NCBI GenBank assembly: GCA_035690485.1
Contig: DASSKL010000080.1
Coordinates: forward strand, 67,797 to 131,796
DNA length: 64,000 nucleotides
Direction: 5' to 3'
Origin: Mycobacteriales bacterium
Lineage (GTDB): Bacteria; Actinomycetota; Actinomycetes; JAFAQI01; DASSKL01
The translations under genes and the position numbers were made by a program. The first letter of the stretch is position 1. Each line of letters begins with the position of its first letter. This document shows, piece by piece, positions 1 through 64,000 of the stretch. The notes under the pieces were generated by a model. That model worked only from the letters and a program-made list of their open reading frames with translations. It was not told the origin of the DNA and ran no database searches.

Positions 1-54
1 GCGGCCCGACGGCCCACGGTGAGTCGGGCGCGGCGCGCCGGCGGCAAGGCCACG

Positions 55-510
55 TCAGGCGTCGTACAGACCCCAGCGGGCGACGGCACGGGCGACGTCT
101 TCACCCGTCACCACGCCGATCACGTCGCCGGCCTCGTCGACCACCGGCACGGCGTCGACCCGGTCCTGGACCATGACGAGCGCCACCTGGCGGACGTCGG
201 CGTCGGCGAGCACGCACGAGGTCCGCGGTCGGATCATGCCCGCGATCCGCTGCCTGCGCAGCGCCAGGGGGCCGACCGGCCACTGAGCGAAGACCTCGCG
301 GTCGTCGAGCACCCCGACGCAGTGGCCTCCGGCGACGACGACCAGGTGGCGCACGCCGTGCTCAATCATGAGCGTCCACGCCGACCACGGGCTCGCGTCG
401 GGGCTGACGGTCAGCACCGGCGAACTCATGATCATCCGCGCCGTGACCGGGTCAGCGACCTTCGTGCCGTCGGGGACGCCACCTCGCGGATGCGACGTCG
501 TCATCGGCAC
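55..510 (-). CDS. CBS domain-containing protein (tandem CBS pair)
   Basis: 151-aa ORF with CBS-domain-like sequence (…VLTVSPDASPW…/…AVPVVDEAGDVIGVVTGEDV…). Its start overlaps the ATPase stop by about 10 nt on the same strand. Confidence 0.75.
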   Translation of the reverse strand: MPMTTSHPRGGVPDGTKVADPVTARMIMSSPVLTVSPDASPWSAWTLMIEHGVRHLVVVAGGHCVGVLDDREVFAQWPVGPLALRRQRIAGMIRPRTSCVLADADVRQVALVMVQDRVDAVPVVDEAGDVIGVVTGEDVARAVARWGLYDA

Positions 511-3107
511 CCACCTCCGTGCTCGAGCGTCTCCAACGGCGCGCGCCCACGCCAGTGCCGTTGGTCCTCAGCTCGGGCCCGACGTCGGGTCACCCACCGG
601 GCGGCGATCCAGCCCGTGGCCGTGAGCGCCAGCACCGGGGCCAGGTCGGCTGCCGCGAGCGGCCGAGTCTCGAGCAGGTCCTGAAGCCAGGGCAGGTAGA
701 CCCCTGCCACGGTCAGGGCGAACGCGGCGGCCACCGCCGCGAACAGGAACGCGTGGCCGGGCGCGCGAGCGCGAACCCCCAGCCCCACGGCGAGCTGGGT
801 TCCGGCGAGCGCGAGGAACAGCATGGTCTGCCACGGCCGGTCCGAGCCGTGGGCCGCCGCGCCGACCCCGAGGCTCACGGCGGTCACCACGAGCGCGAGC
901 TGCAGGATGCCGACGGCGAGGCCATCACCGAGGACGTTCTGCTTCGCCGGACGAGGGGGACGTCGCAGCACGTCGGGCTCCGCCGGTTCGGCCCCGAGCG
1001 CGACCCCGGGGATGCCGTGCGTGACGAGGTTGACCCAGAGGATCTGGGCCGGCAGGAGCGGGATCGACAGCCCTACGGCCGGTCCGAGGAGCATGACGAG
1101 CAGCTCGGCGACCCCGCCCGTCAGCGCGTAGAGCAGGAACCGACGCACGTTGTCGTAGATGCGCCGGCCCTCCTCGACCGCGGCGACCACGGTGCCCAGG
1201 TCGTCGTCGGCGAGCACGAGATCGGCCGCCTGCCGGGCCACCTCGGTGCCGCGGCCGCCCATCGCGACGCCGATGTCGGCGCGGCGCAACGCCGGGCCGT
1301 CGTTGACGCCGTCGCCCGTCATGGCGACGACGTGGCCGGCCCGCTGCCACGCCTCGACGACGTCGACCTTCTGCTCCGGCCGGGTGCGCGCGAGCACCCG
1401 GACGCTCGTGAGGTCGACGTCCGAGCTCTGCAGGTCGGCACCGCTGAGGACGGCCTCGCCGTCCTCGAGCAGCCCCAGCCGTCGGGCGATCGCGGTCGCC
1501 GTGGCCGCGTGGTCGCCGGTGACCAGCACGGGCCGGATACCCGCCGCCTTGCATCCCGCGACGGCCTCGGCTGCGCCCTCTCGCGGCGGGTCCGCCAGCG
1601 CGACGAGGCCGGCCAGCGACAGGCCCGACTCGAGATCGTCCGGCGCAACGTCGCCACGCAGCGCAGTGGCCAGGGCGAGCACCCGGTAGCCGGACGCTGC
1701 GTAGTCCTCGGCCCGGGCCAGCGCGACGGCGACGTCGTCGGGGTCGGCGTCGACACGCTCGAGCACGACCTCGGGCGCGCCCTTCGTCACGACCAGCGTG
1801 CGGCCGTCAGGATTCCGGTGCACCGTCGTCATCCGTCGCCGGCCGCTGTCGAACGGTATCTCGGCCAACCGGGGGAGCCGCCGGTCGGCGGCGGCCTTCA
1901 CGATGCCGAGACGCGCGGCGGCCGCGACCAGCGCGGCCTCCATCGGGTCTCCGACCGGCTGCCAGTCGCCGTGCGGACCGGCCGGCGGGCGCACCGTGGC
2001 GTCGTTGCAGAGAACGGCTGCCTCGAGCAGCGCCGCGAGATGGGGCGCGTCGTCGCGCGTCAGCCGTCGCCCGTCCGGGCCGGTGACCGCTCCGTCGGGC
2101 GCGTAGCCGCGACCGGTGACCGACGCTGCACCGTAGGGCGTCCACACCTGCTCGACCACCATCCGGCCCTCGGTCAGTGTGCCGGTCTTGTCCGTGGCCA
2201 GCACAGTGACGGCACCGAGCGTCTCCACCGCGGGCAGCCGCCGGGCGATGGCGTTGCGAGCCGCCATCCTCCGGGCGCCGAGAGCGAGCGCGAGCGTGAC
2301 CACCGCCGGCAGCGACTCGGGGACGGCGGCGACGAGCAGGCTGATCGCCGTGACCACCATCAGCTCGACCGAGCGACCCTGGGCGAGGCCGACGGCGAGG
2401 ACGATCAGGCAGAGCAGTGCGCCCACCATCGCGATCGCCCGGCCGAGGCCGACGAGCCGCTTCTGCAGCGGGGTCAGGGTCGGTGGCGCCGACATCAGCG
2501 CAGCGATCCGGCCGGTCGCGCTGGCGGCCCCCGTCGCGGTGACCACCGCCTCGCCGCGACCACGCACCACGACCGTCCCGGCGAACAGCTGGTCCCCCGC
2601 CGCCCCGGCCGAGGGCGGGTCCTTGTCGACGGGCACCGACTCGCCGGTCAGCGACGACTCGTCCACGGTGAGCGCGGCCGCCTCGACGACGTCGCCGTCG
2701 GCGGGGACGATGTCACCCTCGCCGAGTAGGACGACGTCTCCGGGGACGATCCGGCTCGCGGGTACGACCGTCACGGTCTCGTCACGCCGCACCCGAGCGG
2801 TGGGAGCGGTCATCGCCGACAGGGCCGCGACCGCCCGGTCGGCCCGCACCTCCTGCCCGACGCCGACGGCGGTGTTGACGAAGACGACCAGCGCGATGAT
2901 GCCGGCGTCCGCGTAGTCGCCGGTCGCGATCGTCAACAGAGCCGCGACGAGGAGTACGACGATCAGCGGATCGACCAGCTGCTGCACGATGCGCCGGCCG
3001 AGCCGTACTCGGGGAGCAGCGGCGACGACGTTGTCGCCGTGCTCCGCCAGGCGACGGGTCGCTTCCGCGGAGCTGAGCCCGCTCCGGCTCGCGACCCCCA
3101 CCGTCAT
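501..3107 (-). CDS. Cation-transporting P-type ATPase (type II Ca2+/Mg2+-like, CtpF-like)
   Basis: 868 aa. Carries the DKTGTLT phosphorylation motif, TGES, MTGDGVNDGPAL, and about 10 predicted TM segments. Confidence 0.92.
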   Translation of the reverse strand: MTVGVASRSGLSSAEATRRLAEHGDNVVAAAPRVRLGRRIVQQLVDPLIVVLLVAALLTIATGDYADAGIIALVVFVNTAVGVGQEVRADRAVAALSAMTAPTARVRRDETVTVVPASRIVPGDVVLLGEGDIVPADGDVVEAAALTVDESSLTGESVPVDKDPPSAGAAGDQLFAGTVVVRGRGEAVVTATGAASATGRIAALMSAPPTLTPLQKRLVGLGRAIAMVGALLCLIVLAVGLAQGRSVELMVVTAISLLVAAVPESLPAVVTLALALGARRMAARNAIARRLPAVETLGAVTVLATDKTGTLTEGRMVVEQVWTPYGAASVTGRGYAPDGAVTGPDGRRLTRDDAPHLAALLEAAVLCNDATVRPPAGPHGDWQPVGDPMEAALVAAAARLGIVKAAADRRLPRLAEIPFDSGRRRMTTVHRNPDGRTLVVTKGAPEVVLERVDADPDDVAVALARAEDYAASGYRVLALATALRGDVAPDDLESGLSLAGLVALADPPREGAAEAVAGCKAAGIRPVLVTGDHAATATAIARRLGLLEDGEAVLSGADLQSSDVDLTSVRVLARTRPEQKVDVVEAWQRAGHVVAMTGDGVNDGPALRRADIGVAMGGRGTEVARQAADLVLADDDLGTVVAAVEEGRRIYDNVRRFLLYALTGGVAELLVMLLGPAVGLSIPLLPAQILWVNLVTHGIPGVALGAEPAEPDVLRRPPRPAKQNVLGDGLAVGILQLALVVTAVSLGVGAAAHGSDRPWQTMLFLALAGTQLAVGLGVRARAPGHAFLFAAVAAAFALTVAGVYLPWLQDLLETRPLAAADLAPVLALTATGWIAARWVTRRRARAEDQRHWRGRAPLETLEHGGGCR

Positions 3108-3997
3108 GGCGCGGTCACGTCACCGGCGACGGTGGTGAAGCCGTAACCAGCGGCCCGCACGGCCGTGATGACGTCGGGAAGCGCGTCCGCGTCGTACGTC
3201 GTGCCGTCATCGGGGTTGGCGCCGACGTGCATGAGCACGATCTCCCCCGGGCTCAGCCGGGCAAGCACCCGCCGGACGACGTCCCGGGGCCCTCCGGCGG
3301 AGCGCCCCTCCCAGCCGAGCGTGTCCACCGTCCAACCGACGGCCTGATAGCCGAGCCCAGCGATGATCGCTCGGGTCCGCGTGTCGCTCTCGCCGTAGGG
3401 GAAGCGGAACCACGGATGGGGGTCGCGGCCGGTCACCCGGGCGATGGTCGCGGCGGCGGACGTCACCTCAGCCCGGACCGCCTGCCCGGACAACGCCGGC
3501 AGGTGCGGGTGGTCGACCGTGTGGTCACCGACGAGATGTCCGGCCGCGACGATCTGGCGTGCGGCCGCCGGCTGCGCGTCGACCCAGCGCCCGGTCAGGA
3601 AGAACGTGGCCGGGACGCGCTCATGAGACAGCGCGGCAAGGATCGGGGCGACTCCCTGCGCGCCCGCGCCCGCGTCGAAGGTCAGCGCCACGACCCGGCG
3701 GTTCGTGGGGAGGCGGTCGATCACCGTCGCGGCGACGGCGGCCGTCGAGGCGGGTGCAGTCGTAGGGGCAGGGGGCGCGACGCTCACGTCGGTTGTCGGA
3801 GTCCTCGACGCTGACGGCGTCGGGGCCGACGTGGGCGTCGCACCCCCCCTCGGCGACGTCGAGACCGTCGGGCTCGACGTCGCGGGTGAGCTGCCGCCGG
3901 GAGAAGGAGCGGTCCTGAGACCGGCTCCCGGCCCACACCCGGCGAGCAGCACGGTGGCGGTGACCGAGGTCACCGCCACCGCAACAGGTCGACGCAC
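3104..3997 (-). CDS. Polysaccharide deacetylase (NodB-homology) lipoprotein
   Basis: N-terminal LLAGC lipobox and a Pro/Thr/Ser-rich linker. The NodB-like segment reads …[12 protein letters not shown]…HTVDHPHL…. Its stop overlaps the ATPase start (ATGA). Confidence 0.8.
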
Positions 3998-4003
3998 GGC
4001 CCG

Positions 4004-4249
4004 TCACCGGCCGGCGAGGACCTCACACCGACGGCGATAGTCCTCCTCCTCGACCTCCCCTGCGGCGTACCGCTGTTCGAGGATTCGCCGTGCGGCGTCT
4101 TCGGGTGGTGCCGGCTCACGGACCCGGCAGGCGCGAAGGCTGTACATCACAGCCGTCAGCACCGCCACCCAGACCGCGAGTGCGGCCAAGCACAGCGGGA
4201 GCCACACCGCTGCTTCCCATGCCCCACCGTCATGCCAGCCCATCATCGC
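4004..4249 (-). CDS. SHOCT-domain small membrane protein
   Basis: Start at MMGWHD; one TM helix followed by …[32 protein letters not shown], a SHOCT-like C-terminus. The upstream part of the 138-aa ORF has poor GC3 and is rejected. Confidence 0.6.
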
Positions 4250-4683
4250 GATCACCTCCCGCCCGGGTGTACGTGCGCCCGGACACCTTCGCCACGGGCA
4301 CCTGCTCGTCCCGCGGCCACGACGGATGGCGCATCCGCGCCTCCCAGTGGACGCGACAGACCGAGCACCACCGCGGGTGGTCCATTCCGTGCGGGCAGCG
4401 CAGCGACGCGCGCCCCGCACCAGGCGGCCGGGCGGTGGTCTTCGTGGCGGCCATGGGCCTAGCGTCGCTGAACCCGTGTCGACGCGGCAGCGGCTTACGA
4501 CTCGACCGTGCGGACCGAACGTCCCGACGCGGACATCCCGGGACTCAGCGTGGCGTCAACGGTCCAACGGCACTTCGCCAGGACCTTCCGGCCCTGGTCC
4601 GCCGTCCGCACCACGGCACACCGTGGAGACGGTCGGCAGCCGGGCGACCAGTGCACGGCTCTGCGAGCAGAAGGGAGAGCGCC

Positions 4684-5361
4684 GTGGCAACCGTGACGGC
4701 TCACCCCACCTATCCGGTCCGCGTGACGGCGCGGCTCGACGCACCGCTGTCCCGGTGGTTGTGGCTGGTCAAGTGGTTCATGGCCATCCCGCACTACGTC
4801 GTGCTGGCCTTCCTGTGGCTCGCCTTCGTGCTGCTGAGCATCGGGGCGTTCTTCGGCATCCTGTTCACCGGGCGCTACCCGCGGAGGATCTTCGACTTCA
4901 ACATCGGCGTCCTGCGCTGGACCTGGCGCGTGCAGTACTACACGTACGGCGCATTGGGGACGGATCGTTACCCGCCCTTCACGCTCGAGGACAGGCCGGA
5001 CTACCCGGCCCACCTCGAGATCGCCTACCCCGGTCAGCTGTCCCGGGGCCTGGTGCTGGTGAAGTGGTGGCTGCTCGCGATCCCGCACTACCTCATCGTC
5101 GGGCTCTTCCTCGGCGGCGGCTGGATGGCAGTGCACGCCGGCGGCGGGCTGGTCGGGCTGCTCGTGCTGATCGCCGGATTCGCCCTGCTGTTCACCGGCC
5201 GCTACCCGCAGCAGATCTTCGACCTGCTGCTCGGGCTGAACCGATGGGCGCTCAGGGTCGCGGCGTACGCCGCACTGATGACCGACGACTACCCCCCGTT
5301 CCGCCTTGACATGGGCGGCGACGAGGCCGCGGCACCGGCCGCAGAGACGGCGCAGGGTTGA
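4684..5361 (+). CDS. DUF4389 domain-containing membrane protein
   Basis: GTG start preceded by AAGGGAGAG. The [11 protein letters not shown]…FTGRYP motif is repeated twice, the DUF4389 hallmark. Confidence 0.75.
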
Positions 5362-5377
5362 TGCGCCGCACGGGCAC

Positions 5378-5413
5378 GTGGTCGGGGGCGGACGGAGCCC
5401 CGCCCCCGACCAC
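5378..5413 (+). terminator. GC-rich hairpin (14-bp stem GTGGTCGGGGGCGG / CCGCCCCCGACCAC) after the DUF4389 gene
   Basis: The near-perfect inverted repeat is read directly from the sequence, 17 nt after the stop. There is no T-tract, which is usual for actinobacteria. Confidence 0.5.
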
Positions 5414-5458
5414 GGTCCTCCCCAGGGCCCGGAGCCAAAGAGAGGTATGCTCGCCATA

Positions 5459-5472
5459 TACCCCCTGGGGTA
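5459..5472. promoter_or_regulatory. Inverted repeat TACCCC-ct-GGGGTA (CsoR/RicR-type operator-like) 20 nt upstream of the DUF302 start
   Basis: ATATACCCCCTGGGGTAGG read directly. It resembles the TACCC-Nn-GGGTA copper-sensor (CsoR/RicR) operator class. Confidence 0.35.
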
Positions 5473-5491
5473 GGTCGAAGGGAGCGGGAGC

Positions 5492-5899
5492 ATGAACGCA
5501 GTAGGCATGCGGGTGACGGTGCCGCAGGACCTCGACACGGTGCTCGAACGGCTGCGCGGCGCGCTGGCCGATGAGGGCTTCGGCGTGCTCACCGAGATCG
5601 ACGTCCAGGCGACGTTGCGCACCAAGATCGGCGCGGAGGTCGAGCCGTACCGGATTCTCGGCGTCTGCAACCCGCGGCTCGCCCACCAGGCGCTCGAGAT
5701 CGACCGGTCAGTCGGGCTGCTCCTGCCGTGCACGGTCGTCCTCCGCGAGGGCGATGCCGGCAGCACCGTGCTGGAGGTCCAGGACCCGGCAGTCATGGTC
5801 TCGGTCACCGGCGAACCGCGGCTGCGCGTGATAGCCGACGAGGCCGCGCGGCGGTTGAGCGCCGCGGTTCGCCGGCTCGTCGTGGCCGACGCCGCTTAG
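5492..5899 (+). CDS. DUF302 domain-containing protein
   Basis: 135 aa with ATG after GAAGGGAGCGGGAG. The sequence …GFGVLTEIDVQATLRTKIG…YRILGVCNPRLAHQAL… is typical of DUF302. Confidence 0.8.
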   Translation: MNAVGMRVTVPQDLDTVLERLRGALADEGFGVLTEIDVQATLRTKIGAEVEPYRILGVCNPRLAHQALEIDRSVGLLLPCTVVLREGDAGSTVLEVQDPAVMVSVTGEPRLRVIADEAARRLSAAVRRLVVADAA

Positions 5900-5901
5900 A
5901 C

Positions 5902-5944
5902 GGCAGGAGCGTCACCCCCTCCCCCGTAGGGTGGCGCTCCTGCC
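5902..5944 (+). terminator. Compound hairpin GGCAGGAGCG…CGCTCCTGCC enclosing CACCC…GGGTG, directly after the DUF302 stop
   Basis: The 10-bp outer stem plus 5-bp inner stem are read from the sequence. Confidence 0.5.
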
Positions 5945-5970
5945 CCTCCGCCGCTGCTTCGGGACGTTCG

Positions 5971-5986
5971 GCTCTGGCGCCAGAGC
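5971..5986. promoter_or_regulatory. Perfect 16-bp palindrome GCTCTGGCGCCAGAGC about 37 nt upstream of the USP start
   Basis: Read directly from the sequence; candidate operator. Confidence 0.35.
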
Positions 5987-6022
5987 GGCGTTCACGATCG
6001 AATGCACGCGGAGGGATGACTC

Positions 6023-6484
6023 ATGAACGACGTTGTCGTCGGCGTCGACGGGTCCAGCGACTCGGCCCGCGCCCTCGCATGGGCGCTCGAGGAGGCGGAG
6101 GCGCACCAGGTGCGGTTGCGCATCATCACCGTCGTGACGCCGGTGCCGACCGCCGCGACCTGGCCGGTCGACGTGCTCTACGGCAGCGTCACCGACGAGG
6201 ATCTCGCGCGCGCCCAGGCCAACGCCGCGACGATGCTCACCACGGTGGAGAAGGAGCGCGGCCGTCGCGCGCAGGTCGAGGTCGGGGTCGAGGCCCTCAT
6301 CGGCCAGCCCGCGCACACGCTGTGCAGCGCGAGCGCCGACGCGCGTGCGTTGGTCCTCGGCTCGCGCGGTGCCGGCGGCTTCGGCCGGCTGCTGCTCGGC
6401 TCGGTGAGCACCGCCGTGGTGCACCACGCCCGCTGCCCAGTCGTGATCATCCGCCCGCCCGACCCTCGCTCTGACGACCTCTGA
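6023..6484 (+). CDS. Universal stress protein (UspA family)
   Basis: The VVVGVDGSSDSARALAWA… N-terminus and GSRGAGGFGRLLLGSVS motif match the USP family. Confidence 0.85.
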   Translation: MNDVVVGVDGSSDSARALAWALEEAEAHQVRLRIITVVTPVPTAATWPVDVLYGSVTDEDLARAQANAATMLTTVEKERGRRAQVEVGVEALIGQPAHTLCSASADARALVLGSRGAGGFGRLLLGSVSTAVVHHARCPVVIIRPPDPRSDDL

Positions 6485-6533
6485 CCCCCGCTGCCAGGTC
6501 TTGACCGGCAGCGAGATGCGGTAGGCAGGCGCC

Positions 6534-8891
6534 ATGGAAACGACCGTGCCGTCGGACTCCGAGCTCGCGCAGATCGACGCCTACTGGCGAGCAGCCAACT
6601 ACCTGTCCGTGGGGCAGATCTACCTGCTCGCCAACCCTCTGCTGCACGAGCCGCTGCGCGTCCAGCACATCAAGCCGCGGCTGCTGGGCCACTTCGGCAC
6701 GACGCCGGGGCTGAACCTGATCTACGCGCACCTCAACCGGGTCATCAAGCAGCGGGACCTGTCGGCGATCTACGTCACCGGACCCGGCCACGGCGGCCCG
6801 GGCCTCGTCGCCAACGCCTACCTCGAGGGCACCTACACCGAGGTCTACCCCAGCATCGGGCACGACGAGGAGGGGCTGCGACGGCTGTTCCGGCAGTTCT
6901 CCTTCCCCGGCGGCATCCCGAGCCACGTGGCCCCCGAGACACCCGGGTCCATCAACGAGGGCGGTGAGCTGGGCTACTCGCTGGTCCACGCCTACGGTGC
7001 GGCGTTCGACAACCCGGACCTCCTCGTCGCCTGTGTCATCGGCGACGGTGAGGCCGAGACCGGCCCACTCGCGGCCTCCTGGCACTCCACCGCGTTCCTC
7101 GACCCGGTGCACGACGGCGCGGTCCTGCCGATCCTGCACCTCAACGGTTACAAGATCGCAAACCCGACGGTGCTCGCGCGAATCGACGACGCCGAGCTGC
7201 TCGACCTGCTGCGCGGCTACGGCCACGAGCCCTACGTCGTCGCGGGCGACGATCCCGCCCGCGTGCACCGTGAGCTGGCGACCACGCTCGACACGATCTG
7301 CGACCGCATCGCCGAGATCCAGCACGCCGCTCGCGTGGAGGGCGCTACCCACCGGCCGCGCTGGCCCTGCCTCGTCCTGCGTACGCCGAAGGGCTGGACC
7401 GGCCCGAAGACGGTCGACGGGCTGCCGGTCGAGGGTTCGTTCCGCTCGCACCAGGTGCCGCTCGCCGGCGTCCGGGAGAACCCGGAGCACCTGCGGATGC
7501 TCGAGGAGTGGATGCGCTCCTACCGACCCGATGAGCTCTTCGACCGGACCGGCGCGCTGCGCGAAGACCTCACCGCCCTCCCGCCGGCCGGCCCCCGGCG
7601 GATGAGCGCCAACCCGGTGGCCAACGGCGGCCTGCTGCTGCGCGGCCTCGAGCTGCCCGACTTCCGGGACTACGCCGTCACCGTCACCGAGCCCGCGACG
7701 GAGTTCAGCGAGGCGACCTACGTCCTCGGTGAGTGGCTTGCCGACGTCGTACGCCGCAACCCCACGACGTTCCGCATCTTCGGACCCGACGAGACCGCCT
7801 CCAACCGGCTGCAGGCGGTCTTCGAGGCAACCGACCGGATGTGGCAGGCGCGGATGGAGCCGACGGACGACCATCTCGGCCGGTCCGGGCGCGTGCTCGA
7901 GGTGCTCTCCGAGCACCTGTGCGAGGGCTGGCTCGAGGGCTACCTGCTGACGGGCCGGCACGGGTTGTTCAATTGCTACGAGGCGTTCGTCCACATCGTC
8001 GACTCCATGGTCAACCAGCACGCCAAGTGGTTGAAGGTGACCCGGGGGCTCGCATGGCGCCGGCCGATCGCCTCGCTGAACTTCCTGCTGTCCAGCCATG
8101 TGTGGCGCCAGGACCACAACGGCTTCTCCCACCAGGACCCCGGCTTCATCGACCACGTCGTCAACAAGAAGGCCGAGATCGTGCGCGTCTACCTGCCCCC
8201 CGACACGAACACGCTGCTGTCGACGATGGACCACTGCCTGCGGAGCCGGGACTACATCAACGTCGTCGTCGCTGGGAAGCAGCCGGCACTCACCTACCTG
8301 CCGATGGACGAGGCGATGGCCCACTGCACGCGCGGTCTCGGCATCTTCGACTGGGCCAGCAACGACGACGGCGAGGACCCCGACGTCGTGCTGGCCTGTG
8401 CTGGCGACGTGCCGACGCTGGAGACCGTCGCCGCCGCGGCTCTGCTGCGCGAGCACCTGCCGCAGCTCAGGGTGCGGGTCGTCAACGTCGTCGACCTGAT
8501 GCGGCTGCAGACGCCCGACGAGCACCCGCACGGCCTGCCGGACGACCAGTTCGACGCGCTGTTCACGGCCGACCGGCCGGTGGTCTTCGCCTACCACGGC
8601 TACCCGTGGCTGATCCACCGGCTGACCTACCGCCGGACCAACCACGACAACATCCACGTGCGCGGGTACAAGGAAGAGGGGACGACGACCACGCCGTTCG
8701 ACATGGTCATGCTGAACGACCTCGACCGGTTCCACCTGGTCATCGACGTGATCGACCGGGTGCCGCACCTGGGCCAGCGGGTAGCCGGGCTGCGTCAGCG
8801 GATGGTCGACGCGCGGTTGCGGGCACGTGCCTACACCCGCGAGAACGGCGAGGACATGCCGGAGATCAGCGACTGGACCTGGCCCGGCTGA
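6534..8891 (+). CDS. xfp: Phosphoketolase (xylulose-5-P/fructose-6-P phosphoketolase)
   Basis: 785 aa with the canonical N-terminus …[15 protein letters not shown]…HFGTTPGLN…GPGHGGP…GELGYSL… and a TPP-binding GDGE motif. Confidence 0.93.
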
Positions 8892-8892
8892 C

Positions 8893-9990
8893 GTGCGCGT
8901 CCTCGTGGTCAACGCCGGCTCGTCCAGCCTGAAGCTCCGGCTGGTCGAGCCGCCCGAGGGACTGCTGTGGTCCTGCGACGTACCCGGCGGCAATGGCCGG
9001 TTCGACGCCGGGGCGGTCGCCGACGCCGTCGCCGAGGCACGTCGATCCGCGGGCGAGGCCGACGCGGTGGGGCACCGCATCGTCCACGGCGGGACCGAGT
9101 TCAGCGCTCCGGTGCGGATCGACCCCGCCGTGGAGCAGCGACTTCGCGCGCTGACCGACCTCGCGCCGCTGCACCAGCCGAAGTCGCTCGCCGCCCTCGA
9201 CGCGGTGACGGCGGCCCTGCCGGACCTGCCGGCGGTTGCCTGCTTCGACACCGCGTTTCACGCAACCCTGCCGGCGGCTGCCGCGACCTACGCCGTCCCG
9301 CGCGAGTGGCGGGAGAGCTTCGGCCTACGCCGGTTCGGCTTCCACGGGCTGTCGCACGCCTACGTCTCGCGTCGCGTGCAGGAGCTGGCGCCCACGGCTC
9401 GCCGGGTCGTGAGCTGCCATCTGGGCGCGGGCGCTTCGCTGGCGGCGATCCTCGACGGTAGCTGCGTCGACACGACGATGGGCTTCACGCCGCTCGAAGG
9501 TCTGGTGATGGCCACGAGGTCGGGCTCCGTCGACCCAGGCCTGCTGCTGTGGCTGCAGGAGCACACCGGGCTGCGGGAAGGCGACGTCGCCGAGGCGTTG
9601 GAGCACCAATCCGGCCTGCTGGCACTGGCCGGCACTGCCGACATGCGCGAGGTGCTCGACCGGGCAGCCGCCGCAGACCCCGACGCGGCCCTGGCACTCG
9701 CCGTCTACCTGCACCGGCTGCGCGGGCTGATCGCTGCCATGACCGCCTCGCTCGGCGGGCTCGACGTCCTCGCCTTCACCGGTGGCGTGGGCGAGCGCGC
9801 ACCGCGCATCCGGGCCGCGGCCGCAGATGGCCTCGGCTACCTGGGCGTCGCCGTCGACGGGCCGCGCAACGACGGGGCCGACGGCGTCACCGACATCTCC
9901 GCCGAGGCGGCCAGGGCGCGGACATGGGTGATCCCAGCGCGCGAGGACCTGGAGATCGCCCGAGCCGTCGCCGACCTGCTGAGCGGCTGA
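8893..9990 (+). CDS. ackA: Acetate kinase
   Basis: GTG start 1 nt after the xfp stop (TGAcGTG). The product begins VRVLVVNAGSSSLKL and is typical AckA throughout. The upstream ATG at 8827 would overlap xfp by 65 nt and is rejected. Confidence 0.9.
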   Translation: MRVLVVNAGSSSLKLRLVEPPEGLLWSCDVPGGNGRFDAGAVADAVAEARRSAGEADAVGHRIVHGGTEFSAPVRIDPAVEQRLRALTDLAPLHQPKSLAALDAVTAALPDLPAVACFDTAFHATLPAAAATYAVPREWRESFGLRRFGFHGLSHAYVSRRVQELAPTARRVVSCHLGAGASLAAILDGSCVDTTMGFTPLEGLVMATRSGSVDPGLLLWLQEHTGLREGDVAEALEHQSGLLALAGTADMREVLDRAAAADPDAALALAVYLHRLRGLIAAMTASLGGLDVLAFTGGVGERAPRIRAAAADGLGYLGVAVDGPRNDGADGVTDISAEAARARTWVIPAREDLEIARAVADLLSG

Positions 9991-10008
9991 GACCCGCGAG
10001 CCGGCGAA

Positions 10009-11259
10009 TCAGGCGGCCGACAGCCGGTAACGGATGGGCAGCGACCGGTGCCCGTTGACGAAGATGGCCTTGGTCAGCTGCGGCCTGCCGGCGAGGTCGA
10101 CCTGCTCGAGCCGCGGCAGGATCGCGCCGAACAGCGACTCCAGCTCCATCTTGGCCAGCTGGGTGCCCAGGCAGAAGTGCGGGCCGAAGCCGAACGCGAG
10201 GTGGTGGTTGGGCGTGCGGCCGACGTCGAAGGTGAAGGGCGCAGCGAACTCCGCCTCGTCGCGGTTCGCCGACACGTAGGACAGCATCAGCCAGTCACCG
10301 GCCTTGATTCGCTTACCGCCCAGCTCGTAGTCGGTGCGTGCCGTGCGCATGAAGTGCTTGACCGGGCTGACCCAGCGGATCATCTCGTCGACCGCGGTCG
10401 GCAGCAGCGACATGTCGCCCCGCAACCGGGCCAGCTGGTCGGGGTGGTCGATGAGCGCCTGCATGCCGCCGGCCATCGCCGAGCTGGTCGTGTCGTGCCC
10501 GGCGGTCGCGATGATGACGTAGTAGGAGATCGTCTCCAGGTCACCGAGCGGGTGGCCGTCCAGCTCGGCATTCGCGATCATGGAGGCGAGATCCTCGGTC
10601 GGCGTCTCCCGCCGGTCCGCGGTGAGCGTCGTGAAGTAGGCGAAGAAGTCGGTGAGGATCGCTTCGAGGTCCGCGAGCGACGTGCCGCGCGACACGTCGG
10701 GATCCGTGGCGCCGAAGAGCTCTTGCGTCAACTGCAGCATGCGCGGGTAGTCGGCCTCCGGCAGACCGAGGATCGCCAGGATCACCTGCAGGGGGAACGG
10801 CATCGCGACGTCGCGAGCGAAGTCGCACTCGCCGTCCTTGCGCTCGAGCGTCTGCAGCGCCTGCGCCGACAGCGCGTCCAGGCTCCCGGTGAGCCGGCCC
10901 AGCCGGCCGGGGCGGAACCACGGGATGACCAGCTTGCGGTACCTGGGATGGTCCGGCGCGTCCATGTGGATCAGCGTGCGCAGCAGCGGCCCCTGCGCCT
11001 GGTTGCGGCGCACGGCCTCCCAGTTCGCGAGCACCGGCTCCGGCTCGTTGGTGAACCGGTCCGGCTGCAGCTCGATGTCCATGACGTCCGCGTGCCGGGT
11101 GACGAGCCAGAACGGCGGGAAGTCGTCTGCCTCGACGAGATGGACCGGGTCCTCGGCCCGCAGCAGCGCCAGCAACGCGTGCAGGCGGTCGAAGTCGGCG
11201 AAGGTCGCCGGATCCGTGATGGCGCGACCGGCATCGGCGATCGAGAGAGAGGTCGTCAT
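10009..11259 (-). CDS. Cytochrome P450 (CYP125/CYP142-like, steroid-monooxygenase candidate)
   Basis: 416 aa with the heme-thiolate signature FGFGPHFCLG, an ExxR motif and an AGHDTTS I-helix. Family assignment is tentative. Confidence 0.88.
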   Translation of the reverse strand: MTTSLSIADAGRAITDPATFADFDRLHALLALLRAEDPVHLVEADDFPPFWLVTRHADVMDIELQPDRFTNEPEPVLANWEAVRRNQAQGPLLRTLIHMDAPDHPRYRKLVIPWFRPGRLGRLTGSLDALSAQALQTLERKDGECDFARDVAMPFPLQVILAILGLPEADYPRMLQLTQELFGATDPDVSRGTSLADLEAILTDFFAYFTTLTADRRETPTEDLASMIANAELDGHPLGDLETISYYVIIATAGHDTTSSAMAGGMQALIDHPDQLARLRGDMSLLPTAVDEMIRWVSPVKHFMRTARTDYELGGKRIKAGDWLMLSYVSANRDEAEFAAPFTFDVGRTPNHHLAFGFGPHFCLGTQLAKMELESLFGAILPRLEQVDLAGRPQLTKAIFVNGHRSLPIRYRLSAA

Positions 11260-11429
11260 TCCTGTCCCCAGGGCGCAACGGGCTGGTGCCCCGGACCCTA
11301 GCCCTCGGCCCCGACGCTCGCAGGGGCGCAGCCAACCGCGCGCCGGCCCGCATCGCCGTGTCCTTCTCCCCGAAGGGGGAGTTCTTCCGCGTCCGGGTCA
11401 CCGGCCTCGACCCGATCGGCTGACGCGGC

Positions 11430-12251
11430 TCACGGGTCCGGGTCCTCGGCCATGCGCCGGGCGAAGACGGCCGCGGCCTCGGCCGTGAACGGACCCGGGG
11501 CGCCGGCCAACACGGTCCCGTCGACCGCACGGATCGGCTGCACGTGACGCGTCGTCGACGCCAGGAACGCCTCGGCGCCGGCCGCCAGAGCCTCCACCGG
11601 GACCGCGCGCTCCTCGATGCCCGGCACCCACTCGAGCAGCAGCTCGCGGGTGATGCCGGCCAGGCAGCCGCTCGACAGCGGAGGCGTGACCAGCCGGCCC
11701 TCGTGCTCCACGACGACATTGCTGCCGGTGCCCTCGCACAGCTCGCCGCGGTTGTTGGCGAAGATCGCTTCGCCGGCCCCGCGCTCGTTCGCGTAGCGCA
11801 GCGCGACGACGTTGTCGGCGTACGACGTGGTCTTGGCCCCCACCGTTGCAGCGCGTTCGTTGCGGGTCCACGGCACGACCGCGACGTCGGTCGTCGGAGG
11901 CCAGTCGCCGAGCGGCGCCGCGACGACGAGCACGGTCGGCGGCGACTCGCCCCGGGCCGAGCCGTAGGGCGACGGTCCACCCGTGACCGTGACACGCAGC
12001 CGGGCGTGGGCAAGCGTCGACGCGGCCAGGACCGCCGTGATGCCACCGCGCACCCGGTCTTCGTCGAACTCCAGGCCCAGGCAGTCGGCGGAGGCCCGCA
12101 ACCTGCGCAGGTGCCGGGTCAGCGCGAAGACGGCACCGTCGCGCACCTCGCAGGTCTCGAAGACGCCGTCACCGACGAGCAGACCGTGGTCGTCGGCCCG
12201 CACCACGGGGGCGTCGTCGGGCACGATCCGCCCGTCGACCCAGGTCGTCAC
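11430..12251 (-). CDS. Aminotransferase class IV (aminodeoxychorismate lyase / BCAT-like)
   Basis: 273 aa. The …GDGVFET…RHLRRL…ANNRGELCEGTGSNVV… pattern matches the class IV fold. Confidence 0.78.
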   Translation of the reverse strand: MTTWVDGRIVPDDAPVVRADDHGLLVGDGVFETCEVRDGAVFALTRHLRRLRASADCLGLEFDEDRVRGGITAVLAASTLAHARLRVTVTGGPSPYGSARGESPPTVLVVAAPLGDWPPTTDVAVVPWTRNERAATVGAKTTSYADNVVALRYANERGAGEAIFANNRGELCEGTGSNVVVEHEGRLVTPPLSSGCLAGITRELLLEWVPGIEERAVPVEALAAGAEAFLASTTRHVQPIRAVDGTVLAGAPGPFTAEAAAVFARRMAEDPDP

Positions 12252-12328
12252 GAGCCCGAGTCTTTCACCGGTGTCCGCCGAGGTCGTAGCGTTGCATCGG
12301 ACGTCCCCGAGCAGCGGCGGAGGCAGCC

Positions 12329-12685
12329 ATGGGAGCCATCCGGCTGGCCCGCGTCTACGACCACGCGCCCGCGCACGGCAACGTCTACCTGGTCGAGCGG
12401 CTGTGGCCCCGCGGCGTACGCAAGGAGGACCTGCACGTCGACGGCTGGCTCAAGGACGTCGCGCCCAGCACCGAGCTGCGCAAGTGGTTCGGACACGACC
12501 CCGGGAAATGGGCGGAGTTCCGCCGGCGCTACACCGCCGAGCTCGACGCCGACCCGCAGGCGTGGCAGCCCCTCGTGGATGCCGCGCGCACGAGCGACGT
12601 CACGCTCCTCTACAGCTCGCGCGACCAGGAGCACAACAACGCAGTCGTACTGCGCGACTACCTCACCGAGCGACTAGGCGACTGA
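12329..12685 (+). CDS. DUF488 family protein
   Basis: …YLVERLWPRGVRKEDLHVDGWLKDVAPSTELRKWFGHDP…W.EF..RY is a conserved DUF488 sequence. Confidence 0.8.
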   Translation: MGAIRLARVYDHAPAHGNVYLVERLWPRGVRKEDLHVDGWLKDVAPSTELRKWFGHDPGKWAEFRRRYTAELDADPQAWQPLVDAARTSDVTLLYSSRDQEHNNAVVLRDYLTERLGD

Positions 12686-13357
12686 CACCGGGTGCAGCGT
12701 CCGCGCCGTCGGCGAGACCGGCACGCCGTCGCGGTCGGGCGCCGTCCCGAGCACCTTGTCAGCCACCGTGGCGACGACGCCGAACCAGTAGCGCTCGTTG
12801 CGGAAGTGGTGCAGGCGGTGCCCCCGCCAGCGCGCTCGGTAAAGCGCCGTGCGCGGCTGGTGCGGCGAGTGGATGAGGAAGTGCACCCACTCGTAGCCGA
12901 GCAACATCACGAGCGACGTCGCCGCCCCGGTCGTCGCACGCCGCCGGTCACGGCCGACGATCGGGAGGACGGCGTTGACCGCGACGAGGCCGACGACCGT
13001 ACGCAACGGGAGCAGGACCAGGTCGATGTCCGTGGGGTCCTGGTGGTGGCTGCGGTGCGTGCGCGCCACGTACGACTCGCGAACCTGCCCGTGGCGGACC
13101 CGCGGCGGCCGGTGGAGCAGGTAGACGTGCACGGCCCACTCGGCGAACGGGTGCAGCCCGACGATCGCACCGGCCACGATCGCGTCGTCACGCCGCCAGC
13201 GACCCATCGCCAGCCGGGCGGGCACGGCGACAGCAGCGGCGCCCGCGAGCAGCTGCGGGCCGCGGCGGCGGAAGAAGACCTCCGCCCATCCCGCGAGGCC
13301 TGCCACCTCGCCCGCGTCGGCGTAGGTCTTGGGGTGCTTCGTGACTGAACGACCCAT
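12674..13357 (-). CDS. Fatty-acid hydroxylase / sterol desaturase superfamily membrane protein
   Basis: Start at MGRSVTKH. Histidine boxes HRSHH and HFLIHSP…HRLHH. The long Arg/Gly N-terminal extension of the 396-aa ORF is rejected. Confidence 0.65.
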   Translation of the reverse strand: MGRSVTKHPKTYADAGEVAGLAGWAEVFFRRRGPQLLAGAAAVAVPARLAMGRWRRDDAIVAGAIVGLHPFAEWAVHVYLLHRPPRVRHGQVRESYVARTHRSHHQDPTDIDLVLLPLRTVVGLVAVNAVLPIVGRDRRRATTGAATSLVMLLGYEWVHFLIHSPHQPRTALYRARWRGHRLHHFRNERYWFGVVATVADKVLGTAPDRDGVPVSPTARTLHPVSVA

Positions 13358-13368
13358 CAGCCGGCAAT

Positions 13369-14121
13369 CTACCCCGTTCGGGTGGAAACGAGCGCGTCCG
13401 GCAGGCGCCGGCGGCGCACCGAGCGGCCGCGGAACGGCTCCAGGGCCGGATGGCCGAGCAGACCACGGCGGCGCAGCCACGGCCACCAGGCAACGCCCAC
13501 GGCCACCGACATCAGGTGCCCGATCGTCGTGACGTCGTGGTCGATGGCGACCGGGATCACCACGGCGGCGGCGACCAGTGCACCCAGCGCGCGCCGGCGG
13601 CGTCCGGCGAACATGCCCAGCATGGCGCCGAGCACCGCGTGGAACCCGTAGGAGACCCCGACGTCGAGCCGGTGCGCGGCGGACGCCGGCAGCCAGCCAG
13701 CGTCGATCGCCGCCTCCACCGGCAGCTCGGTGGCGAGTGTCGCCAGCACGTGGCCCGAGGCGAAGATGACGAACGTCCACCCCGGCCCCACCCGCCGCTC
13801 CACCGGCGAGAGCACGAGCCCGAACAGCACCGCGTAGGCGATCCAGTGCATGTCCGGCAACCACAGGGCACTGGCGACCAGCACTCGCACCGGTGCAGAC
13901 TCCAGGTGCGCGACGTCGGTGCTCGACTCGGCCAGGATCTTGTGGTGCAGGTCGTGGTCGACGACGCCCAGCACCAAGGTGCTGCCGGCGAGCAGCAGCA
14001 GGTAGCCCACGGTGAACGGGGTGGCCGACGGGGTGGGCCGCTCCGCCCAGATCACGCTGCCGATCGCGCGCAGGCGCCCCGCGGGAGACGACGCCGGCTC
14101 GGACTCCAACGGCGTCACCAC
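13369..14121 (-). CDS. Rhomboid-like integral membrane protein
   Basis: Multi-TM protein with a FASGH segment and a GFHAVLGAMLG helix resembling the rhomboid Ser/His helices. The GTG start was inferred, so the 5' end is uncertain. Confidence 0.5.
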   Translation of the reverse strand: MVTPLESEPASSPAGRLRAIGSVIWAERPTPSATPFTVGYLLLLAGSTLVLGVVDHDLHHKILAESSTDVAHLESAPVRVLVASALWLPDMHWIAYAVLFGLVLSPVERRVGPGWTFVIFASGHVLATLATELPVEAAIDAGWLPASAAHRLDVGVSYGFHAVLGAMLGMFAGRRRRALGALVAAAVVIPVAIDHDVTTIGHLMSVAVGVAWWPWLRRRGLLGHPALEPFRGRSVRRRRLPDALVSTRTG

Positions 14122-14158
14122 GCCCCCACGATGACAGACGGCCGGCGCTCCCGCCGCC

Positions 14159-15016
14159 TCATGCCGGACCGCGGACGGCCGGCTCGACGTAGCGGGCCAG
14201 GCGCAGGCTGGCCGCGATGGCCAGCACGAAGCCCACGGCGGCGACCGGCACGAGTCCGGCACGCGGCCGGTCGCCGAGCAGGGCCAGACCGACGGCCGCC
14301 GGCAGGCAGGTCTCGACGACGAAGGTGACGGCCGCCACCGTCGTCACCCGACCGTGCTCGAGGGCCACGGCGAACGCGCCGGCCCCGAGAACGCCGTACA
14401 GCACCAGCGCCCACGACACCGGGTCGGTCACCAGATCGGTGAACGAGTGCGGCAGCACCCAGGAGCGGGCTCCGATCGCGCTGCCCGAGAAGCCGAGACC
14501 GGCGACCACGGCGAGAACCGCCGAGTTCTTCCGCTGCGCCGCGCCGAGAATGCCGGCGAGAGCCACCGTGGTCCCGGCCAGCAGCGCCCACTGCCCGGCG
14601 TCGGACAGCCGGGTCGGGGGCTCCGGCCGCGCGGCGGCCGCGAGCAGGACGAGGCCGGCAATGAGTGCGACCACGGCACGCGCCTCAACGGGCGACAAGG
14701 CGCTGCCGAGCCAGCGCGCCGCGACCAGCGCGGTGATGCCGACGCTGCCGGCGGCGGCCGCCTGCACGAAGAACAGCGGCAACCGCTGCAGCGCGACGAC
14801 GGCAGCGACGAAGCCGAGCAGGTCCAAGCCGATGCCGAGCAGGTAGCGCCACTCCCGAACGAGAGAAGCCCCGAGCGCGCCGCCGGAAGAGGCCCGCGCG
14901 ACGCCGACGGCCTGCAGGACCGAGGCGACGCCGTACGCCGTTGCAGCGAGCAGCGCACACGCGGCGGCAATCGCGGCCCCGGCCGAGCCGCTCACGACGC
15001 GCCGCGCCCGCGGCAC
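14159..15016 (-). CDS. Hypothetical integral membrane protein (about 8 TM)
   Basis: The ORF is hydrophobic throughout. No family was recognised and the start is uncertain. Confidence 0.4.
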   Translation of the reverse strand: MPRARRVVSGSAGAAIAAACALLAATAYGVASVLQAVGVARASSGGALGASLVREWRYLLGIGLDLLGFVAAVVALQRLPLFFVQAAAAGSVGITALVAARWLGSALSPVEARAVVALIAGLVLLAAAARPEPPTRLSDAGQWALLAGTTVALAGILGAAQRKNSAVLAVVAGLGFSGSAIGARSWVLPHSFTDLVTDPVSWALVLYGVLGAGAFAVALEHGRVTTVAAVTFVVETCLPAAVGLALLGDRPRAGLVPVAAVGFVLAIAASLRLARYVEPAVRGPA

Positions 15017-15115
15017 GGGCGCGGGTGACCGAGGGGCGCCCGGCGGTTACTGCCCGCACCGCGCGGGGGACCAATCCGGACAGCATCGTCGACCGCGCGC
15101 CAGCCGGGAGGGTCC

Positions 15116-16786
15116 GTGTCCAACGCGTCTCTGGCGCACCCGGTCGCGTCCACCCGGCGCTGGGCGCGCGGCGGCGTCGACCGGCTGGCCGACGAGATCG
15201 GCGGGCCCGCGCGCCTGCAGGTGATCGCGATCCTCGCCGCGGTCCTCGCGCTGAACGGCGCGGACCTGGGCACGGTGTCGGCCACCGCCGACGACCTCAA
15301 ACGCGCGTTCGGGATCAACAACACCGACATCGGTCTGCTGGTCACCGCCTCCACGCTGATCGGCGCGATCTTCACCATCCCGGTCGGCGCGCTGACCGAC
15401 AGGGTCCGACGTACCCGGCTGCTCGCGCTGAGCATCGCGATGTGGGCCGTCGCGACGTTCTTCTCCGGGGCCGCGGAGTCCTACGTCTGGCTGATCATGT
15501 CGCGGATAGGGCTCGGTGCGGTCACCGCCACCGCGGGTCCGACGATCGCCTCACTCACCGGCGACTTCTTCCCGGCGAAGGCGCGGGCGCGGATGTACGG
15601 GTTCATCCTGGCCGGCGAGCTGCTCGGCACCGGCTTCGGGTTCGTCGGGTCCGGCTACCTGTCGGCCATTCTGAGCTGGCGCTACGCGTTCTGGTGGCTG
15701 ATCATCCCGAGCGCCGTGCTCACCTACGTCGTCTGGCGGCTGCCGGAACCGGCTCGGGGCGGGCAGAGCCGGCTGAGCGAGGGGCAGGAGGAGCTCGTCG
15801 ACGCCGACGACGTCGAGGACATGCCCCCGAAGAACCAGCGGCGCGAAGAGGAGGCGGCGATCGCCGAGGCCCGCGAGGGCGTCGTCGAGCAGGTGGTCGA
15901 GCAGAACCACACCGAGCCGTACCGCAACCAGATCCTGACCAAGGACCCGGCGAAGAAGAACCTCTGGTGGGCGGTGCGCTACGTGCTGAGGGTGCGCACC
16001 GACGTCGTCATCATCATCGCGTCCGCGCTCGGCTACTTCTACTTCTCCGGGCTGCGCACGTTCGCGATCATCTTCGCCCAGGACCACTACGGCATCTCGA
16101 AGAGCCTCGCCTCCACGCTCGTCATCGTCATCGGGCTCGGCGCACTCGCCGGGGTCTACGCCGGCGGCCGCGTGTCGGACAAGCTCATGGCCCGCGGCGT
16201 GGTCAACGCCCGCGTCATCGTGCCGGCGGTCGTGATGCTCACGATCTCGGTGTTCCTGGCACCGGCCTTCCTGCTGACACAGCTCTGGATCGCGATCCCA
16301 CTGCTCACGATCGGCGCAGGGCTGCTCGGCGCGGCCAACCCGCCGCAGGACGCGGCGCGGCTCGACATCATCCACCCCCATCTCTGGGGCCGGTCCGAAG
16401 GCATCCGCTCGGCCCTGCGCGGGGTCCTCGACGCGGCGGCGCCGGTGACCTTCGGGCTGGTTTCCGACCGGTTGTTCGGCGGCAACGTGACGTTCGGCGG
16501 CAACCGGGCGGGCGGGGACCACTCGGAGGCGCTGGGCTACACGTTCCTGCTCTTCCTCGTCGTCGTCATCGCCGCCGGGCTGATAGTCCTGATCGCCCTG
16601 CGCACCTACCCGCGCGACGTGGCGACCGCCGACGCCTCCGTCGCCAACACCCTCGGCGACCGGCGCGGCGACCGGCGCCGCAGCCGCCGGGGGGAGGGCG
16701 CCGGCGAGCCGTACGCCGAGGAGCCGGGCGCCGAAGCCGGCGAGCCGGCCCGGTCAGCCGGCCGCGAGCCGGTCGGCGAGCCGTGA
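15116..16786 (+). CDS. MFS transporter with large acidic central loop
   Basis: 556 aa with 12 TM segments, the MFS signature G..TDRVRRTR and a Glu-rich cytoplasmic loop. Confidence 0.85.
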   Translation: MSNASLAHPVASTRRWARGGVDRLADEIGGPARLQVIAILAAVLALNGADLGTVSATADDLKRAFGINNTDIGLLVTASTLIGAIFTIPVGALTDRVRRTRLLALSIAMWAVATFFSGAAESYVWLIMSRIGLGAVTATAGPTIASLTGDFFPAKARARMYGFILAGELLGTGFGFVGSGYLSAILSWRYAFWWLIIPSAVLTYVVWRLPEPARGGQSRLSEGQEELVDADDVEDMPPKNQRREEEAAIAEAREGVVEQVVEQNHTEPYRNQILTKDPAKKNLWWAVRYVLRVRTDVVIIIASALGYFYFSGLRTFAIIFAQDHYGISKSLASTLVIVIGLGALAGVYAGGRVSDKLMARGVVNARVIVPAVVMLTISVFLAPAFLLTQLWIAIPLLTIGAGLLGAANPPQDAARLDIIHPHLWGRSEGIRSALRGVLDAAAPVTFGLVSDRLFGGNVTFGGNRAGGDHSEALGYTFLLFLVVVIAAGLIVLIALRTYPRDVATADASVANTLGDRRGDRRRSRRGEGAGEPYAEEPGAEAGEPARSAGREPVGEP

Positions 16787-18403
16787 CGCCAGCGCCATGA
16801 TCGTGAGTGCCGGGTTGGCACTGCCCTGAGTCGGGCAGACCGAGCCGTCGCTGATGTAGACGTTGGGCACGTCCCACACCCGATGCCCGGCGTCGACGAC
16901 CGAGTTGTCCGGTGCGGTGCCCATGCGGGCGCCGCCGATGAGATGCGCGAAGCGCTGAACCGTCAGCACGTCCTGCGCGCCCGCCGCATGCAGGATGTCC
17001 TGGATGATCTTCGTCGAGAACTCCATGTTCGCGTGGTCGTTGTCGCCGAGGCTGTAGTCGAAGCGGGCGACCGGCAGACCGTAGGGGTCCGTCTCGTCGG
17101 CCAGCGTGACCCGGTTGTCGGCGTGCGGCAACAGCTCGTTGAGCACGCCGACCGTCGCCCAGTGGTTGTAGTCGCGCATGTACTCCCGCAGCGCCGCGCC
17201 CCAGTGCCCGTCGGCGAGCACGTGCTCGGCCCACGCGATCGGCAGCGGGTGCACGGTCTGGATGGAGAAGCCGCGTGCGAAGCCGCGCGACTCGTCGGTC
17301 TCGTAGAACTGCTCGCTCGACACCTCGGGCGGCGGCGCCTTGTAGGAACGCAGCTCCTGCCCGAACCGCCCCGCGGTCTGGGTCGCGCCCTGCACCATGA
17401 CGTAACGGCCGACCTGGTCGTGGTTGTTGCCGAGCCCGTGCGGGTGCCGGCGGCTGGTCGACTGCAGCAGCAGCCGCGGCGTCTCGATGGAGTAGCCCGC
17501 GACGGCGACGACCTTGGCGCGCTGCAGCCGCTCGGTGCGGTCGCCCTCGCGCAGGTAGGTCACGCCGATGGCACGGCCGCTCGCGTCGTCGATCTCGACC
17601 CGCGACACCATGCAGTCGGCCCGGACCTCGACGTCGTGGGCCAGCGCATCGGGCAGGTGGGTCACGTAGGGGCTGGCCTTCGCGTTGACCTTGCACCCCT
17701 GCAGGCAGTAGCCGCGGTAGATGCAGTGCGGCCGGTTGCCGAACGTCCCGTTGACGATGCCCACCGGCCCGACCCGCATCTCGATGCCGAGCTTGCGGGC
17801 GCCGCGCCACAACACGGCGGCCGGCGCGCTGATCGGATGGGGGCTGAAGGGGTACTTGTGCGGGTCGCCCCAGGGCCAGTCCTGCCCGGCCACCGGCAGC
17901 TCGCGCTCGACCCGGCGGTAGTGCGGCTCGAGATCCCAGTAGGAGATCGGCCAGTCGGCGCCGACCCCGTCGCGCGAGTAGGTCTCGAAGTCGGACGGAT
18001 GGAACCGCGGCGTGTAGCCCGCATAGTGGATCATCGACCCACCGACCCCACGGCCGGAGTTGTTGTGACCCATCGCGACCGGGTCGCTGCCGCCGATGAT
18101 CCGCTTCTGCGTCCAGTAGAGCGCGTGCGATCCGGCCTCGTCGGACACCCAGTCCTCGTCGGGGTGCCAGAACGGCCCCGCCTCGATGATGACCACCCGC
18201 CAGCCCCGCCGGGCCAGCCGCTGCGCGAGCACCGACCCACCGGCGCCCGCCCCGACGACCACGAGGTCGACCTCGTCGCTGTCGTCGTAGCGACGCATCG
18301 TGTCCTCGCCGGGCAGCTGCCGGGAGTGGACGTCGAGCAGGAAGCGGGAGTCGTTGTCGCGCGGGCCGACGGCTCCCTTCAGCGCGTAGCGCAAGCCGCT
18401 CAT
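16754..18403 (-). CDS. GMC family oxidoreductase (FAD-dependent)
   Basis: Start at MSGLRYALK overlaps the upstream stop (TGATG). Carries the VVVGAGAGG FAD motif and a GMC C-terminal HxxGGxRMG-like sequence. Confidence 0.9.
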   Translation of the reverse strand: MSGLRYALKGAVGPRDNDSRFLLDVHSRQLPGEDTMRRYDDSDEVDLVVVGAGAGGSVLAQRLARRGWRVVIIEAGPFWHPDEDWVSDEAGSHALYWTQKRIIGGSDPVAMGHNNSGRGVGGSMIHYAGYTPRFHPSDFETYSRDGVGADWPISYWDLEPHYRRVERELPVAGQDWPWGDPHKYPFSPHPISAPAAVLWRGARKLGIEMRVGPVGIVNGTFGNRPHCIYRGYCLQGCKVNAKASPYVTHLPDALAHDVEVRADCMVSRVEIDDASGRAIGVTYLREGDRTERLQRAKVVAVAGYSIETPRLLLQSTSRRHPHGLGNNHDQVGRYVMVQGATQTAGRFGQELRSYKAPPPEVSSEQFYETDESRGFARGFSIQTVHPLPIAWAEHVLADGHWGAALREYMRDYNHWATVGVLNELLPHADNRVTLADETDPYGLPVARFDYSLGDNDHANMEFSTKIIQDILHAAGAQDVLTVQRFAHLIGGARMGTAPDNSVVDAGHRVWDVPNVYISDGSVCPTQGSANPALTIMALASRLADRLAAG

Positions 18404-19161
18404 CAGCGACCCTCGTCGGCGCGGCGGCGCTGCTCGATCTGCTGCGCGACCGGTGCCGGGTCCTCGTTGCCGGCGCCCGGCTTCTCCCAGGGCTCGAGCG
18501 TGCTGGTCGGCCCGAGCCGCATGTAGCCCCGGGGGTAGGCCGGCCCGCCGAAGCCGATCTCGTTCCACGACCACGGGTGGGAGTAGAAGCCCTCGAGCAC
18601 CGCGCGCAGGACGACCGACCACGCCCGCGACACGTTGAGCTGCTCCCACGGGCCGCCGTCGAGGTCGCCCTGCGAGAAGCCGTCGACGATCGCCTCCTGC
18701 GCACCGGGCGCGCAGTGCGCGAACGCCCGGCCGTGCCGCTGCTGCGCGGTGTGCTCCAGCCCGGCCAGCACCAGGTGCCAGGTGTCGCGGTCGTCCGGCA
18801 TGTCGGCGTACTGGAACCCGTCGAGCCGGCCGTCGGCCAGCTTGGCGTCGATCGCGCTGACGACCGGGACTCGCGGCTCCGCGTGCTGGTCGGTCACCAG
18901 GTCGCAGAACGCCCGCACGGTCGGCTCCTCCCTCGCGGAGAAGAACCGCAACGGCCCGGGCGGGTCGAGCCGAGCGAGGACGACCTTGCGGGTTGCCTCG
19001 TCCCACGTGTCGGCGACCGACAGCACGTCGTAGTCGGGGTAGCGACCGATCATCTGCGGCGTCGTCCCGACGCGCTGCCGCGGCCAGGTCTCGGCCGGGT
19101 CGCCCGGCTTGTTGCCCGGCCGGCGCTTCGGCAGGTGGTGCGGCAGGGACGGGTCGGCCAC
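18403..19161 (-). CDS. Gluconate 2-dehydrogenase subunit 3 family protein (small subunit partner of the GMC dehydrogenase)
   Basis: 252 aa with the conserved …WDEATRKVVLARLDP…FF…E…FCDLV.. pattern. It is translationally coupled to the GMC gene. Confidence 0.75.
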   Translation of the reverse strand: MADPSLPHHLPKRRPGNKPGDPAETWPRQRVGTTPQMIGRYPDYDVLSVADTWDEATRKVVLARLDPPGPLRFFSAREEPTVRAFCDLVTDQHAEPRVPVVSAIDAKLADGRLDGFQYADMPDDRDTWHLVLAGLEHTAQQRHGRAFAHCAPGAQEAIVDGFSQGDLDGGPWEQLNVSRAWSVVLRAVLEGFYSHPWSWNEIGFGGPAYPRGYMRLGPTSTLEPWEKPGAGNEDPAPVAQQIEQRRRADEGR

Positions 19162-19162
19162 G

Positions 19163-19663
19163 TCAGTCCTCCCGCCGCAGCAGCGCCGCGAGCAGGCCCA
19201 TGCCGCCGACGATGCACATCAGCCCGGGCGCGGCGATCGGTGGACCGGTGGGGACGTTGTACGACGCGTTGGCCCAGCCCCCCGGCTTGCGGGCGACCCC
19301 ACGCGCGTGGAAGTACTCGCCGAGCAGGCCGTTGGCCGTGTAGATCCCGGCGGTGATCGGGAGGACGGTCTTCGCCCACTTGCGGGAGAACACGCCGCCG
19401 ATGCCGGCCACCATGACCGGCGGGGTGACGAGGATCGGGCTCCACATCCACTTGTTGCCGAAGCTCGCCTTGTAGTGCTCGAAGTAGATCTCTGCCGTCG
19501 TCACCGCCGCCGAGACCGCCGTCAGCGCCGACAGCGACCGCTCGAAGCGACCGTGCTCGACGTTGCGCGCCCAGTGGTCGATGACGTGCTCGGCACCGCG
19601 CACCCGCTGACCGTGGGATCGGCGCGACGAACCGGGTCCGGTCAACGTAGGCAGCCATCGCAT
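19163..19663 (-). CDS. Small membrane protein (3-4 TM), first gene of the GMC-dehydrogenase operon
   Basis: Start at MRWLP after GGCGAGGAG. It lies 2 nt upstream of the subunit-3 gene. Confidence 0.55.
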   Translation of the reverse strand: MRWLPTLTGPGSSRRSHGQRVRGAEHVIDHWARNVEHGRFERSLSALTAVSAAVTTAEIYFEHYKASFGNKWMWSPILVTPPVMVAGIGGVFSRKWAKTVLPITAGIYTANGLLGEYFHARGVARKPGGWANASYNVPTGPPIAAPGLMCIVGGMGLLAALLRRED

Positions 19664-19757
19664 CGCCGTGCTCCTCGCCGTGGGGGTCGTCAGCCGCGAA
19701 CTACCACCGACGCCCGTCCCCAAACACCGGGCCGGGCGCTGTGATTCGCTTGCTGCC

Positions 19758-20219
19758 ATGCTCGCGCCAGGGACGCCTGCGCCCGGCTTCGCGCTGCCCG
19801 ACCAGGACGGCCGCACGGTCCGGCTGGCCGACTTCGCCGGTCGCTGGCTGCTGCTCTGGTGGTACCCCAAGGCCTCCACGCCCGGTTGAACGGTGGAGGG
19901 CTGGGCCTTGCGGGACAGGGCCGCGGAGTTCGCCGCCGCCGGCTGCGCCGTCGTCGGAGCGTCGTTCGACCCGCCGGAGGCGAACAAGGAGTTCGCCGAC
20001 GCGCAGGCGTTCGGCTTCCCGCTGCTGTCCGACGTCGACCGCAGCGTCGGGCGCGCCTACGGCGTGACCCGCGACGACGACGACCAGTACGCCGCCTACC
20101 CCCAGCGCGTCTCCTACCTGATCGACGCCGGCGGGGTCGTCCGGGTCGTCTACACCGTGGCCGACGTCGAGGGCCATGCCGACGCGGTGCTCGCCGACCT
20201 CGCCCGGCTGCGGACGTGA
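19758..20219 (+). CDS. bcp: Bcp/PrxQ-type peroxiredoxin with in-frame TGA (19887..19889) at the peroxidatic-Cys position: selenocysteine candidate or nonsense-mutated pseudogene
   Basis: …FALPDQDGRTVRLADFAGRWLLLWWYPKASTPG[TGA]TVEGWALRD… aligns with the Bcp motif YFYPKxxTPGCTxxAC.FRD. The reading frame and GC3 bias continue intact to the stop at 20219. Confidence 0.7.
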
Positions 20220-20953
20220 CCGCCGAGGCACGGGCCGGCACCACGAGCGACACCGCAGAGCTCGACAAGAGGGTCAACCAGGTCAGCTCGGGCGGCGCCC
20301 GCGCGGCGGTGCTCGGCGTCAGCGACGGCTTGGTCACCAACGTCAGCCTCATCCTTGGCCTGGCCGGCGCCGGCGCGTCCGCGTCGAGCGTGCGGCTCGC
20401 CGGGTTCGCCAGCCTGATCGCCGGCGCGCTGTCGATGGCGGCGGGCGAGTGGATCTCCGTACGCAGCCAGGTCGAGCTGTACGAGTCCGTGCTGTCCGAC
20501 GTACGCCGGCTCGTCGCCCGCAACCCGCGGCTGGTCCTCCGGGAGCTGACCGACCGGTTGGAGCACGCCGGCCTGGGTCGCAGCACCGCGCAGGTGGCGA
20601 GCACGGAGCTGCCGCTCGACGAGCCGCGCTTCCTGCGCTTCACCGCGCGCACGGTGTTCGGCGTCGACCCCGACCAGCTCGGCTCACCGTGGACGGCAGC
20701 GGTCACGTCGCTGCTGCTGTTCGCCCTCGGCGCGGCCGTGCCGCTGCTGCCGTGGTTCTTCGGCCGCGGGGCCACTGCCGCCGGGTGGTCGGTCGGGCTG
20801 ACGATGGCGGCCAGCCTGCTGACCGGGGCCGTGGTCAGTCGCAGCAGCGGTCGGCACGCGGGCTACGGTGCGGTGCGCCAGGCGCTGATCGTGGCGGCCG
20901 CCGCCGGAGCGACCTACGGCATCGGCCTGGCCTTCGGCGCGACACTGTCCTGA
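20216..20953 (+). CDS. VIT1/CCC1 family (DUF125) iron/manganese transporter
   Basis: GTG start overlaps the bcp stop (GTGA). The GVSDGLVTNVSLILG motif and 5 TM segments match the family. Confidence 0.8.
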   Translation: MTAEARAGTTSDTAELDKRVNQVSSGGARAAVLGVSDGLVTNVSLILGLAGAGASASSVRLAGFASLIAGALSMAAGEWISVRSQVELYESVLSDVRRLVARNPRLVLRELTDRLEHAGLGRSTAQVASTELPLDEPRFLRFTARTVFGVDPDQLGSPWTAAVTSLLLFALGAAVPLLPWFFGRGATAAGWSVGLTMAASLLTGAVVSRSSGRHAGYGAVRQALIVAAAAGATYGIGLAFGATLS

Positions 20954-20960
20954 TGCGAGG

Positions 20961-21692
20961 GTGTTGCCGATGACCACTGACCGCACCGCCGTCGTCACCG
21001 GCGCGGGCTCCGGCATCGGCCGGGCCACCGCCCTCCTGCTCGCCGACCTCGGCTACCGGGTCGCCGCCGCCGACCTCGACGAGGCGTCGGCGCACGAGAC
21101 CGCGGCGGCGGCCGACGGCATCACGGGCTACGGCGTCGACGTCACCGACGACCGCTCGGTCGCCGCACTCGCCGATGCTCTCGGGGCGCTCGACGTGGTG
21201 ATCAGCTGCGCGGGCTGGGACGAGACCTACCAGTTCCTCGAGACCACGCCAGACTTCTGGGCGAAGGTCGTCGCGATCAACTACCTCGGCGTCGTACGCA
21301 TGGCGCACGCGTTCCTGCCGGCGATGGTCGAGCGCGGGGCGGGTGGCCGCATCGTCAACGTCGCGAGCGACGCGGGCCGGGTCGGCAGCAGCGGCGAGTC
21401 GGTCTACGCCGGCGCCAAGGGCGGCGTCATCGCGTTCACCAAGTCGATCGCCCGCGAGATGGCGCGGCACGCGATCACGGCCAACGCCGTCTGCCCCGGC
21501 CCGACCGAGACGCCGCTGTTCCGCCGCCAGCCGGAGCGCATCCAGGAGGCGCTGGAGCGGGCGATCCCGATGCGTCGGCTGGCCACGCCCGACGACGTCG
21601 CGCACGCGATCGCCTACTTCGCCTCGGAGCCGGCCGGCTTCGTGACCGGGCAGGTGCTGTCGGTCAGCGGCGGCCTGACGATGCACGGCTGA
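20961..21692 (+). CDS. SDR family oxidoreductase
   Basis: TGAGSGIGRA Rossmann motif and YAGAKGG catalytic motif. Confidence 0.85.
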   Translation: MLPMTTDRTAVVTGAGSGIGRATALLLADLGYRVAAADLDEASAHETAAAADGITGYGVDVTDDRSVAALADALGALDVVISCAGWDETYQFLETTPDFWAKVVAINYLGVVRMAHAFLPAMVERGAGGRIVNVASDAGRVGSSGESVYAGAKGGVIAFTKSIAREMARHAITANAVCPGPTETPLFRRQPERIQEALERAIPMRRLATPDDVAHAIAYFASEPAGFVTGQVLSVSGGLTMHG

Positions 21693-21730
21693 CGGCCCAC
21701 GACGCACCCGACCGAGACGACGGAGAGACG

Positions 21731-22521
<791 letters not shown>

Positions 22522-22531
<10 letters not shown>

Positions 22532-23535
22532 CTCACCTTCACGACGCCGGTCTTCGGCAGCGACTGGCAGGCCAGGATCCAGCCCTCGTCCAGGTCCTCC
22601 TGCTCGAGCACCTGGTTGTCGACCATCTCCACCTCGCCCTCGACCAGCCGGCAGGCGCAGGCGCTGCAGTTGCCCTCGCGGCAGGAGTAGGGCGCGTCGA
22701 GGCCCTTGGCCAGCAGCACGTCGAGCAGGTGTGACTGCACGGGCCAGGCCACCTCGAAGCTCTCTCCGTCGAGCTCCACGTGCACGGTCGCGGTCGGGCC
22801 ACCGTCGTCGACGACCTCGACGGGCTGCCCCCAGCTGCTGCCGGAGAGGCTGACGAACCGTTCGAGGTGCATGTTGGCCCGCGGCACCCCGAGCGAGGTC
22901 AGCGCAGCGCTCACGGCATCCATGTAGGGCGCCGGGCCGCAGAGAAACGCGTCGTACGCCGTGTAGGGCCGGGCCAGCTCCGCCAGCTGGGCGGTCGCCG
23001 GCACCCCCTGCACCGACTCCAGCCAGTGCACGACGGACAACCGGTCGGGGTGCCGCGCGGACAGGTCCGCCAGCTCGCGGGCGAAGATGACCGATCGCTC
23101 GTCACGGTTGGCGTAGACGAGCACGAGGTGGCCGGTGCCGGTGGCGAGCGCGCTCTTCACGATCGACATCACCGGGGTGATGCCGCTGCCGCCGGCGAAC
23201 AGCAGCAGGTCGCCGGACAAATCCTTCGGGGTGAAGTGACCGGCGGGTGGCAGGACCTCGATGACCGTGCCCGGCCGCACGTTGTCGCAGACCCAGTTGG
23301 ACCCGTAGCCGTCGACGGTGCGCTTGACCGTCACCTTCATCAGGTCATCGACGTGCGGCGAGCTCGACAGCGAGTAGCAGCGTGCGGTCGGCTCCCGGTC
23401 GCTCGGGATGCGCAGGGTGAGGAACTGGCCGGGCCGGTAGGGCATCGGCGGGCCGTCGAAGACGACGGAGTGCGCGTCGTCGGTCTCCCGGACGATCTCC
23501 TTGACCGTCAGCTCGCGCGGGGCGTGGTCACTCAC
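22522..23535 (-). CDS. kshB: 3-ketosteroid 9alpha-hydroxylase reductase component (FNR-like plus C-terminal [2Fe-2S] ferredoxin)
   Basis: GTG start overlaps the upstream small ORF's stop. Carries the RCYSLSS FAD motif, an NAD-binding GGSGITP motif and a C-terminal CREGNCSACAC…C plant-type ferredoxin. Confidence 0.85.
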
Positions 23536-23798
23536 CGGTCCCCCACCGGGAGGCGCCCGCTGGCGACCGCGTCGTCGATGCTCGCGCGCAAGGACTCGCA
23601 GGCCGCGACCCGCGCGGTGCTGGCACCGGCGGCGCGGCGCTCGGCCAGCTCGGCGCACGACTGCCCAGGATCCGTGCACCACTGGATGCTGGTCTGCGCG
23701 AAGGTGTCCTTGCGCACCAGCACCGTGGTGCCGCAGCGACGGCAGGCCAGCTCCTGCATCGAGCGGCCGTCGTCGCGTTCGTCCCGGAGCACCGCCAC
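23532..23798 (-). CDS. Small Cys-rich hypothetical protein (CxxC-x19-C-x6-C), translationally coupled between kshA and kshB
   Basis: 88 codons with G/C at nearly every third position. The start GTG lies 4 nt after the kshA stop, and the stop overlaps the kshB GTG (GTGA). Confidence 0.45.
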   Translation of the reverse strand: MAVLRDERDDGRSMQELACRRCGTTVLVRKDTFAQTSIQWCTDPGQSCAELAERRAAGASTARVAACESLRASIDDAVASGRLPVGDR

Positions 23799-23802
23799 CG
23801 GT

Positions 23803-24966
23803 CTAGGCGCGGGCGGCAGCGACGTCGCCCACCTGGCCGCCGGCCTGCGCCGCCTCCACCAGCTGCTTCTGCCACGACTCGACCGCGCGAGTCGTGTCGA
23901 TCTCGAACTCGAAGCGTTGCACCATCTCGGGCGCGATGTCGGCCACGTCGACGTAGAACTGCTCGTACCAGCGGCGCAGCTGGTAGACCGGCCCGTCCTC
24001 CTCGCACAGCAGCGGGTTGTCGATCCGGGTCTTGTGCTGCCAGATCTTGACGTCTTCCAGGAACCCCTCGCCGATCATCCGGGTCATCTTGCGGGCGACC
24101 TTGGCCATCGTCTCGTCGTCGAGGCCGGGGATCTTCTTGACGATCATGCCGTACTGCAGCACGAACGAGTTGGGCGTCACCGGGTAGTGCGCGGTGATGA
24201 GGATCGACGAGATCGTCATGCCGCCGTAGTTGTCCTCGAGCCAGTCGACGAGGTAGGCGGGGCCGAAGTAGGTGGCCTCCGACTTCGTCAGCTGCCCCTC
24301 GAAGACCCCGATCTCGATCGGGGCACCGGTCGCCGCAGTCTCGTGGTTGGTGCCGGCGTAGTACTGCGTCGCGAGGTGGCCCTCGAAGACGTTCTTGAAG
24401 TAGGTCGGCAGGCCCTTGTGGATGTAGTAGAAGTGGGCCATGTCGACCATGTTGTCGACGATCTCGCGGGAGTGACTGTTGTCGACCGGGATCTGCTCCC
24501 AGGTCCAGTCGGTCCACTCGCCCGCGTCGTAACCGTCGAAGACCGGGATCGTCACGTCGTCGGGCGGAGGGTTGCCCTCGGGGTCGTGCCAGACGAACAG
24601 GTGACCGTTGCGCTCCAGCGTCAGCCACGACTTCGTGCGCGCCCGCGGCGGCACCCGCCGGGCGTAGGGGATCTCCTGGCACTTGCCGTTGCCACCCCAG
24701 CGCCAGCCGTGGAACGGGCAGGCCAGGTTGTCGCCCTGCACGGTGCCCTGGCTCAGGTCGCCACCCATGTGCCGGCAGTAGGAGTCGAGAGCGTGCAGCT
24801 CCCCGTCGGCCCCCTGCCAGACGACGAGCTTGCCGCCGAAGGCGTAGACGCCGTGCGGCTTGCCGTCGCGAAACATGCGCGCCGGGCCGAGGCAGTGCCA
24901 GCCGCGCGCGTACCGGGCCGGCGGCGTGCTGGTCTGGATGACGCGGGTCTCGTCGACGGCAGTCAC
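23803..24966 (-). CDS. kshA: 3-ketosteroid 9alpha-hydroxylase oxygenase component (Rieske)
   Basis: GTG after AGGAGG. The Rieske motif is CRHMGGDLS…CPFHGWRW. The mononuclear Fe region DMAHFYYIH and the C-terminus LRRWYEQFYVDVADI are near-identical to mycobacterial KshA. Confidence 0.93.
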   Translation of the reverse strand: MTAVDETRVIQTSTPPARYARGWHCLGPARMFRDGKPHGVYAFGGKLVVWQGADGELHALDSYCRHMGGDLSQGTVQGDNLACPFHGWRWGGNGKCQEIPYARRVPPRARTKSWLTLERNGHLFVWHDPEGNPPPDDVTIPVFDGYDAGEWTDWTWEQIPVDNSHSREIVDNMVDMAHFYYIHKGLPTYFKNVFEGHLATQYYAGTNHETAATGAPIEIGVFEGQLTKSEATYFGPAYLVDWLEDNYGGMTISSILITAHYPVTPNSFVLQYGMIVKKIPGLDDETMAKVARKMTRMIGEGFLEDVKIWQHKTRIDNPLLCEEDGPVYQLRRWYEQFYVDVADIAPEMVQRFEFEIDTTRAVESWQKQLVEAAQAGGQVGDVAAARA

Positions 24967-24986
24967 GGTCTTGCCTCCTGGGGAGA

Positions 24987-25481
24987 TCAGGCGGTACGCC
25001 GGGAGCTCGGCAGCTCGCTGCGGTGCAGCCGCTCCACGAGCTCGGTGACCGCGGCGGCCAGCGTCGCCCGGTGCTGTGGGTCGACGTCGGCGAGTGCCTC
25101 GGTCAGCTGGCTGACGTGGTAGTGGTGCACGCGCTCCAGCGCCCGCTTGCCCTTGCGGGTGGCGACGTAGTGCGACACCCGGCCGTCGCTGTCGTGCGCC
25201 TGCCGGCTGACGAAACCGGCGGCCTCGAGCTGCTGCAGCACCCGGCTCGCCGTCGGCTGGCTGAGGTCGAGCGCCTGCGCGAGCCTGGTCGCCGAGATCG
25301 GGCCGACGTCGGCGACCAGCGACAGGAAGCGCAACCCGCTGCGGGTGACGTTGACCTTTGTCGACTCGACCGTGCGCTCGTGGAAGCGAGCCGACCCGGA
25401 CAACCGGTAGAGGTCGTTGAGCGCCTGCGCGAGCCGGCTGAGCGACGGGTCGATCACGTCCGAAGTGTCCCAGATATGCAT
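24987..25481 (-). CDS. MarR family transcriptional regulator
   Basis: 164 aa with a winged-HTH segment …ISATRLAQALDLSQPTASRVLQQLEAAGFV…. Its stop is 20 nt upstream of the kshA start. Confidence 0.8.
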   Translation of the reverse strand: MHIWDTSDVIDPSLSRLAQALNDLYRLSGSARFHERTVESTKVNVTRSGLRFLSLVADVGPISATRLAQALDLSQPTASRVLQQLEAAGFVSRQAHDSDGRVSHYVATRKGKRALERVHHYHVSQLTEALADVDPQHRATLAAAVTELVERLHRSELPSSRRTA

Positions 25482-25552
25482 ACAGCACGCAAGTACCTGC
25501 CAGCGCCAGCCGAGAAGAGATGGCCGGTTGGATGGTCGAGGCCTGCGGCGGC

Positions 25553-26632
25553 CTAGGCCTCGATGAGCCGCGGGCCGAGGTGGGCGAGCTGGCAGGAGGC
25601 GCCGCCGAGCAGCGCGTCGATCTCCATCGCCCAGAGGAACCGGCGGTGTACGGGGTAGGTCGTGTCCGCGCCCATGCCGCCGTGCAGGTGCTGCACGCGG
25701 TGCTGCACCCGAAGCCCCGCGTCGGTCGCCCACCACGTCGCGACGCCGACCGCGGCACGCGCGTCGTCGTGGTGCTCGACCGCCCACGCGGCCTGCCACA
25801 GCGTCATCCGCATCGCCTGCACGTCGCAGTAGCAGTCGGCGACCTGCTGGCTCACCGCCTGGAACGTCGCGAGCGGCCGGCCGAACTGCTCGCGGCTGGA
25901 GACGTAGGCCGCGGCGTCGTGCACTCCCCCGTCGGCCACCCCGAGCGCCAGCGCCGCCAGCGCGAGCCGCGCTCGCGCGTGCAGCCACCCGACCGCGCCC
26001 GCGTCGCCGAGCGGCTCGGCCGGCGCGCCGGCGAACGTCAGGTCGGCGGCCAGGGCGTGCGTCGTCGTCTCGACCGGCTCCCGGCGTACGCCGTCGGCGG
26101 TGATGTCGACGAGGAACAGCTGCCGCTGCCCGCCGGCCTCGGCCTCGACGACCACGGCACCCGCGGCGTGGCCGTGCGGCACGGTCGCAACCAGCCCGTC
26201 GAGGCGCCAGCCGCCGTCCGTCCGCTGCGCCCGCACGCCGACGCCACCCTCGACCAGGTCGAGCGCCACGGTGAGCGTTGCGCGGCCGCCCGCGATGCGC
26301 GGCAACCACTGTTCGTGCTGCGGTCCGGTGCCGTGCTGCCCGAGCGCGAGCCCGGCCAGCGCCGTCTCCCACAACGGCAGCATGGCCAGCCGGCGGCCCT
26401 GCTGCTCCAGCACGAGCAGCAGCTCGACGAGCCCGAGCCCGGCCCCGCCGTGCTCCTCGGGCACGGCGATGCCGAGCAGTCCGGCGTCGGCGGCCTCCCG
26501 CCAACCTTCGTCGTCGACCCGCGAGGTCGACCGCTCGAGGGCCGCGAGCTGGTCACCCGCGGTGCGCCGCGCGAAGGTCTCGTCCGCGAGCGCGACGAGG
26601 GACTGCTGGTCCTCAGAGGGTCCGAGGCTCAC
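25553..26632 (-). CDS. Acyl-CoA dehydrogenase family protein (beta-type subunit of a heteromeric steroid ACAD, FadE27/FadE32-like)
   Basis: GTG start overlaps the upstream ACAD stop (GTGA). The protein has the ACAD fold with a C-terminal …GGMGADTTYPVHRRF… segment. Confidence 0.85.
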   Translation of the reverse strand: MSLGPSEDQQSLVALADETFARRTAGDQLAALERSTSRVDDEGWREAADAGLLGIAVPEEHGGAGLGLVELLLVLEQQGRRLAMLPLWETALAGLALGQHGTGPQHEQWLPRIAGGRATLTVALDLVEGGVGVRAQRTDGGWRLDGLVATVPHGHAAGAVVVEAEAGGQRQLFLVDITADGVRREPVETTTHALAADLTFAGAPAEPLGDAGAVGWLHARARLALAALALGVADGGVHDAAAYVSSREQFGRPLATFQAVSQQVADCYCDVQAMRMTLWQAAWAVEHHDDARAAVGVATWWATDAGLRVQHRVQHLHGGMGADTTYPVHRRFLWAMEIDALLGGASCQLAHLGPRLIEA

Positions 26633-27783
26633 CGGGCACCTCGCGGCATGCCGAGACCGGTGGTGCAGATCATGTCGCGCAGCACCTCGTTGACCCCCCC
26701 GCCGAACGTGTTGACGATCGACCCGCGGGTGAGCACCTCGACGCGGCCGTCGAGCGGCGCGCCCGGCTGACCCTGCCGCCGCGCACCGGCAGCACCGAGC
26801 AGGCCGAACAGCGTGCGGCAGACCGACACGTGGGTCTCGGTGCCGAACACCTTGGCGGCCGAGGCATCGGCCACCGAGACCGTGCCGTCCTGCACCGCCG
26901 CGGCCACCTGCCAGTTGAGCAGCCGCACCGCCTCGACCTGCGCGTAGGTGCGGGCGAGGTCCTGGCGCACCCACGGCTCGCCCGCGATCCCCTGCTCGAC
27001 GCACCAGTCGCGCACGCCCTCCCACAGCGCCTCGGTGCGGCCGGAGAACGCGGCGAGCCCGATCCGCTCGTGGTTGAGCTGGGCGGTGATCAACCGCCAG
27101 CCGCCGTCGACCTCGCCGACGACGTTGCCGGCCGGCACCCGCACGCCGTCGTAGAACGTCGTCGTCGTCATGTTGCCGCCCACGGTGTGCAGCGGCGCCC
27201 AGGAGAAGCCGGGGCTGTCCGTCGGCACGATGAACATCGAGATGCCCTTGTGCTTCGGGGCATCGGGGTTCGTGCGTGCGGCCAGCCAGACGTAGTCGGA
27301 GTGGCCCGCGCTGCTGGTGAACACCTTGTTGCCGTCGATCACCCACTCGCCGCCCGCACGCACGGCCCGGGTGCGCAGCGACGCGAGGTCGGTGCCCGAC
27401 CCCGGCTCGGTGTAGCCGATGGCGAACAGGCACTCACCGGCGAGGATGCGCGGGAGGTAGTGGGCCTTCTGCTCGGGCGTGCCGAACGCCATCAGCGTCG
27501 GACCGACGGTGTTGATGGTCACGAAGGGGAACGGCGCGCCCGCCCGCTGCACCTCGGTGAACAGCAGCAGCTGCTCGAACGCCGTCGCCCCCCCGCCGCC
27601 GTACTCCTTCGGCCAGCCGAGGCCGAGCCAGCCGTCGGCACCGATCTGGCGTACCAGCCGGCGGAACAGCTCGGGGTTGTCGCCCTCGCCGCCCAGCTCC
27701 GCCTTGACCGCCGGCGGCAGCAGCCTCGCGAAGTAGGCCCGCAGCTCGTCACGCAGCTCGCGCTGGTCGGCCGTGAGCTCCAT
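26629..27783 (-). CDS. Acyl-CoA dehydrogenase (alpha-type subunit, FadE26/FadE31-like)
   Basis: Start at MELTADQRELRDE. Canonical ACAD N-terminal, middle and C-terminal domains (…GYTEPGSGTDLASL…). Confidence 0.88.
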   Translation of the reverse strand: MELTADQRELRDELRAYFARLLPPAVKAELGGEGDNPELFRRLVRQIGADGWLGLGWPKEYGGGGATAFEQLLLFTEVQRAGAPFPFVTINTVGPTLMAFGTPEQKAHYLPRILAGECLFAIGYTEPGSGTDLASLRTRAVRAGGEWVIDGNKVFTSSAGHSDYVWLAARTNPDAPKHKGISMFIVPTDSPGFSWAPLHTVGGNMTTTTFYDGVRVPAGNVVGEVDGGWRLITAQLNHERIGLAAFSGRTEALWEGVRDWCVEQGIAGEPWVRQDLARTYAQVEAVRLLNWQVAAAVQDGTVSVADASAAKVFGTETHVSVCRTLFGLLGAAGARRQGQPGAPLDGRVEVLTRGSIVNTFGGGVNEVLRDMICTTGLGMPRGAR

Positions 27784-27813
27784 GTGCAGCACGGGCGCAC
27801 AGTACCGCTCCCG

Positions 27814-27827
27814 GGCAAGCGCTTGGT
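27814..27827. promoter_or_regulatory. KstR2-type operator-like palindrome GGCAAGCGCTTGGT in the divergent ACAD / SDR-ipdABC promoter region
   Basis: Matches AnCAAGnnCTTGnT in 13 of 14 positions. The core CAAGCGCTTGGT is identical to the fadD3-kstR2 site. Confidence 0.5.
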
Positions 27828-27862
27828 AGGTTCTGCTCACTCCGCGACCAAGGGAGCCAGCA

Positions 27863-28738
27863 GTGGCAGGCACGAGTCATGGCCGGGTCGTCATCGTCAC
27901 CGGCGCCGGTCAGGGCATCGGGCGGGCGCACGCCCACGCGTTCGCCGCCGACGGCGCCGCCGTGGTCGTCAACGACGTCGGGCCGGCCGCGCAGCAGGTG
28001 GTCGACGACATCAAGGCCGCGGGTGGCACCGCGGTCGCCAGCACCGGCGACGTCGCCGACTGGGACTACGCCGCCGCACTCGTCGCCACGGCGCTGGAGG
28101 AGTTCGGCCAGCTCGACGCCCTGGTCAACAACGCCGGCCTGGTGCGCGACCGGATGCTCGTCAACATGGCCGAGGCCGAGTGGGACGAGGTGCTCCGCGT
28201 CGACCTCAAGGGGCACTTCTGCCCACTGCGGCATGCCGCGGCCTACTGGCGCGACGAGAGCAAGGCCGGCCGGCAACGGGCCGCCCGCATCGTCAACACC
28301 TCGTCCGGGGCCGGCCTCCTCGGCAGCGTCGGACAGGGCAACTACTCGGCCGCGAAGGCGGGGGTCGCGGCGATGACGCAGGTGGCCGCGGCCGAGCTGG
28401 CCCGCTACGGCATCACGGTCAACGCGATCGCCCCCGCCGCCCGCACGCCGATGACCGAGCAGGTCTTCGCCGCGACGATGGCCAAGCCGGAGGACGGCTT
28501 CGACGCGATGGACCCGGCCAACGTCTCGCCGCTCGTGGTGTGGCTGGCGAGCGAGGACAGCGGCGACGTCTCCGGCCGCGTCTTCGAGGTCGAAGGCGGC
28601 ATAATCAGCCCGGCCGACGGCTGGCAGCACGGACCGCGCGAGGACAAGGGCGAGCGCTGGTCGCCGGCCGAGATCGGTCCGGTCGTGCGCCGGCTGCTCA
28701 AGGAGGCGCCCGCCCCGGCGCCGGTCTACGGGGCCTGA
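27863..28738 (+). CDS. SDR family oxidoreductase
   Basis: VTGAGQGIGRA motif and YSAAKAG catalytic motif. Confidence 0.85.
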   Translation: MAGTSHGRVVIVTGAGQGIGRAHAHAFAADGAAVVVNDVGPAAQQVVDDIKAAGGTAVASTGDVADWDYAAALVATALEEFGQLDALVNNAGLVRDRMLVNMAEAEWDEVLRVDLKGHFCPLRHAAAYWRDESKAGRQRAARIVNTSSGAGLLGSVGQGNYSAAKAGVAAMTQVAAAELARYGITVNAIAPAARTPMTEQVFAATMAKPEDGFDAMDPANVSPLVVWLASEDSGDVSGRVFEVEGGIISPADGWQHGPREDKGERWSPAEIGPVVRRLLKEAPAPAPVYGA

Positions 28739-28743
28739 CATCC

Positions 28744-29559
28744 ATGGCTGACAAGCGGATGACCGCCGAGCAGGTGATCGGGGAGCTGCGCTCGGGCATG
28801 ACGCTCGGCATCGGGGGCTGGGGCTCGCGGCGCAAGCCGATGGCACTGGTGCGCGCCCTGTTGCGTTCCGACGTGACCGACCTGACCGTCGTCTCCTACG
28901 GCGGCCCCGACGTCGGGCTGCTCTGCGCAGCGGGCAAGGTGCGGCGGCTGGTCTTCGGCTTCGTCTCGCTCGACTCGATCCCGCTGGAGCCACACTTCCA
29001 GGCGGCGCGCAAGGCCGGCACGATCGAGGTCACGGAGCTCGACGAAGGCATGCTCCAGTGGGGGCTCTACGCCGCGTCGCTGCGGCTGCCGTTCCTGCCG
29101 ACACGCGCCGGCCTCGGGTCGGACGTCATGCGGGTCAACCCGGACCTGCGCACGGTCACCTCGCCCTACGCCGGCGGCGAAGAGCTGGTCGCCGTACCCG
29201 CCCTGCACCTCGACGCGGCGCTCGTGCACCTCAACCGGGCCGACCCGAGCGGCAACGCGGTGTTCCTCGGCCCCGACCTCTACTTCGACGACCTCTACTG
29301 CCAGGCCGCCGAGCGCGCCTACCTGTCCTGCGAGCGGGTCGTGCCGACGGAGGAGCTCGCCAAGCACGACGTGACCCGGATGCGCATCAGCCGCTGGATG
29401 GTGCACGGCGTGGTCGAGGCCCCGGGTGGCGCGCACTTCACCTCCTGCGTGCCCGACTACGACCGGGACGAGGACTTCCAGAAGCAGTACGTCGCCGCAG
29501 CCAAGGAACCCGACGCCTGGCCCGCCTTCTACGAGCGCTACCTCGCGGAGCAGTCATGA
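28744..29559 (+). CDS. ipdA: HIEC-CoA/COCHEA-CoA hydrolase CoA-transferase-like alpha subunit
   Basis: The 3-oxoacid CoA-transferase A-subunit fold is evident. The ATGA junction to ipdB, the gene order ipdA-ipdB-ipdC and the KstR2 motifs match the mycobacterial HIP-degradation cluster. Confidence 0.88.
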   Translation: MADKRMTAEQVIGELRSGMTLGIGGWGSRRKPMALVRALLRSDVTDLTVVSYGGPDVGLLCAAGKVRRLVFGFVSLDSIPLEPHFQAARKAGTIEVTELDEGMLQWGLYAASLRLPFLPTRAGLGSDVMRVNPDLRTVTSPYAGGEELVAVPALHLDAALVHLNRADPSGNAVFLGPDLYFDDLYCQAAERAYLSCERVVPTEELAKHDVTRMRISRWMVHGVVEAPGGAHFTSCVPDYDRDEDFQKQYVAAAKEPDAWPAFYERYLAEQS

Positions 29560-30299
29560 GTGCCACCCGCGCGGAGGTGTGCGCGGTCGCCTGCGCGGAG
29601 GTGTTCCGCGGCGACGGCGAGATCCTGGTCAGCCCGATGGGCCTGCTGCCGAGCCTCGGTGCCCGGCTGGCCCGCGAGACGTTCGCGCCCGACCTGCTGC
29701 TGACCGACGGCGAGGCGACCTACGTCACCGGGACGTGGCCGATCGACGCCCCCCCGCCGGCCACGGCCGAGGGCTGGATCCCCTACCGCTCGATCTTCGA
29801 CCTGCTCTGGGCCGGCCGTCGGCACGTGATGATGGGCGCCAGCCAGATCGACCGCTACGGCAACCAGAACATCTCCTGCATCGGCGACCACGCCAGGCCC
29901 ACCGTGCAGCTGCTCGGCGTGCGCGGCGCGCCCGGCAACACCGTCAACCACCCGACCAGCTACTGGGTGCCGAAACACTCCCCCCGCGTCTTCGTGCCGC
30001 AGGTCGACATGGTCTCCGGCGTGGGCTACGACCGCGCGACGGGAGAGGCGGCCCGCTTCCACTGCATCCGCCGCGTCGTCACCGACCTGGCGGTGCTGGA
30101 CTTCGGCGGCCCGAGCGGGACGATGCGGCTCGTGTCCACCCATCCCGGCGTCGGCGTCGACGAGGTGCAGGCCGCCACCGGCTTCGACCTGGTCACCGAC
30201 GGCGCCACCGAGACACGGCTGCCCACCGGCGAGGAGCTGCACCTGATCCGCGAGGTGCTCGACCCCCGAAGCCTGCGCAGCCGCGAGGTGCCCGACTGA
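29556..30299 (+). CDS. ipdB: CoA-transferase-like beta subunit
   Basis: Translationally coupled to ipdA (ATGA). The protein has the CoA-transferase B-subunit fold. Confidence 0.88.
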   Translation: MSATRAEVCAVACAEVFRGDGEILVSPMGLLPSLGARLARETFAPDLLLTDGEATYVTGTWPIDAPPPATAEGWIPYRSIFDLLWAGRRHVMMGASQIDRYGNQNISCIGDHARPTVQLLGVRGAPGNTVNHPTSYWVPKHSPRVFVPQVDMVSGVGYDRATGEAARFHCIRRVVTDLAVLDFGGPSGTMRLVSTHPGVGVDEVQAATGFDLVTDGATETRLPTGEELHLIREVLDPRSLRSREVPD

Positions 30300-31354
30300 T
30301 GCACCCCGCCCTGCAAACGCGAGCGTGCGAGCTGTTCGGCGTACGCCGCCCGGTCGTGCAGACCGGCATGGGCTGGGTGTCCGGTGCGCGGCTGACGTCG
30401 GCCACCGCCAACGCCGGCGGGCTCGGCATCCTCGCCTCCGCGACGATGACGTACGACGAGCTCGCCAGGGCCATCGCCGAGGTGAAGTCGCGCACGTCGG
30501 AGCCGTTCGGCGTCAACCTGCGCGCCGACGCGGCCGACGTCGTGCAGCGCATCGACCTGATGGCGCGAGAGGGCGTGCGGGTCGCGTCGTTCGCGCTGGC
30601 GCCGAAGCAGGATCTGATCGCGCGCTGCAAGGACCACGGCATGGTCGTGATGCCGTCGATCGGTGCGCGCCGGCACGCCGAGAAGGTTGCCGGCTGGGGC
30701 GCCGACGCGGTCATCGTGCAGGGCGGCGAAGGTGGCGGGCACACCGGCCAGGTGCCGACGACCGTGCTGCTGCCGCAGGTGGTCGATGCGGTCGACATCC
30801 CGGTCATCGCCGCCGGCGGGTTCTTCGACGGCCGCGGCCTGGTGGCCGCGCTGGCCTACGGCGCCGCGGGGATCGCGATGGGCACGCGGTTCCTGCTAAC
30901 CAGCGACAGTGCGGTCAGCGACGTGGTGAAGCAGGTCTACCTGGGCAAGGGCGTGACCGACACCGTGGTGACGCGCGAGGTCGACGGCATGCCGCACCGG
31001 GTGCTGCGCACGCCGCTGGTCGACGCGCTGGAGCGCCGCCGCGCAACCGGCCGGCTGGCGCGCTCGGCGCGCTCGGCGGTGTCGTTCCAGCGGATGTCCG
31101 GCATCCCGTGGCGGCAGATGGTGTCGGAGGGGCTGGCGATGAAGCGCAGCGGCGAGCTGTCGTGGAGCCAGACGCTGATGGCCGCCAACACGCCGATGCT
31201 GCTCAAGGCCGCGATGGTCGACGGCCGGCCCGACCTGGGCGTCATGGCCTCCGGCCAGGTCGTCGGGCTGCTGGACGACCTGCCGTCGTGCGCCGAGCTG
31301 CTCGACCGGATCGAGCGGGAGGCGACCGAGGTGCTGGAGTGGTTCTGTGCCTGA
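30299..31354 (+). CDS. ipdC: NAD(P)H-dependent flavin oxidoreductase (nitronate monooxygenase family)
   Basis: TGATG overlap with ipdB. The FMN TIM-barrel sequence …GMGWVSGARL…GGEGGGHTG… is present. Confidence 0.85.
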   Translation: MHPALQTRACELFGVRRPVVQTGMGWVSGARLTSATANAGGLGILASATMTYDELARAIAEVKSRTSEPFGVNLRADAADVVQRIDLMAREGVRVASFALAPKQDLIARCKDHGMVVMPSIGARRHAEKVAGWGADAVIVQGGEGGGHTGQVPTTVLLPQVVDAVDIPVIAAGGFFDGRGLVAALAYGAAGIAMGTRFLLTSDSAVSDVVKQVYLGKGVTDTVVTREVDGMPHRVLRTPLVDALERRRATGRLARSARSAVSFQRMSGIPWRQMVSEGLAMKRSGELSWSQTLMAANTPMLLKAAMVDGRPDLGVMASGQVVGLLDDLPSCAELLDRIEREATEVLEWFCA

Positions 31355-32132
31355 TCTTCAGATTCCCGAGCCGGTCCCCGCGCACGGGCTGCTCGCCGGC
31401 AAGACCGTGCTCGTCACCGCGGCCGCCGGCACCGGCATCGGCTTCGCCACCGCGAGGCGCTGCGTCGAGGAGGGCGCGACCGTCGCCATCTCCGACCGGC
31501 ACGAGCGGCGGCTGCAGGAGGCGGCCGATGCTCTCGCCGAGCTGGCCGGCGAGCGCCCGCTCGCGATCCCCTGCGACGTGACCCAGGAGCCCGAGGTGCA
31601 GCGGATGTTCCACACCGCGCTGTCGCACCACGGGCACCTCGACGTGCTCGTCAACAACGCCGGCCTCGGCGGCACCGCGCTGCTGACCGAGATGACCGAC
31701 GAGCAGTGGCAGCAGGTGCTCGACGTGACGCTGACCGGCACGTTCCGCTGCACCCGTGCGGCGCTCAAGCACATGACGACCCGTGGCGCCGGCGTCATCG
31801 TCAACAACGCCTCGGTGATCGGCTGGCGCGCGCAGGAGGGGCAGGGGCACTACGCCGCGGCCAAGGCCGGCGTCATGGCGTTGACCCGGGTCGCAGGCGT
31901 GGAGGGCGCCAGGCACGGCGTACGCGTCAACGCCGTCGCGCCGAGCCTCGCGATGCACCCGTTCCTGGCCAAGGTGACCACGGAGGACCTGCTCGAGGAG
32001 CTGACCGCACGCGAGGCGTTCGGGCGGGCCGCCGAGCCGTGGGAGGTCGCCAATGTCATCGTCTTCCTCGCCAGCGACTACTCGTCGTACATGACCGGCG
32101 AGGTCGTGTCGGTCAGCAGCCAGCACCCGTAG
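31347..32132 (+). CDS. SDR family oxidoreductase
   Basis: VTAAAGTGIG motif and YAAAKAG catalytic motif. The GTG start overlaps the ipdC end by 8 nt. Confidence 0.8.
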   Translation: MPDLQIPEPVPAHGLLAGKTVLVTAAAGTGIGFATARRCVEEGATVAISDRHERRLQEAADALAELAGERPLAIPCDVTQEPEVQRMFHTALSHHGHLDVLVNNAGLGGTALLTEMTDEQWQQVLDVTLTGTFRCTRAALKHMTTRGAGVIVNNASVIGWRAQEGQGHYAAAKAGVMALTRVAGVEGARHGVRVNAVAPSLAMHPFLAKVTTEDLLEELTAREAFGRAAEPWEVANVIVFLASDYSSYMTGEVVSVSSQHP

Positions 32133-32144
32133 TCAGGAGCCGCG

Positions 32145-32888
32145 ATGCCCCCGGTGTCCTCGAGAGTCCACGACAACGGCGTGGCCGAGGTCGTCGTCGA
32201 CCACCCGCCGGTCAACGCGTTGCCGGTCGCCGGCTGGTTCGCACTCGCCGACGCCGTCCGCGCCGCCGGCCAGGATCCCGGCGTTCGCGCCGTCGTGCTG
32301 CGCGCCGAGGGGCGAGGCTTCAACGCCGGCGTCGACATCAAGGAGTTCCAGCGCGACAGCGGCTTCACCGCGCTGGTCGGCGCCAACCGCGGCTGCTTCG
32401 CCGCCTTCGCCGCGGTCTACGAGTGCGCGGTGCCGGTGATCGCGGCGGTGCACGGCTTCTGCCTTGGTGGCGGCATCGGGCTGGTCGGCAACGCCGACGT
32501 CATCGTGGCCAGCGACGACGCGACGTTCGGGTTGCCCGAGGTCGAGCGCGGGGCGCTCGGCGCGGCGACGCACCTGTCGCGGCTGGTGCCGCAGCACAAG
32601 ATGCGAGCGATGGTCTACACCGCGGCGACCGCCACCGCGGCCGAGCTGCACGCCTTCGGATCGGTCCTGCGGGTGGTGCCGCGCGAGGCGCTGCGCGACG
32701 CCGCACTCGAGGTCGCGGGCGACATCGCCGCGAAGGACCCGACCGTCATCCGCGCAGCCAAGGAGTCGCTCAACGGCATCGATCTGCAGGACGTGCACCG
32801 CTCCTACCGCTACGAGCAGGGCTACACCTTCGAGCTCAACCTGTCGGGCGTCGCCGACAGGGTCCGCGAGTCCTTCGGCAAGCACTGA
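32145..32888 (+). CDS. echA20: Enoyl-CoA hydratase (EchA20-like, ring-D hydrolase family)
   Basis: Crotonase fold with GFNAGVDIKEF. Its position between an SDR and fadD3 in a KstR2-type cluster supports the assignment. Confidence 0.8.
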   Translation: MPPVSSRVHDNGVAEVVVDHPPVNALPVAGWFALADAVRAAGQDPGVRAVVLRAEGRGFNAGVDIKEFQRDSGFTALVGANRGCFAAFAAVYECAVPVIAAVHGFCLGGGIGLVGNADVIVASDDATFGLPEVERGALGAATHLSRLVPQHKMRAMVYTAATATAAELHAFGSVLRVVPREALRDAALEVAGDIAAKDPTVIRAAKESLNGIDLQDVHRSYRYEQGYTFELNLSGVADRVRESFGKH

Positions 32889-32894
32889 CGCCCG

Positions 32895-34439
32895 CTACGA
32901 ACGCAACAGCTTCTTGTCGACCTTGCCGGTCGCGTTGCGGGGCAGGGCGTCGACGAGCACCACCCGGCGCGGCACCTTGTAGCCGGCCAGCCGTTCCCTG
33001 CACCAGGCGATCAGCGCGTCGGGATCCGGTTGTGCGCCGGTCCGCGCTACCACGAACGCCTGGCCCACCTCGCCGAGCCGCTCGTCCGGCACGCCGACGA
33101 CGGCAGCCTCCGACACCGCCTCGTGGCGCACCAGCACCTGCTCGACCTCGGCCGGGTAGGCGTTGAAGCCGCCGACGACGTACATGTCCTTCAGCCGGTC
33201 GGTGATCCGCAGGTTGCCGCCCTCGTCGAGCACGCCGACGTCGCCGGTGTGCAGCCAGCCGTCGCTGTCGACGGCGGCAGCGGTCGCCTCGGGGTCCTCC
33301 CAGTAGCCGAGCATGACGTTGTAGCCGCGGACGACGACCTCGCCCGGTTCGCCGGTGGCCACCGGCGCACCCTGCTCGTCGACGACCCGCACCTCGACGC
33401 CGTCGATCGCCCGGCCGCTCGTCAACGAGACGACCTCGTCCGGATCGCCCTGCCGGCAGCCGGTCGCGTAACCCCCGCACTCGGTCAGCCCGTAGGCCGT
33501 CAGCACCGTCTCGAACCCCAGCTCGTCGCGCATCCGGCGGATCAGCTCGGTCGGCACGACCGACGCCCCGGTGACCGCGAGGCGCACCGACGACAGGTCG
33601 TACGCCGAGCGCTGCGGGTGCTCCAGCAGCGTGGAGTACAACGTCGGCGGGCCGGGCACGACCGTGACCTTCTCGCGCTGGACGAGATCCATGGTCGCGG
33701 GCACGTCGAACACCTGCACCGGCAGCAGCGTCGCCCGCTGCACCAGGCAGGCGAGCATCCCGGCCTTGTAACCGAACGTGTGGAAGAACGGCGCGACCAC
33801 CAGCATCCGGTCGCCGCGACGCAGCCCGACCGTCTGCGCCCACGTGCTGAACAGCCGCACGCCCTGCTCGTGGGTGACCATCACGCCCTTGGGCCGGCCG
33901 GTGGTGCCCGACGTGAAGATGAGGTCCGAGACGGCGTCCGGCGCCACCCCGTCGGCCGCCTTCCCGGCGTCGGCCTCGTCGACGGTGTTCGCGCGATCGA
34001 GGAACCGGGCCCAGCCGTCGTCGCCCTCGCCGTCTAAGCGCACGACGGTCTCCAGCGCCGGCAGCGGCTCGGCGGTCGCGAGCATCGCCAACCGGTTGCC
34101 GTCGAGGAACCCGTCGTCGACGACCAGCAGCCGCGCGCCGGTCGCAGCCAGGACGTGCTGCGCCTCCTCGCCCTTGAAGCGGGTGTTGACCGGCACCAGC
34201 ACGGCCCCGACCGACACCAGCCCCAGGGCGGCGATCACCCAGCGGTCGCTGTTCGGCGCCCAGATGGCGACCCGGTCGCCGGGCCGGATGGCGGTGGCGA
34301 GGAACGCGCGGGCACAGCGGCGTACGTGCTCCTGCAGCTGCGCGAACGTCAGGCGCGCGTCGCCGAAGACCAGCGCCTCGTCGTCGGGCACCTCCGCCGC
34401 CGCGGCAGCCAGGACGGCAGGGAAAGTCAGGGCAGGCAC
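32895..34439 (-). CDS. fadD3: Acyl-CoA synthetase (HIP-CoA ligase FadD3-like)
   Basis: AMP-binding motifs TSGTTGRPKG and GYGLTE are present. It is divergent from kstR2 with the shared operator. The GTG start was inferred. Confidence 0.85.
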   Translation of the reverse strand: MPALTFPAVLAAAAAEVPDDEALVFGDARLTFAQLQEHVRRCARAFLATAIRPGDRVAIWAPNSDRWVIAALGLVSVGAVLVPVNTRFKGEEAQHVLAATGARLLVVDDGFLDGNRLAMLATAEPLPALETVVRLDGEGDDGWARFLDRANTVDEADAGKAADGVAPDAVSDLIFTSGTTGRPKGVMVTHEQGVRLFSTWAQTVGLRRGDRMLVVAPFFHTFGYKAGMLACLVQRATLLPVQVFDVPATMDLVQREKVTVVPGPPTLYSTLLEHPQRSAYDLSSVRLAVTGASVVPTELIRRMRDELGFETVLTAYGLTECGGYATGCRQGDPDEVVSLTSGRAIDGVEVRVVDEQGAPVATGEPGEVVVRGYNVMLGYWEDPEATAAAVDSDGWLHTGDVGVLDEGGNLRITDRLKDMYVVGGFNAYPAEVEQVLVRHEAVSEAAVVGVPDERLGEVGQAFVVARTGAQPDPDALIAWCRERLAGYKVPRRVVLVDALPRNATGKVDKKLLRS

Positions 34440-34458
34440 AGGCGGACTCCGACGATGT

Positions 34459-34472
34459 AGCAAGCGCTTGGT
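34459..34472. promoter_or_regulatory. KstR2 operator AGCAAGCGCTTGGT in the fadD3-kstR2 intergenic region
   Basis: Perfect match to the KstR2 palindromic consensus AnCAAGnnCTTGnT. Confidence 0.6.
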
Positions 34473-34535
34473 AGGACAGTATGATCGGCCGGTAGCACCG
34501 TCAACGTCACCGCACGCTCGGCCCAGGGAGGTCGC

Positions 34536-35132
34536 GTGGCCCGGCCGCAGGACCGTCGCGAGGTGATTCTCCGCGAGGCCGCCGAGCTCTTCGCCCGGCA
34601 AGGTGTGGCCGCGACCACGGTGCGCGAGATCGCCGACGCCGCAGGGATCCTTTCGGGCAGCCTCTACCACCACTTCACCTCCAAGGACGAGATCGTGGAG
34701 GCGGTGCTGGCGACGTTCCTGCAGGAGCTGCGGGAGCGCTACGACGAGGTGGTGGCGGGCACCGGCGAGGCCACCGAGAAGCTGCGCGGGCTCGTCGACG
34801 TGAGCCTCGAGATGATCGCGAAGCATCCGCGAGCGACGGAGATCTACCAGAGCGACGCGCACCGGTTGCGGGCCAGCGACGGTTTCGTCGAGGAGTCGAC
34901 GAGGGCCGTGCGTGCCGCCTGGGTGTCCGTGCTCGAGGAGGGCGTGCGTAGCGGTGCCTTCCGCGCCGACGTGCCGGTGAAGGTCCTCTACCCGCTGCTG
35001 CGCGACGGGCTCTGGCTGACCGCGCGATGGTTCCGGCCGACCCGCGCCTACGGGCACGCGCAGCTGGCCGACGACTACTGGCGCGTCTACGCCGGCGGGC
35101 TCGTGCGCAAGGAAGCCGCGTCGTGGACCTGA
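34536..35132 (+). CDS. kstR2: TetR family repressor KstR2
   Basis: GTG after GGGAGG. The sequence …RQGVAATTVREIADAAGILSGSLYHHFTSKDEIVE… is near-identical to the mycobacterial KstR2 HTH region. Confidence 0.85.
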   Translation: MARPQDRREVILREAAELFARQGVAATTVREIADAAGILSGSLYHHFTSKDEIVEAVLATFLQELRERYDEVVAGTGEATEKLRGLVDVSLEMIAKHPRATEIYQSDAHRLRASDGFVEESTRAVRAAWVSVLEEGVRSGAFRADVPVKVLYPLLRDGLWLTARWFRPTRAYGHAQLADDYWRVYAGGLVRKEAASWT

Positions 35133-36271
35133 CCGAATCCCCGCAGGAGCAGGCCTTTCGTGCCGAGGCGCGCGACTGGCTCGCCGACCACGTGCCCCGC
35201 GAGCCGCTCCCGTCGGGCGACACCCGTGAGGGCTTCACGCTGCACGTCGAGTGGGAGAAGACGCTGCACGCGGCCCGCTGGTCGGTGGTGTCGTGGCCGG
35301 CGGCCTACGGCGGGCGCGACGCCTCGGTCTGGGAGTGGCTGGCGTTCGAGGAGGAGTACTACCGGGCCGGCGCGCCGCAGCGCGTCACGCAGAACGGCAT
35401 CTTCCTGCTGGCGCCGACGCTGTTCGCGTTCGGCACGCAGGAGCAGCAGGACACGCTGCTGCCACGGATGGCCGCAGCCGACGACCTGTGGTGCCAGGGC
35501 TGGTCCGAGCCCGGCGCCGGCAGCGACCTGGCGTCGCTGACCAGCCGGGCCGAGCGCGACGAGTCCCGTGGTGGCTGGCGCCTGTTCGGGCAGAAGACGT
35601 GGACGACGCGCGGCGCGTTCTGCACGCACCTGTTCGGCCTGTTCCGCAGCGACCCGGCGTCGCAGCGTCACCGCGGGCTCACCTACTTCCTCGTGCCGCT
35701 CGACGCGCCCGGCGTGACCGTGCGGGGGTTCAGCCGGCTCGACGGCGACGAGGGCTTCGCCGAGGTCTGGTTCGACGACGTGTTCGTGCCCGACTCGGCC
35801 GTGCTCGGCGGCGTCGGCGCCGGCTGGCGGGTCGCGATGGCGACCACCGGGTCCGAACGCGGGCTGACGCTGCGCTCCCCCGGCCGCTTCACCGCCGCGG
35901 TCGACCGGCTGGTCGCACTGGCGCGGCAGCATCCCGAAGCCCTGACGGGGTCGCTGCGCGAGCGCATCACCCAAGCCTGGATCGACGCCGAGGCCTACCG
36001 GCTGTTCACCCTGCAGCAGGTCACCAACAGCGTCTCCGGCCGCGAGCGTGTCGGGGAGTCGTCGCTCAACAAGCTGTTCTGGAGCGAGCTCGACGTGCGG
36101 ATCCAGTCGGCGGCGCTCGACCTGCTCGGACCCGTGGCCGAGGTGGACGGGCCGTGGGCCCGCGGGTTCCTCTTCTCGCTGGCCGGCCCCATCTACGCGG
36201 GCACCAACGAGGTGCAGCGCAACATCGTCGCCGAGCGGCTGCTCGGCCTGCCGCGGGCGGCGCGGGGCTGA
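35123..36271 (+). CDS. Acyl-CoA dehydrogenase family protein
   Basis: The GTG start overlaps the kstR2 stop by 10 nt. The ACAD fold reads …GWSEPGAGSDLASL…. Confidence 0.88.
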   Translation: MDLTESPQEQAFRAEARDWLADHVPREPLPSGDTREGFTLHVEWEKTLHAARWSVVSWPAAYGGRDASVWEWLAFEEEYYRAGAPQRVTQNGIFLLAPTLFAFGTQEQQDTLLPRMAAADDLWCQGWSEPGAGSDLASLTSRAERDESRGGWRLFGQKTWTTRGAFCTHLFGLFRSDPASQRHRGLTYFLVPLDAPGVTVRGFSRLDGDEGFAEVWFDDVFVPDSAVLGGVGAGWRVAMATTGSERGLTLRSPGRFTAAVDRLVALARQHPEALTGSLRERITQAWIDAEAYRLFTLQQVTNSVSGRERVGESSLNKLFWSELDVRIQSAALDLLGPVAEVDGPWARGFLFSLAGPIYAGTNEVQRNIVAERLLGLPRAARG

Positions 36272-37311
36272 TGTTCTTCGGGCTGTCCGACGACGCGCGC
36301 TCGCTGGCCGCCGGCGTGCACGACCTGCTCACCGACGCCTGCCCGCCCGACGTGGTCCGGGCGGCCTGGCCCGGCGGCGACCCGTCGGCGGTCGACAAGC
36401 TGTGGGCGGCGCTCGGCGACCTCGGGCTCTTCGGCCTGCTGGTGCCCGAGTCGACCGGCGGGCTCGGTCTCGACGACCTCGTGACCGTCGCGGCACTGCA
36501 GCAGTGCGGCTACGCCGGAGTGCCCGGGCCTCTCGTCGAGACCGTTGCGGTAGCAGCGCCCCTGCTGTCTGCCGGAGACGCGCTGCCCGCCGGCCTGCTC
36601 GAGGGCAGTGTCCGCGTCGCCGTGCAGCGCGACGCCAGGGATGCGAACGGCACCGGACCGCTCGTGCCCTACGCCGCGGCGAGCACGCACGTGCTGCAGC
36701 TACCCGGCCCGCAACCGGCGGGCTCTCGGCCCCGACTACTTCCCGTCGACGACCTGTCGGTGACACCGGTAGCCACGACCGACGGCTCCCGCGCCGCGGC
36801 CCGCATCACTGCCGCAGAGACCGGCACCGGTTTGGCCCTCGACGTCGGGCCGGCCGATGTCGCGTCGGCCCGGCACCGTGGGGTGCTGGGCACGGCGGCG
36901 TACCTCGTCGGGTTGTCGCGCCGGATGCTCGACCTGACGGTGAGCTACGTCAGCAACCGCACGCAGTTCGGCGTGGCCATCGGCAGCTTTCAGGCGGTGC
37001 AGCACCCGCTGGCCGATGCGCTGGTGGCCGTCGAGTTCGCCGAGCCTGTTGTGCTGCGGGCCGCGCAGTCGCTGGTCGACGACGACCCCGCCACCGGCAT
37101 TCACGTCGCGATGGCCAAAGCCCTCGCGTCGGATGCCGCGACGCAGGCCACTCGGGCGACGTTGCAGGCGCACGGCGCGATGGGCTACACCGTCGAGTAC
37201 GACCTGCACCTGTTCGCCAAGCGCGCCTGGGCGCTGGCTGCCGACTGGGGCAGCGCCGCCGAGCACCGTGCCACGATCACCCGCACCCTGCTACCCGAGG
37301 AGACACCGTGA
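36271..37311 (+). CDS. Acyl-CoA dehydrogenase family protein (partner subunit)
   Basis: ATG overlaps the upstream stop (TGATG). The ACAD middle and C-terminal domains are present. Confidence 0.85.
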   Translation: MFFGLSDDARSLAAGVHDLLTDACPPDVVRAAWPGGDPSAVDKLWAALGDLGLFGLLVPESTGGLGLDDLVTVAALQQCGYAGVPGPLVETVAVAAPLLSAGDALPAGLLEGSVRVAVQRDARDANGTGPLVPYAAASTHVLQLPGPQPAGSRPRLLPVDDLSVTPVATTDGSRAAARITAAETGTGLALDVGPADVASARHRGVLGTAAYLVGLSRRMLDLTVSYVSNRTQFGVAIGSFQAVQHPLADALVAVEFAEPVVLRAAQSLVDDDPATGIHVAMAKALASDAATQATRATLQAHGAMGYTVEYDLHLFAKRAWALAADWGSAAEHRATITRTLLPEETP

Positions 37312-38183
37312 CCGCAGAAGCGACGGCACCGGTCCAGGCGAGCAGCCCCGACTCGCCGGTGCGCTACGAACGCCGCGGCGCGGTCGCGGTCGTCACCATG
37401 GACCGCCCGGAGTTCCGCAACGCGCAGAACAGCAAGATGACCTACGCGCTCGACCGGGCGTTCTACCGCGCGGCCGAGGACGACGAGGTCAAGGTCGTGG
37501 TGCTCGCCGGTGAGGGCAAGCACTTTTCCGCCGGGCACGACATCGGCACGCCCGGCCGCGACGCCGACGAGACGTTCGAGCGCAAGGCCGGGCTGTGGTG
37601 GGACCACGTCGGCAAGGACGGCGCGGCGTCGCGCTACGCCCGCGAGTCCGAGGTCTACCTGGGCATGTGCCGGCGCTGGCGCGACCTGCCGAAACCGACG
37701 ATCGCGATGGTGCAGGGAGCCTGCATCGCGGGCGGGCTGATGCTCGCCTGGTGCTGCGACCTCGTCATCGCCTCCGACGACGCGTTCTTCGCCGACCCGG
37801 TCGTCCGCATGGGCATCCCCGGCGTCGAGTACTTCGCCCACCCATGGCAGATGCCGCCCCGGTTCGCCAAGGAGTTCCTGTTCCTCGGTGAGCGGGTCGA
37901 CGCCACCCGCGCCCGCGAGCTCGGCATGGTCAACCGGGTGGTGCCACGCGACCGACTCGAGGCCGAGACGATGGACGTCGCCGAGAAGATCGCGGCCATG
38001 CCGGCCTTCGGCCTGGCCCTCACCAAGCGCGCGGTCAACCAGTGCGAGGACCTGATGGGCATGCGCGACGGCATGGACGCGGTGTTCGCGCTGCACCACC
38101 TGGCGCACGCGCACAACGCCGAGGTCGGCGGCGACTCGCTCGGTGGCCAGGACGCGCGCAGCATGCGCGACTCGGCCCGCTGA
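37308..38183 (+). CDS. Enoyl-CoA hydratase/isomerase family protein
   Basis: GTG overlaps the upstream stop (GTGA). The crotonase motif reads VVVLAGEGKHFSAGHDI. Confidence 0.85.
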   Translation: MTAEATAPVQASSPDSPVRYERRGAVAVVTMDRPEFRNAQNSKMTYALDRAFYRAAEDDEVKVVVLAGEGKHFSAGHDIGTPGRDADETFERKAGLWWDHVGKDGAASRYARESEVYLGMCRRWRDLPKPTIAMVQGACIAGGLMLAWCCDLVIASDDAFFADPVVRMGIPGVEYFAHPWQMPPRFAKEFLFLGERVDATRARELGMVNRVVPRDRLEAETMDVAEKIAAMPAFGLALTKRAVNQCEDLMGMRDGMDAVFALHHLAHAHNAEVGGDSLGGQDARSMRDSAR

Positions 38184-38226
38184 CATCTCTCGCGGCGCTG
38201 CCGGCGCCCGGCGTACCGTCGTCGCC

Positions 38227-39015
38227 ATGACGACCTTGGACGACGCGCGTCTCGATCCCGCGCTGCTCGACCGCGTCCTGGCCGACCTCGACCGCGACGG
38301 TTATGCCGTGGTCGAGCGGCTGCTGCCGCCCGACGAGGCCGCTGCGGTGCGAGCCGGGCTGCGCGACGTGCTCGACCGCACGCCGACGGGGCGCAACGAC
38401 TTCGAGGGCTTCAGCACTCGCCGGGTCTATGCGCTGTTCGCCAAGACCCGCGCGTTCGACCCGCTCGCCGTGCACCCGCTGCTGCTCGGCGTGCTCGATC
38501 GCACGCTCGGCGGCAGCTACCAGCTCAGCGCGCCGACCGGCATCGAGATCGGCCCCGGCGAGAAGGCGCAGTTCCTGCACACCGACGACCAGATCTACCC
38601 GCTGCCGCGGCCGCACCAGGAAGTCGTCCTCAACACGATGTGGGCGCTCGACGACTTCACCGAGGACAACGGCGCGACCCGGGTCGTGCCCGGCAGCCAC
38701 CGCTGGACCGACCGGCGCCCGGTCGATCCCGACGAGACCGTGACCGTCACCATGCCGGCGGGATCGGTGCTGTTCATCCTCGGCAACCTCTGGCACGGCG
38801 GCGGCGCCAACCGCACCGATCGCCCGCGCCTCGGCGTCCTGCTGGAGTACGCCGCGGGCTGGCTGCGCCAGCAGGAGAACCACGTGCTCGCCGTACCGCC
38901 CGAGACCGTGCGCACGCTGGAGCCGCGCCTGCAGGAGCTGCTCGGCTACGGCATCCACCCGCCGTTCGTCGGTTACGTCGACGGTCGCCACCCGCGCCAC
39001 GTGCTGGAGCACTGA
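38227..39015 (+). CDS. Phytanoyl-CoA dioxygenase (PhyH) family protein
   Basis: HTDD…H 2-His-1-carboxylate motif (QFLHTDDQ … WHGGGAN). Confidence 0.8.
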   Translation: MTTLDDARLDPALLDRVLADLDRDGYAVVERLLPPDEAAAVRAGLRDVLDRTPTGRNDFEGFSTRRVYALFAKTRAFDPLAVHPLLLGVLDRTLGGSYQLSAPTGIEIGPGEKAQFLHTDDQIYPLPRPHQEVVLNTMWALDDFTEDNGATRVVPGSHRWTDRRPVDPDETVTVTMPAGSVLFILGNLWHGGGANRTDRPRLGVLLEYAAGWLRQQENHVLAVPPETVRTLEPRLQELLGYGIHPPFVGYVDGRHPRHVLEH

Positions 39016-39039
39016 GCTTCGGGCGGCGTGCGGAGTCGA

Positions 39040-40242
39040 TCACTCCCGGGCCGGTGGGTCTCGCCAGGTGCGGCCGTGGGGATCCGTCCACTCGACGATG
39101 CCGTCGTCGAGGCGCTGGTAGCGCCAGCGGGTGTGGGTCTTGAGCCGGTGGTGCCGCCGGCACAGCGGGATCAGGTTGCCCCGTGTGGTCGGGCCGCCAT
39201 CATCGTGAGGAGTCGTGTGGTCGAGGTCGCTGCGCTGCGCGGGTGTGGTGCAGCCGGGGAACCGGCACCGCCGGTCCCGAGCCCGGATGAACTCCCGCAG
39301 CCGCTTCGAGGGCCGGTAGCGCTGCCGGCCCTGGTCGAGCAGCTCCCCGCTGGCCGGGTCGGTAATCCAGCGCTGCCAGTCGGCGTCCTCGGCCAGGGCC
39401 CGGCCGACCGCCGGGGGCAGCGGCCCGTAGCCGGGCAGGCTGACCGGGTTGTCGGCCAAACCGAGCGCAGTCGGCAGGTCGATCGTGACCTGCACGAGCG
39501 GCTGCAGCTGCGGCGCCTCGGCTTGCCCGGTGACCAGGGCGACCAACGCGTCGGCGCGGCGCTGGTCGAGCGTCCGGTCGTCATCGGTCCAGGTCTCGGC
39601 GGTGCTGGTGAGGGCCTGCCAGACGGCGTGGCCGTGCTCGGCGGTGAGCTGCGCACACAGGGTGAACATGCCGTTTGGTTCGTTCCAGTACTGGACCTGC
39701 CGGCCGGCCCGCGCCTGCTCCCGGCGCCGGGCCGCGCCCTGTGGGTCGGCCGCGATCACCGCGCGCCGCGCGAGGTTGCGGAACCGGCCCGGGGTCAGCT
39801 CGACCGCCTTGTCCAGCACCGTTTTCGCGACGTGGCGGGCCGTGTCGTCGTCGACCTCGGCGGTCTCCTCGATCAGGGCGATCGCCTGGATCACCGAGAG
39901 GCCGCCGGTCTCCATCGCGTCGCGGGCGGCGATCAGCCGCCCATCCAACGCGCGGGCGTGCTCGATCCGCCGGTGCGCCGCGGCCGGCGAGACGTGCAAC
40001 GCGACCGCGACCTGCTCCCGGGTCCAGTCCTCACTGTCCAGCGGGTCGGTCGGATCCGGCGCGGCCGCGGCGGCCAGGCAGGCGGCCTTGCGCGACTCCA
40101 CCCAGGCGCTGACCCGCTCCCAGTCGGCGAGCGCGTCGAGGCGATCCACCGGGGACAGCTCCCACGGATCGGTCCCCGCCAACCGCTGCAGCACCTCCAA
40201 CATGCGAACGACATTACGTCCCACCACCGACAATTTCGGCAT
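39040..40242 (-). CDS. DUF222 domain / HNH endonuclease (REP13E12-like repeat family)
   Basis: C-terminal HNH motif …CRFPGCT…DLDHTTPHDDGGPTTRGNLIPLCRRHHRLKTH…. Local GC content is lower than in the surrounding genes. Confidence 0.85.
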   Translation of the reverse strand: MPKLSVVGRNVVRMLEVLQRLAGTDPWELSPVDRLDALADWERVSAWVESRKAACLAAAAAPDPTDPLDSEDWTREQVAVALHVSPAAAHRRIEHARALDGRLIAARDAMETGGLSVIQAIALIEETAEVDDDTARHVAKTVLDKAVELTPGRFRNLARRAVIAADPQGAARRREQARAGRQVQYWNEPNGMFTLCAQLTAEHGHAVWQALTSTAETWTDDDRTLDQRRADALVALVTGQAEAPQLQPLVQVTIDLPTALGLADNPVSLPGYGPLPPAVGRALAEDADWQRWITDPASGELLDQGRQRYRPSKRLREFIRARDRRCRFPGCTTPAQRSDLDHTTPHDDGGPTTRGNLIPLCRRHHRLKTHTRWRYQRLDDGIVEWTDPHGRTWRDPPARE

Positions 40243-40340
40243 ACAGGAAATGCCTGTGGAACAAGGAAAATCCGCTCTCAGCGAATGCCGGCCCGGCCCG
40301 ACCGCGACCTGCGGTTACAGTGACCGCACAGGGAGGTCCA

Positions 40341-40769
40341 ATGATCCACGACGTCATCGAACGTTGGCACCGCAACATCCGTGGCGAGCTGGCCGGCGGG
40401 CTCGACGAGCTGCTCGACGACGACGTCGTCTTCTACTCGCCGATCGTCTTCACGCCCCAGCGCGGCAAGGAGATCACGACGGCCTACCTCACGGCGGCCG
40501 GACAGACGCTCGCCGGCAAGAAGCAGCCGCAGTCCGCTGCCGGTGCGTCTGAAGACGGTTTCCGCTACACCAAGCAGGTGCTCGACGGCGAAACGGCGGT
40601 GCTGGAGTTCGAGACGACCGTCGGCGGCAAGTACGTCAACGGCGTCGACATCATCCGCTGCAACGACCAGGGCAAGATCGTCGAGATCAGGGTGATGGTC
40701 CGCCCGCTGCAGGCGATCAACATGGTCCACGAGCAGATGCGTGCCGCGCTCGAGGCCGCACAGGCCTGA
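40341..40769 (+). CDS. NTF2-like / SnoaL-like domain protein
   Basis: ATG after GGGAGGTCCA; the sequence is SnoaL_2-like. Confidence 0.7.
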   Translation: MIHDVIERWHRNIRGELAGGLDELLDDDVVFYSPIVFTPQRGKEITTAYLTAAGQTLAGKKQPQSAAGASEDGFRYTKQVLDGETAVLEFETTVGGKYVNGVDIIRCNDQGKIVEIRVMVRPLQAINMVHEQMRAALEAAQA

Positions 40770-40771
40770 CG

Positions 40772-41131
40772 TCAGTCCGCGAGCCGCTGCACCAACCGTT
40801 TCGGTGCGACCGTGCGGTAGGCCTCACGGACGCATTCCTCGATCTCGGCCCAGTCGACGTCGCCGTCGAGGCGTACGCCGATCCAGCCGCGATGCCCGAC
40901 ATACGGCGGCCGGAAGAACCGCTGGGGGGCCTCGGCGACAAGTTCCTGCAGCACACCTACCGGCGCCGCGCACCACAGATGCGGGAAGTCGTGGTCGTGA
41001 TGGCCGCCGGACCACAGCATCACGAACTGCTTGCCGACGAAGAACGCCGGCGACCCGTGACTCACCCTCTCGGTGACCTCAGGCAGCGCCAGGCACATAG
41101 CCCGCACCCGGTCCTCGACGTCCCCGGTCAC
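40772..41131 (-). CDS. MmcQ/YjbR family DNA-binding protein
   Basis: …RAMCLALPEVTERVSHGSPAFFVGKQFVML… matches the YjbR family. The GTG start overlaps the upstream gene's stop. Confidence 0.7.
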   Translation of the reverse strand: MTGDVEDRVRAMCLALPEVTERVSHGSPAFFVGKQFVMLWSGGHHDHDFPHLWCAAPVGVLQELVAEAPQRFFRPPYVGHRGWIGVRLDGDVDWAEIEECVREAYRTVAPKRLVQRLAD

Positions 41132-41988
41132 GTGGACACCCGGCGCGCCATCAGGAACGCGCTGTCCGACGCCCGCCTCACCGGCCGGCCGTAGGACGCG
41201 GCCACCTCGCTTAGCAGGTGCTCTCGGATCGACCAGCCGGAGGAGCGCAGCCGATCCAGCTCCGCGGGTGCCAGGCCCTCCTGCCAGAGTCCGGCGGTCG
41301 CCTGCACGTCGGCCGCGGCCAGCCGGCGCCGGCCGTGCGGCTTCTCGAAGGCCACCGCGCTCCCGACCGCCGACGCCGCGTCGACGCGGGCCAGGACGTG
41401 CGCGGCCTGTGTCGACGACAGGTAGGCGAACACGCCCTCGATCAGCCACGCCGTGGGCACCGACGGATCGAACGCCGCGGCCTGCAGCGACGACGACCAG
41501 TCACCCGTCAGGTCTGCGGCGACGGTCGTCCGGGAACACGCCGGGTCGACGTCGGTCAGCACCGCGTCCTTGACCGCGAAGACCTCGGCGCGGTCCACCT
41601 CGAACCACCGGGTCTGCGCCGGCACCGCCAGCCGGAAGGCCCGGGTGTCCAGCCCGGCGCCCAGGACGACCACCTGAGGGCAGCCGGCACGCAGCAGGAA
41701 GTCGTCGTAGAACGGGGTGCGAATGACGACGTGAAAGGCCAGGGCCCGCCGCTCCGCGCTGGCCGGGCCCTCGTCGACCTGCGGCTGCAGCGCGGCGAAG
41801 GCGGCAGCGTAAGGGTCGTGGAACAGCGCGTCGGGACGTGCCGACTCCATCGCGCGCACCCGCGCGGCCGACACCGCAGTGCCGGCGACCCCCGCTAGCT
41901 GCACGCCGAGAAAGCTACAGCCGCTCGATGATCGTGACGTTGGCCTGCCCGCCGCCCTCGCACATCGTCTGCAGCCCGTAGCGACCAC
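41128..41988 (-). CDS. Class I SAM-dependent methyltransferase (TcmP/LCMT-like)
   Basis: …DPYAAAF…VVVLGAGLDTRAFRL… is characteristic of the family. The ATG start at 41988 would overlap the thiolase gene by 74 nt, so the alternative GTG at 41904 is possible. Confidence 0.7.
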   Translation of the reverse strand: MVATGCRRCARAAGRPTSRSSSGCSFLGVQLAGVAGTAVSAARVRAMESARPDALFHDPYAAAFAALQPQVDEGPASAERRALAFHVVIRTPFYDDFLLRAGCPQVVVLGAGLDTRAFRLAVPAQTRWFEVDRAEVFAVKDAVLTDVDPACSRTTVAADLTGDWSSSLQAAAFDPSVPTAWLIEGVFAYLSSTQAAHVLARVDAASAVGSAVAFEKPHGRRRLAAADVQATAGLWQEGLAPAELDRLRSSGWSIREHLLSEVAASYGRPVRRASDSAFLMARRVST

Positions 41989-43066
41989 CGGTGCGCTCGA
42001 GCTCGTGCAGCAAGGTCGTCATCAGGCGCGCGCCGGTCGCGCCGAGCGGGTGCCCCAACGCGATGGCGCCGCCGTTGACGTTGACCTTGGCGAGGTCGGC
42101 ACCGGTCTCGCGCTGCCAGGCCAGCACGACCGACGCGAACGCCTCGTTGATCTCGACCAGGTCGATCTCGTCGAGCGACATTCCCGTCTTCTTCAACGCG
42201 TGGGCCGTAGCCGGGATCGGCGCCGTCAGCATGATGACCGGGTCGGCACCACGCACCGACAGGTGGTGGATCCGCGCCCGGGGCGTCAGCCCGTGCTCAC
42301 GCACCGCCTGCTCGGAGGCGACCAGCAGCGCTGCTGCGCCGTCGGTGATCTGGCTCGACACGGCAGCGGTGACCCGGCCGCCCTCCTGCAGCGGCTTGAG
42401 GCCAGCCATCTTCTCCAGCGTCGTGTCGCGGCGCGGCCCGAGGTCCTCGGTGACCTCTCCAAACGCAGCGATCTCCCGGGCGAACCGGCCCTCGTCGATC
42501 GCCCGTAGCGCGCGCTGGTGCGACTCGAAGGCGAACGCCTCCATCTCCTCGCGGGAGATGTCCCACTGCTGCGCGATCATCTCGGCCGAGTTGAACTGCG
42601 ACAGCGGCTGGTCGCCGTAGCGCGCCACCCAGCCGGCCGATCCGGTGAACGGCTCGGCGAAGCCGTACTGCTCACCCGCGAGCATCGCCGAGGAGATCGG
42701 GATCGCACTCATGTTCTGCACGCCGCCTGCGACGACAAGGTCGGCGGTGCCGCTCATCACGGCCTGCGCGGCGAAGTGAAGTGCCTGCTGCGAGGAGCCG
42801 CACTGCCGGTCGACGGTGACGCCGGGCACCTCCTCGGGCAGGCCCGCGGCCAGCCAGCAGGTGCGGGCGATGTCGCCGGCCTGCGGGCCGATCGTGTCGA
42901 CGCAGCCGAAGACCACGTCCTCGACCGCCGCCGGGTCGACATCGGCCCGCTCGATCACGGCACGCAGGACGTGCGCGCCGAGGTCTGCCGGGTGGACCCC
43001 TGCCAGCCCGCCGCCGCGCCGGGTCACCGGGCTGCGCACCGCCTCGACCAGGAATGCCTCAGCCAT
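41915..43066 (-). CDS. Acetyl-CoA C-acyltransferase (steroid 3-ketoacyl-CoA thiolase, FadA5/FadA6-like)
   Basis: Thiolase active sites are present: VDRQCGSSQQA, the C-terminal …NVNGGAIALGHPLGATG… segment and CEGGGQAN. Confidence 0.9.
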   Translation of the reverse strand: MAEAFLVEAVRSPVTRRGGGLAGVHPADLGAHVLRAVIERADVDPAAVEDVVFGCVDTIGPQAGDIARTCWLAAGLPEEVPGVTVDRQCGSSQQALHFAAQAVMSGTADLVVAGGVQNMSAIPISSAMLAGEQYGFAEPFTGSAGWVARYGDQPLSQFNSAEMIAQQWDISREEMEAFAFESHQRALRAIDEGRFAREIAAFGEVTEDLGPRRDTTLEKMAGLKPLQEGGRVTAAVSSQITDGAAALLVASEQAVREHGLTPRARIHHLSVRGADPVIMLTAPIPATAHALKKTGMSLDEIDLVEINEAFASVVLAWQRETGADLAKVNVNGGAIALGHPLGATGARLMTTLLHELERTGGRYGLQTMCEGGGQANVTIIERL

Positions 43067-43811
43067 CGGACGATCCCTTCATCGCGCTCAGGAAGGCGGG
43101 CGCCTCGCCCCCTCCGTCGACGTACAGCTCGGCGCCGGTGACGTAGCCGGTCTCCGGGCCCGACAGCAGCAGGCATGCGGCCGCCACATCCGCCGGTGAA
43201 GCAAGGCGGCCCATCGGCACGGTCGCCTCGACGGCGCCGATGTCGTCACCGTAGGTCTGGCCGGCGAGCTCCGTGCGCACCAGCCCCGGTGTCACCTGGT
43301 TGACCCGCACCTTGGGCGCCCACTCGATCGCGAGGCTGCGGGTCAGCACCGCGAGCCCGGCCTTCGCGGCGTTGTAGGCCGACGTGCCGGGCGCCGGCCG
43401 CCGCGCCGCGACGCTGCCGATGTTGACGATCACCCCGCCGCCGTCCTGCTGCTGCATGACCGCGTTGGCCGCCTGCGACAGGTAGTAGGGCGCCAGCAGG
43501 TTGAGCGCGACGATCCGCTCGACGAACCGCGGGCTGACCGTCGCCGCGTCCGCGTAGGGGCTGCCGCCCGCGTTGTTGACCAGCACGTCGAGCCGGCCGT
43601 GCGTCCCGACGACCTCGTCGACCAGCGCGCGGCACTGGTCGGGGTCCCGCACGTCGCAGGAGACGAACGGGTGCGGCGACGAGTCGGGTGGCTTGCGGCC
43701 GCAGACGATGACCCTCGCGCCGGCTTCGGCGTAGGCCGCAGCGATGCCGGCACCGAGACCCCGGGTGCCCCCGGTGACCAGGACCACGCTGGCGTCGAAG
43801 GACGCGGTCAC
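43059..43811 (-). CDS. SDR family oxidoreductase
   Basis: VTGGTRGLG and YNAAKAG motifs. It overlaps both neighbouring genes within an operon. Confidence 0.85.
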   Translation of the reverse strand: MTASFDASVVLVTGGTRGLGAGIAAAYAEAGARVIVCGRKPPDSSPHPFVSCDVRDPDQCRALVDEVVGTHGRLDVLVNNAGGSPYADAATVSPRFVERIVALNLLAPYYLSQAANAVMQQQDGGGVIVNIGSVAARRPAPGTSAYNAAKAGLAVLTRSLAIEWAPKVRVNQVTPGLVRTELAGQTYGDDIGAVEATVPMGRLASPADVAAACLLLSGPETGYVTGAELYVDGGGEAPAFLSAMKGSSDG

Positions 43812-45430
43812 ACCTGCGCCCGCGCGAAAGTCGCCGCCATGTCACCGGCGGCGACGTGAGCGAACGCCATCGCCGGCGTGATCGGCGCACCGGGACCGGG
43901 ATAGGTGTTGCCCATCATCGACGCCATCGTGTTGCCGCAGGCGTAGAGACCGGGCAGCGGCCGACCGTCGCCGCCCAGCACCCGCGCGTGCTCGTCGCAG
44001 ATGAGGCCACCCTTGGTGCCGAGGTCCGACAGCACCACCTGCGCCGCGTAGAACGGCCCTTGGACGATCGGGCCGAGCGACGGGTTCGGGTGCTCGTGCG
44101 GGCCCGGAATTCCCGGGTAGCGCTGGAAGACCCAGAGCAGCTGACGCTCGTGGCTGCCCTCGGCGCCCCGGCCGAACTCCTCGTCGACCCCGCGGTCGAC
44201 CGACTCGTTCCAGCGCGCCACCGTCTGCGGCAGGTCGACCGCGCCGATCAGGTCGGCGAGCGCGGTCAGCGTGCCGGCCCGCTTCAGCGCACCCGCCTGC
44301 ACCCAGGGGGTCGGGTCGGCGCCCGGTCGCAGGCCACCGAACCCGCTCACCTGCAGGAACTGCTCGTCGAAGACGAACCACGACGGGATGACCGGTCGCC
44401 CCGCGTCGTGCGCCGCCAGCATCAGGTGGCCGAACGTGTCGTAGTCGACGCCTTCGTTGAGCCAGCGACGACCGGTCCGGTCCACGACGATGCCGCCCGG
44501 CGTCACCCGCTCCCAGAGCAGGAACGACGGCCGGCCGTCGGGCCGGAGGAACCCCGGCGCCCACCAGGAGTCGTCCATGAGGTCCGTGCGCGCGCCGAGC
44601 GCGATGCCGGCGCGGATGCCGTCGCCGGTGTTGCCTTCGACGCCGAGCGTCCAGTCGCTGTGCCGCACCGGTCCCGGCTGGTGGGCGGCACGCATCTCGA
44701 CGTTGCGCTCGAAGCCACCCGAGGCCAGCAGCACGCCGGCCCGGGCCCGCACCTCGAGCGCCTCGCCGTCGCGGCGCGCGGAGATGCCCACGACCGCGCC
44801 GCCGTCGACCAGCAGGTCGACGAACGCGGTCGACGCCCACAGGTCGACCCCCGCCGCCGTGCAGGCGATGAGCAGCTGGGCGATCAGCGACTGGCCGCCC
44901 CACATCGGCCCCTCCGGCCCGGGGTCGGGGATCGGCGGGCCACCGTCGCCCATCGGCATCTTCTGCACGAACGGCTGCGGGACCTCGCCGAGCCGCGCGC
45001 GCGGGAAGATCTTCGGCGTGATCGCGCGGCCGGTGAGCAGCGCGCCCGGCCGGCCGGGGTGGTAGTCGGGGTAGCCGGTCATGTAGTTGAAGTGCACGCC
45101 GTGCTCTTCGAGCCAGGCGATCGTCGGAGCCGCGGCCTCGAGGAATGCGTCCTGCATCGACTGCGGCGTGCGGTCGCCGACGGTGTGACGCAGGTACTCC
45201 CGCGCGAGCTCCAGGCTGTCGGGCTGGCCGGCGGCGAGCACGTGCAGGTTGGCCGGCGCCCACAGCCCCGCGCCCGACAGCGCGGTCGTGCCGCCGAACC
45301 GGTCGGACTTCTCGACCAGCAGCACCCGCAGCCCGGACACCGCTGCGGTCAGGGCACCGACCAGGCCGCCGGCTCCCGAACCGACCACGACGACGTCGTA
45401 ATCCACGGTCTGCGACACGCCGTGAGTCAA
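43808..45430 (-). CDS. kstD: 3-oxosteroid 1-dehydrogenase
   Basis: FAD motif VVVVGSGAGG. The sequence is KstD-like throughout, including the C-terminal …GLYACGN… segment. The first possible start is TTG at 45430; an alternative GTG lies at 45418. Confidence 0.88.
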   Translation of the reverse strand: MTHGVSQTVDYDVVVVGSGAGGLVGALTAAVSGLRVLLVEKSDRFGGTTALSGAGLWAPANLHVLAAGQPDSLELAREYLRHTVGDRTPQSMQDAFLEAAAPTIAWLEEHGVHFNYMTGYPDYHPGRPGALLTGRAITPKIFPRARLGEVPQPFVQKMPMGDGGPPIPDPGPEGPMWGGQSLIAQLLIACTAAGVDLWASTAFVDLLVDGGAVVGISARRDGEALEVRARAGVLLASGGFERNVEMRAAHQPGPVRHSDWTLGVEGNTGDGIRAGIALGARTDLMDDSWWAPGFLRPDGRPSFLLWERVTPGGIVVDRTGRRWLNEGVDYDTFGHLMLAAHDAGRPVIPSWFVFDEQFLQVSGFGGLRPGADPTPWVQAGALKRAGTLTALADLIGAVDLPQTVARWNESVDRGVDEEFGRGAEGSHERQLLWVFQRYPGIPGPHEHPNPSLGPIVQGPFYAAQVVLSDLGTKGGLICDEHARVLGGDGRPLPGLYACGNTMASMMGNTYPGPGAPITPAMAFAHVAAGDMAATFARAQV

Positions 45431-45431
45431 C

Positions 45432-45445
45432 TAGAACGTGTTTCA
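45432..45445. promoter_or_regulatory. KstR operator TAGAACGTGTTTCA immediately upstream of kstD
   Basis: Matches TnnAACnnGTTnnA. Confidence 0.6.
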
Positions 45446-45466
45446 GTCGTCAAGGCAGCCGGGTGG

Positions 45467-46936
45467 TCAACCACGCCCGGCCCGCCGCACCACCGACGCC
45501 GCGTGCCGGCCGGCCCGGCGGCCGAAGAACGACCCCTCGCCGAGCTGCGTCCCGCTCGCATATCCCTTGCTGTCCTGGGCGATGTTGGCCGCGCACGCGC
45601 CCGCGGCGTACAGCCCCTCGACGACCGTGCCGTCGTCGCGCAGCACCTGCCCGTCGACCGACGTGCGCAGCCCACCGATCGTGAAGCCGGAGTAGGTGGC
45701 CTTGCCGAGCGACAGGTCGAACGCACCCCACGGCCCGTGGTCCTGCGGCTCGAGGAAGTCCGGGTGTTTGTGGAAGTCGCGGTCCTCGCCGCGCACCGCA
45801 CGGGCGTTGTAGCGGTCGAGCGTCCGCTGCAACCGGCCCGCGGGGATGCCCAGCGCGCGCTCCATCTCCGCCACGGTCTCCCAGCCGTCGATGAACGGCG
45901 CCAGCGGGAAGACCGGCTGCTCCATGTGCGCGTCGTCGACGACGAGGTACGCCGTCGCGCCCGGTTGCTCCAGCACGAACCCGGCGGTCCGGGAGTGGTA
46001 GGAGTCCTCCGCCACGAACCGCGCACCGTCGCGGTTGACGATGACGCCGGTCAGCAGCCGCGCCGGCGGGTAGCAGGGGGCGGTCAGGAACGCCTGGTCC
46101 ATGTGCCGTGTCGCTGCGCCGGCGGACATTCCCAGGCGGATGCCCAGCCCGTCGTCGTACGTGCTGCCGAGCGGCAACGACTTCTCCGCCAGCGCGGGCA
46201 CGTGCGCGGCGACCATCTGCTCGTTCATCACGAACCCGCCGGCCGCGATGACGACGGCCCCGGCCCGCACGGCGCCGCCGTCGCGGAAGTGCTTGTAGGC
46301 CGCGCCCACGACCCGGCCCTGGTCGTCGACGACGAGGGCCGTCACGCCCGTCTCGTAGCGCACCTCGACGCCGAGGTCGCCCGCGCGCTTGACCAGCAGG
46401 TCGACGACCATCGCCGCGCCACCGGTGTCGCCCGGCACGGGCACCTTGTGCCCGCGCGGCGCGGGCTTCGCCTGCTCGCGAAACGGCCAGACCTTCTCGT
46501 TGCCGGAGTACATCAGCCCTTCGGTGCCCGGCTGGATGACGGCCTTCTCCGGGTAGTAGCTGCGCTCGAACCGGAAGCCCAGCCCCTCGAGCCAGTCGAA
46601 GTGCGCGACGCTGCCCTCGGCGTAGGCGCGGATCTTCTCCGGCTCGGGGTCGCGCGAGACCGCCATGAGGTAGCGGTACATCTCCTCCGGCGAGTCGTCG
46701 TGGCCGGTCGCCCGCTGCACCGCCGTGCCGCCGCCGAGGTAGAAGTGCCCGCCGGCCAGCGCACTGGTGCCACCCGCGACGGCGGCCCGCTCCAGCACCA
46801 TGACCCGCGCCCCGGCCGCGGCCGCCTCGACCGCCGCACATCCACCGGAGGCCCCGAACCCCACGACCAGCACGTCGACCTCGTCGGACCAGTCGACCGA
46901 CGACGCGGCGAGCGGGGTCGGGACGTCGTGCGGCAC
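45467..46936 (-). CDS. FAD-binding dehydrogenase, KstD paralog (3-ketosteroid delta4(5alpha)/delta1-dehydrogenase-like)
   Basis: VLVVGFGASGG FAD motif with flavoprotein-family architecture. The GTG start lies 15 nt from a perfect KstR palindrome. Confidence 0.82.
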   Translation of the reverse strand: MPHDVPTPLAASSVDWSDEVDVLVVGFGASGGCAAVEAAAAGARVMVLERAAVAGGTSALAGGHFYLGGGTAVQRATGHDDSPEEMYRYLMAVSRDPEPEKIRAYAEGSVAHFDWLEGLGFRFERSYYPEKAVIQPGTEGLMYSGNEKVWPFREQAKPAPRGHKVPVPGDTGGAAMVVDLLVKRAGDLGVEVRYETGVTALVVDDQGRVVGAAYKHFRDGGAVRAGAVVIAAGGFVMNEQMVAAHVPALAEKSLPLGSTYDDGLGIRLGMSAGAATRHMDQAFLTAPCYPPARLLTGVIVNRDGARFVAEDSYHSRTAGFVLEQPGATAYLVVDDAHMEQPVFPLAPFIDGWETVAEMERALGIPAGRLQRTLDRYNARAVRGEDRDFHKHPDFLEPQDHGPWGAFDLSLGKATYSGFTIGGLRTSVDGQVLRDDGTVVEGLYAAGACAANIAQDSKGYASGTQLGEGSFFGRRAGRHAASVVRRAGRG

Positions 46937-46950
46937 GCCCGAAGTCTGGT

Positions 46951-46964
46951 AGAACGCGTTCTAG
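46951..46964. promoter_or_regulatory. KstR operator TAGAACGCGTTCTA (perfect palindrome) between the KstD-like gene and the IclR gene
   Basis: Perfect match to the KstR consensus. Confidence 0.65.
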
Positions 46965-46987
46965 CGGTCAACCGGGGAGGAGCCGGC

Positions 46988-47845
46988 ATGGTCGACCGGC
47001 GCAGCCCGCCACCCGCCTCGATGATCGAGCGGATGACGCTGATCCTCGGCGCCTTCGACGGCTCCGCGCCGCGCCTCACCCTGCAGGAGATCGCCGACCG
47101 CAGCGGGCTGCCCCGCTCGACCACGCACCGGATCCTCGACACGCTCGTCCGGCTGCGCTGGCTGGAGCACCGTGGCGGCGGCTACCGGCTCGGCATGCGG
47201 TCGCTGGAGCTCGGTGGCCTGGCCGTGGCGCACAACGAGCTGCGCGAGGCGACCGCCCCCCTGCTCCACGACCTGCACCTGCGCACGCAGGCGACCGTGC
47301 ACCTGTCGGTGCTCGACCGGCTCGACATCGTCTACCTCGACCGGGTCGCCGGGCGGGGCGGGTCGGCCGTCAAGACCCGCGTCGGCGGGCGCACGCCCGC
47401 ACACGCGACCGCCGCGGGCAAGGCCATGCTCGCCTGGCTCGACCCGCGCGTGGTCGACGCGACGTTCCGCGACCGGCTCGTGCCGCGCACGCCCCGCACG
47501 CTGCCGACGGTCGAGGCGTTGGCCCAGGAGCTGGTCGCGGTGCGGGCCCGGGGCGGTGTCGCCTACGACCGCGAGGAGTCGGCCCCGGGCGTCGCCTGCG
47601 TCGCCGCACCGCTGCGCGGCAGCGGGCGGGCGATCGCCGCGATCTCCCTGACCGGGCCGGCCCGCGAGACCGACCTCGTCCGGCTGACGCCCTACGTCGA
47701 GCAGACGACGCGGCAGGCGAGCGCCGCGCTGTTCCCGCGGTTGCCCGACGACGACAGCCGGCGCGACCACCCGGTGCCGAGCGCGTGGCCACCGGGCGCC
47801 CTCGACAAGCTGCTGCAAGGCATGGGCGGCGACTACTGGCTCTGA
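46988..47845 (+). CDS. IclR family transcriptional regulator
   Basis: ATG after GGGGAGGAG. Has an N-terminal HTH (…LQEIADRSGLPRSTTHRIL…) and a C-terminal IclR effector domain. Confidence 0.85.
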   Translation: MVDRRSPPPASMIERMTLILGAFDGSAPRLTLQEIADRSGLPRSTTHRILDTLVRLRWLEHRGGGYRLGMRSLELGGLAVAHNELREATAPLLHDLHLRTQATVHLSVLDRLDIVYLDRVAGRGGSAVKTRVGGRTPAHATAAGKAMLAWLDPRVVDATFRDRLVPRTPRTLPTVEALAQELVAVRARGGVAYDREESAPGVACVAAPLRGSGRAIAAISLTGPARETDLVRLTPYVEQTTRQASAALFPRLPDDDSRRDHPVPSAWPPGALDKLLQGMGGDYWL

Positions 47846-47862
47846 CCCCGGAGGGGACGGAC

Positions 47863-48729
47863 ATGACCGACCATGCCATCGGGCCGGCACGGCTCGGCAT
47901 CGTCACGCCGGTGCTCACGCTCGTGCCCGGGCTGCACGGTGAGTGGGAACGCAGCGGGAGCATCGACGACGTGGTAGCCGTCGCCCGGTCGGCGGACCGA
48001 CTCGGCTTCGCACACCTGACCTGCGCCGAGCACGTCGCCGTCTCGGCCGACACCGGGCGGCAGCGCGGGTCGATGTTCTGGGACCCGCTGGCGACGCTGT
48101 CCTACATTGCGGCCGTCACGTCGCAGATCCGGCTGGCCACGCACGTGCTGGTGCTCGGGCACCAGCACCCGCTCGCGCTGGCGAAGCGCTACGGCACGCT
48201 CGACCGGCTGAGCGGCGGCCGGCTCGTGCTGGGCGTCGGGGTCGGGAGCCTGCAGGAGGAGTTCGACCTGCTCGGCACGCCGTGGACCGACCGCGGAGCG
48301 CGCGGCGACGACGCACTGCGCGCGCTACGCGCGGCGCTGTCGCGCCCGACCGCCACCTACCACGGGGAGTTCTACGACTTCGACGACGTGATCCTGGAGC
48401 CGTACGCCGTGCAGGACCGGATCCCCATCTGGGTCGGCGGGCGCACCCGCCGGTCGCTGCGGCGCGCGGTGGAGCTCGGCGACGGGTGGGCGCCGTTCGG
48501 CCTGCGCCTCGGCGACATCACCGAGATCCTCACCGCCGCCGGCAGCCACGATGGTCTCGAGGTCGTGCTCTACACGCCGCGCCCGATCGACCCGCTGGGC
48601 GACCCCGATGCGGCCCGGCGGTCCCTCGACAAGGCCTTCGCCGCCGGCGCGACGAAGGTCAACGTCAGCCTGCAGTCGACGTCACTGCAGCACTACCTCG
48701 AACAGATGGAGGCGCTGCGCGACCTGTGA
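47863..48729 (+). CDS. LLM class F420-dependent oxidoreductase (TIGR03619-like)
   Basis: ATG after GGAGGGGA. The product has the luciferase-like TIM barrel. Confidence 0.85.
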   Translation: MTDHAIGPARLGIVTPVLTLVPGLHGEWERSGSIDDVVAVARSADRLGFAHLTCAEHVAVSADTGRQRGSMFWDPLATLSYIAAVTSQIRLATHVLVLGHQHPLALAKRYGTLDRLSGGRLVLGVGVGSLQEEFDLLGTPWTDRGARGDDALRALRAALSRPTATYHGEFYDFDDVILEPYAVQDRIPIWVGGRTRRSLRRAVELGDGWAPFGLRLGDITEILTAAGSHDGLEVVLYTPRPIDPLGDPDAARRSLDKAFAAGATKVNVSLQSTSLQHYLEQMEALRDL

Positions 48730-48735
48730 CGACGA

Positions 48736-49602
48736 TCATGACGACGCGGTGAAGAACTCCAGTGCCGCCTGCTCGAACGCCTCCTTGCGCTCGATCTGCA
48801 CCCAGTGGCCGCAACGGCTGTAGATGCGCAGGTCCGCCCGCGACATCCGCCGGGCCGGGAACAACGCGCCCTCCACCGGTGCGACCCGGTCGTCGCGCCC
48901 CCAGCACAGCAGCACCGGCTGGCGAATCCTGTGCACCTCGCCCCAGAGCGGCACCGGCTCGGCCATCGCCGGGTCGTAGAAGGTCGCATAGGCGTCCTGC
49001 AGGTTCTTGATGGCGCCGGGGGCGGTCGCGGCGGCGAACCGCGACTCGATCAGCGCGTCGTCGACCAGCCGGGAGTCGAAGACCATCGTGCGCAGCCAGG
49101 CGACGATGCGCTCGCGACTCGGCTCTGCGTTGAACTCCATCAGCCGGGTGATGCCCTCGGACGGGCTCGGTCCGAGGATCGTCGCGCCGGTGCCGCCGGG
49201 ACCCATCAGCAGCAGCCGCTGCACCCGTTTGGGGTTGTCGAGCGTGTAGCGGACCGCGACGTCGCCGCCCATCGAGTTACCCAGCAGCGACACGGTTTCC
49301 AGGCCCAGCGCGTCGAGCAGGCCGCCGACGGCGTCTGCGGCGATCCGCAGGTAGTTGCGGTCGTAGTGCTCCGGCCGCTGGCTACCGCCGAAGCCGGGCT
49401 GGTCGAGCACGATGCAGCGCAGTTGCTGCGACAGCACCGGCAGGTTGTTGCCGAAGTTGGCCCAGCCGCTGACGCCGGGACCCGACCCGTGCAGCAGCAG
49501 CACCGCCGGCCCGCTGCCGACGTCGTGGTAGGCGAGCTCCAACCCGTCGACGGTCACCGTGCGCCGAGTGTCCTGCGCAGAGAGCGCGTCGGTGGCCGTC
49601 AC
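48736..49602 (-). CDS. hsaD: 4,5:9,10-diseco-3-hydroxy-5,9,17-trioxoandrosta-1(10),2-diene-4-oate hydrolase (MCP hydrolase)
   Basis: GTG after GGAG. Carries the GNSMGG nucleophile elbow, and the sequence is close to mycobacterial HsaD throughout (…CGHWVQ…). Confidence 0.9.
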   Translation of the reverse strand: MTATDALSAQDTRRTVTVDGLELAYHDVGSGPAVLLLHGSGPGVSGWANFGNNLPVLSQQLRCIVLDQPGFGGSQRPEHYDRNYLRIAADAVGGLLDALGLETVSLLGNSMGGDVAVRYTLDNPKRVQRLLLMGPGGTGATILGPSPSEGITRLMEFNAEPSRERIVAWLRTMVFDSRLVDDALIESRFAAATAPGAIKNLQDAYATFYDPAMAEPVPLWGEVHRIRQPVLLCWGRDDRVAPVEGALFPARRMSRADLRIYSRCGHWVQIERKEAFEQAALEFFTASS

Positions 49603-50636
49603 TACTTCTCCGCCGCGAGCTCGAGCGCGATGTCGATGAGCTGGTCCTCCTGGCCGCCGACGAGCTTGCGCTGCCCGGCCCGCACCAGGATCTCCGCACC
49701 CGAGACGTCGTAGCGCTGCGCCTGCCGGTAGGCGTGCTTGAGGAAGCTGGAGTAGACCCCGGCGTAGCCCATCAAGATGGCCAGCCGGTCGAGCAGGCAC
49801 TCGTCGTCCATCACCGGACGCACCACGTCCTCGGCGGCGTCGATGATGCCGAAGACGTCGACGCCGGTGCGGATGCCGAGCTTCTCGGCGGCGGCGACGA
49901 ACGCCTCGACCGGCGTGTTGCCGGCCCCCGCGCCGAACCGCCGGGTCGACCCGTCGATCTGCACCGCCCCCGCACGTGCGGCGAGGATCGAGTTGGCGAC
50001 GCCGAGCGCGAGGTTCTCGTGCCCGTGGAAACCGACCTGCGCGTCGTCACCGAGCTCGGCGACCAGCGCCTGCACGCGTTCGGTCACCTGGTCCATCACC
50101 AGCGCGCCGGCGGAGTCGACGACGTAGACGCACTGGCAGCCCGCGTCGGCCATGATCCGCGCCTGCTGCGCGAGTGCCTCCGGCGGCGAGCTGTGCGCCA
50201 TCATCAGGAACCCGACGGTCTCCAGGCCGAGCTCGCGGGCCAGCCCGAAGTGCTGCCGCGACACGTCGGCCTCGGTGCAGTGGGTGGCGACCCGGCACAC
50301 CGCGGCACCAGAGTCGCGGGCCGCGCGGATGTCGTCCTTGGTGCCCAACCCCGGCAGCATCAGGAAGGCGATCTTCGCACGCTTCGCGGTCTTGACCGCG
50401 GCCGAGATCAGCTCCTGCTCCGGGGTCTTGGAGAACCCGTAGTTGAACGACGAGCCGCCGAGCCCGTCGCCGTGCGTGACCTCGATGACGGGTACGCCGG
50501 CGTCGTCGAGCGCACCGACGACCGCGATGACCTGGTCGGTCGTGAACTGGTGCCGCTTGGCGTGCGAGCCGTCGCGCAGCGACGAGTCGGTGATGCGCAC
50601 GTCGAGCGTGTCGCTGAACGTTCTCGGCAGGGTCAC
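49602..50636 (-). CDS. hsaF: 4-hydroxy-2-oxovalerate aldolase
   Basis: GTG after GGAG. The sequence …[21 protein letters not shown]… is near-identical to HsaF/BphI. Confidence 0.9.
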
Positions 50637-50647
50637 GGCAGCGCTCC

Positions 50648-51556
50648 TCAGGCCGTCGGGGTCAGGTCGCGCTGGCGTGCCAGCACCTCGCCGACCCGGA
50701 CGGCGGCGGCGGTCATGATGTCGAGGTTTCCGGCGTACGGCGGGAAGAAGTCGCCCGCCCCCTCGACCTCGAGGAACACCGCCACCCGCGCCAGCCCGCC
50801 CGACTCCACGGTCGGGTCGTCGAACTGCGCGTCGCTGCGGGCGCGGTAGCCGGGCACGTACTCCGCGACCTCGGCCACCCGCTGCGCGACCGCGGCCGCG
50901 ATCGCGTCGCGGTCGGCGTCGGCCGGGATCGCGCAGAAGACCGTGTTGCGCATCAGCACCGGCGGGTCGGCCGGGTTGAGGATGATGATCGCCTTCCCCT
51001 TCTGGGCGCCGCCGACCTGCTCGATGCCGCGGCTGGTCGTGCGGGTGAACTCGTCGATGTTGTCGCGGGTGCCCGGTCCGGCCGACTTCGACGCGACGGC
51101 AGCGACGATCTCGGCGTAGGCGACCGGCGCCACCGAGCTGATCGCGTGGACGATCGGGATCGTCGCCTGCCCGCCACAGGTGATGAGGTTGAGGTTGGGC
51201 GCCTCGTAGTGGTCCTGCAGGTTGGCCGGCGGTACGACGTAGGGACCGATGGCGGCGGGCGTCAGGTCGATCGCCCGGATCCCGGCCTCCTCGTAGCGTG
51301 GTGCGTTGGCGCGGTGCACGTAGGCCGACGTCGCCTCGAAGACCATGTCGGGCAGCTCGTCCTGCGCGAGCAGCCAGTCGACGCCCTCGGCGCTCGCCGC
51401 GAGCCCCGCCTGCCTCGCCCGCGCCAGTCCCTCGCTCGCCGGGTCGACGCCAACCATCCAGCGCGGCTCGATCGTCTCGCTGCGCTGCAGCTTGGCGAGC
51501 AGGTCGGTGCCGATGTTGCCCGACCCGATGATCGCCGCGGTTGCCTTGCCCATCAC
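50648..51556 (-). CDS. hsaG: Acetaldehyde dehydrogenase (acetylating)
   Basis: The [11 protein letters not shown]-terminus and the CGGQATIPI active-site Cys region match HsaG/BphJ. Confidence 0.92.
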
Positions 51557-51568
51557 CCCATCGCCCTT

Positions 51569-52357
51569 CTACACAAAGGAAACCGACACCGACCCCAGGC
51601 CGGTGAACTCCGCGCGGACCTGGTCGCCGCCGGTCACGTCGTAGGCCCGGGTGCACGAACCCGGCAGGATCACGTGCCCGGCGCGCAGCCGCACCCCGAA
51701 CGACGCGACCTTCTGCGCCAGCCAGGCGACCGCGGTGAGCGGGTTGCCGAGCACCGCGTCGGAGCGCCCGGCCGCGACCTGCTCGCCGTTGCGGTAGAGC
51801 ACCGCGTCGATCGCGGTGATGTCGAGCTCGTCGGGCTTGCGCCGCTCGGCCCCGAGCACGAGCCCGGCCGATGACGCGTTGTCGGCGATCGTGTCGGGCA
51901 GCCGGATCTTCCACTCGGCGATGCGGCTGTCGATGAGCTCGATGGCGGGGACGATGTAGTCGGTGGCACGCACCACGTCGTCGACGGTGCAGCCCTCCCC
52001 CGGCAGGTCGTCACCGAGCACGAAACCGACCTCGACCTCGACCCGCGGCACGAGGTAGCGCGACGCGTGCACCGGCACGTCCTCGTGGCAGACCATGTCG
52101 TCGAGCAGGTGGCCGTAGTCGGGCTCGTCGACGCCCATCATCTGCTGCATCGCCTTCGACGACAGCCCGACCTTGTGTCCGTGGATCCGCGCGCCCGCGT
52201 CCAGCCGCCGCTGGATGTTGCGCAGCTGGATCTCGTAGGCGTCGACCACGTCGATGCCCGGGAACGTCTCGGTCAGCGGCGGGATCGGCCGGGCGGTCTC
52301 CTCGGCAACCCGCAGCAGCTCGGCCGCCTCGTCGCGCTGGGCTTCCGAGAGGCTCAT
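51569..52357 (-). CDS. hsaE: 2-hydroxypenta-2,4-dienoate hydratase
   Basis: 262 aa of the MhpD/HsaE family. The ATGA overlap with hsaB is consistent with an operon. Confidence 0.88.
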
Positions 52358-52866
52358 GACTCCAGACCGTACTGGCCGCGGAAGAACAGCAGCGGACCGC
52401 TGACGCGGTGCGTGACGAGCTCGCGGACGTGCCCGATGACGACGTCGTGGTCGCCCGCCGGTCGGGTCTCGGTGATGTCGCACATGACGGTCGCCAGCAC
52501 CCCGTCGATCGACGGCCCCCAGGGCGTCGGGTGCCAGCGGAGGTCGGCGAACTTGTCGCCGCCGGAGCGACCGAAGCAGGCCGACACGTGCTGCTGGTCG
52601 TCGGCGAGCACGTTGACACAGAACCGGCCGGTCCGCCTGATCCGCGGCCACGACGTCGACGTGTGCGCGACGCAGATCAGCACCAGCGGCGGCTCGAGCG
52701 ACACCGACGTGAACGACTGGCAGGCCAGCCCCACCGGCTCGTCGCCGGGCAGCCCGGTGACGATCGTGACCCCGGTGCAGAAGTGGCCGAGCACCCGCCG
52801 CATCTCGGCCGGCGTCGCGCAGTGCGTCCCGGGCGCGATCGCACCGCGATCGACCGTCGCGGTCAC
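52354..52866 (-). CDS. hsaB: 3-HSA hydroxylase flavin reductase component
   Basis: Flavin-reductase-like domain reading …GHFCTGVTIVT… (170 aa). Confidence 0.88.
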   Translation of the reverse strand: MTATVDRGAIAPGTHCATPAEMRRVLGHFCTGVTIVTGLPGDEPVGLACQSFTSVSLEPPLVLICVAHTSTSWPRIRRTGRFCVNVLADDQQHVSACFGRSGGDKFADLRWHPTPWGPSIDGVLATVMCDITETRPAGDHDVVIGHVRELVTHRVSGPLLFFRGQYGLES

Positions 52867-53756
52867 GACCGCGCTCCCCAGCGGTGCCCCCAGTAGCTGT
52901 CACGGGTGATGTCCTCGGCCGTGTAGGTCGCCTCGTCGATGCGCCGGCCGAAGCAGCCGAACTCGATGTCGCACCCCGTCGGCGTGCCGACGTAGAACGA
53001 CACCATGTAGTCGTTGGTGTGCCGGCCGAGCGTCGAGGACAGCGGGAACTTCCGCTTGTGCACCCGGTCGAGTGCACGACCGACGTCGTCGAGCTCGGTG
53101 ACCTCGAGCATGAAGTGGACGATGCCGTTGGGCTGCCACCACGGCCCGAGCGCCAGCGTGTGGTGGCGCGGGTTGGTCGACAGGAAGCGCACGAAGTAGC
53201 GCCCGTCGGGGTCGCCACCCGGCACCAGCTGACTCGCGATCCGCATCGCGCCGCGGCTGCGGAAACCGAGCACCTGCGTGTAGAAGTCGTAGGACGCCTG
53301 CGGGTCCTTGGTGGGCAGCACGACATGGCCCATGCCCTGGTCGCCGGTCACGAACTGGCCGCCGTGCGGCAGCACCAGCGGTGCGTGCACCAACGCGGCG
53401 CCATGGAAGATCTCCAGCGCGGTGCCGGCCGGGTCCGCCGTCGTCACGAACTCCTGCACGCGACGGGCGTCGGCGTCCTCGCCGCTGCCCCACTTCACCG
53501 GAGCGCCGGCGTCCTCGAGTCGGCGTACGACGTCGCGCAGGGTCTCCGCGTCGCGCACCTCCCAGCCGACCGTGACCAGCCGCTCGGTCCGGCCCGGCAG
53601 CAGCACGAGCCGGGCGGCCCGCTCGTCCAGGCGCAGGTAGAGCGCGTCGGGGTCGGGACCCTCGCCGGGCGCCATCCCGAGCACGTCGACGGCGAGCTCG
53701 CGCCAGCGGTCGAGCTCCGCGGTCTCGAGGACGAGGTAGCCGAGGGAGTGGATCAT
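52863..53756 (-). CDS. hsaC: 3,4-DHSA extradiol dioxygenase
   Basis: The sequence is strongly similar to HsaC (LGY…ALYLR.D…RLV…GWE… FVTG.QGMGHVVL… NPRHH.LA… IVH.M.EV). Confidence 0.9.
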   Translation of the reverse strand: MIHSLGYLVLETAELDRWRELAVDVLGMAPGEGPDPDALYLRLDERAARLVLLPGRTERLVTVGWEVRDAETLRDVVRRLEDAGAPVKWGSGEDADARRVQEFVTTADPAGTALEIFHGAALVHAPLVLPHGGQFVTGDQGMGHVVLPTKDPQASYDFYTQVLGFRSRGAMRIASQLVPGGDPDGRYFVRFLSTNPRHHTLALGPWWQPNGIVHFMLEVTELDDVGRALDRVHKRKFPLSSTLGRHTNDYMVSFYVGTPTGCDIEFGCFGRRIDEATYTAEDITRDSYWGHRWGARS

Positions 53757-54922
53757 CAGATCATCGCGTCCTCGATCTCGAGCCCGAAGGCGCCCTTGCC
53801 GTACATCGCCAGCCACCGCTCGGTGTCGTTGGCGGCGTGCACGCTGCCCGCGTGCGCGTCGCGCCAGTGCCGCTCGATCGGGTTGCCGGTCTTGAGCGAG
53901 CGGCCGCCGGAGTTCTTGAACAGCAGGTCGACGGCCTCGATCGACCGCTCGGTGCCGCACACCTGGTCGCGCCGGGCGCGCAACCGCAGCTCCATCGGGA
54001 TCTCCTCGCCGGCGTCGACGAAGCGCATCTCCTCGCGCACGTTGGTGACCAGCTGCAGCCAGGCCGCGTCGATGTCGGAGCCGGCGCGGGCCACGCGCAC
54101 GTGCGCGAACGGGTCCTGCGCGACCTTCTGCCCGCCGTACGAGACCCGTACCCGCTCGCGCATCGACTCGACGTGCGCCTCGTAGGCGCCCTGAGCCATG
54201 CCGATGATGGGCGCGGTGATCGTGTTGCTGAAGATCGTGCCGAACGGCAGCTTGTAGAGCGGCGAGGTGTTGACCTCCTGCCCCGGGCCGCGCAACGCGC
54301 TGACGTCGTTGAAAGACAGCGTGCGGTGCGCCGGCACGAACACGTCGTCGACGACGATGTCGTTGCTGCCGGTGCCGGCCAGCCCCATGACGTGCCAGAC
54401 GTCGTCGATCGCGTAGTCGCGACGTGGCAGCAGCACGGTGTGGAAGTCGACCGGCTTGCCCTCGGGGCCGATGACCAGCGCGCCGAGCAGCACCCACGTG
54501 CAGTGGTCACAGCCGGAGGAGAAGCTCCAGCGCCCGGACAGCCGGTAGCCGCCGTCGGTCGCGGTCAGCTTGCCCATCGGTGCGTACGACGACGAGACGA
54601 GCGTGCCGGGGTCGTCGCCCCACACGTCGTCCTGCGCCTGCACCGGGAACAACCCGAGCTGCCAGGGGTGCACGCCGACCACCGAGGAGACCCAGCCGGT
54701 CGAGCCGCACGCGGTGGCGACGGCGCGCACGCAGTCGTAGAAGTCGACCGGGTCGGCCTCGAGCCCGCCATAGCGCTTGGGCTGCAGCATCGTGAAGACG
54801 CCGGCGGCCGCGAGCTCGGCGATCGACTCCGCCGGCACGCGGCGCGCCTGCTCCGCGGCCACCGCGCGGTCGCGGATCGCGGGCAGCAGGTCCTGGACCG
54901 CGGCGTAGACCTTGTTCGTCAT
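53756..54922 (-). CDS. hsaA: 3-HSA hydroxylase oxygenase component (flavin-dependent monooxygenase)
   Basis: ATG after GGAGG. The sequence …CGSTGWVSS.VGVH…SSSYAPMG…WSFSSGCDH… RFWRDAHAG.VHAAND… is HsaA-like throughout. Confidence 0.9.
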   Translation of the reverse strand: MTNKVYAAVQDLLPAIRDRAVAAEQARRVPAESIAELAAAGVFTMLQPKRYGGLEADPVDFYDCVRAVATACGSTGWVSSVVGVHPWQLGLFPVQAQDDVWGDDPGTLVSSSYAPMGKLTATDGGYRLSGRWSFSSGCDHCTWVLLGALVIGPEGKPVDFHTVLLPRRDYAIDDVWHVMGLAGTGSNDIVVDDVFVPAHRTLSFNDVSALRGPGQEVNTSPLYKLPFGTIFSNTITAPIIGMAQGAYEAHVESMRERVRVSYGGQKVAQDPFAHVRVARAGSDIDAAWLQLVTNVREEMRFVDAGEEIPMELRLRARRDQVCGTERSIEAVDLLFKNSGGRSLKTGNPIERHWRDAHAGSVHAANDTERWLAMYGKGAFGLEIEDAMI

Positions 54923-55018
54923 GCGAGCCCTCCGTCGTGCGTCTGCTGCCGGGACCGTAGGCCCGCATCGTGAGCGGCTGGCGCTCCTGTCCCGCTCAGT
55001 GGGACGCTGAGCCGAGAG

Positions 55019-55032
55019 TAGAACGTGTTCCA
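55019..55032. promoter_or_regulatory. KstR operator TAGAACGTGTTCCA in the divergent hsaA / SDR promoter region
   Basis: Matches TnnAACnnGTTnnA. Confidence 0.6.
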
Positions 55033-55086
55033 CATCTGCGCTACGGTCGCCCGCGCCTGCGGTCCGCCAACAGTGAGGAGGCCACC

Positions 55087-55884
55087 GTGGTGCTCGAGCG
55101 GTTCCGCGTCGACGGCAGGGTTGCGGTGGTGACCGGCGCCGGCCGCGGCATCGGCGCGGCGACCGCCGTCGCGCTGGCCGAGGCCGGCGCCGACGTCGTG
55201 CTGGCGGCGCGCACCGAGGAGCAGCTGCTGCAGGTCGCGGCACGGGTCGAGGCGCACGGCCGGCGGGCCGCGGTCGTCGCCGCGGACCTCAGCGACCTCG
55301 ACGCGGTCGCCGCACTGGCCGACACCGCGGCGCAGCACCTGGGCCGGCTCGACATCGTGGTCAACAACGTGGGCGGCGCGATGCCGCGAGAGTTCCTGCG
55401 GACGTCACCGCGGTTCCTCGAGGAGGCGTTCCACTTCAACGTGTCCACCGCGCACGCGCTGACGCGGGCGGCGGTGCCACACCTCCTGGCCGCAGGCGGC
55501 GGGGCGGTCGTCGGCATCTCGTCGGTGATGGGCCGCGTCACCGGCCGGGGCTTCGTCGGCTACGGCACCGCGAAGGCCGCACTGGCCCACTGGACCCGGC
55601 TGGCTGCAGCCGACCTGGCGCCGCTGATCCGGGTCAACGCCATCGCCGTCGGTTCGGTCGCCACGTCCGCGCTCGACATCGTCATGAGCGACGACAGGCT
55701 GCGCGGCACGGCGGAGGCCAACACCCCGCTGCACCGGATCGGCGACCCGGACGAGATCGCCGCGGCGGTGCTGTTCCTGGCCTCGCCCGCCGGGTCGTTC
55801 GTGACCGGCAAGGTCATCGAGGTCGACGGTGGCACCGAGCGGCCGACGCTCGACCTCGGCCTGCCCGACCTCACGCCTCCCTGA
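55087..55884 (+). CDS. SDR family oxidoreductase
   Basis: GTG after [18 protein letters not shown] and YGTAKAA motifs. Confidence 0.85.
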
Positions 55885-57082
55885 CGCCCTCGCGGACGCG
55901 CAGCTGCTCGACGAAGCGGGCGACCGCGCGCACCACGTGGGCGGACCGGATCGACGGGAACACGTCGAAGGCGTGCTGCGTGCCGGGCAGCTCGATGTAG
56001 CAGACCGGCTGCTGCGACAGCTCGCGCAGCCGCTGCACGAACAGCCGCGCCTCGACGACCGGCACCAGGGTGTCGTTCTGCCCGTGGATCACCAGGAACG
56101 GCGGGGCGTCGACCGCGCGCTTCACCACCTCGAGCGGCGACGCGTCGGCGTAGGCCTGCTCGTCGGCCGTCTTCATGACCATGCGCTCGAGCAGCGAGCG
56201 TCGCCGCACCCGCGCCATCGACGTGCCGGTCTCGCCGACCAGGTCGTAGACGCCGTAGTAGGGCACGCAACCCGCGACCGACGTGTCCGAGTCCTCGAAG
56301 CCGGGTTGGTAACGGGGGTCGTTGGCCGTGAGCGCGGCCATCGCCACGAGGTGCCCGCCGGCCGAGCCACCGGTGAGCACCAGGAAGCCGGGGTCGGCGC
56401 CGTAGTCCTCCCCGTGCTCGCGCACCCAGGCGATCACGCGCTTGACGTCGACGACGTGGTCGGGCCAGGTGGCCCGCGGGCTGCGCCGGTAGTTGGGCGC
56501 GAAGCAGACCCAGCCGCGGGCGGCGAGGTGCAGCATCAGCGGACGGCCCTGCTCGCGCTTGTCGCCGATGACCCAGCCACCTCCGTGCACCTGGACGAGG
56601 GTGGGACAACCGGTAGGGCGGTCGCGGCGGCGGTAGACGTCGAGCTTGTGCCGCGGTGAGGCGTCGCCGTAGGACACGTCGACGACGCGCTCGACGTCGG
56701 GGTGGCGGAAGGACATCGGCACGAAGAACCGCCGCAGCCAGCTGGTCGGCTCGACCGGCGTCGACGGGTCGCAGACATCGGCGAGGGCGGAGTCGGCGAT
56801 GCCGGCCGCCGCCTCCGCCGCCGCGATCAGCCGCAGCAGTCCGACCACCGTCAGCGCCGACAGCACCAGCGCGATCCAGCCGACGATGCCGGACAACCCG
56901 CCGAAGAGGCAGAAGAGCACGGTGGCGACGACCGTCAGCACCGCGAGCTGTGGGGCGAGCTCCGCGGTGAGCCACGCGGCGAAGAACGCGACGGGCGCAA
57001 GAGTCGGCAGCCGAACGGGGCGTACGACGTTGACGACGTTCAGGAACCCGAACGCCGCCAACGCGAGGAACGCAGCAGCCAC
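55871..57082 (-). CDS. Alpha/beta hydrolase (esterase/lipase) with N-terminal TM anchor
   Basis: HGGGW oxyanion motif, GGSAGG nucleophile and C-terminal …HGQNDTLVP…H…. The N-terminal hydrophobic region shows coding-type GC3 bias. Confidence 0.8.
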
Positions 57083-57126
57083 AACGTCCAGTGTGCCGCG
57101 CCGGAATTCGCCGTACCCTTGCGCCC

Positions 57127-58533
57127 GTGCACGCGCTCTCCGGATTGGACGCGTCGTTCCTCTACTTCGAGACCCCGACGATGCACATGCAGGTCGTCGG
57201 GGTCGTCCTCGTGGACCCGGTCCCGGGCTGGGGTCGCGAGCGCGTCCTGGAGTTGCTCCGGGAGCGGCTCGACCTCGTGCCGCCGTTCCGCCGCCGGCTG
57301 CACTCCGCGGCGTTGCGGATGCACCACCCGGTGTGGGTGGAGCTCGACCACGTCGACCTGGACGAGCACGTCAGTGCGGTGACCTGCCCGGCTCCCGGCA
57401 AGCACGAGCAGCTGATGACCCTCGTCGCCGACTTCGCCGCCGTGAAGCTCGATCGCAGCAAGCCGCTGTGGCAGGTGCTCGTCATAGACGGCCTGGCCGA
57501 CGGCCGTGCCGCCGTGGTCTTCAAGGTCCACCACTGCGCCGTCGACGGGGTCGCAGCGGCGCGCATCCTCAGCAACCTCGTGGACCTCGACCCCGCCGGC
57601 CGCAGCCCCGAGCAGCTCGCCGAGGCCCGCGCCCTGACGGAGATCGGCACCGCCGCGGAGCCGACCATGCAGGCGATGGTCGCGCACACGGCCCGAGGCC
57701 TTCTCGGCTGGCCGGTGGGGCTGGCCCGGGTGCTACCCAAGACGGGCCAGTCACTGGTGCGGCTCGTGCGTTCCCATGGCGGTGGAGCCGCTACGTCCGG
57801 GGGTGCCCTGCCGTTCACCGCGCCTCGCGCGCTGTTCAACGGCCGCATCGGCGCAGGCCGGAAGGTCGAGCTCGTCGACGTCGCCCTCGACGACGTCAAG
57901 GCGGTGAAGAAAGCCGCCGGCGGCACGTTCAACGACGCGGTCATGGCGATCTGCGGCACTGCTCTGCGCCGTTACCTCGCGGCGCACGCCGACGTCCCCG
58001 ATGGCAGCCTGATCGCAGTCGTCCCGGTGTCGGTGCGCGGCGGGGAGAGCGACGACTCGGCCAACCGCACGTCGGCGATGTTCACCTCGCTCGCGACCGA
58101 CGTCGCCGACCCGAAGGAACGGCTGGCCGCCGTACGCCGGTCCAACACGGCCGGCAAGGCCGTGCACGCGACGTTCGGCGACGAGCTGCTCGCCCAGGCC
58201 GCGCAGCTGGCCCCGCCGAACCTCACGTCGCTCGCGGCGCGCTTCTACAGCGCGACGGGGCTCGCGGAGCGGCATCCGGTCGTGCACAACGTCGTGATCT
58301 CCAACGTGGCCGGACCGCCGTTCCAGGTCTACCTCGCGGGCGCTCCGGTGCAGGCGATCTTCCCGCTCGGGCCGGTGCTCGAGGGCTCGGGCCTGAACAT
58401 CACGGTCATCAGCTATCGCGACCGCGTCGGCTTCGGCCTGATCGCGTGCGCCGAGCGGCTGCCCGACCTGTCGGCCCTCGCCGCTGAGGTGGCCGGAGCC
58501 GTCGACGAGCTGCTGGAGGCTGTGCACGCCTGA
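57127..58533 (+). CDS. Wax ester synthase / diacylglycerol acyltransferase (WS/DGAT)
   Basis: LSGLDASFLY N-terminus and HHCAVDG catalytic motif. The chosen start is GTG at 57127. The alternative ATG at 57091 lies only 8 nt from the divergent hydrolase start and is judged less likely. Confidence 0.82.
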   Translation: MHALSGLDASFLYFETPTMHMQVVGVVLVDPVPGWGRERVLELLRERLDLVPPFRRRLHSAALRMHHPVWVELDHVDLDEHVSAVTCPAPGKHEQLMTLVADFAAVKLDRSKPLWQVLVIDGLADGRAAVVFKVHHCAVDGVAAARILSNLVDLDPAGRSPEQLAEARALTEIGTAAEPTMQAMVAHTARGLLGWPVGLARVLPKTGQSLVRLVRSHGGGAATSGGALPFTAPRALFNGRIGAGRKVELVDVALDDVKAVKKAAGGTFNDAVMAICGTALRRYLAAHADVPDGSLIAVVPVSVRGGESDDSANRTSAMFTSLATDVADPKERLAAVRRSNTAGKAVHATFGDELLAQAAQLAPPNLTSLAARFYSATGLAERHPVVHNVVISNVAGPPFQVYLAGAPVQAIFPLGPVLEGSGLNITVISYRDRVGFGLIACAERLPDLSALAAEVAGAVDELLEAVHA

Positions 58534-58544
58534 TCGCCCCGTGC

Positions 58545-58558
58545 TAGAACGTGTTCCA
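58545..58558. promoter_or_regulatory. KstR operator TAGAACGTGTTCCA upstream of the LLM-KSI-DUF1214-sulfotransferase-SDR operon
   Basis: Matches the KstR consensus and lies 21 nt before the start at 58579. Confidence 0.6.
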
Positions 58559-58578
58559 CTATCGGCAAGGGGCGGGCG

Positions 58579-59457
58579 ATGCAACGACCGGCGTTCACGA
58601 TGGCAGTCGCGATGGGCGATCCGCGCGACTACACCGCGCTGGCGCGGACCGCCGAGGAGTGCGGTTTCGACCAGGTCGCGGTGCCCGACTCGATCTTCTG
58701 GTCGGAGCAGGTGTCCGACGCCTATCCCTACACGTCCGACGGGTCGCGCATGTGGCGTGCGGACACGCCGTTCGTCGACCCGTTCCAGGCAGTGACCGCG
58801 ATGGCCGCCGCGACCTCGCGCATCCGCTTCTGCACCCACGTGGTGAAGGTCGGCGTGCGCAACGCGGTGCTGCTGGCCAAGCAGGTGCAGTCGACCGCGG
58901 TGCTGACCGGCGGGCGCTTCACGTTCGGCGCGGGGGTCGGCTGGCTGCGCGAGGAGTTCGAGTGGTGCGGCCAGCGCTACGAGCAGCGCGGCGCCCGCGT
59001 CGACGAGGAGCTGGAGGCGCTGCGCGGCCTGCTCACCGGCGACTGGACCGAGTTGCGCGGTGAGCACGTGCAGTTCGGTCGCATCCGCATGTCCCCGCCG
59101 CCGCCGTCGCCGGTGCCGTTCTACATCGGCGGGCACACGCCCGTCGCGTTGCGGCGCACCGTGCGTTTCGGCGACGGCTGGACCAGCGCGATGATCACCG
59201 TCGACGAGCTGAAGCAGGTAGTCGCGTCCCTGCGCGAACAGCTGGCCGCCGCCGGCCGCAGCGACGAAGGGTTCGCCGTGCAGGTCGCGTCGTCCGACCG
59301 CTACGGGCTCGAGGGCTACCGCGAGCTGGTCGAGATCGGTGCGACCGACATCGTGACCGTGCCGTGGGTCTTCTACGGCGTCCCTCTCGACGGCCCACTG
59401 GAGGCGAAGCAGGACGGTCTACGCCGCTTCGCTGCGGAGGTGATCGACCGATGGTGA
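58579..59457 (+). CDS. LLM class F420-dependent oxidoreductase
   Basis: The product has the luciferase-like monooxygenase fold (TIGR03619-like). Confidence 0.85.
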   Translation: MQRPAFTMAVAMGDPRDYTALARTAEECGFDQVAVPDSIFWSEQVSDAYPYTSDGSRMWRADTPFVDPFQAVTAMAAATSRIRFCTHVVKVGVRNAVLLAKQVQSTAVLTGGRFTFGAGVGWLREEFEWCGQRYEQRGARVDEELEALRGLLTGDWTELRGEHVQFGRIRMSPPPPSPVPFYIGGHTPVALRRTVRFGDGWTSAMITVDELKQVVASLREQLAAAGRSDEGFAVQVASSDRYGLEGYRELVEIGATDIVTVPWVFYGVPLDGPLEAKQDGLRRFAAEVIDRW

Positions 59458-59867
59458 CGCAGACCGCCGAGCACCCGGCCCGGATCGCCGCGCGACGCTC
59501 CATGATCGGGGCGGAGACGAAGAACCGGGAGGCCTGGCTCGCGGCGTACGCCGACGACGCCTGCATCGAGGACCCGGTCGGGCCGTCCTGGCTGGACCCG
59601 ACCGGCGCGGGCCATCGCGGCCGGGCGGCGCTCGAGGCCTTCTACGACGCGACGATCGCGACCACCGAGGCGATCCGCTTCGAGATCGTCGACTCGTTCG
59701 CGGCCGGCAACGAGGTCGCCAACGTCGGCACGATCCACATCACGCTGCCCGACGGCAAGGTCGCACGGTGCGAGGGCGTGTTCGTCTACGCGGTCAACCC
59801 CGACGGGCTGATCTCGTCGCTGCGGGCGTTCTGGGAGACCGACCGGATGATGGCGACGATCGGATGA
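59451..59867 (+). CDS. Ketosteroid isomerase-like (NTF2 fold, steroid delta-isomerase family)
   Basis: ATG overlaps the upstream stop (ATGGTGA). The sequence is of the SnoaL/KSI type (…AWLAAYADDACIEDPVG…). Confidence 0.7.
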   Translation: MVTQTAEHPARIAARRSMIGAETKNREAWLAAYADDACIEDPVGPSWLDPTGAGHRGRAALEAFYDATIATTEAIRFEIVDSFAAGNEVANVGTIHITLPDGKVARCEGVFVYAVNPDGLISSLRAFWETDRMMATIG

Positions 59868-60961
59868 CCGACGACGGCATCGTCAGCGGGGAAGCCTGGC
59901 GGGAGTTCTGCCAGACCCTGGAGAAGGCGGGCGAGATCGTGCTGCGGTCCACCGCCCCCGGGACGCCGCTCGACCGGGCCGAGGGCTTCCGCTACCTGTC
60001 CCGGCTGCTGCGCAACTCGCTCTACTCGACGATCGAGAACAGCGATCCTGACCGGCCCGCGATGCAAGGGCTCGACCTGGTGAAGATCGGCGCGGACAAC
60101 CCCGACAACGTCTACCTGTCGGCACCCGTGCGCGGCACGAACGACTACCGCATCACCGGCACTCGCGGGTCGATCGCCTACGTCAGCTTCGGGTCGAAGG
60201 CCAACCGCTACGCCAAGGACGGCACGATGGCGTCGACCGGCGAGCTGCGCAACGACTCCCTCGTCGTCGCGCCCGACGGAAGCGTCGAGATCCTCGTCAG
60301 CGCGACCCCGCAGCCGGGCAACTGGCTGCCGCTGGCCGACGACTCGACGATGGTCGTCATCCGCCAGTCCTACCTGGACCGGTCGTCCGAAGTGCCCGGC
60401 GACTACCGCATCGAGCGGCTGGGCGACCCGGTGCCGGCGCCGGGCCCGCTGACGACGCAGCACGTGGCCCGGTCGCTGCAGCGCACGGCCCTCGCGGTGA
60501 TCGGCACCGCCGCCACCTTCGCGCAGTGGACCGAGCTGTTCATGACCCGGCCCAACGAGCTGCCCGACTGGGGCCAGGAGATGTTCGCGCGCGCCGGCGG
60601 CGACCCCGAGATCTTCTACCTGCACGGTTACTGGTCGTTGCGGCCCGACGAAGCGTGGGTCATCGAGACCGACGTGCCGGACTGCCCCTACTGGAACTTC
60701 CAGCTCGACAACTGGTGGATGGAGTCGATGGACTACCGCCACCACAGGGTCACGGTCAACAAGCACACGGCCCGGCTGGATCCCGATGGCCGGCTGACAC
60801 TGGTCGTCGCTGCGTCCGACCCGGGCGTCGGCAACTGGATCGACACGACGGGGCACACCAGCGGCACCGCACTGCTGCGGTGGGTGAGTGCGACCGAGCA
60901 CCCGATCCCCACCTGCCGGGTGGTGCCGCTGCAACGGCTGCTCCCGGAGGGCCTGCGATGA
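59864..60961 (+). CDS. DUF1214 domain-containing protein
   Basis: ATGA-coupled to the upstream gene. Homologs sit in the mycobacterial KstR regulon next to a sulfotransferase. Confidence 0.75.
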   Translation: MTDDGIVSGEAWREFCQTLEKAGEIVLRSTAPGTPLDRAEGFRYLSRLLRNSLYSTIENSDPDRPAMQGLDLVKIGADNPDNVYLSAPVRGTNDYRITGTRGSIAYVSFGSKANRYAKDGTMASTGELRNDSLVVAPDGSVEILVSATPQPGNWLPLADDSTMVVIRQSYLDRSSEVPGDYRIERLGDPVPAPGPLTTQHVARSLQRTALAVIGTAATFAQWTELFMTRPNELPDWGQEMFARAGGDPEIFYLHGYWSLRPDEAWVIETDVPDCPYWNFQLDNWWMESMDYRHHRVTVNKHTARLDPDGRLTLVVAASDPGVGNWIDTTGHTSGTALLRWVSATEHPIPTCRVVPLQRLLPEGLR

Positions 60962-62112
60962 CCGCCGCCGTGGAGACGTTGCAGGTCGACGGCCTGCTGG
61001 CCGCCGCCCGCGACAAGACCGGCCTCGACGACTTCGGCGACGAGTGGTTCGTCGAGCCGCTGGGCGTGCTGGTGAAGTCCCTCAACGACGAGGCTCGCCT
61101 GTCCTCCATGGGCTTCCAGATGACGCAGCGCCGGCTGACCGCACTGCTCGTCGACCGGCTGCGGCTGCGTCGGCTGCAGCGCCAGCACCCGGAGATCCTC
61201 GACGTCGGCGTGCAGGTGGCCGCCGAGATCTGCGGGCTGCCCCGCACCGGCAGCACGTTGCTGCACCGGCTGCTCGCGGCCTCGCCCCAGCTGACCTCGA
61301 CGGCATCGTGGGAGACGTCGTACCCGCTGCCGTTCCCCGGCGAGGGCCCGGACGCCGCCGAGCGGAAATCGCGCGCCCGCAAGAAGATGGAGCTGTTCCT
61401 CGAGCTCTCCCCCGACTTCGGCGACATCCACACGGTGACGTGGGACGAGCCGGAGGAGGACATCATCCTGCTCGACCGCACGTTCGTGTCGCAGACGTTC
61501 GACTCGTTCTACTGGGTGCCGTCGTACGGCGCGTGGCTGCGGTCGTTCGACCAGGCACCGGCCTACCGCGAGCTGCGCGAGTGGCTGCAGGTGCTGCAGT
61601 GGCAGGAGCCGTCGCGGGCCGGGCAACGGTGGGTGCTGAAGTCGCCGCACCACCTGACGGCGACGTCGACCGTGCTCGACACGTTCCCCGGCTGCAAGCT
61701 GGTGATGACGCACCGGTCACCGGTGTCGGCGGTGCCGTCGTACGCGTCGATGGTCGTGGCGATGTCCTCGCAGTACAGCGAGCAGGTCGATCCGGTGGCG
61801 ATCGGCCGTTACTGGAACGACCGCTTCGTCGAGTCGCTGGGGTCGTTCACGACCGTGCGGGCGCAGCGGCCGGAGCGGTTCGTCGACGTGCAGTTCACCG
61901 ACACGCTGTCCGACCCGCTGGCAGTCGCGCGGCAGGTGCTTTCGGCACTCGGCCTGGCCTGCGGATCGGAAGACGTCGCAGCGTTCGAGGCCTACCTGGC
62001 GCGCAACCGCGAGGAGCGGCACGGCGCCCACCGCTACAGCGCCGAGGACTTCGGCCTGTCCGCGGCGCAGCTCGAAGCCGACTTCTCCTTCTACGTCGAG
62101 GAGTACCTGTGA
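60958..62112 (+). CDS. Sulfotransferase family protein
   Basis: ATGA-coupled to DUF1214. A PAPS-binding-like …GLPRTGSTLLHRLL… P-loop is present, and the sequence resembles the Stf family. Confidence 0.8.
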   Translation: MTAAVETLQVDGLLAAARDKTGLDDFGDEWFVEPLGVLVKSLNDEARLSSMGFQMTQRRLTALLVDRLRLRRLQRQHPEILDVGVQVAAEICGLPRTGSTLLHRLLAASPQLTSTASWETSYPLPFPGEGPDAAERKSRARKKMELFLELSPDFGDIHTVTWDEPEEDIILLDRTFVSQTFDSFYWVPSYGAWLRSFDQAPAYRELREWLQVLQWQEPSRAGQRWVLKSPHHLTATSTVLDTFPGCKLVMTHRSPVSAVPSYASMVVAMSSQYSEQVDPVAIGRYWNDRFVESLGSFTTVRAQRPERFVDVQFTDTLSDPLAVARQVLSALGLACGSEDVAAFEAYLARNREERHGAHRYSAEDFGLSAAQLEADFSFYVEEYL

Positions 62113-62131
62113 CCCGAAATGAGCATCCCCA

Positions 62132-62905
62132 GTGATCCTGAGCGACGAGGTAGTCGTCATCACCGGCGTCGGCGCCGGGCTCGGCGCGAAGCTGGCGGCG
62201 CGCGCCGTCGAGGAAGGTGCGCGCGTCGTCATGGCGGCCCGCTCGGCCGGCGTGATGGAGAAGATCGAGGCCGATACGGGCGGCGCGGCCATCGGCGTGC
62301 AGGGCGATGTCCGCAACGAGGAGGACTGCGCGCGGGTCATCGACGCTGCCGTCTCCCGCTTCGGGAAGGTGACCGGACTGGTCAACTCGGCCTACTCCCA
62401 TCCCGGTTTCCACGACCTGCTCGCTACTCCCGACAAGCAGCTGCGCCGCTCGCTCGACGTGATCCTGTTCGGCGCGCTGCAGATGTCGCGACTCGCTGCG
62501 CCGCACATGCGGGCCGCCGGCCACGGCTCGATCGTCAACGTCGGCACGATGACAACCCGCAAGCCGATGCGCGGCGAGGGCGGCTACGCCGTGGCCAAGG
62601 CGGCTCTGTCGTGTGCCACCCAGTTCCTCGCGCTGGAGCTCGGCGAGGCCGGCATCCGCGTCAACTCCGCCATCATGGGTTGGCTCGACGGGCCGGGCGT
62701 GCGCTTCTACCTCGAGATGACGTCCCAGGAGAAGGGCATCTCCGAGCAGGACGTCTACGACGACATCGCCTCGCGCAACCCGCTCGGCCGGATCCCCACC
62801 GACGAGGCGTGCGCCGGGTCGATCCTCTTCCTGCTGTCGCGCTACGCCTCCGAGGTGACCGGCGCGACGCTCGACGTCAACGGCGGGGAGTACATGCCGG
62901 CCTGA
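62132..62905 (+). CDS. SDR family oxidoreductase
   Basis: ITGVGAGLGA and YAVAKAA motifs. Confidence 0.85.
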   Translation: MILSDEVVVITGVGAGLGAKLAARAVEEGARVVMAARSAGVMEKIEADTGGAAIGVQGDVRNEEDCARVIDAAVSRFGKVTGLVNSAYSHPGFHDLLATPDKQLRRSLDVILFGALQMSRLAAPHMRAAGHGSIVNVGTMTTRKPMRGEGGYAVAKAALSCATQFLALELGEAGIRVNSAIMGWLDGPGVRFYLEMTSQEKGISEQDVYDDIASRNPLGRIPTDEACAGSILFLLSRYASEVTGATLDVNGGEYMPA

Positions 62906-62934
62906 CCTCCGTGTGACCACTTTCGCCCGCGTGC

Positions 62935-64000
62935 TCATGGGCTCGGACCGTCGGCCCAACCGCCGGGGCCGATCCAGCGGCCGTCGCGCAGGCGTAGCGT
63001 CTTGCGTCCGGTATGGACGTCGTGGTGGCTCTGGTGGCACAACGGCACAAGATTGTGGAGATCGGTGTTGCCGCCGTGGCGCCACCAGCGCACATGATGC
63101 GGAATCGTGCCCGGCCGCCCGCAACCGGCAACGGCGCACAGCCCACCCCACTGCGTGGCGAGCGCCAACCGCTGCGTCCTGGTCGCGTGGCGCCGCGCCC
63201 GGCCCACGTGCACCGGCCGGCCGCTGCGGTCCACCAGGATGCCCGTGATCTCGCTATCGCAGGCCAGCCTCTCGAGCGTCGCGGGCGCGATCCGCATCAG
63301 GTCACCGAGCCGAGCAGGCAACGCGCCGGGCATCCCCAGCAACGCCTCCACCTGCGCGGTAAGGGTGAGCGAGCACCCTCGCCGGCTGGGCTCAATGGCA
63401 TTCGGGGCCGTATCGGTGCCAGCTGGGTCGAGAGCCGAGGCCTCCTCAATCAGGGACCTTCCGACGGCCACCTGCTGCAACGCCGCGTGGAACGCGTCAT
63501 GATCTCGCTGCTCCCTGCTGGGCAGCTCGGCGCCGGGCTGCACTTCCTCCGCCACCGCCGGGGCGAAACGATCGAGCGACGAACGCAGCAGCGCGCCAGT
63601 GTCATCGTCGAGGAAGCCACGCAGGTGCCAGCCGCCGTCGAAGACCGGCCGCAGGACGAGATGACGCACCGAGTGCTTTCGCGCCGCTCGCTCGTCGTGC
63701 TCGACCGGCATCAGCGCGTCGACGAGGTCGGCGAGGGCCACTCGAAGGCTGCTTCCCGGTAGGCGCTCCGCCATCGCCTGCGCGATCAGGACGAACGCTT
63801 GCTCCAGACGCTGGTGGGCGCCGGTCCCCTCGACCGCGATGCGGTCAAGCTCCAACCGGGCCTCCGCGTTCTCCACCGCGTCGCCACCGAATGCGCCGGC
63901 AAGCACGTGCGTAACGCCGTCACGGATGACTGCCTGCAGCAGGTCCTCGTCCACCTTCACGGGCACTCGAGCCAGTGCAGAGGCGATCGTGTGCAGGTCC
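62935..64000 (-). CDS. DUF222 domain / HNH endonuclease (REP13E12-like), 5'-truncated by the window edge
   Basis: C-terminal HNH motif …CAVAGCGRPGTIPHHVRWWRHGGNTDLHNLVPLCHQSHHDVH…. It is a paralog of the 39040..40242 gene. Confidence 0.8.
   Translation of the reverse strand, partial: DLHTIASALARVPVKVDEDLLQAVIRDGVTHVLAGAFGGDAVENAEARLELDRIAVEGTGAHQRLEQAFVLIAQAMAERLPGSSLRVALADLVDALMPVEHDERAARKHSVRHLVLRPVFDGGWHLRGFLDDDTGALLRSSLDRFAPAVAEEVQPGAELPSREQRDHDAFHAALQQVAVGRSLIEEASALDPAGTDTAPNAIEPSRRGCSLTLTAQVEALLGMPGALPARLGDLMRIAPATLERLACDSEITGILVDRSGRPVHVGRARRHATRTQRLALATQWGGLCAVAGCGRPGTIPHHVRWWRHGGNTDLHNLVPLCHQSHHDVHTGRKTLRLRDGRWIGPGGWADGPSP

What the first reader, a model, noticed from the sequence alone, without database searches (positions are those of the whole stretch)
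19758..20219. In-frame TGA at the peroxidatic-Cys codon of a Bcp-type peroxiredoxin: selenocysteine-Prx candidate
The bcp-like gene reads …WWYPKASTPG-[TGA]-TVEGWALRD…. This aligns residue for residue with the Bcp/PrxQ active site YFYPKxxTPG-C-TxxAC.FRD, so the TGA sits at the peroxidatic-Cys position. The resolving Cys is replaced by Trp. The frame continues for 110 more codons with intact third-position GC bias, and the gene is translationally coupled (GTGA) to the downstream VIT transporter. Bcp/Prx-like selenoproteins with Sec at the peroxidatic position are known in bacteria. Alternatively this is a very recent TGC/TGT-to-TGA nonsense mutation. A GC-rich hairpin can be drawn 3..50 nt downstream (GGTGG…GGCC-N11-GGCC…CCGCC), but I cannot fold it reliably by eye.
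Basis: partly seen in the sequence, partly recalled or inferred. Interest (0 to 1): 0.85.

Follow-up and report, generated by a model that had tools for sequence, protein, structure and literature searches.

The report
Selenocysteine peroxiredoxin gene, real but known
The in-frame TGA almost certainly encodes selenocysteine at the active site of a Bcp/PrxQ-type peroxide-destroying enzyme, because the same TGA and an RNA hairpin after it are conserved in about 80 related genomes. Selenium-containing peroxiredoxins of this type have been known since 2001-2005, so this is a correct call on an ordinary member of a known family.

Summary
Window 19758-20219 (+) encodes a 153-residue Bcp/PrxQ peroxiredoxin. 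Its only interruption is TGA 19887-19889, which sits exactly at the peroxidatic-Cys position (YPKASTPG-U-T).

It is not a recent nonsense mutation:
- 79 of 80 species-level genomes retrieved with this protein carry TGA at the same codon. They are mostly Acidimicrobiia, with some Mycobacteriales.
- The nearest relatives (~89% nt identity) keep the TGA, with dN/dS ~0.32 on both sides of it.
- 59 of 83 of these genes also end in TGA, so TGA is still a stop codon in these genomes.
- A 7-bp hairpin starts 14 nt after the UGA (window 19904-19922, loop CGGGA; CGUGA in most relatives). It is 92-99% paired across 71 sequences, shows compensatory changes, and is absent from the four Cys-form relatives.

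The enzyme has no resolving Cys, so it is a "1-Sec" peroxiredoxin. In this subclade the gene overlaps a VIT1 Fe/Mn transporter gene by 4 nt.

Sec-peroxiredoxins with the TxxU motif (COG1225) are an established bacterial selenoprotein family. This is therefore a new member of a known kind, and public gene calls split it into fragments.

The parts
19758..20219 (+). Bcp/PrxQ-type peroxiredoxin gene: 153 codons plus stop, read through one in-frame UGA. Catalytic residues are P37, T41, U44 and R117.
   Evidence: Pfam AhpC-TSA 3e-34. Aligns to Xanthomonas Bcp 5iph over residues 7-148.
19887..19889 (+). UGA codon 44, read as selenocysteine, at the peroxidatic-Cys position (STPG-U-T).
   Evidence: aligned to Cys of STPGCT. 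(TGA in 79 of 80 genome loci, TGC in L044 only). (TGA kept in L088, L091 and L094).
19904..19922 (+). SECIS-like hairpin. 5' arm GGCCUUG 19904-19910, apical loop CGGGA 19911-19915, 3' arm CAGGGCC 19916-19922. It starts 14 nt after the UGA.
   Evidence: (92.4% paired, 23 double-change cells, 0/500 shuffles). (99% paired in the 7-nt-loop class). (Sec forms 70/83 with 7/7 pairs; Cys forms 3-5/7). (rare AGG codon needed for pairing).
19891..19938 (+). Possible outer stems around the hairpin (CGGUGG/CCGCCG and GGGCU/AGUUC) in the MFE fold. Not supported comparatively.
   Evidence: MFE -26.5 kcal/mol. (enclosing pairs 70% versus 59% with shuffled flanks, no energy gain). (z=+0.87).
19902..19904 (+). 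Trp49 codon at the +5 position, where E. coli-type BCPs carry the resolving Cys.
   Evidence: +5 is Q/R/G/W and so on, never Cys, in 86 Sec forms.
20216..20953 (+). VIT1/CCC1-family Fe2+/Mn2+ transporter gene. Its GTG start overlaps the peroxiredoxin stop by 4 nt (GTGA).
   Evidence: PF01988, 4.8e-54. (identical to HET7407847.1). (same arrangement in Sec-form and Cys-form relatives of this subclade).
19663..19757 (.). Intergenic region between the divergent membrane-protein gene and the peroxiredoxin gene. It presumably holds the promoter or operator. The block 19686-19729 is almost invariant among relatives (one substitution, in L094).
   Evidence: 94% column identity, higher than the ~89% of the coding region. 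(no sigma-70 consensus match).

Best explanation
The gene encodes a selenocysteine-containing Bcp/PrxQ peroxiredoxin.

Decoding. During translation, UGA-44 is decoded as Sec by SelB and Sec-tRNA(Sec). These are recruited by a short hairpin in the mRNA 14 nt downstream: a 7-bp stem with a small G-containing apical loop.

Catalysis. The selenolate sits in the PxxxTxxU/Arg active site and reduces H2O2 or organic hydroperoxides to form a selenenic acid. The clade has no conserved resolving Cys. Recycling must therefore go through an external thiol such as thioredoxin or a mycothiol/mycoredoxin-type system, giving a 'GPx-like' 1-Sec cycle on a Prx scaffold.

Operon. In the window's subclade the gene is co-transcribed and translationally coupled with a VIT1 Fe2+/Mn2+ transporter gene. 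This plausibly links peroxide removal with lowering of Fenton-active iron.

Shown: the UGA position, its conservation, purifying selection, the covarying hairpin, the absence of a resolving Cys, and the VIT1 linkage.

Inferred: SelB dependence, actual selenium incorporation, the reductant, and the physiological role of the VIT1 pairing.
For: - UGA aligns to the peroxidatic Cys of solved Bcp structures, and the catalytic Arg is kept.
- 79 of 80 genome loci at 45-68% aa identity carry TGA at this codon.
- Dozens of database homologues are called as 103-110-aa fragments starting just after the TGA.
- L001 and L002 show a 43-aa N-fragment, then TGA, then a C-fragment.
- 59 of 83 Sec-form genes terminate in TGA, so TGA is not globally reassigned.
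- The closest relatives keep TGA, with dN/dS ~0.32 overall. Upstream and downstream parts each have dN 0.06-0.10 against dS 0.21-0.31.
- The hairpin is 92.4% and 99.0% paired, against 12-65% when partners are slid. There are 23 and 11 double-sided compensatory cells, with 0/500 shuffles reaching the observed values.
- Four Cys-form relatives lack the hairpin, with 3-5 of 7 pairs.
- The window's hairpin uses AGG, which is 2.4% of Arg codons here, where pairing demands it.
- 40 of 86 Sec forms contain no Cys at all.
- Sec-Prx with the TxxU motif in COG1225 is an established family (PMC1088965, PMC1794560, PMC5029168, PMC13188914).
Against: - No selA, selB, selD or tRNA-Sec was found in the 64-kb window, in ~10 kb beyond each end, or in 1.48 Mb of related loci. 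The rest of the genome could not be searched, so the Sec-decoding trait of this MAG is unproven.
- No other TGA-interrupted gene occurs in the window.
- The hairpin is not thermodynamically exceptional in this GC-rich context.
- Its loop is CGGGA rather than the majority CGUGA. L001, L005 and the window's nearest relatives share CGGGA.
- There is no experimental evidence of selenium incorporation for this clade.
Confidence: 0.9

Rival explanations
1. Recent nonsense mutation: a TGC/TGT-to-TGA change has just inactivated an ordinary Cys-peroxiredoxin, and the gene is a young pseudogene.
For: A single-base change from TGC/TGT gives TGA. Cys-form homologues exist at 60-69% identity. Gene callers treat the gene as two fragments.
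Against: TGA is at the same codon in 79 of 80 species-level genomes and in all three nearest relatives. dN/dS is ~0.32 on both sides of the TGA. A covarying hairpin is present only in the TGA forms.
Confidence: 0.01
2. Relic selenoprotein gene: the family is genuinely Sec-decoded elsewhere, but this Mycobacteriales MAG has lost the Sec machinery. Here the gene yields only a truncated 43-aa peptide.
For: No sel genes or tRNA-Sec were seen in the ~84 kb inspected. No second selenoprotein gene occurs in the window. Loss of the Sec trait is common in bacterial evolution (PMC1794560).
Against: Within the window's own shallow lineage, the ORF, the TGA and the hairpin are all intact. Substitutions are mostly synonymous both upstream and downstream of the TGA. 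The 4-nt coupling to VIT1 is retained. About 84 kb is only a small fraction of a genome, so absence there says little.
Confidence: 0.05
3. Non-Sec read-through: the UGA is suppressed by a near-cognate or suppressor tRNA that inserts Trp, Cys or Gly, or TGA is reassigned in these lineages. The hairpin merely stimulates read-through.
For: UGA is the leakiest stop codon. Downstream structures can stimulate read-through. No Sec machinery was demonstrated here.
Against: 59 of 83 of these genes also end with TGA, and TGA terminates neighbouring genes, so there is no reassignment. The UGA sits exactly at the redox-active Cys position. This is the signature of Sec/Cys pairs used to define selenoproteins (PMC1088965). 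Trp or Gly there would kill catalysis. The position and shape of the hairpin fit bacterial SECIS elements.
Confidence: 0.03
4. Sequencing or assembly error in this MAG created a spurious TGA.
For: The source is a metagenome-assembled genome.
Against: The identical 43-aa and 103-aa fragments occur on 71 and 59 independent contigs from JGI, ENA and Logan assemblies. L088-L090 reproduce the TGA.
Confidence: 0.005

Closest known systems
Bacterial Sec-containing peroxiredoxin family ('Prx', TxxU motif, COG1225/PF00578) from selenoproteome surveys (Zhang, Gladyshev and co-workers: PMC1088965, PMC1794560, PMC5029168; review PMC13188914)
   Same: Sec replaces the peroxidatic Cys in PxxxTxxU. It belongs to the Bcp-type COG. 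A SECIS hairpin lies directly after the UGA with a small G-containing loop. Cys-form homologues are widespread.
   Different: Those surveys do not describe this particular Actinomycetota clade (WWYPKAST-x-G-U-T), which is mostly Acidimicrobiia plus some Mycobacteriales. They also do not describe its complete lack of a resolving Cys, or its VIT1 partner. No paper in the library mentions Acidimicrobiia together with a selenoproteome. No NCBIfam model reaches its cut-off for it.
PrxU of Eubacterium acidaminophilum (Sohling et al. 2001, cited in PMC13188914; NCBIfam NF040737 peroxi_PrxU)
   Same: An experimentally shown selenoprotein in which Sec occupies the peroxidatic position of a peroxiredoxin.
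   Different: PrxU belongs to a different Prx subfamily (233-position NCBIfam model). The window protein scores 47 bits against a cut-off of 270. PrxU comes from a strict anaerobe; this clade is in largely aerobic Actinomycetota.
Cys-type Bcp/PrxQ (E. coli BCP, Xanthomonas campestris Bcp 5iph/3gkk)
   Same: Same fold and active-site motif (P, T, Arg). 86 bits to Xanthomonas Bcp. 112 bits to PRK09437.
   Different: Sec replaces Cys at the peroxidatic site. There is no resolving Cys at +5 (E. coli type; from my own knowledge) or at the helix-3 position (Xanthomonas type; also from my own knowledge of C84, read onto the alignment). The score is below the PRK09437 equivalog cut-off of 140.
1-Cys peroxiredoxin AhpE of Mycobacterium tuberculosis (1xxu, 4x0x)
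   Same: An actinobacterial Prx that works without a resolving Cys and is recycled by an external thiol system. That recycling point is established knowledge, not tested here.
   Different: A different Prx subfamily (54 bits), and Cys-based.
Bacterial VIT1/CCC1-type iron exporters
   Same: The downstream gene is a full-length VIT1 domain protein (PF01988). An iron-efflux role under peroxide stress is the known theme of the family; that is background knowledge, not tested here.
   Different: Translational coupling to a (seleno)peroxiredoxin has not been described, to my knowledge. It is restricted to the window's subclade: 17 of 88 loci.

Membership tests
Bacterial selenoprotein (Sec-decoded gene) | In-frame UGA aligned with a redox-active Cys in homologues (Sec/Cys pair) | tested here: met
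   (UGA aligns to Cys of STPGCT in 5iph). (Cys forms P0001, P0002, P0007, P0011, P0012).
Bacterial selenoprotein (Sec-decoded gene) | UGA conserved among orthologues, with purifying selection continuing downstream | tested here: met
   (79/80 loci TGA). (dN/dS ~0.32; downstream dN 0.07-0.10 against dS 0.24-0.25).
Bacterial selenoprotein (Sec-decoded gene) | SECIS stem-loop immediately 3' of the UGA, inside the ORF, with a small apical loop containing G | tested here: met
   A 7-bp stem 14 nt after the UGA, loop CG(U/G)GA(+0-2 nt), covariation 0/500 shuffles, absent in Cys forms. Definition from PMC1088965.
Bacterial selenoprotein (Sec-decoded gene) | selA, selB, selC (tRNA-Sec) and selD present in the same genome | not testable with these tools
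   Only the window plus ~10 kb on each side could be read. None was found there or in 1.48 Mb of related loci. This is uninformative for the whole genome.
Bacterial selenoprotein (Sec-decoded gene) | Selenium demonstrably incorporated (75Se labelling or mass spectrometry) | not testable with these tools
   Experimental.
Peroxiredoxin, Bcp/PrxQ subfamily | Thioredoxin-fold AhpC/TSA domain over the whole protein | tested here: met
   (PF00578, residues 4-130 to profile 1-123/124, E=3e-34).
Peroxiredoxin, Bcp/PrxQ subfamily | Active-site PxxxTxxC(U) motif plus conserved Arg | tested here: met
   P37-K-A-S-T41-P-G-U44. R117 aligns with the Arg of ...ERSTFLL... in 5iph.
Peroxiredoxin, Bcp/PrxQ subfamily | Closest to Bcp rather than AhpC/Prx1, Tpx or AhpE | tested here: met
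   (Bcp chains 78-87 bits, against AhpE 54, Prx1/2 ~50, Tpx 40). (PRK09437 best at 112 bits, but below the equivalog cut-off of 140).
Peroxiredoxin, Bcp/PrxQ subfamily | Resolving Cys (atypical 2-Cys mechanism) at +5 or in helix 3 | tested here: not met
   never Cys at +5, and 40 of 86 Sec forms have no Cys at all. The protein therefore works as a 1-Sec (1-Cys-type) Prx. 1-Cys BCPs are accepted members of the subfamily, so this does not exclude membership.
PrxU (NF040737) | Score at or above the NCBIfam equivalog cut-off | tested here: not met
   47 bits against 270.
VIT1/CCC1 transporter (downstream gene) | Full-length PF01988 domain | tested here: met
   (E=4.8e-54, profile 2-213/214). (NCBI name of the identical protein).

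The most novel reading that the evidence does not exclude
The window belongs to a large, apparently single-origin clade of Cys-free '1-Sec' Bcp peroxiredoxins (WWYPKAST-x-G-U-T) that has not been specifically described. The clade is near-universal in Acidimicrobiia and present in some soil Mycobacteriales.

In this reading, Sec is ancestral and Cys forms are repeated secondary reversions (NJ tree). The SECIS hairpin visibly constrains the protein sequence (Ala...Ala versus Gly...Ser covariation, and rare AGG/CGA codons). Public gene calls systematically split the gene into fragments.

In the window's subclade, the gene together with a translationally coupled VIT1 transporter would form a selenium-dependent peroxide/iron-efflux module. 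If so, abundant aerobic Actinomycetota would depend on selenium for peroxide defence.
Probability: 0.35. Interest if true: 0.5.

Novelty: new member of a known kind. Interest (0 to 1): 0.33.

Why it matters
The gene is a working selenoprotein gene that automatic annotation breaks into a 43-aa and a ~103-108-aa 'peroxiredoxin Q/BCP' fragment. This happens on dozens of contigs and in about 80 species-level genomes. The peroxide-defence capacity and selenium dependence of Acidimicrobiia and some Mycobacteriales are therefore understated in databases.

The clade offers a clean natural set of Sec/Cys pairs on the same scaffold. It could be used to ask what Sec buys a peroxiredoxin that has no resolving Cys. 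It is also a compact, well-covarying actinobacterial SECIS.

The finding does not change what is known in kind. Sec-peroxiredoxins and their SECIS elements are textbook bacterial selenoproteome items.

Tried and rejected
- Thermodynamic test of the hairpin region. The fold of 19880-19960 is no more stable than shuffles (z=+0.87), so energy alone cannot support a SECIS in this GC-rich DNA. I used covariation instead.
Enclosing pairs are 70% against 59% with shuffled flanks, with no energy gain. Rejected as unsupported.
- Rfam scan of the window at gathering thresholds. No hits, and no tRNA-Sec.
- ARAGORN on the window and on 1.48 Mb of loci. No tRNA-Sec. The single 'tRNA-Gly(ACC)' call lies inside an SDR gene and is a false positive.
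- Scan of the window for other TGA-interrupted coding frames. The first thresholds were too strict and missed even the prx gene. After relaxing them, the only other site, 39042(-), is the ordinary stop of the gene at 39040-40203.
- Motif search for SelA, SelD and SelB-like signatures in all loci. The motifs were recalled from memory, so the test has low power. No credible hit.
- Gene tables ~10 kb beyond both window ends. No sel genes.
- Exact look-up of a full-length product with U or X at position 44. Not accepted or not on record, so how NCBI annotated the gene is unknown.
- Sigma-70 promoter and terminator scan around the gene. Nothing found, as expected for a high-GC actinobacterium.
- Literature search for Sec-PrxQ in Acidimicrobiia. 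Nothing specific.
- I did not run a structure prediction. The fold and active site are clear from sequence.

Full report
**Observation**

An ATG at 19758 opens a frame that translates to MLAPGTPAPGFALPDQDGRTVRLADFAGRWLLLWWYPKASTPG, then TGA at 19887-19889. The same frame continues for 109 codons (TVEGWALRDR...ARLRT) to TGA 20217-20219. GC3 is 0.90 before and 0.97 after the internal TGA.

With Cys substituted at the stop, the 153-residue protein matches Pfam AhpC-TSA end to end (E=3e-34). It is closest to solved Bcp/PrxQ structures (Xanthomonas Bcp 5iph/3gkk, about 86 bits). The stop aligns with the peroxidatic Cys of STPGCT, and R117 aligns with the catalytic Arg. NCBIfam's best model is the Bcp equivalog PRK09437 at 112 bits, below its cut-off of 140. 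The Sec-specific PrxU model scores only 47 of 270 bits.

The next gene is a VIT1/CCC1 transporter (PF01988, 4.8e-54). Its GTG start at 20216 overlaps the peroxiredoxin stop by 4 nt. The resulting product is identical to NCBI protein HET7407847.1.

**Is the TGA a lesion or a codon?**

One kind is full-length Cys forms at 60-69% identity. The other is dozens of 103-110-residue proteins at 64-98% identity that begin just after the TGA ('(V/M)EGxALRDRA...' or 'MRDRA...'). That is what a gene caller produces when it meets the same in-frame stop.

DNA confirmed this. In L001 and L002 a 43-residue AhpC-TSA fragment ends in TGA at the same codon and is followed by the C-terminal fragment and a VIT1 gene.

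A scan of one genome per species returned 80 loci at 45-68% identity. They are mostly Acidimicrobiia and unclassified Actinomycetota MAGs, with two Mycobacteriales, two labelled Acidobacteriota and one labelled Myxococcota. Of these, 79 have TGA at the peroxidatic codon and one (L044) has TGC. One of the search patterns was WWYPKAST, so the sample is biased towards this clade, but it is not biased with respect to TGA versus TGC.

59 of 83 distinct Sec-form genes also terminate in TGA, so TGA remains a stop codon in these organisms.

In the window's own shallow lineage, L088 differs by 2 nt, and L091 and L094 differ by about 52-54 of 462 nt. All keep the TGA and an unbroken frame. dN/dS is about 0.32, with the same pattern upstream (dN 0.07-0.10, dS 0.27-0.31) and downstream (dN 0.07-0.09, dS 0.24-0.25) of the TGA.

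The identical fragments occur on 59-71 independent contigs, which excludes an assembly error. A recent nonsense mutation is therefore excluded.

**The RNA element**

Folding the 49 nt after the UGA in every distinct Sec form gives, in 71 of 84 cases, the same hairpin. It is a 7-bp stem whose 5' arm begins 14 nt after the UGA, closed by a small loop that begins CGUGA. Three length classes exist: 5-, 6- and 7-nt loops (26, 16 and 41 sequences).

In the window the element is GGCCUUG (19904-19910), CGGGA (19911-19915), CAGGGCC (19916-19922).

On the gapless alignment of the 5-nt-loop class (30 sequences, including the window), 92.4% of cells pair, against 32-54% when the 3' partners are slid. 23 cells carry changes on both sides (0 of 500 shuffles reach this). 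On the 7-nt-loop class (41 sequences), 99.0% pair, against 12-65% slid, with 11 double changes (0 of 500).

70 of 83 Sec forms have 7 of 7 pairs. The four distinct Cys forms for which DNA was obtained (L044, L084, L085, L086) have only 3-5 of 7 and do not fold this way.

The hairpin leaves marks on the coding sequence. The window uses AGG for Arg54, which is 2.4% of Arg codons in the window's genes, because its A must pair with the middle U of the Leu codon. The 7-nt-loop class uses CGA, which is similarly rare in the window's genes. Paired amino-acid changes (Ala...Ala versus Gly...Ser) follow the base pairs.

Two caveats apply. By free energy alone the region is unremarkable in this 72% GC DNA (z=+0.87).

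**Mechanism**

The active-site set P37, T41, U44 and R117 is intact.

Position +5 is where E. coli-type BCPs carry the resolving Cys (my own knowledge of that family). It is Trp in the window's subclade, and Gln, Arg or Gly elsewhere, but never Cys. 40 of 86 Sec forms contain no Cys at all.

The enzyme must therefore work as a 1-Sec peroxiredoxin. The selenolate attacks the peroxide, and the selenenic acid is resolved by an external thiol. Which thiol (thioredoxin or a mycothiol/mycoredoxin system) is inference.

The VIT1 partner, with the 4-nt overlap, is confined to the window's subclade (17 of 88 loci). It accompanies both Sec and Cys forms. A link between peroxide removal and iron or manganese efflux is plausible but untested.

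**What could not be shown**

The window comes from an NCBI 'MAG TPA: Mycobacteriales bacterium' (proteins HET7407833-891). Only the window and about 10 kb beyond each end could be read.

No selA, selB, selD or tRNA-Sec is present there, or in 1.48 Mb of related loci. No second TGA-interrupted gene occurs in the window. This is uninformative for a genome of several Mb.

The literature records the Sec trait in aerobic Actinobacteria such as Nakamurella and Microlunatus (PMC5029168).

I put 5% on the possibility that this particular organism has lost the machinery and carries a relic. The gene, the TGA and the hairpin all remain under selection in its nearest relatives.

**Comparison with what is known**

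Sec-containing peroxiredoxins are established:
- PrxU of Eubacterium acidaminophilum was shown experimentally in 2001 (cited in PMC13188914).
- It was found in 78 organisms in a 2016 survey (PMC5029168).
- It is listed in a 2026 review (PMC13188914).

The window's gene meets every testable criterion for that family.

What seems undescribed is the particular Actinomycetota clade. No paper in the library combines Acidimicrobiia with a selenoproteome, and no NCBIfam model captures the clade. Also apparently undescribed are its Cys-free nature, its three SECIS loop classes and the VIT1 operon.

A neighbour-joining tree without support values places several Cys groups inside the Sec clade. This suggests Sec-to-Cys reversions from a Sec ancestor, but it is only suggestive.

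**Verdict**

The finding is a new member of a known kind, and its main practical value is in correcting annotation. Interest is about 0.33.

Noticed in passing
window 55410-55494 (+): ARAGORN calls an 85-nt 'tRNA-Gly (ACC)' here. It lies inside a short-chain dehydrogenase gene (55087-55884), and Rfam finds no tRNA in the window. It is almost certainly a false positive.
   Followed up: partly
window 19663-19757 (block 19686-19729): The intergenic region upstream of the peroxiredoxin gene is better conserved among the nearest relatives (94% column identity) than the coding region (~89%). It contains a 44-nt block, GTCGTCAGCCGCGAACTACCACCGACGCCCGTCCCCAAACACCG, that is almost invariant (one substitution, in L094). 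It may be a promoter or operator for a redox or metal regulator. No sigma-70 consensus was found.
   Followed up: partly
window 19163 to about 19662 (-): The divergently transcribed gene upstream encodes a small predicted membrane protein with no Pfam match. It is followed by a gluconate 2-dehydrogenase subunit 3-like gene (18403-19161) and a GMC oxidoreductase gene (16754-18403).
   Followed up: no
window 22522-24966 (-), 49602-54922 (-): Steroid-ring degradation genes: kshB-like reductase (22522-23535), kshA (23803-24966, KshA_C 2e-86), hsaA-like monooxygenase (53756-54922), hsaC-like extradiol dioxygenase (52863-53756), a flavin reductase (52354-52866), and an aldolase/acetaldehyde dehydrogenase pair (49602-51556). 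The peroxiredoxin-VIT1 pair sits at the edge of this oxygenase-rich cluster.
   Followed up: partly
window 55-9990: The left end looks like a stress or dormancy-type cluster. It holds a CBS-domain protein, a P-type cation ATPase (501-3107), DUF302, a universal stress protein (6023-6484), a phosphoketolase (6534-8891) and an acetate kinase (8893-9990). More Usp and nitroreductase genes lie just beyond the window.
   Followed up: no
L047, L049 (Acidobacteriota MAGs) and L069 (Myxococcota MAG), match at about 10001-10465: Sec-form genes of this otherwise actinobacterial clade occur in MAGs labelled as other phyla. This could be horizontal transfer or mis-binning. In L069 the canonical stem pairs at only 3 of 7 positions, and RNAfold draws an alternative hairpin.
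   Followed up: no
alignments A1/A2 (window 19887-19942 and equivalents): The SECIS stem forces covariation at the protein level. 'Q-A-L-R-D-R-A' (GCC...GCC) alternates with 'Q-G-L-R-D-R-S' (GGC...UCC), and the stem imposes the rare Arg codons AGG or CGA. It is a clear example of an RNA structure shaping an enzyme's sequence next to its active site.
   Followed up: partly
protein clusters of window 19758-19886 and 19911-20219: Public gene calls (JGI, ENA, Logan) record this gene as two separate proteins, a 43-aa and a 103/108-aa 'peroxiredoxin Q/BCP', on 59-71 contigs. NCBI holds neither fragment. How NCBI annotated the locus (pseudogene or Sec) could not be determined.
   Followed up: partly
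L044, L084-L087; P0001-P0031: Cys-form homologues are nested at several places inside the Sec clade in a neighbour-joining tree. Those closest to the window keep the VIT1 partner. This suggests repeated Sec-to-Cys replacement with loss of the hairpin.
   Followed up: partly
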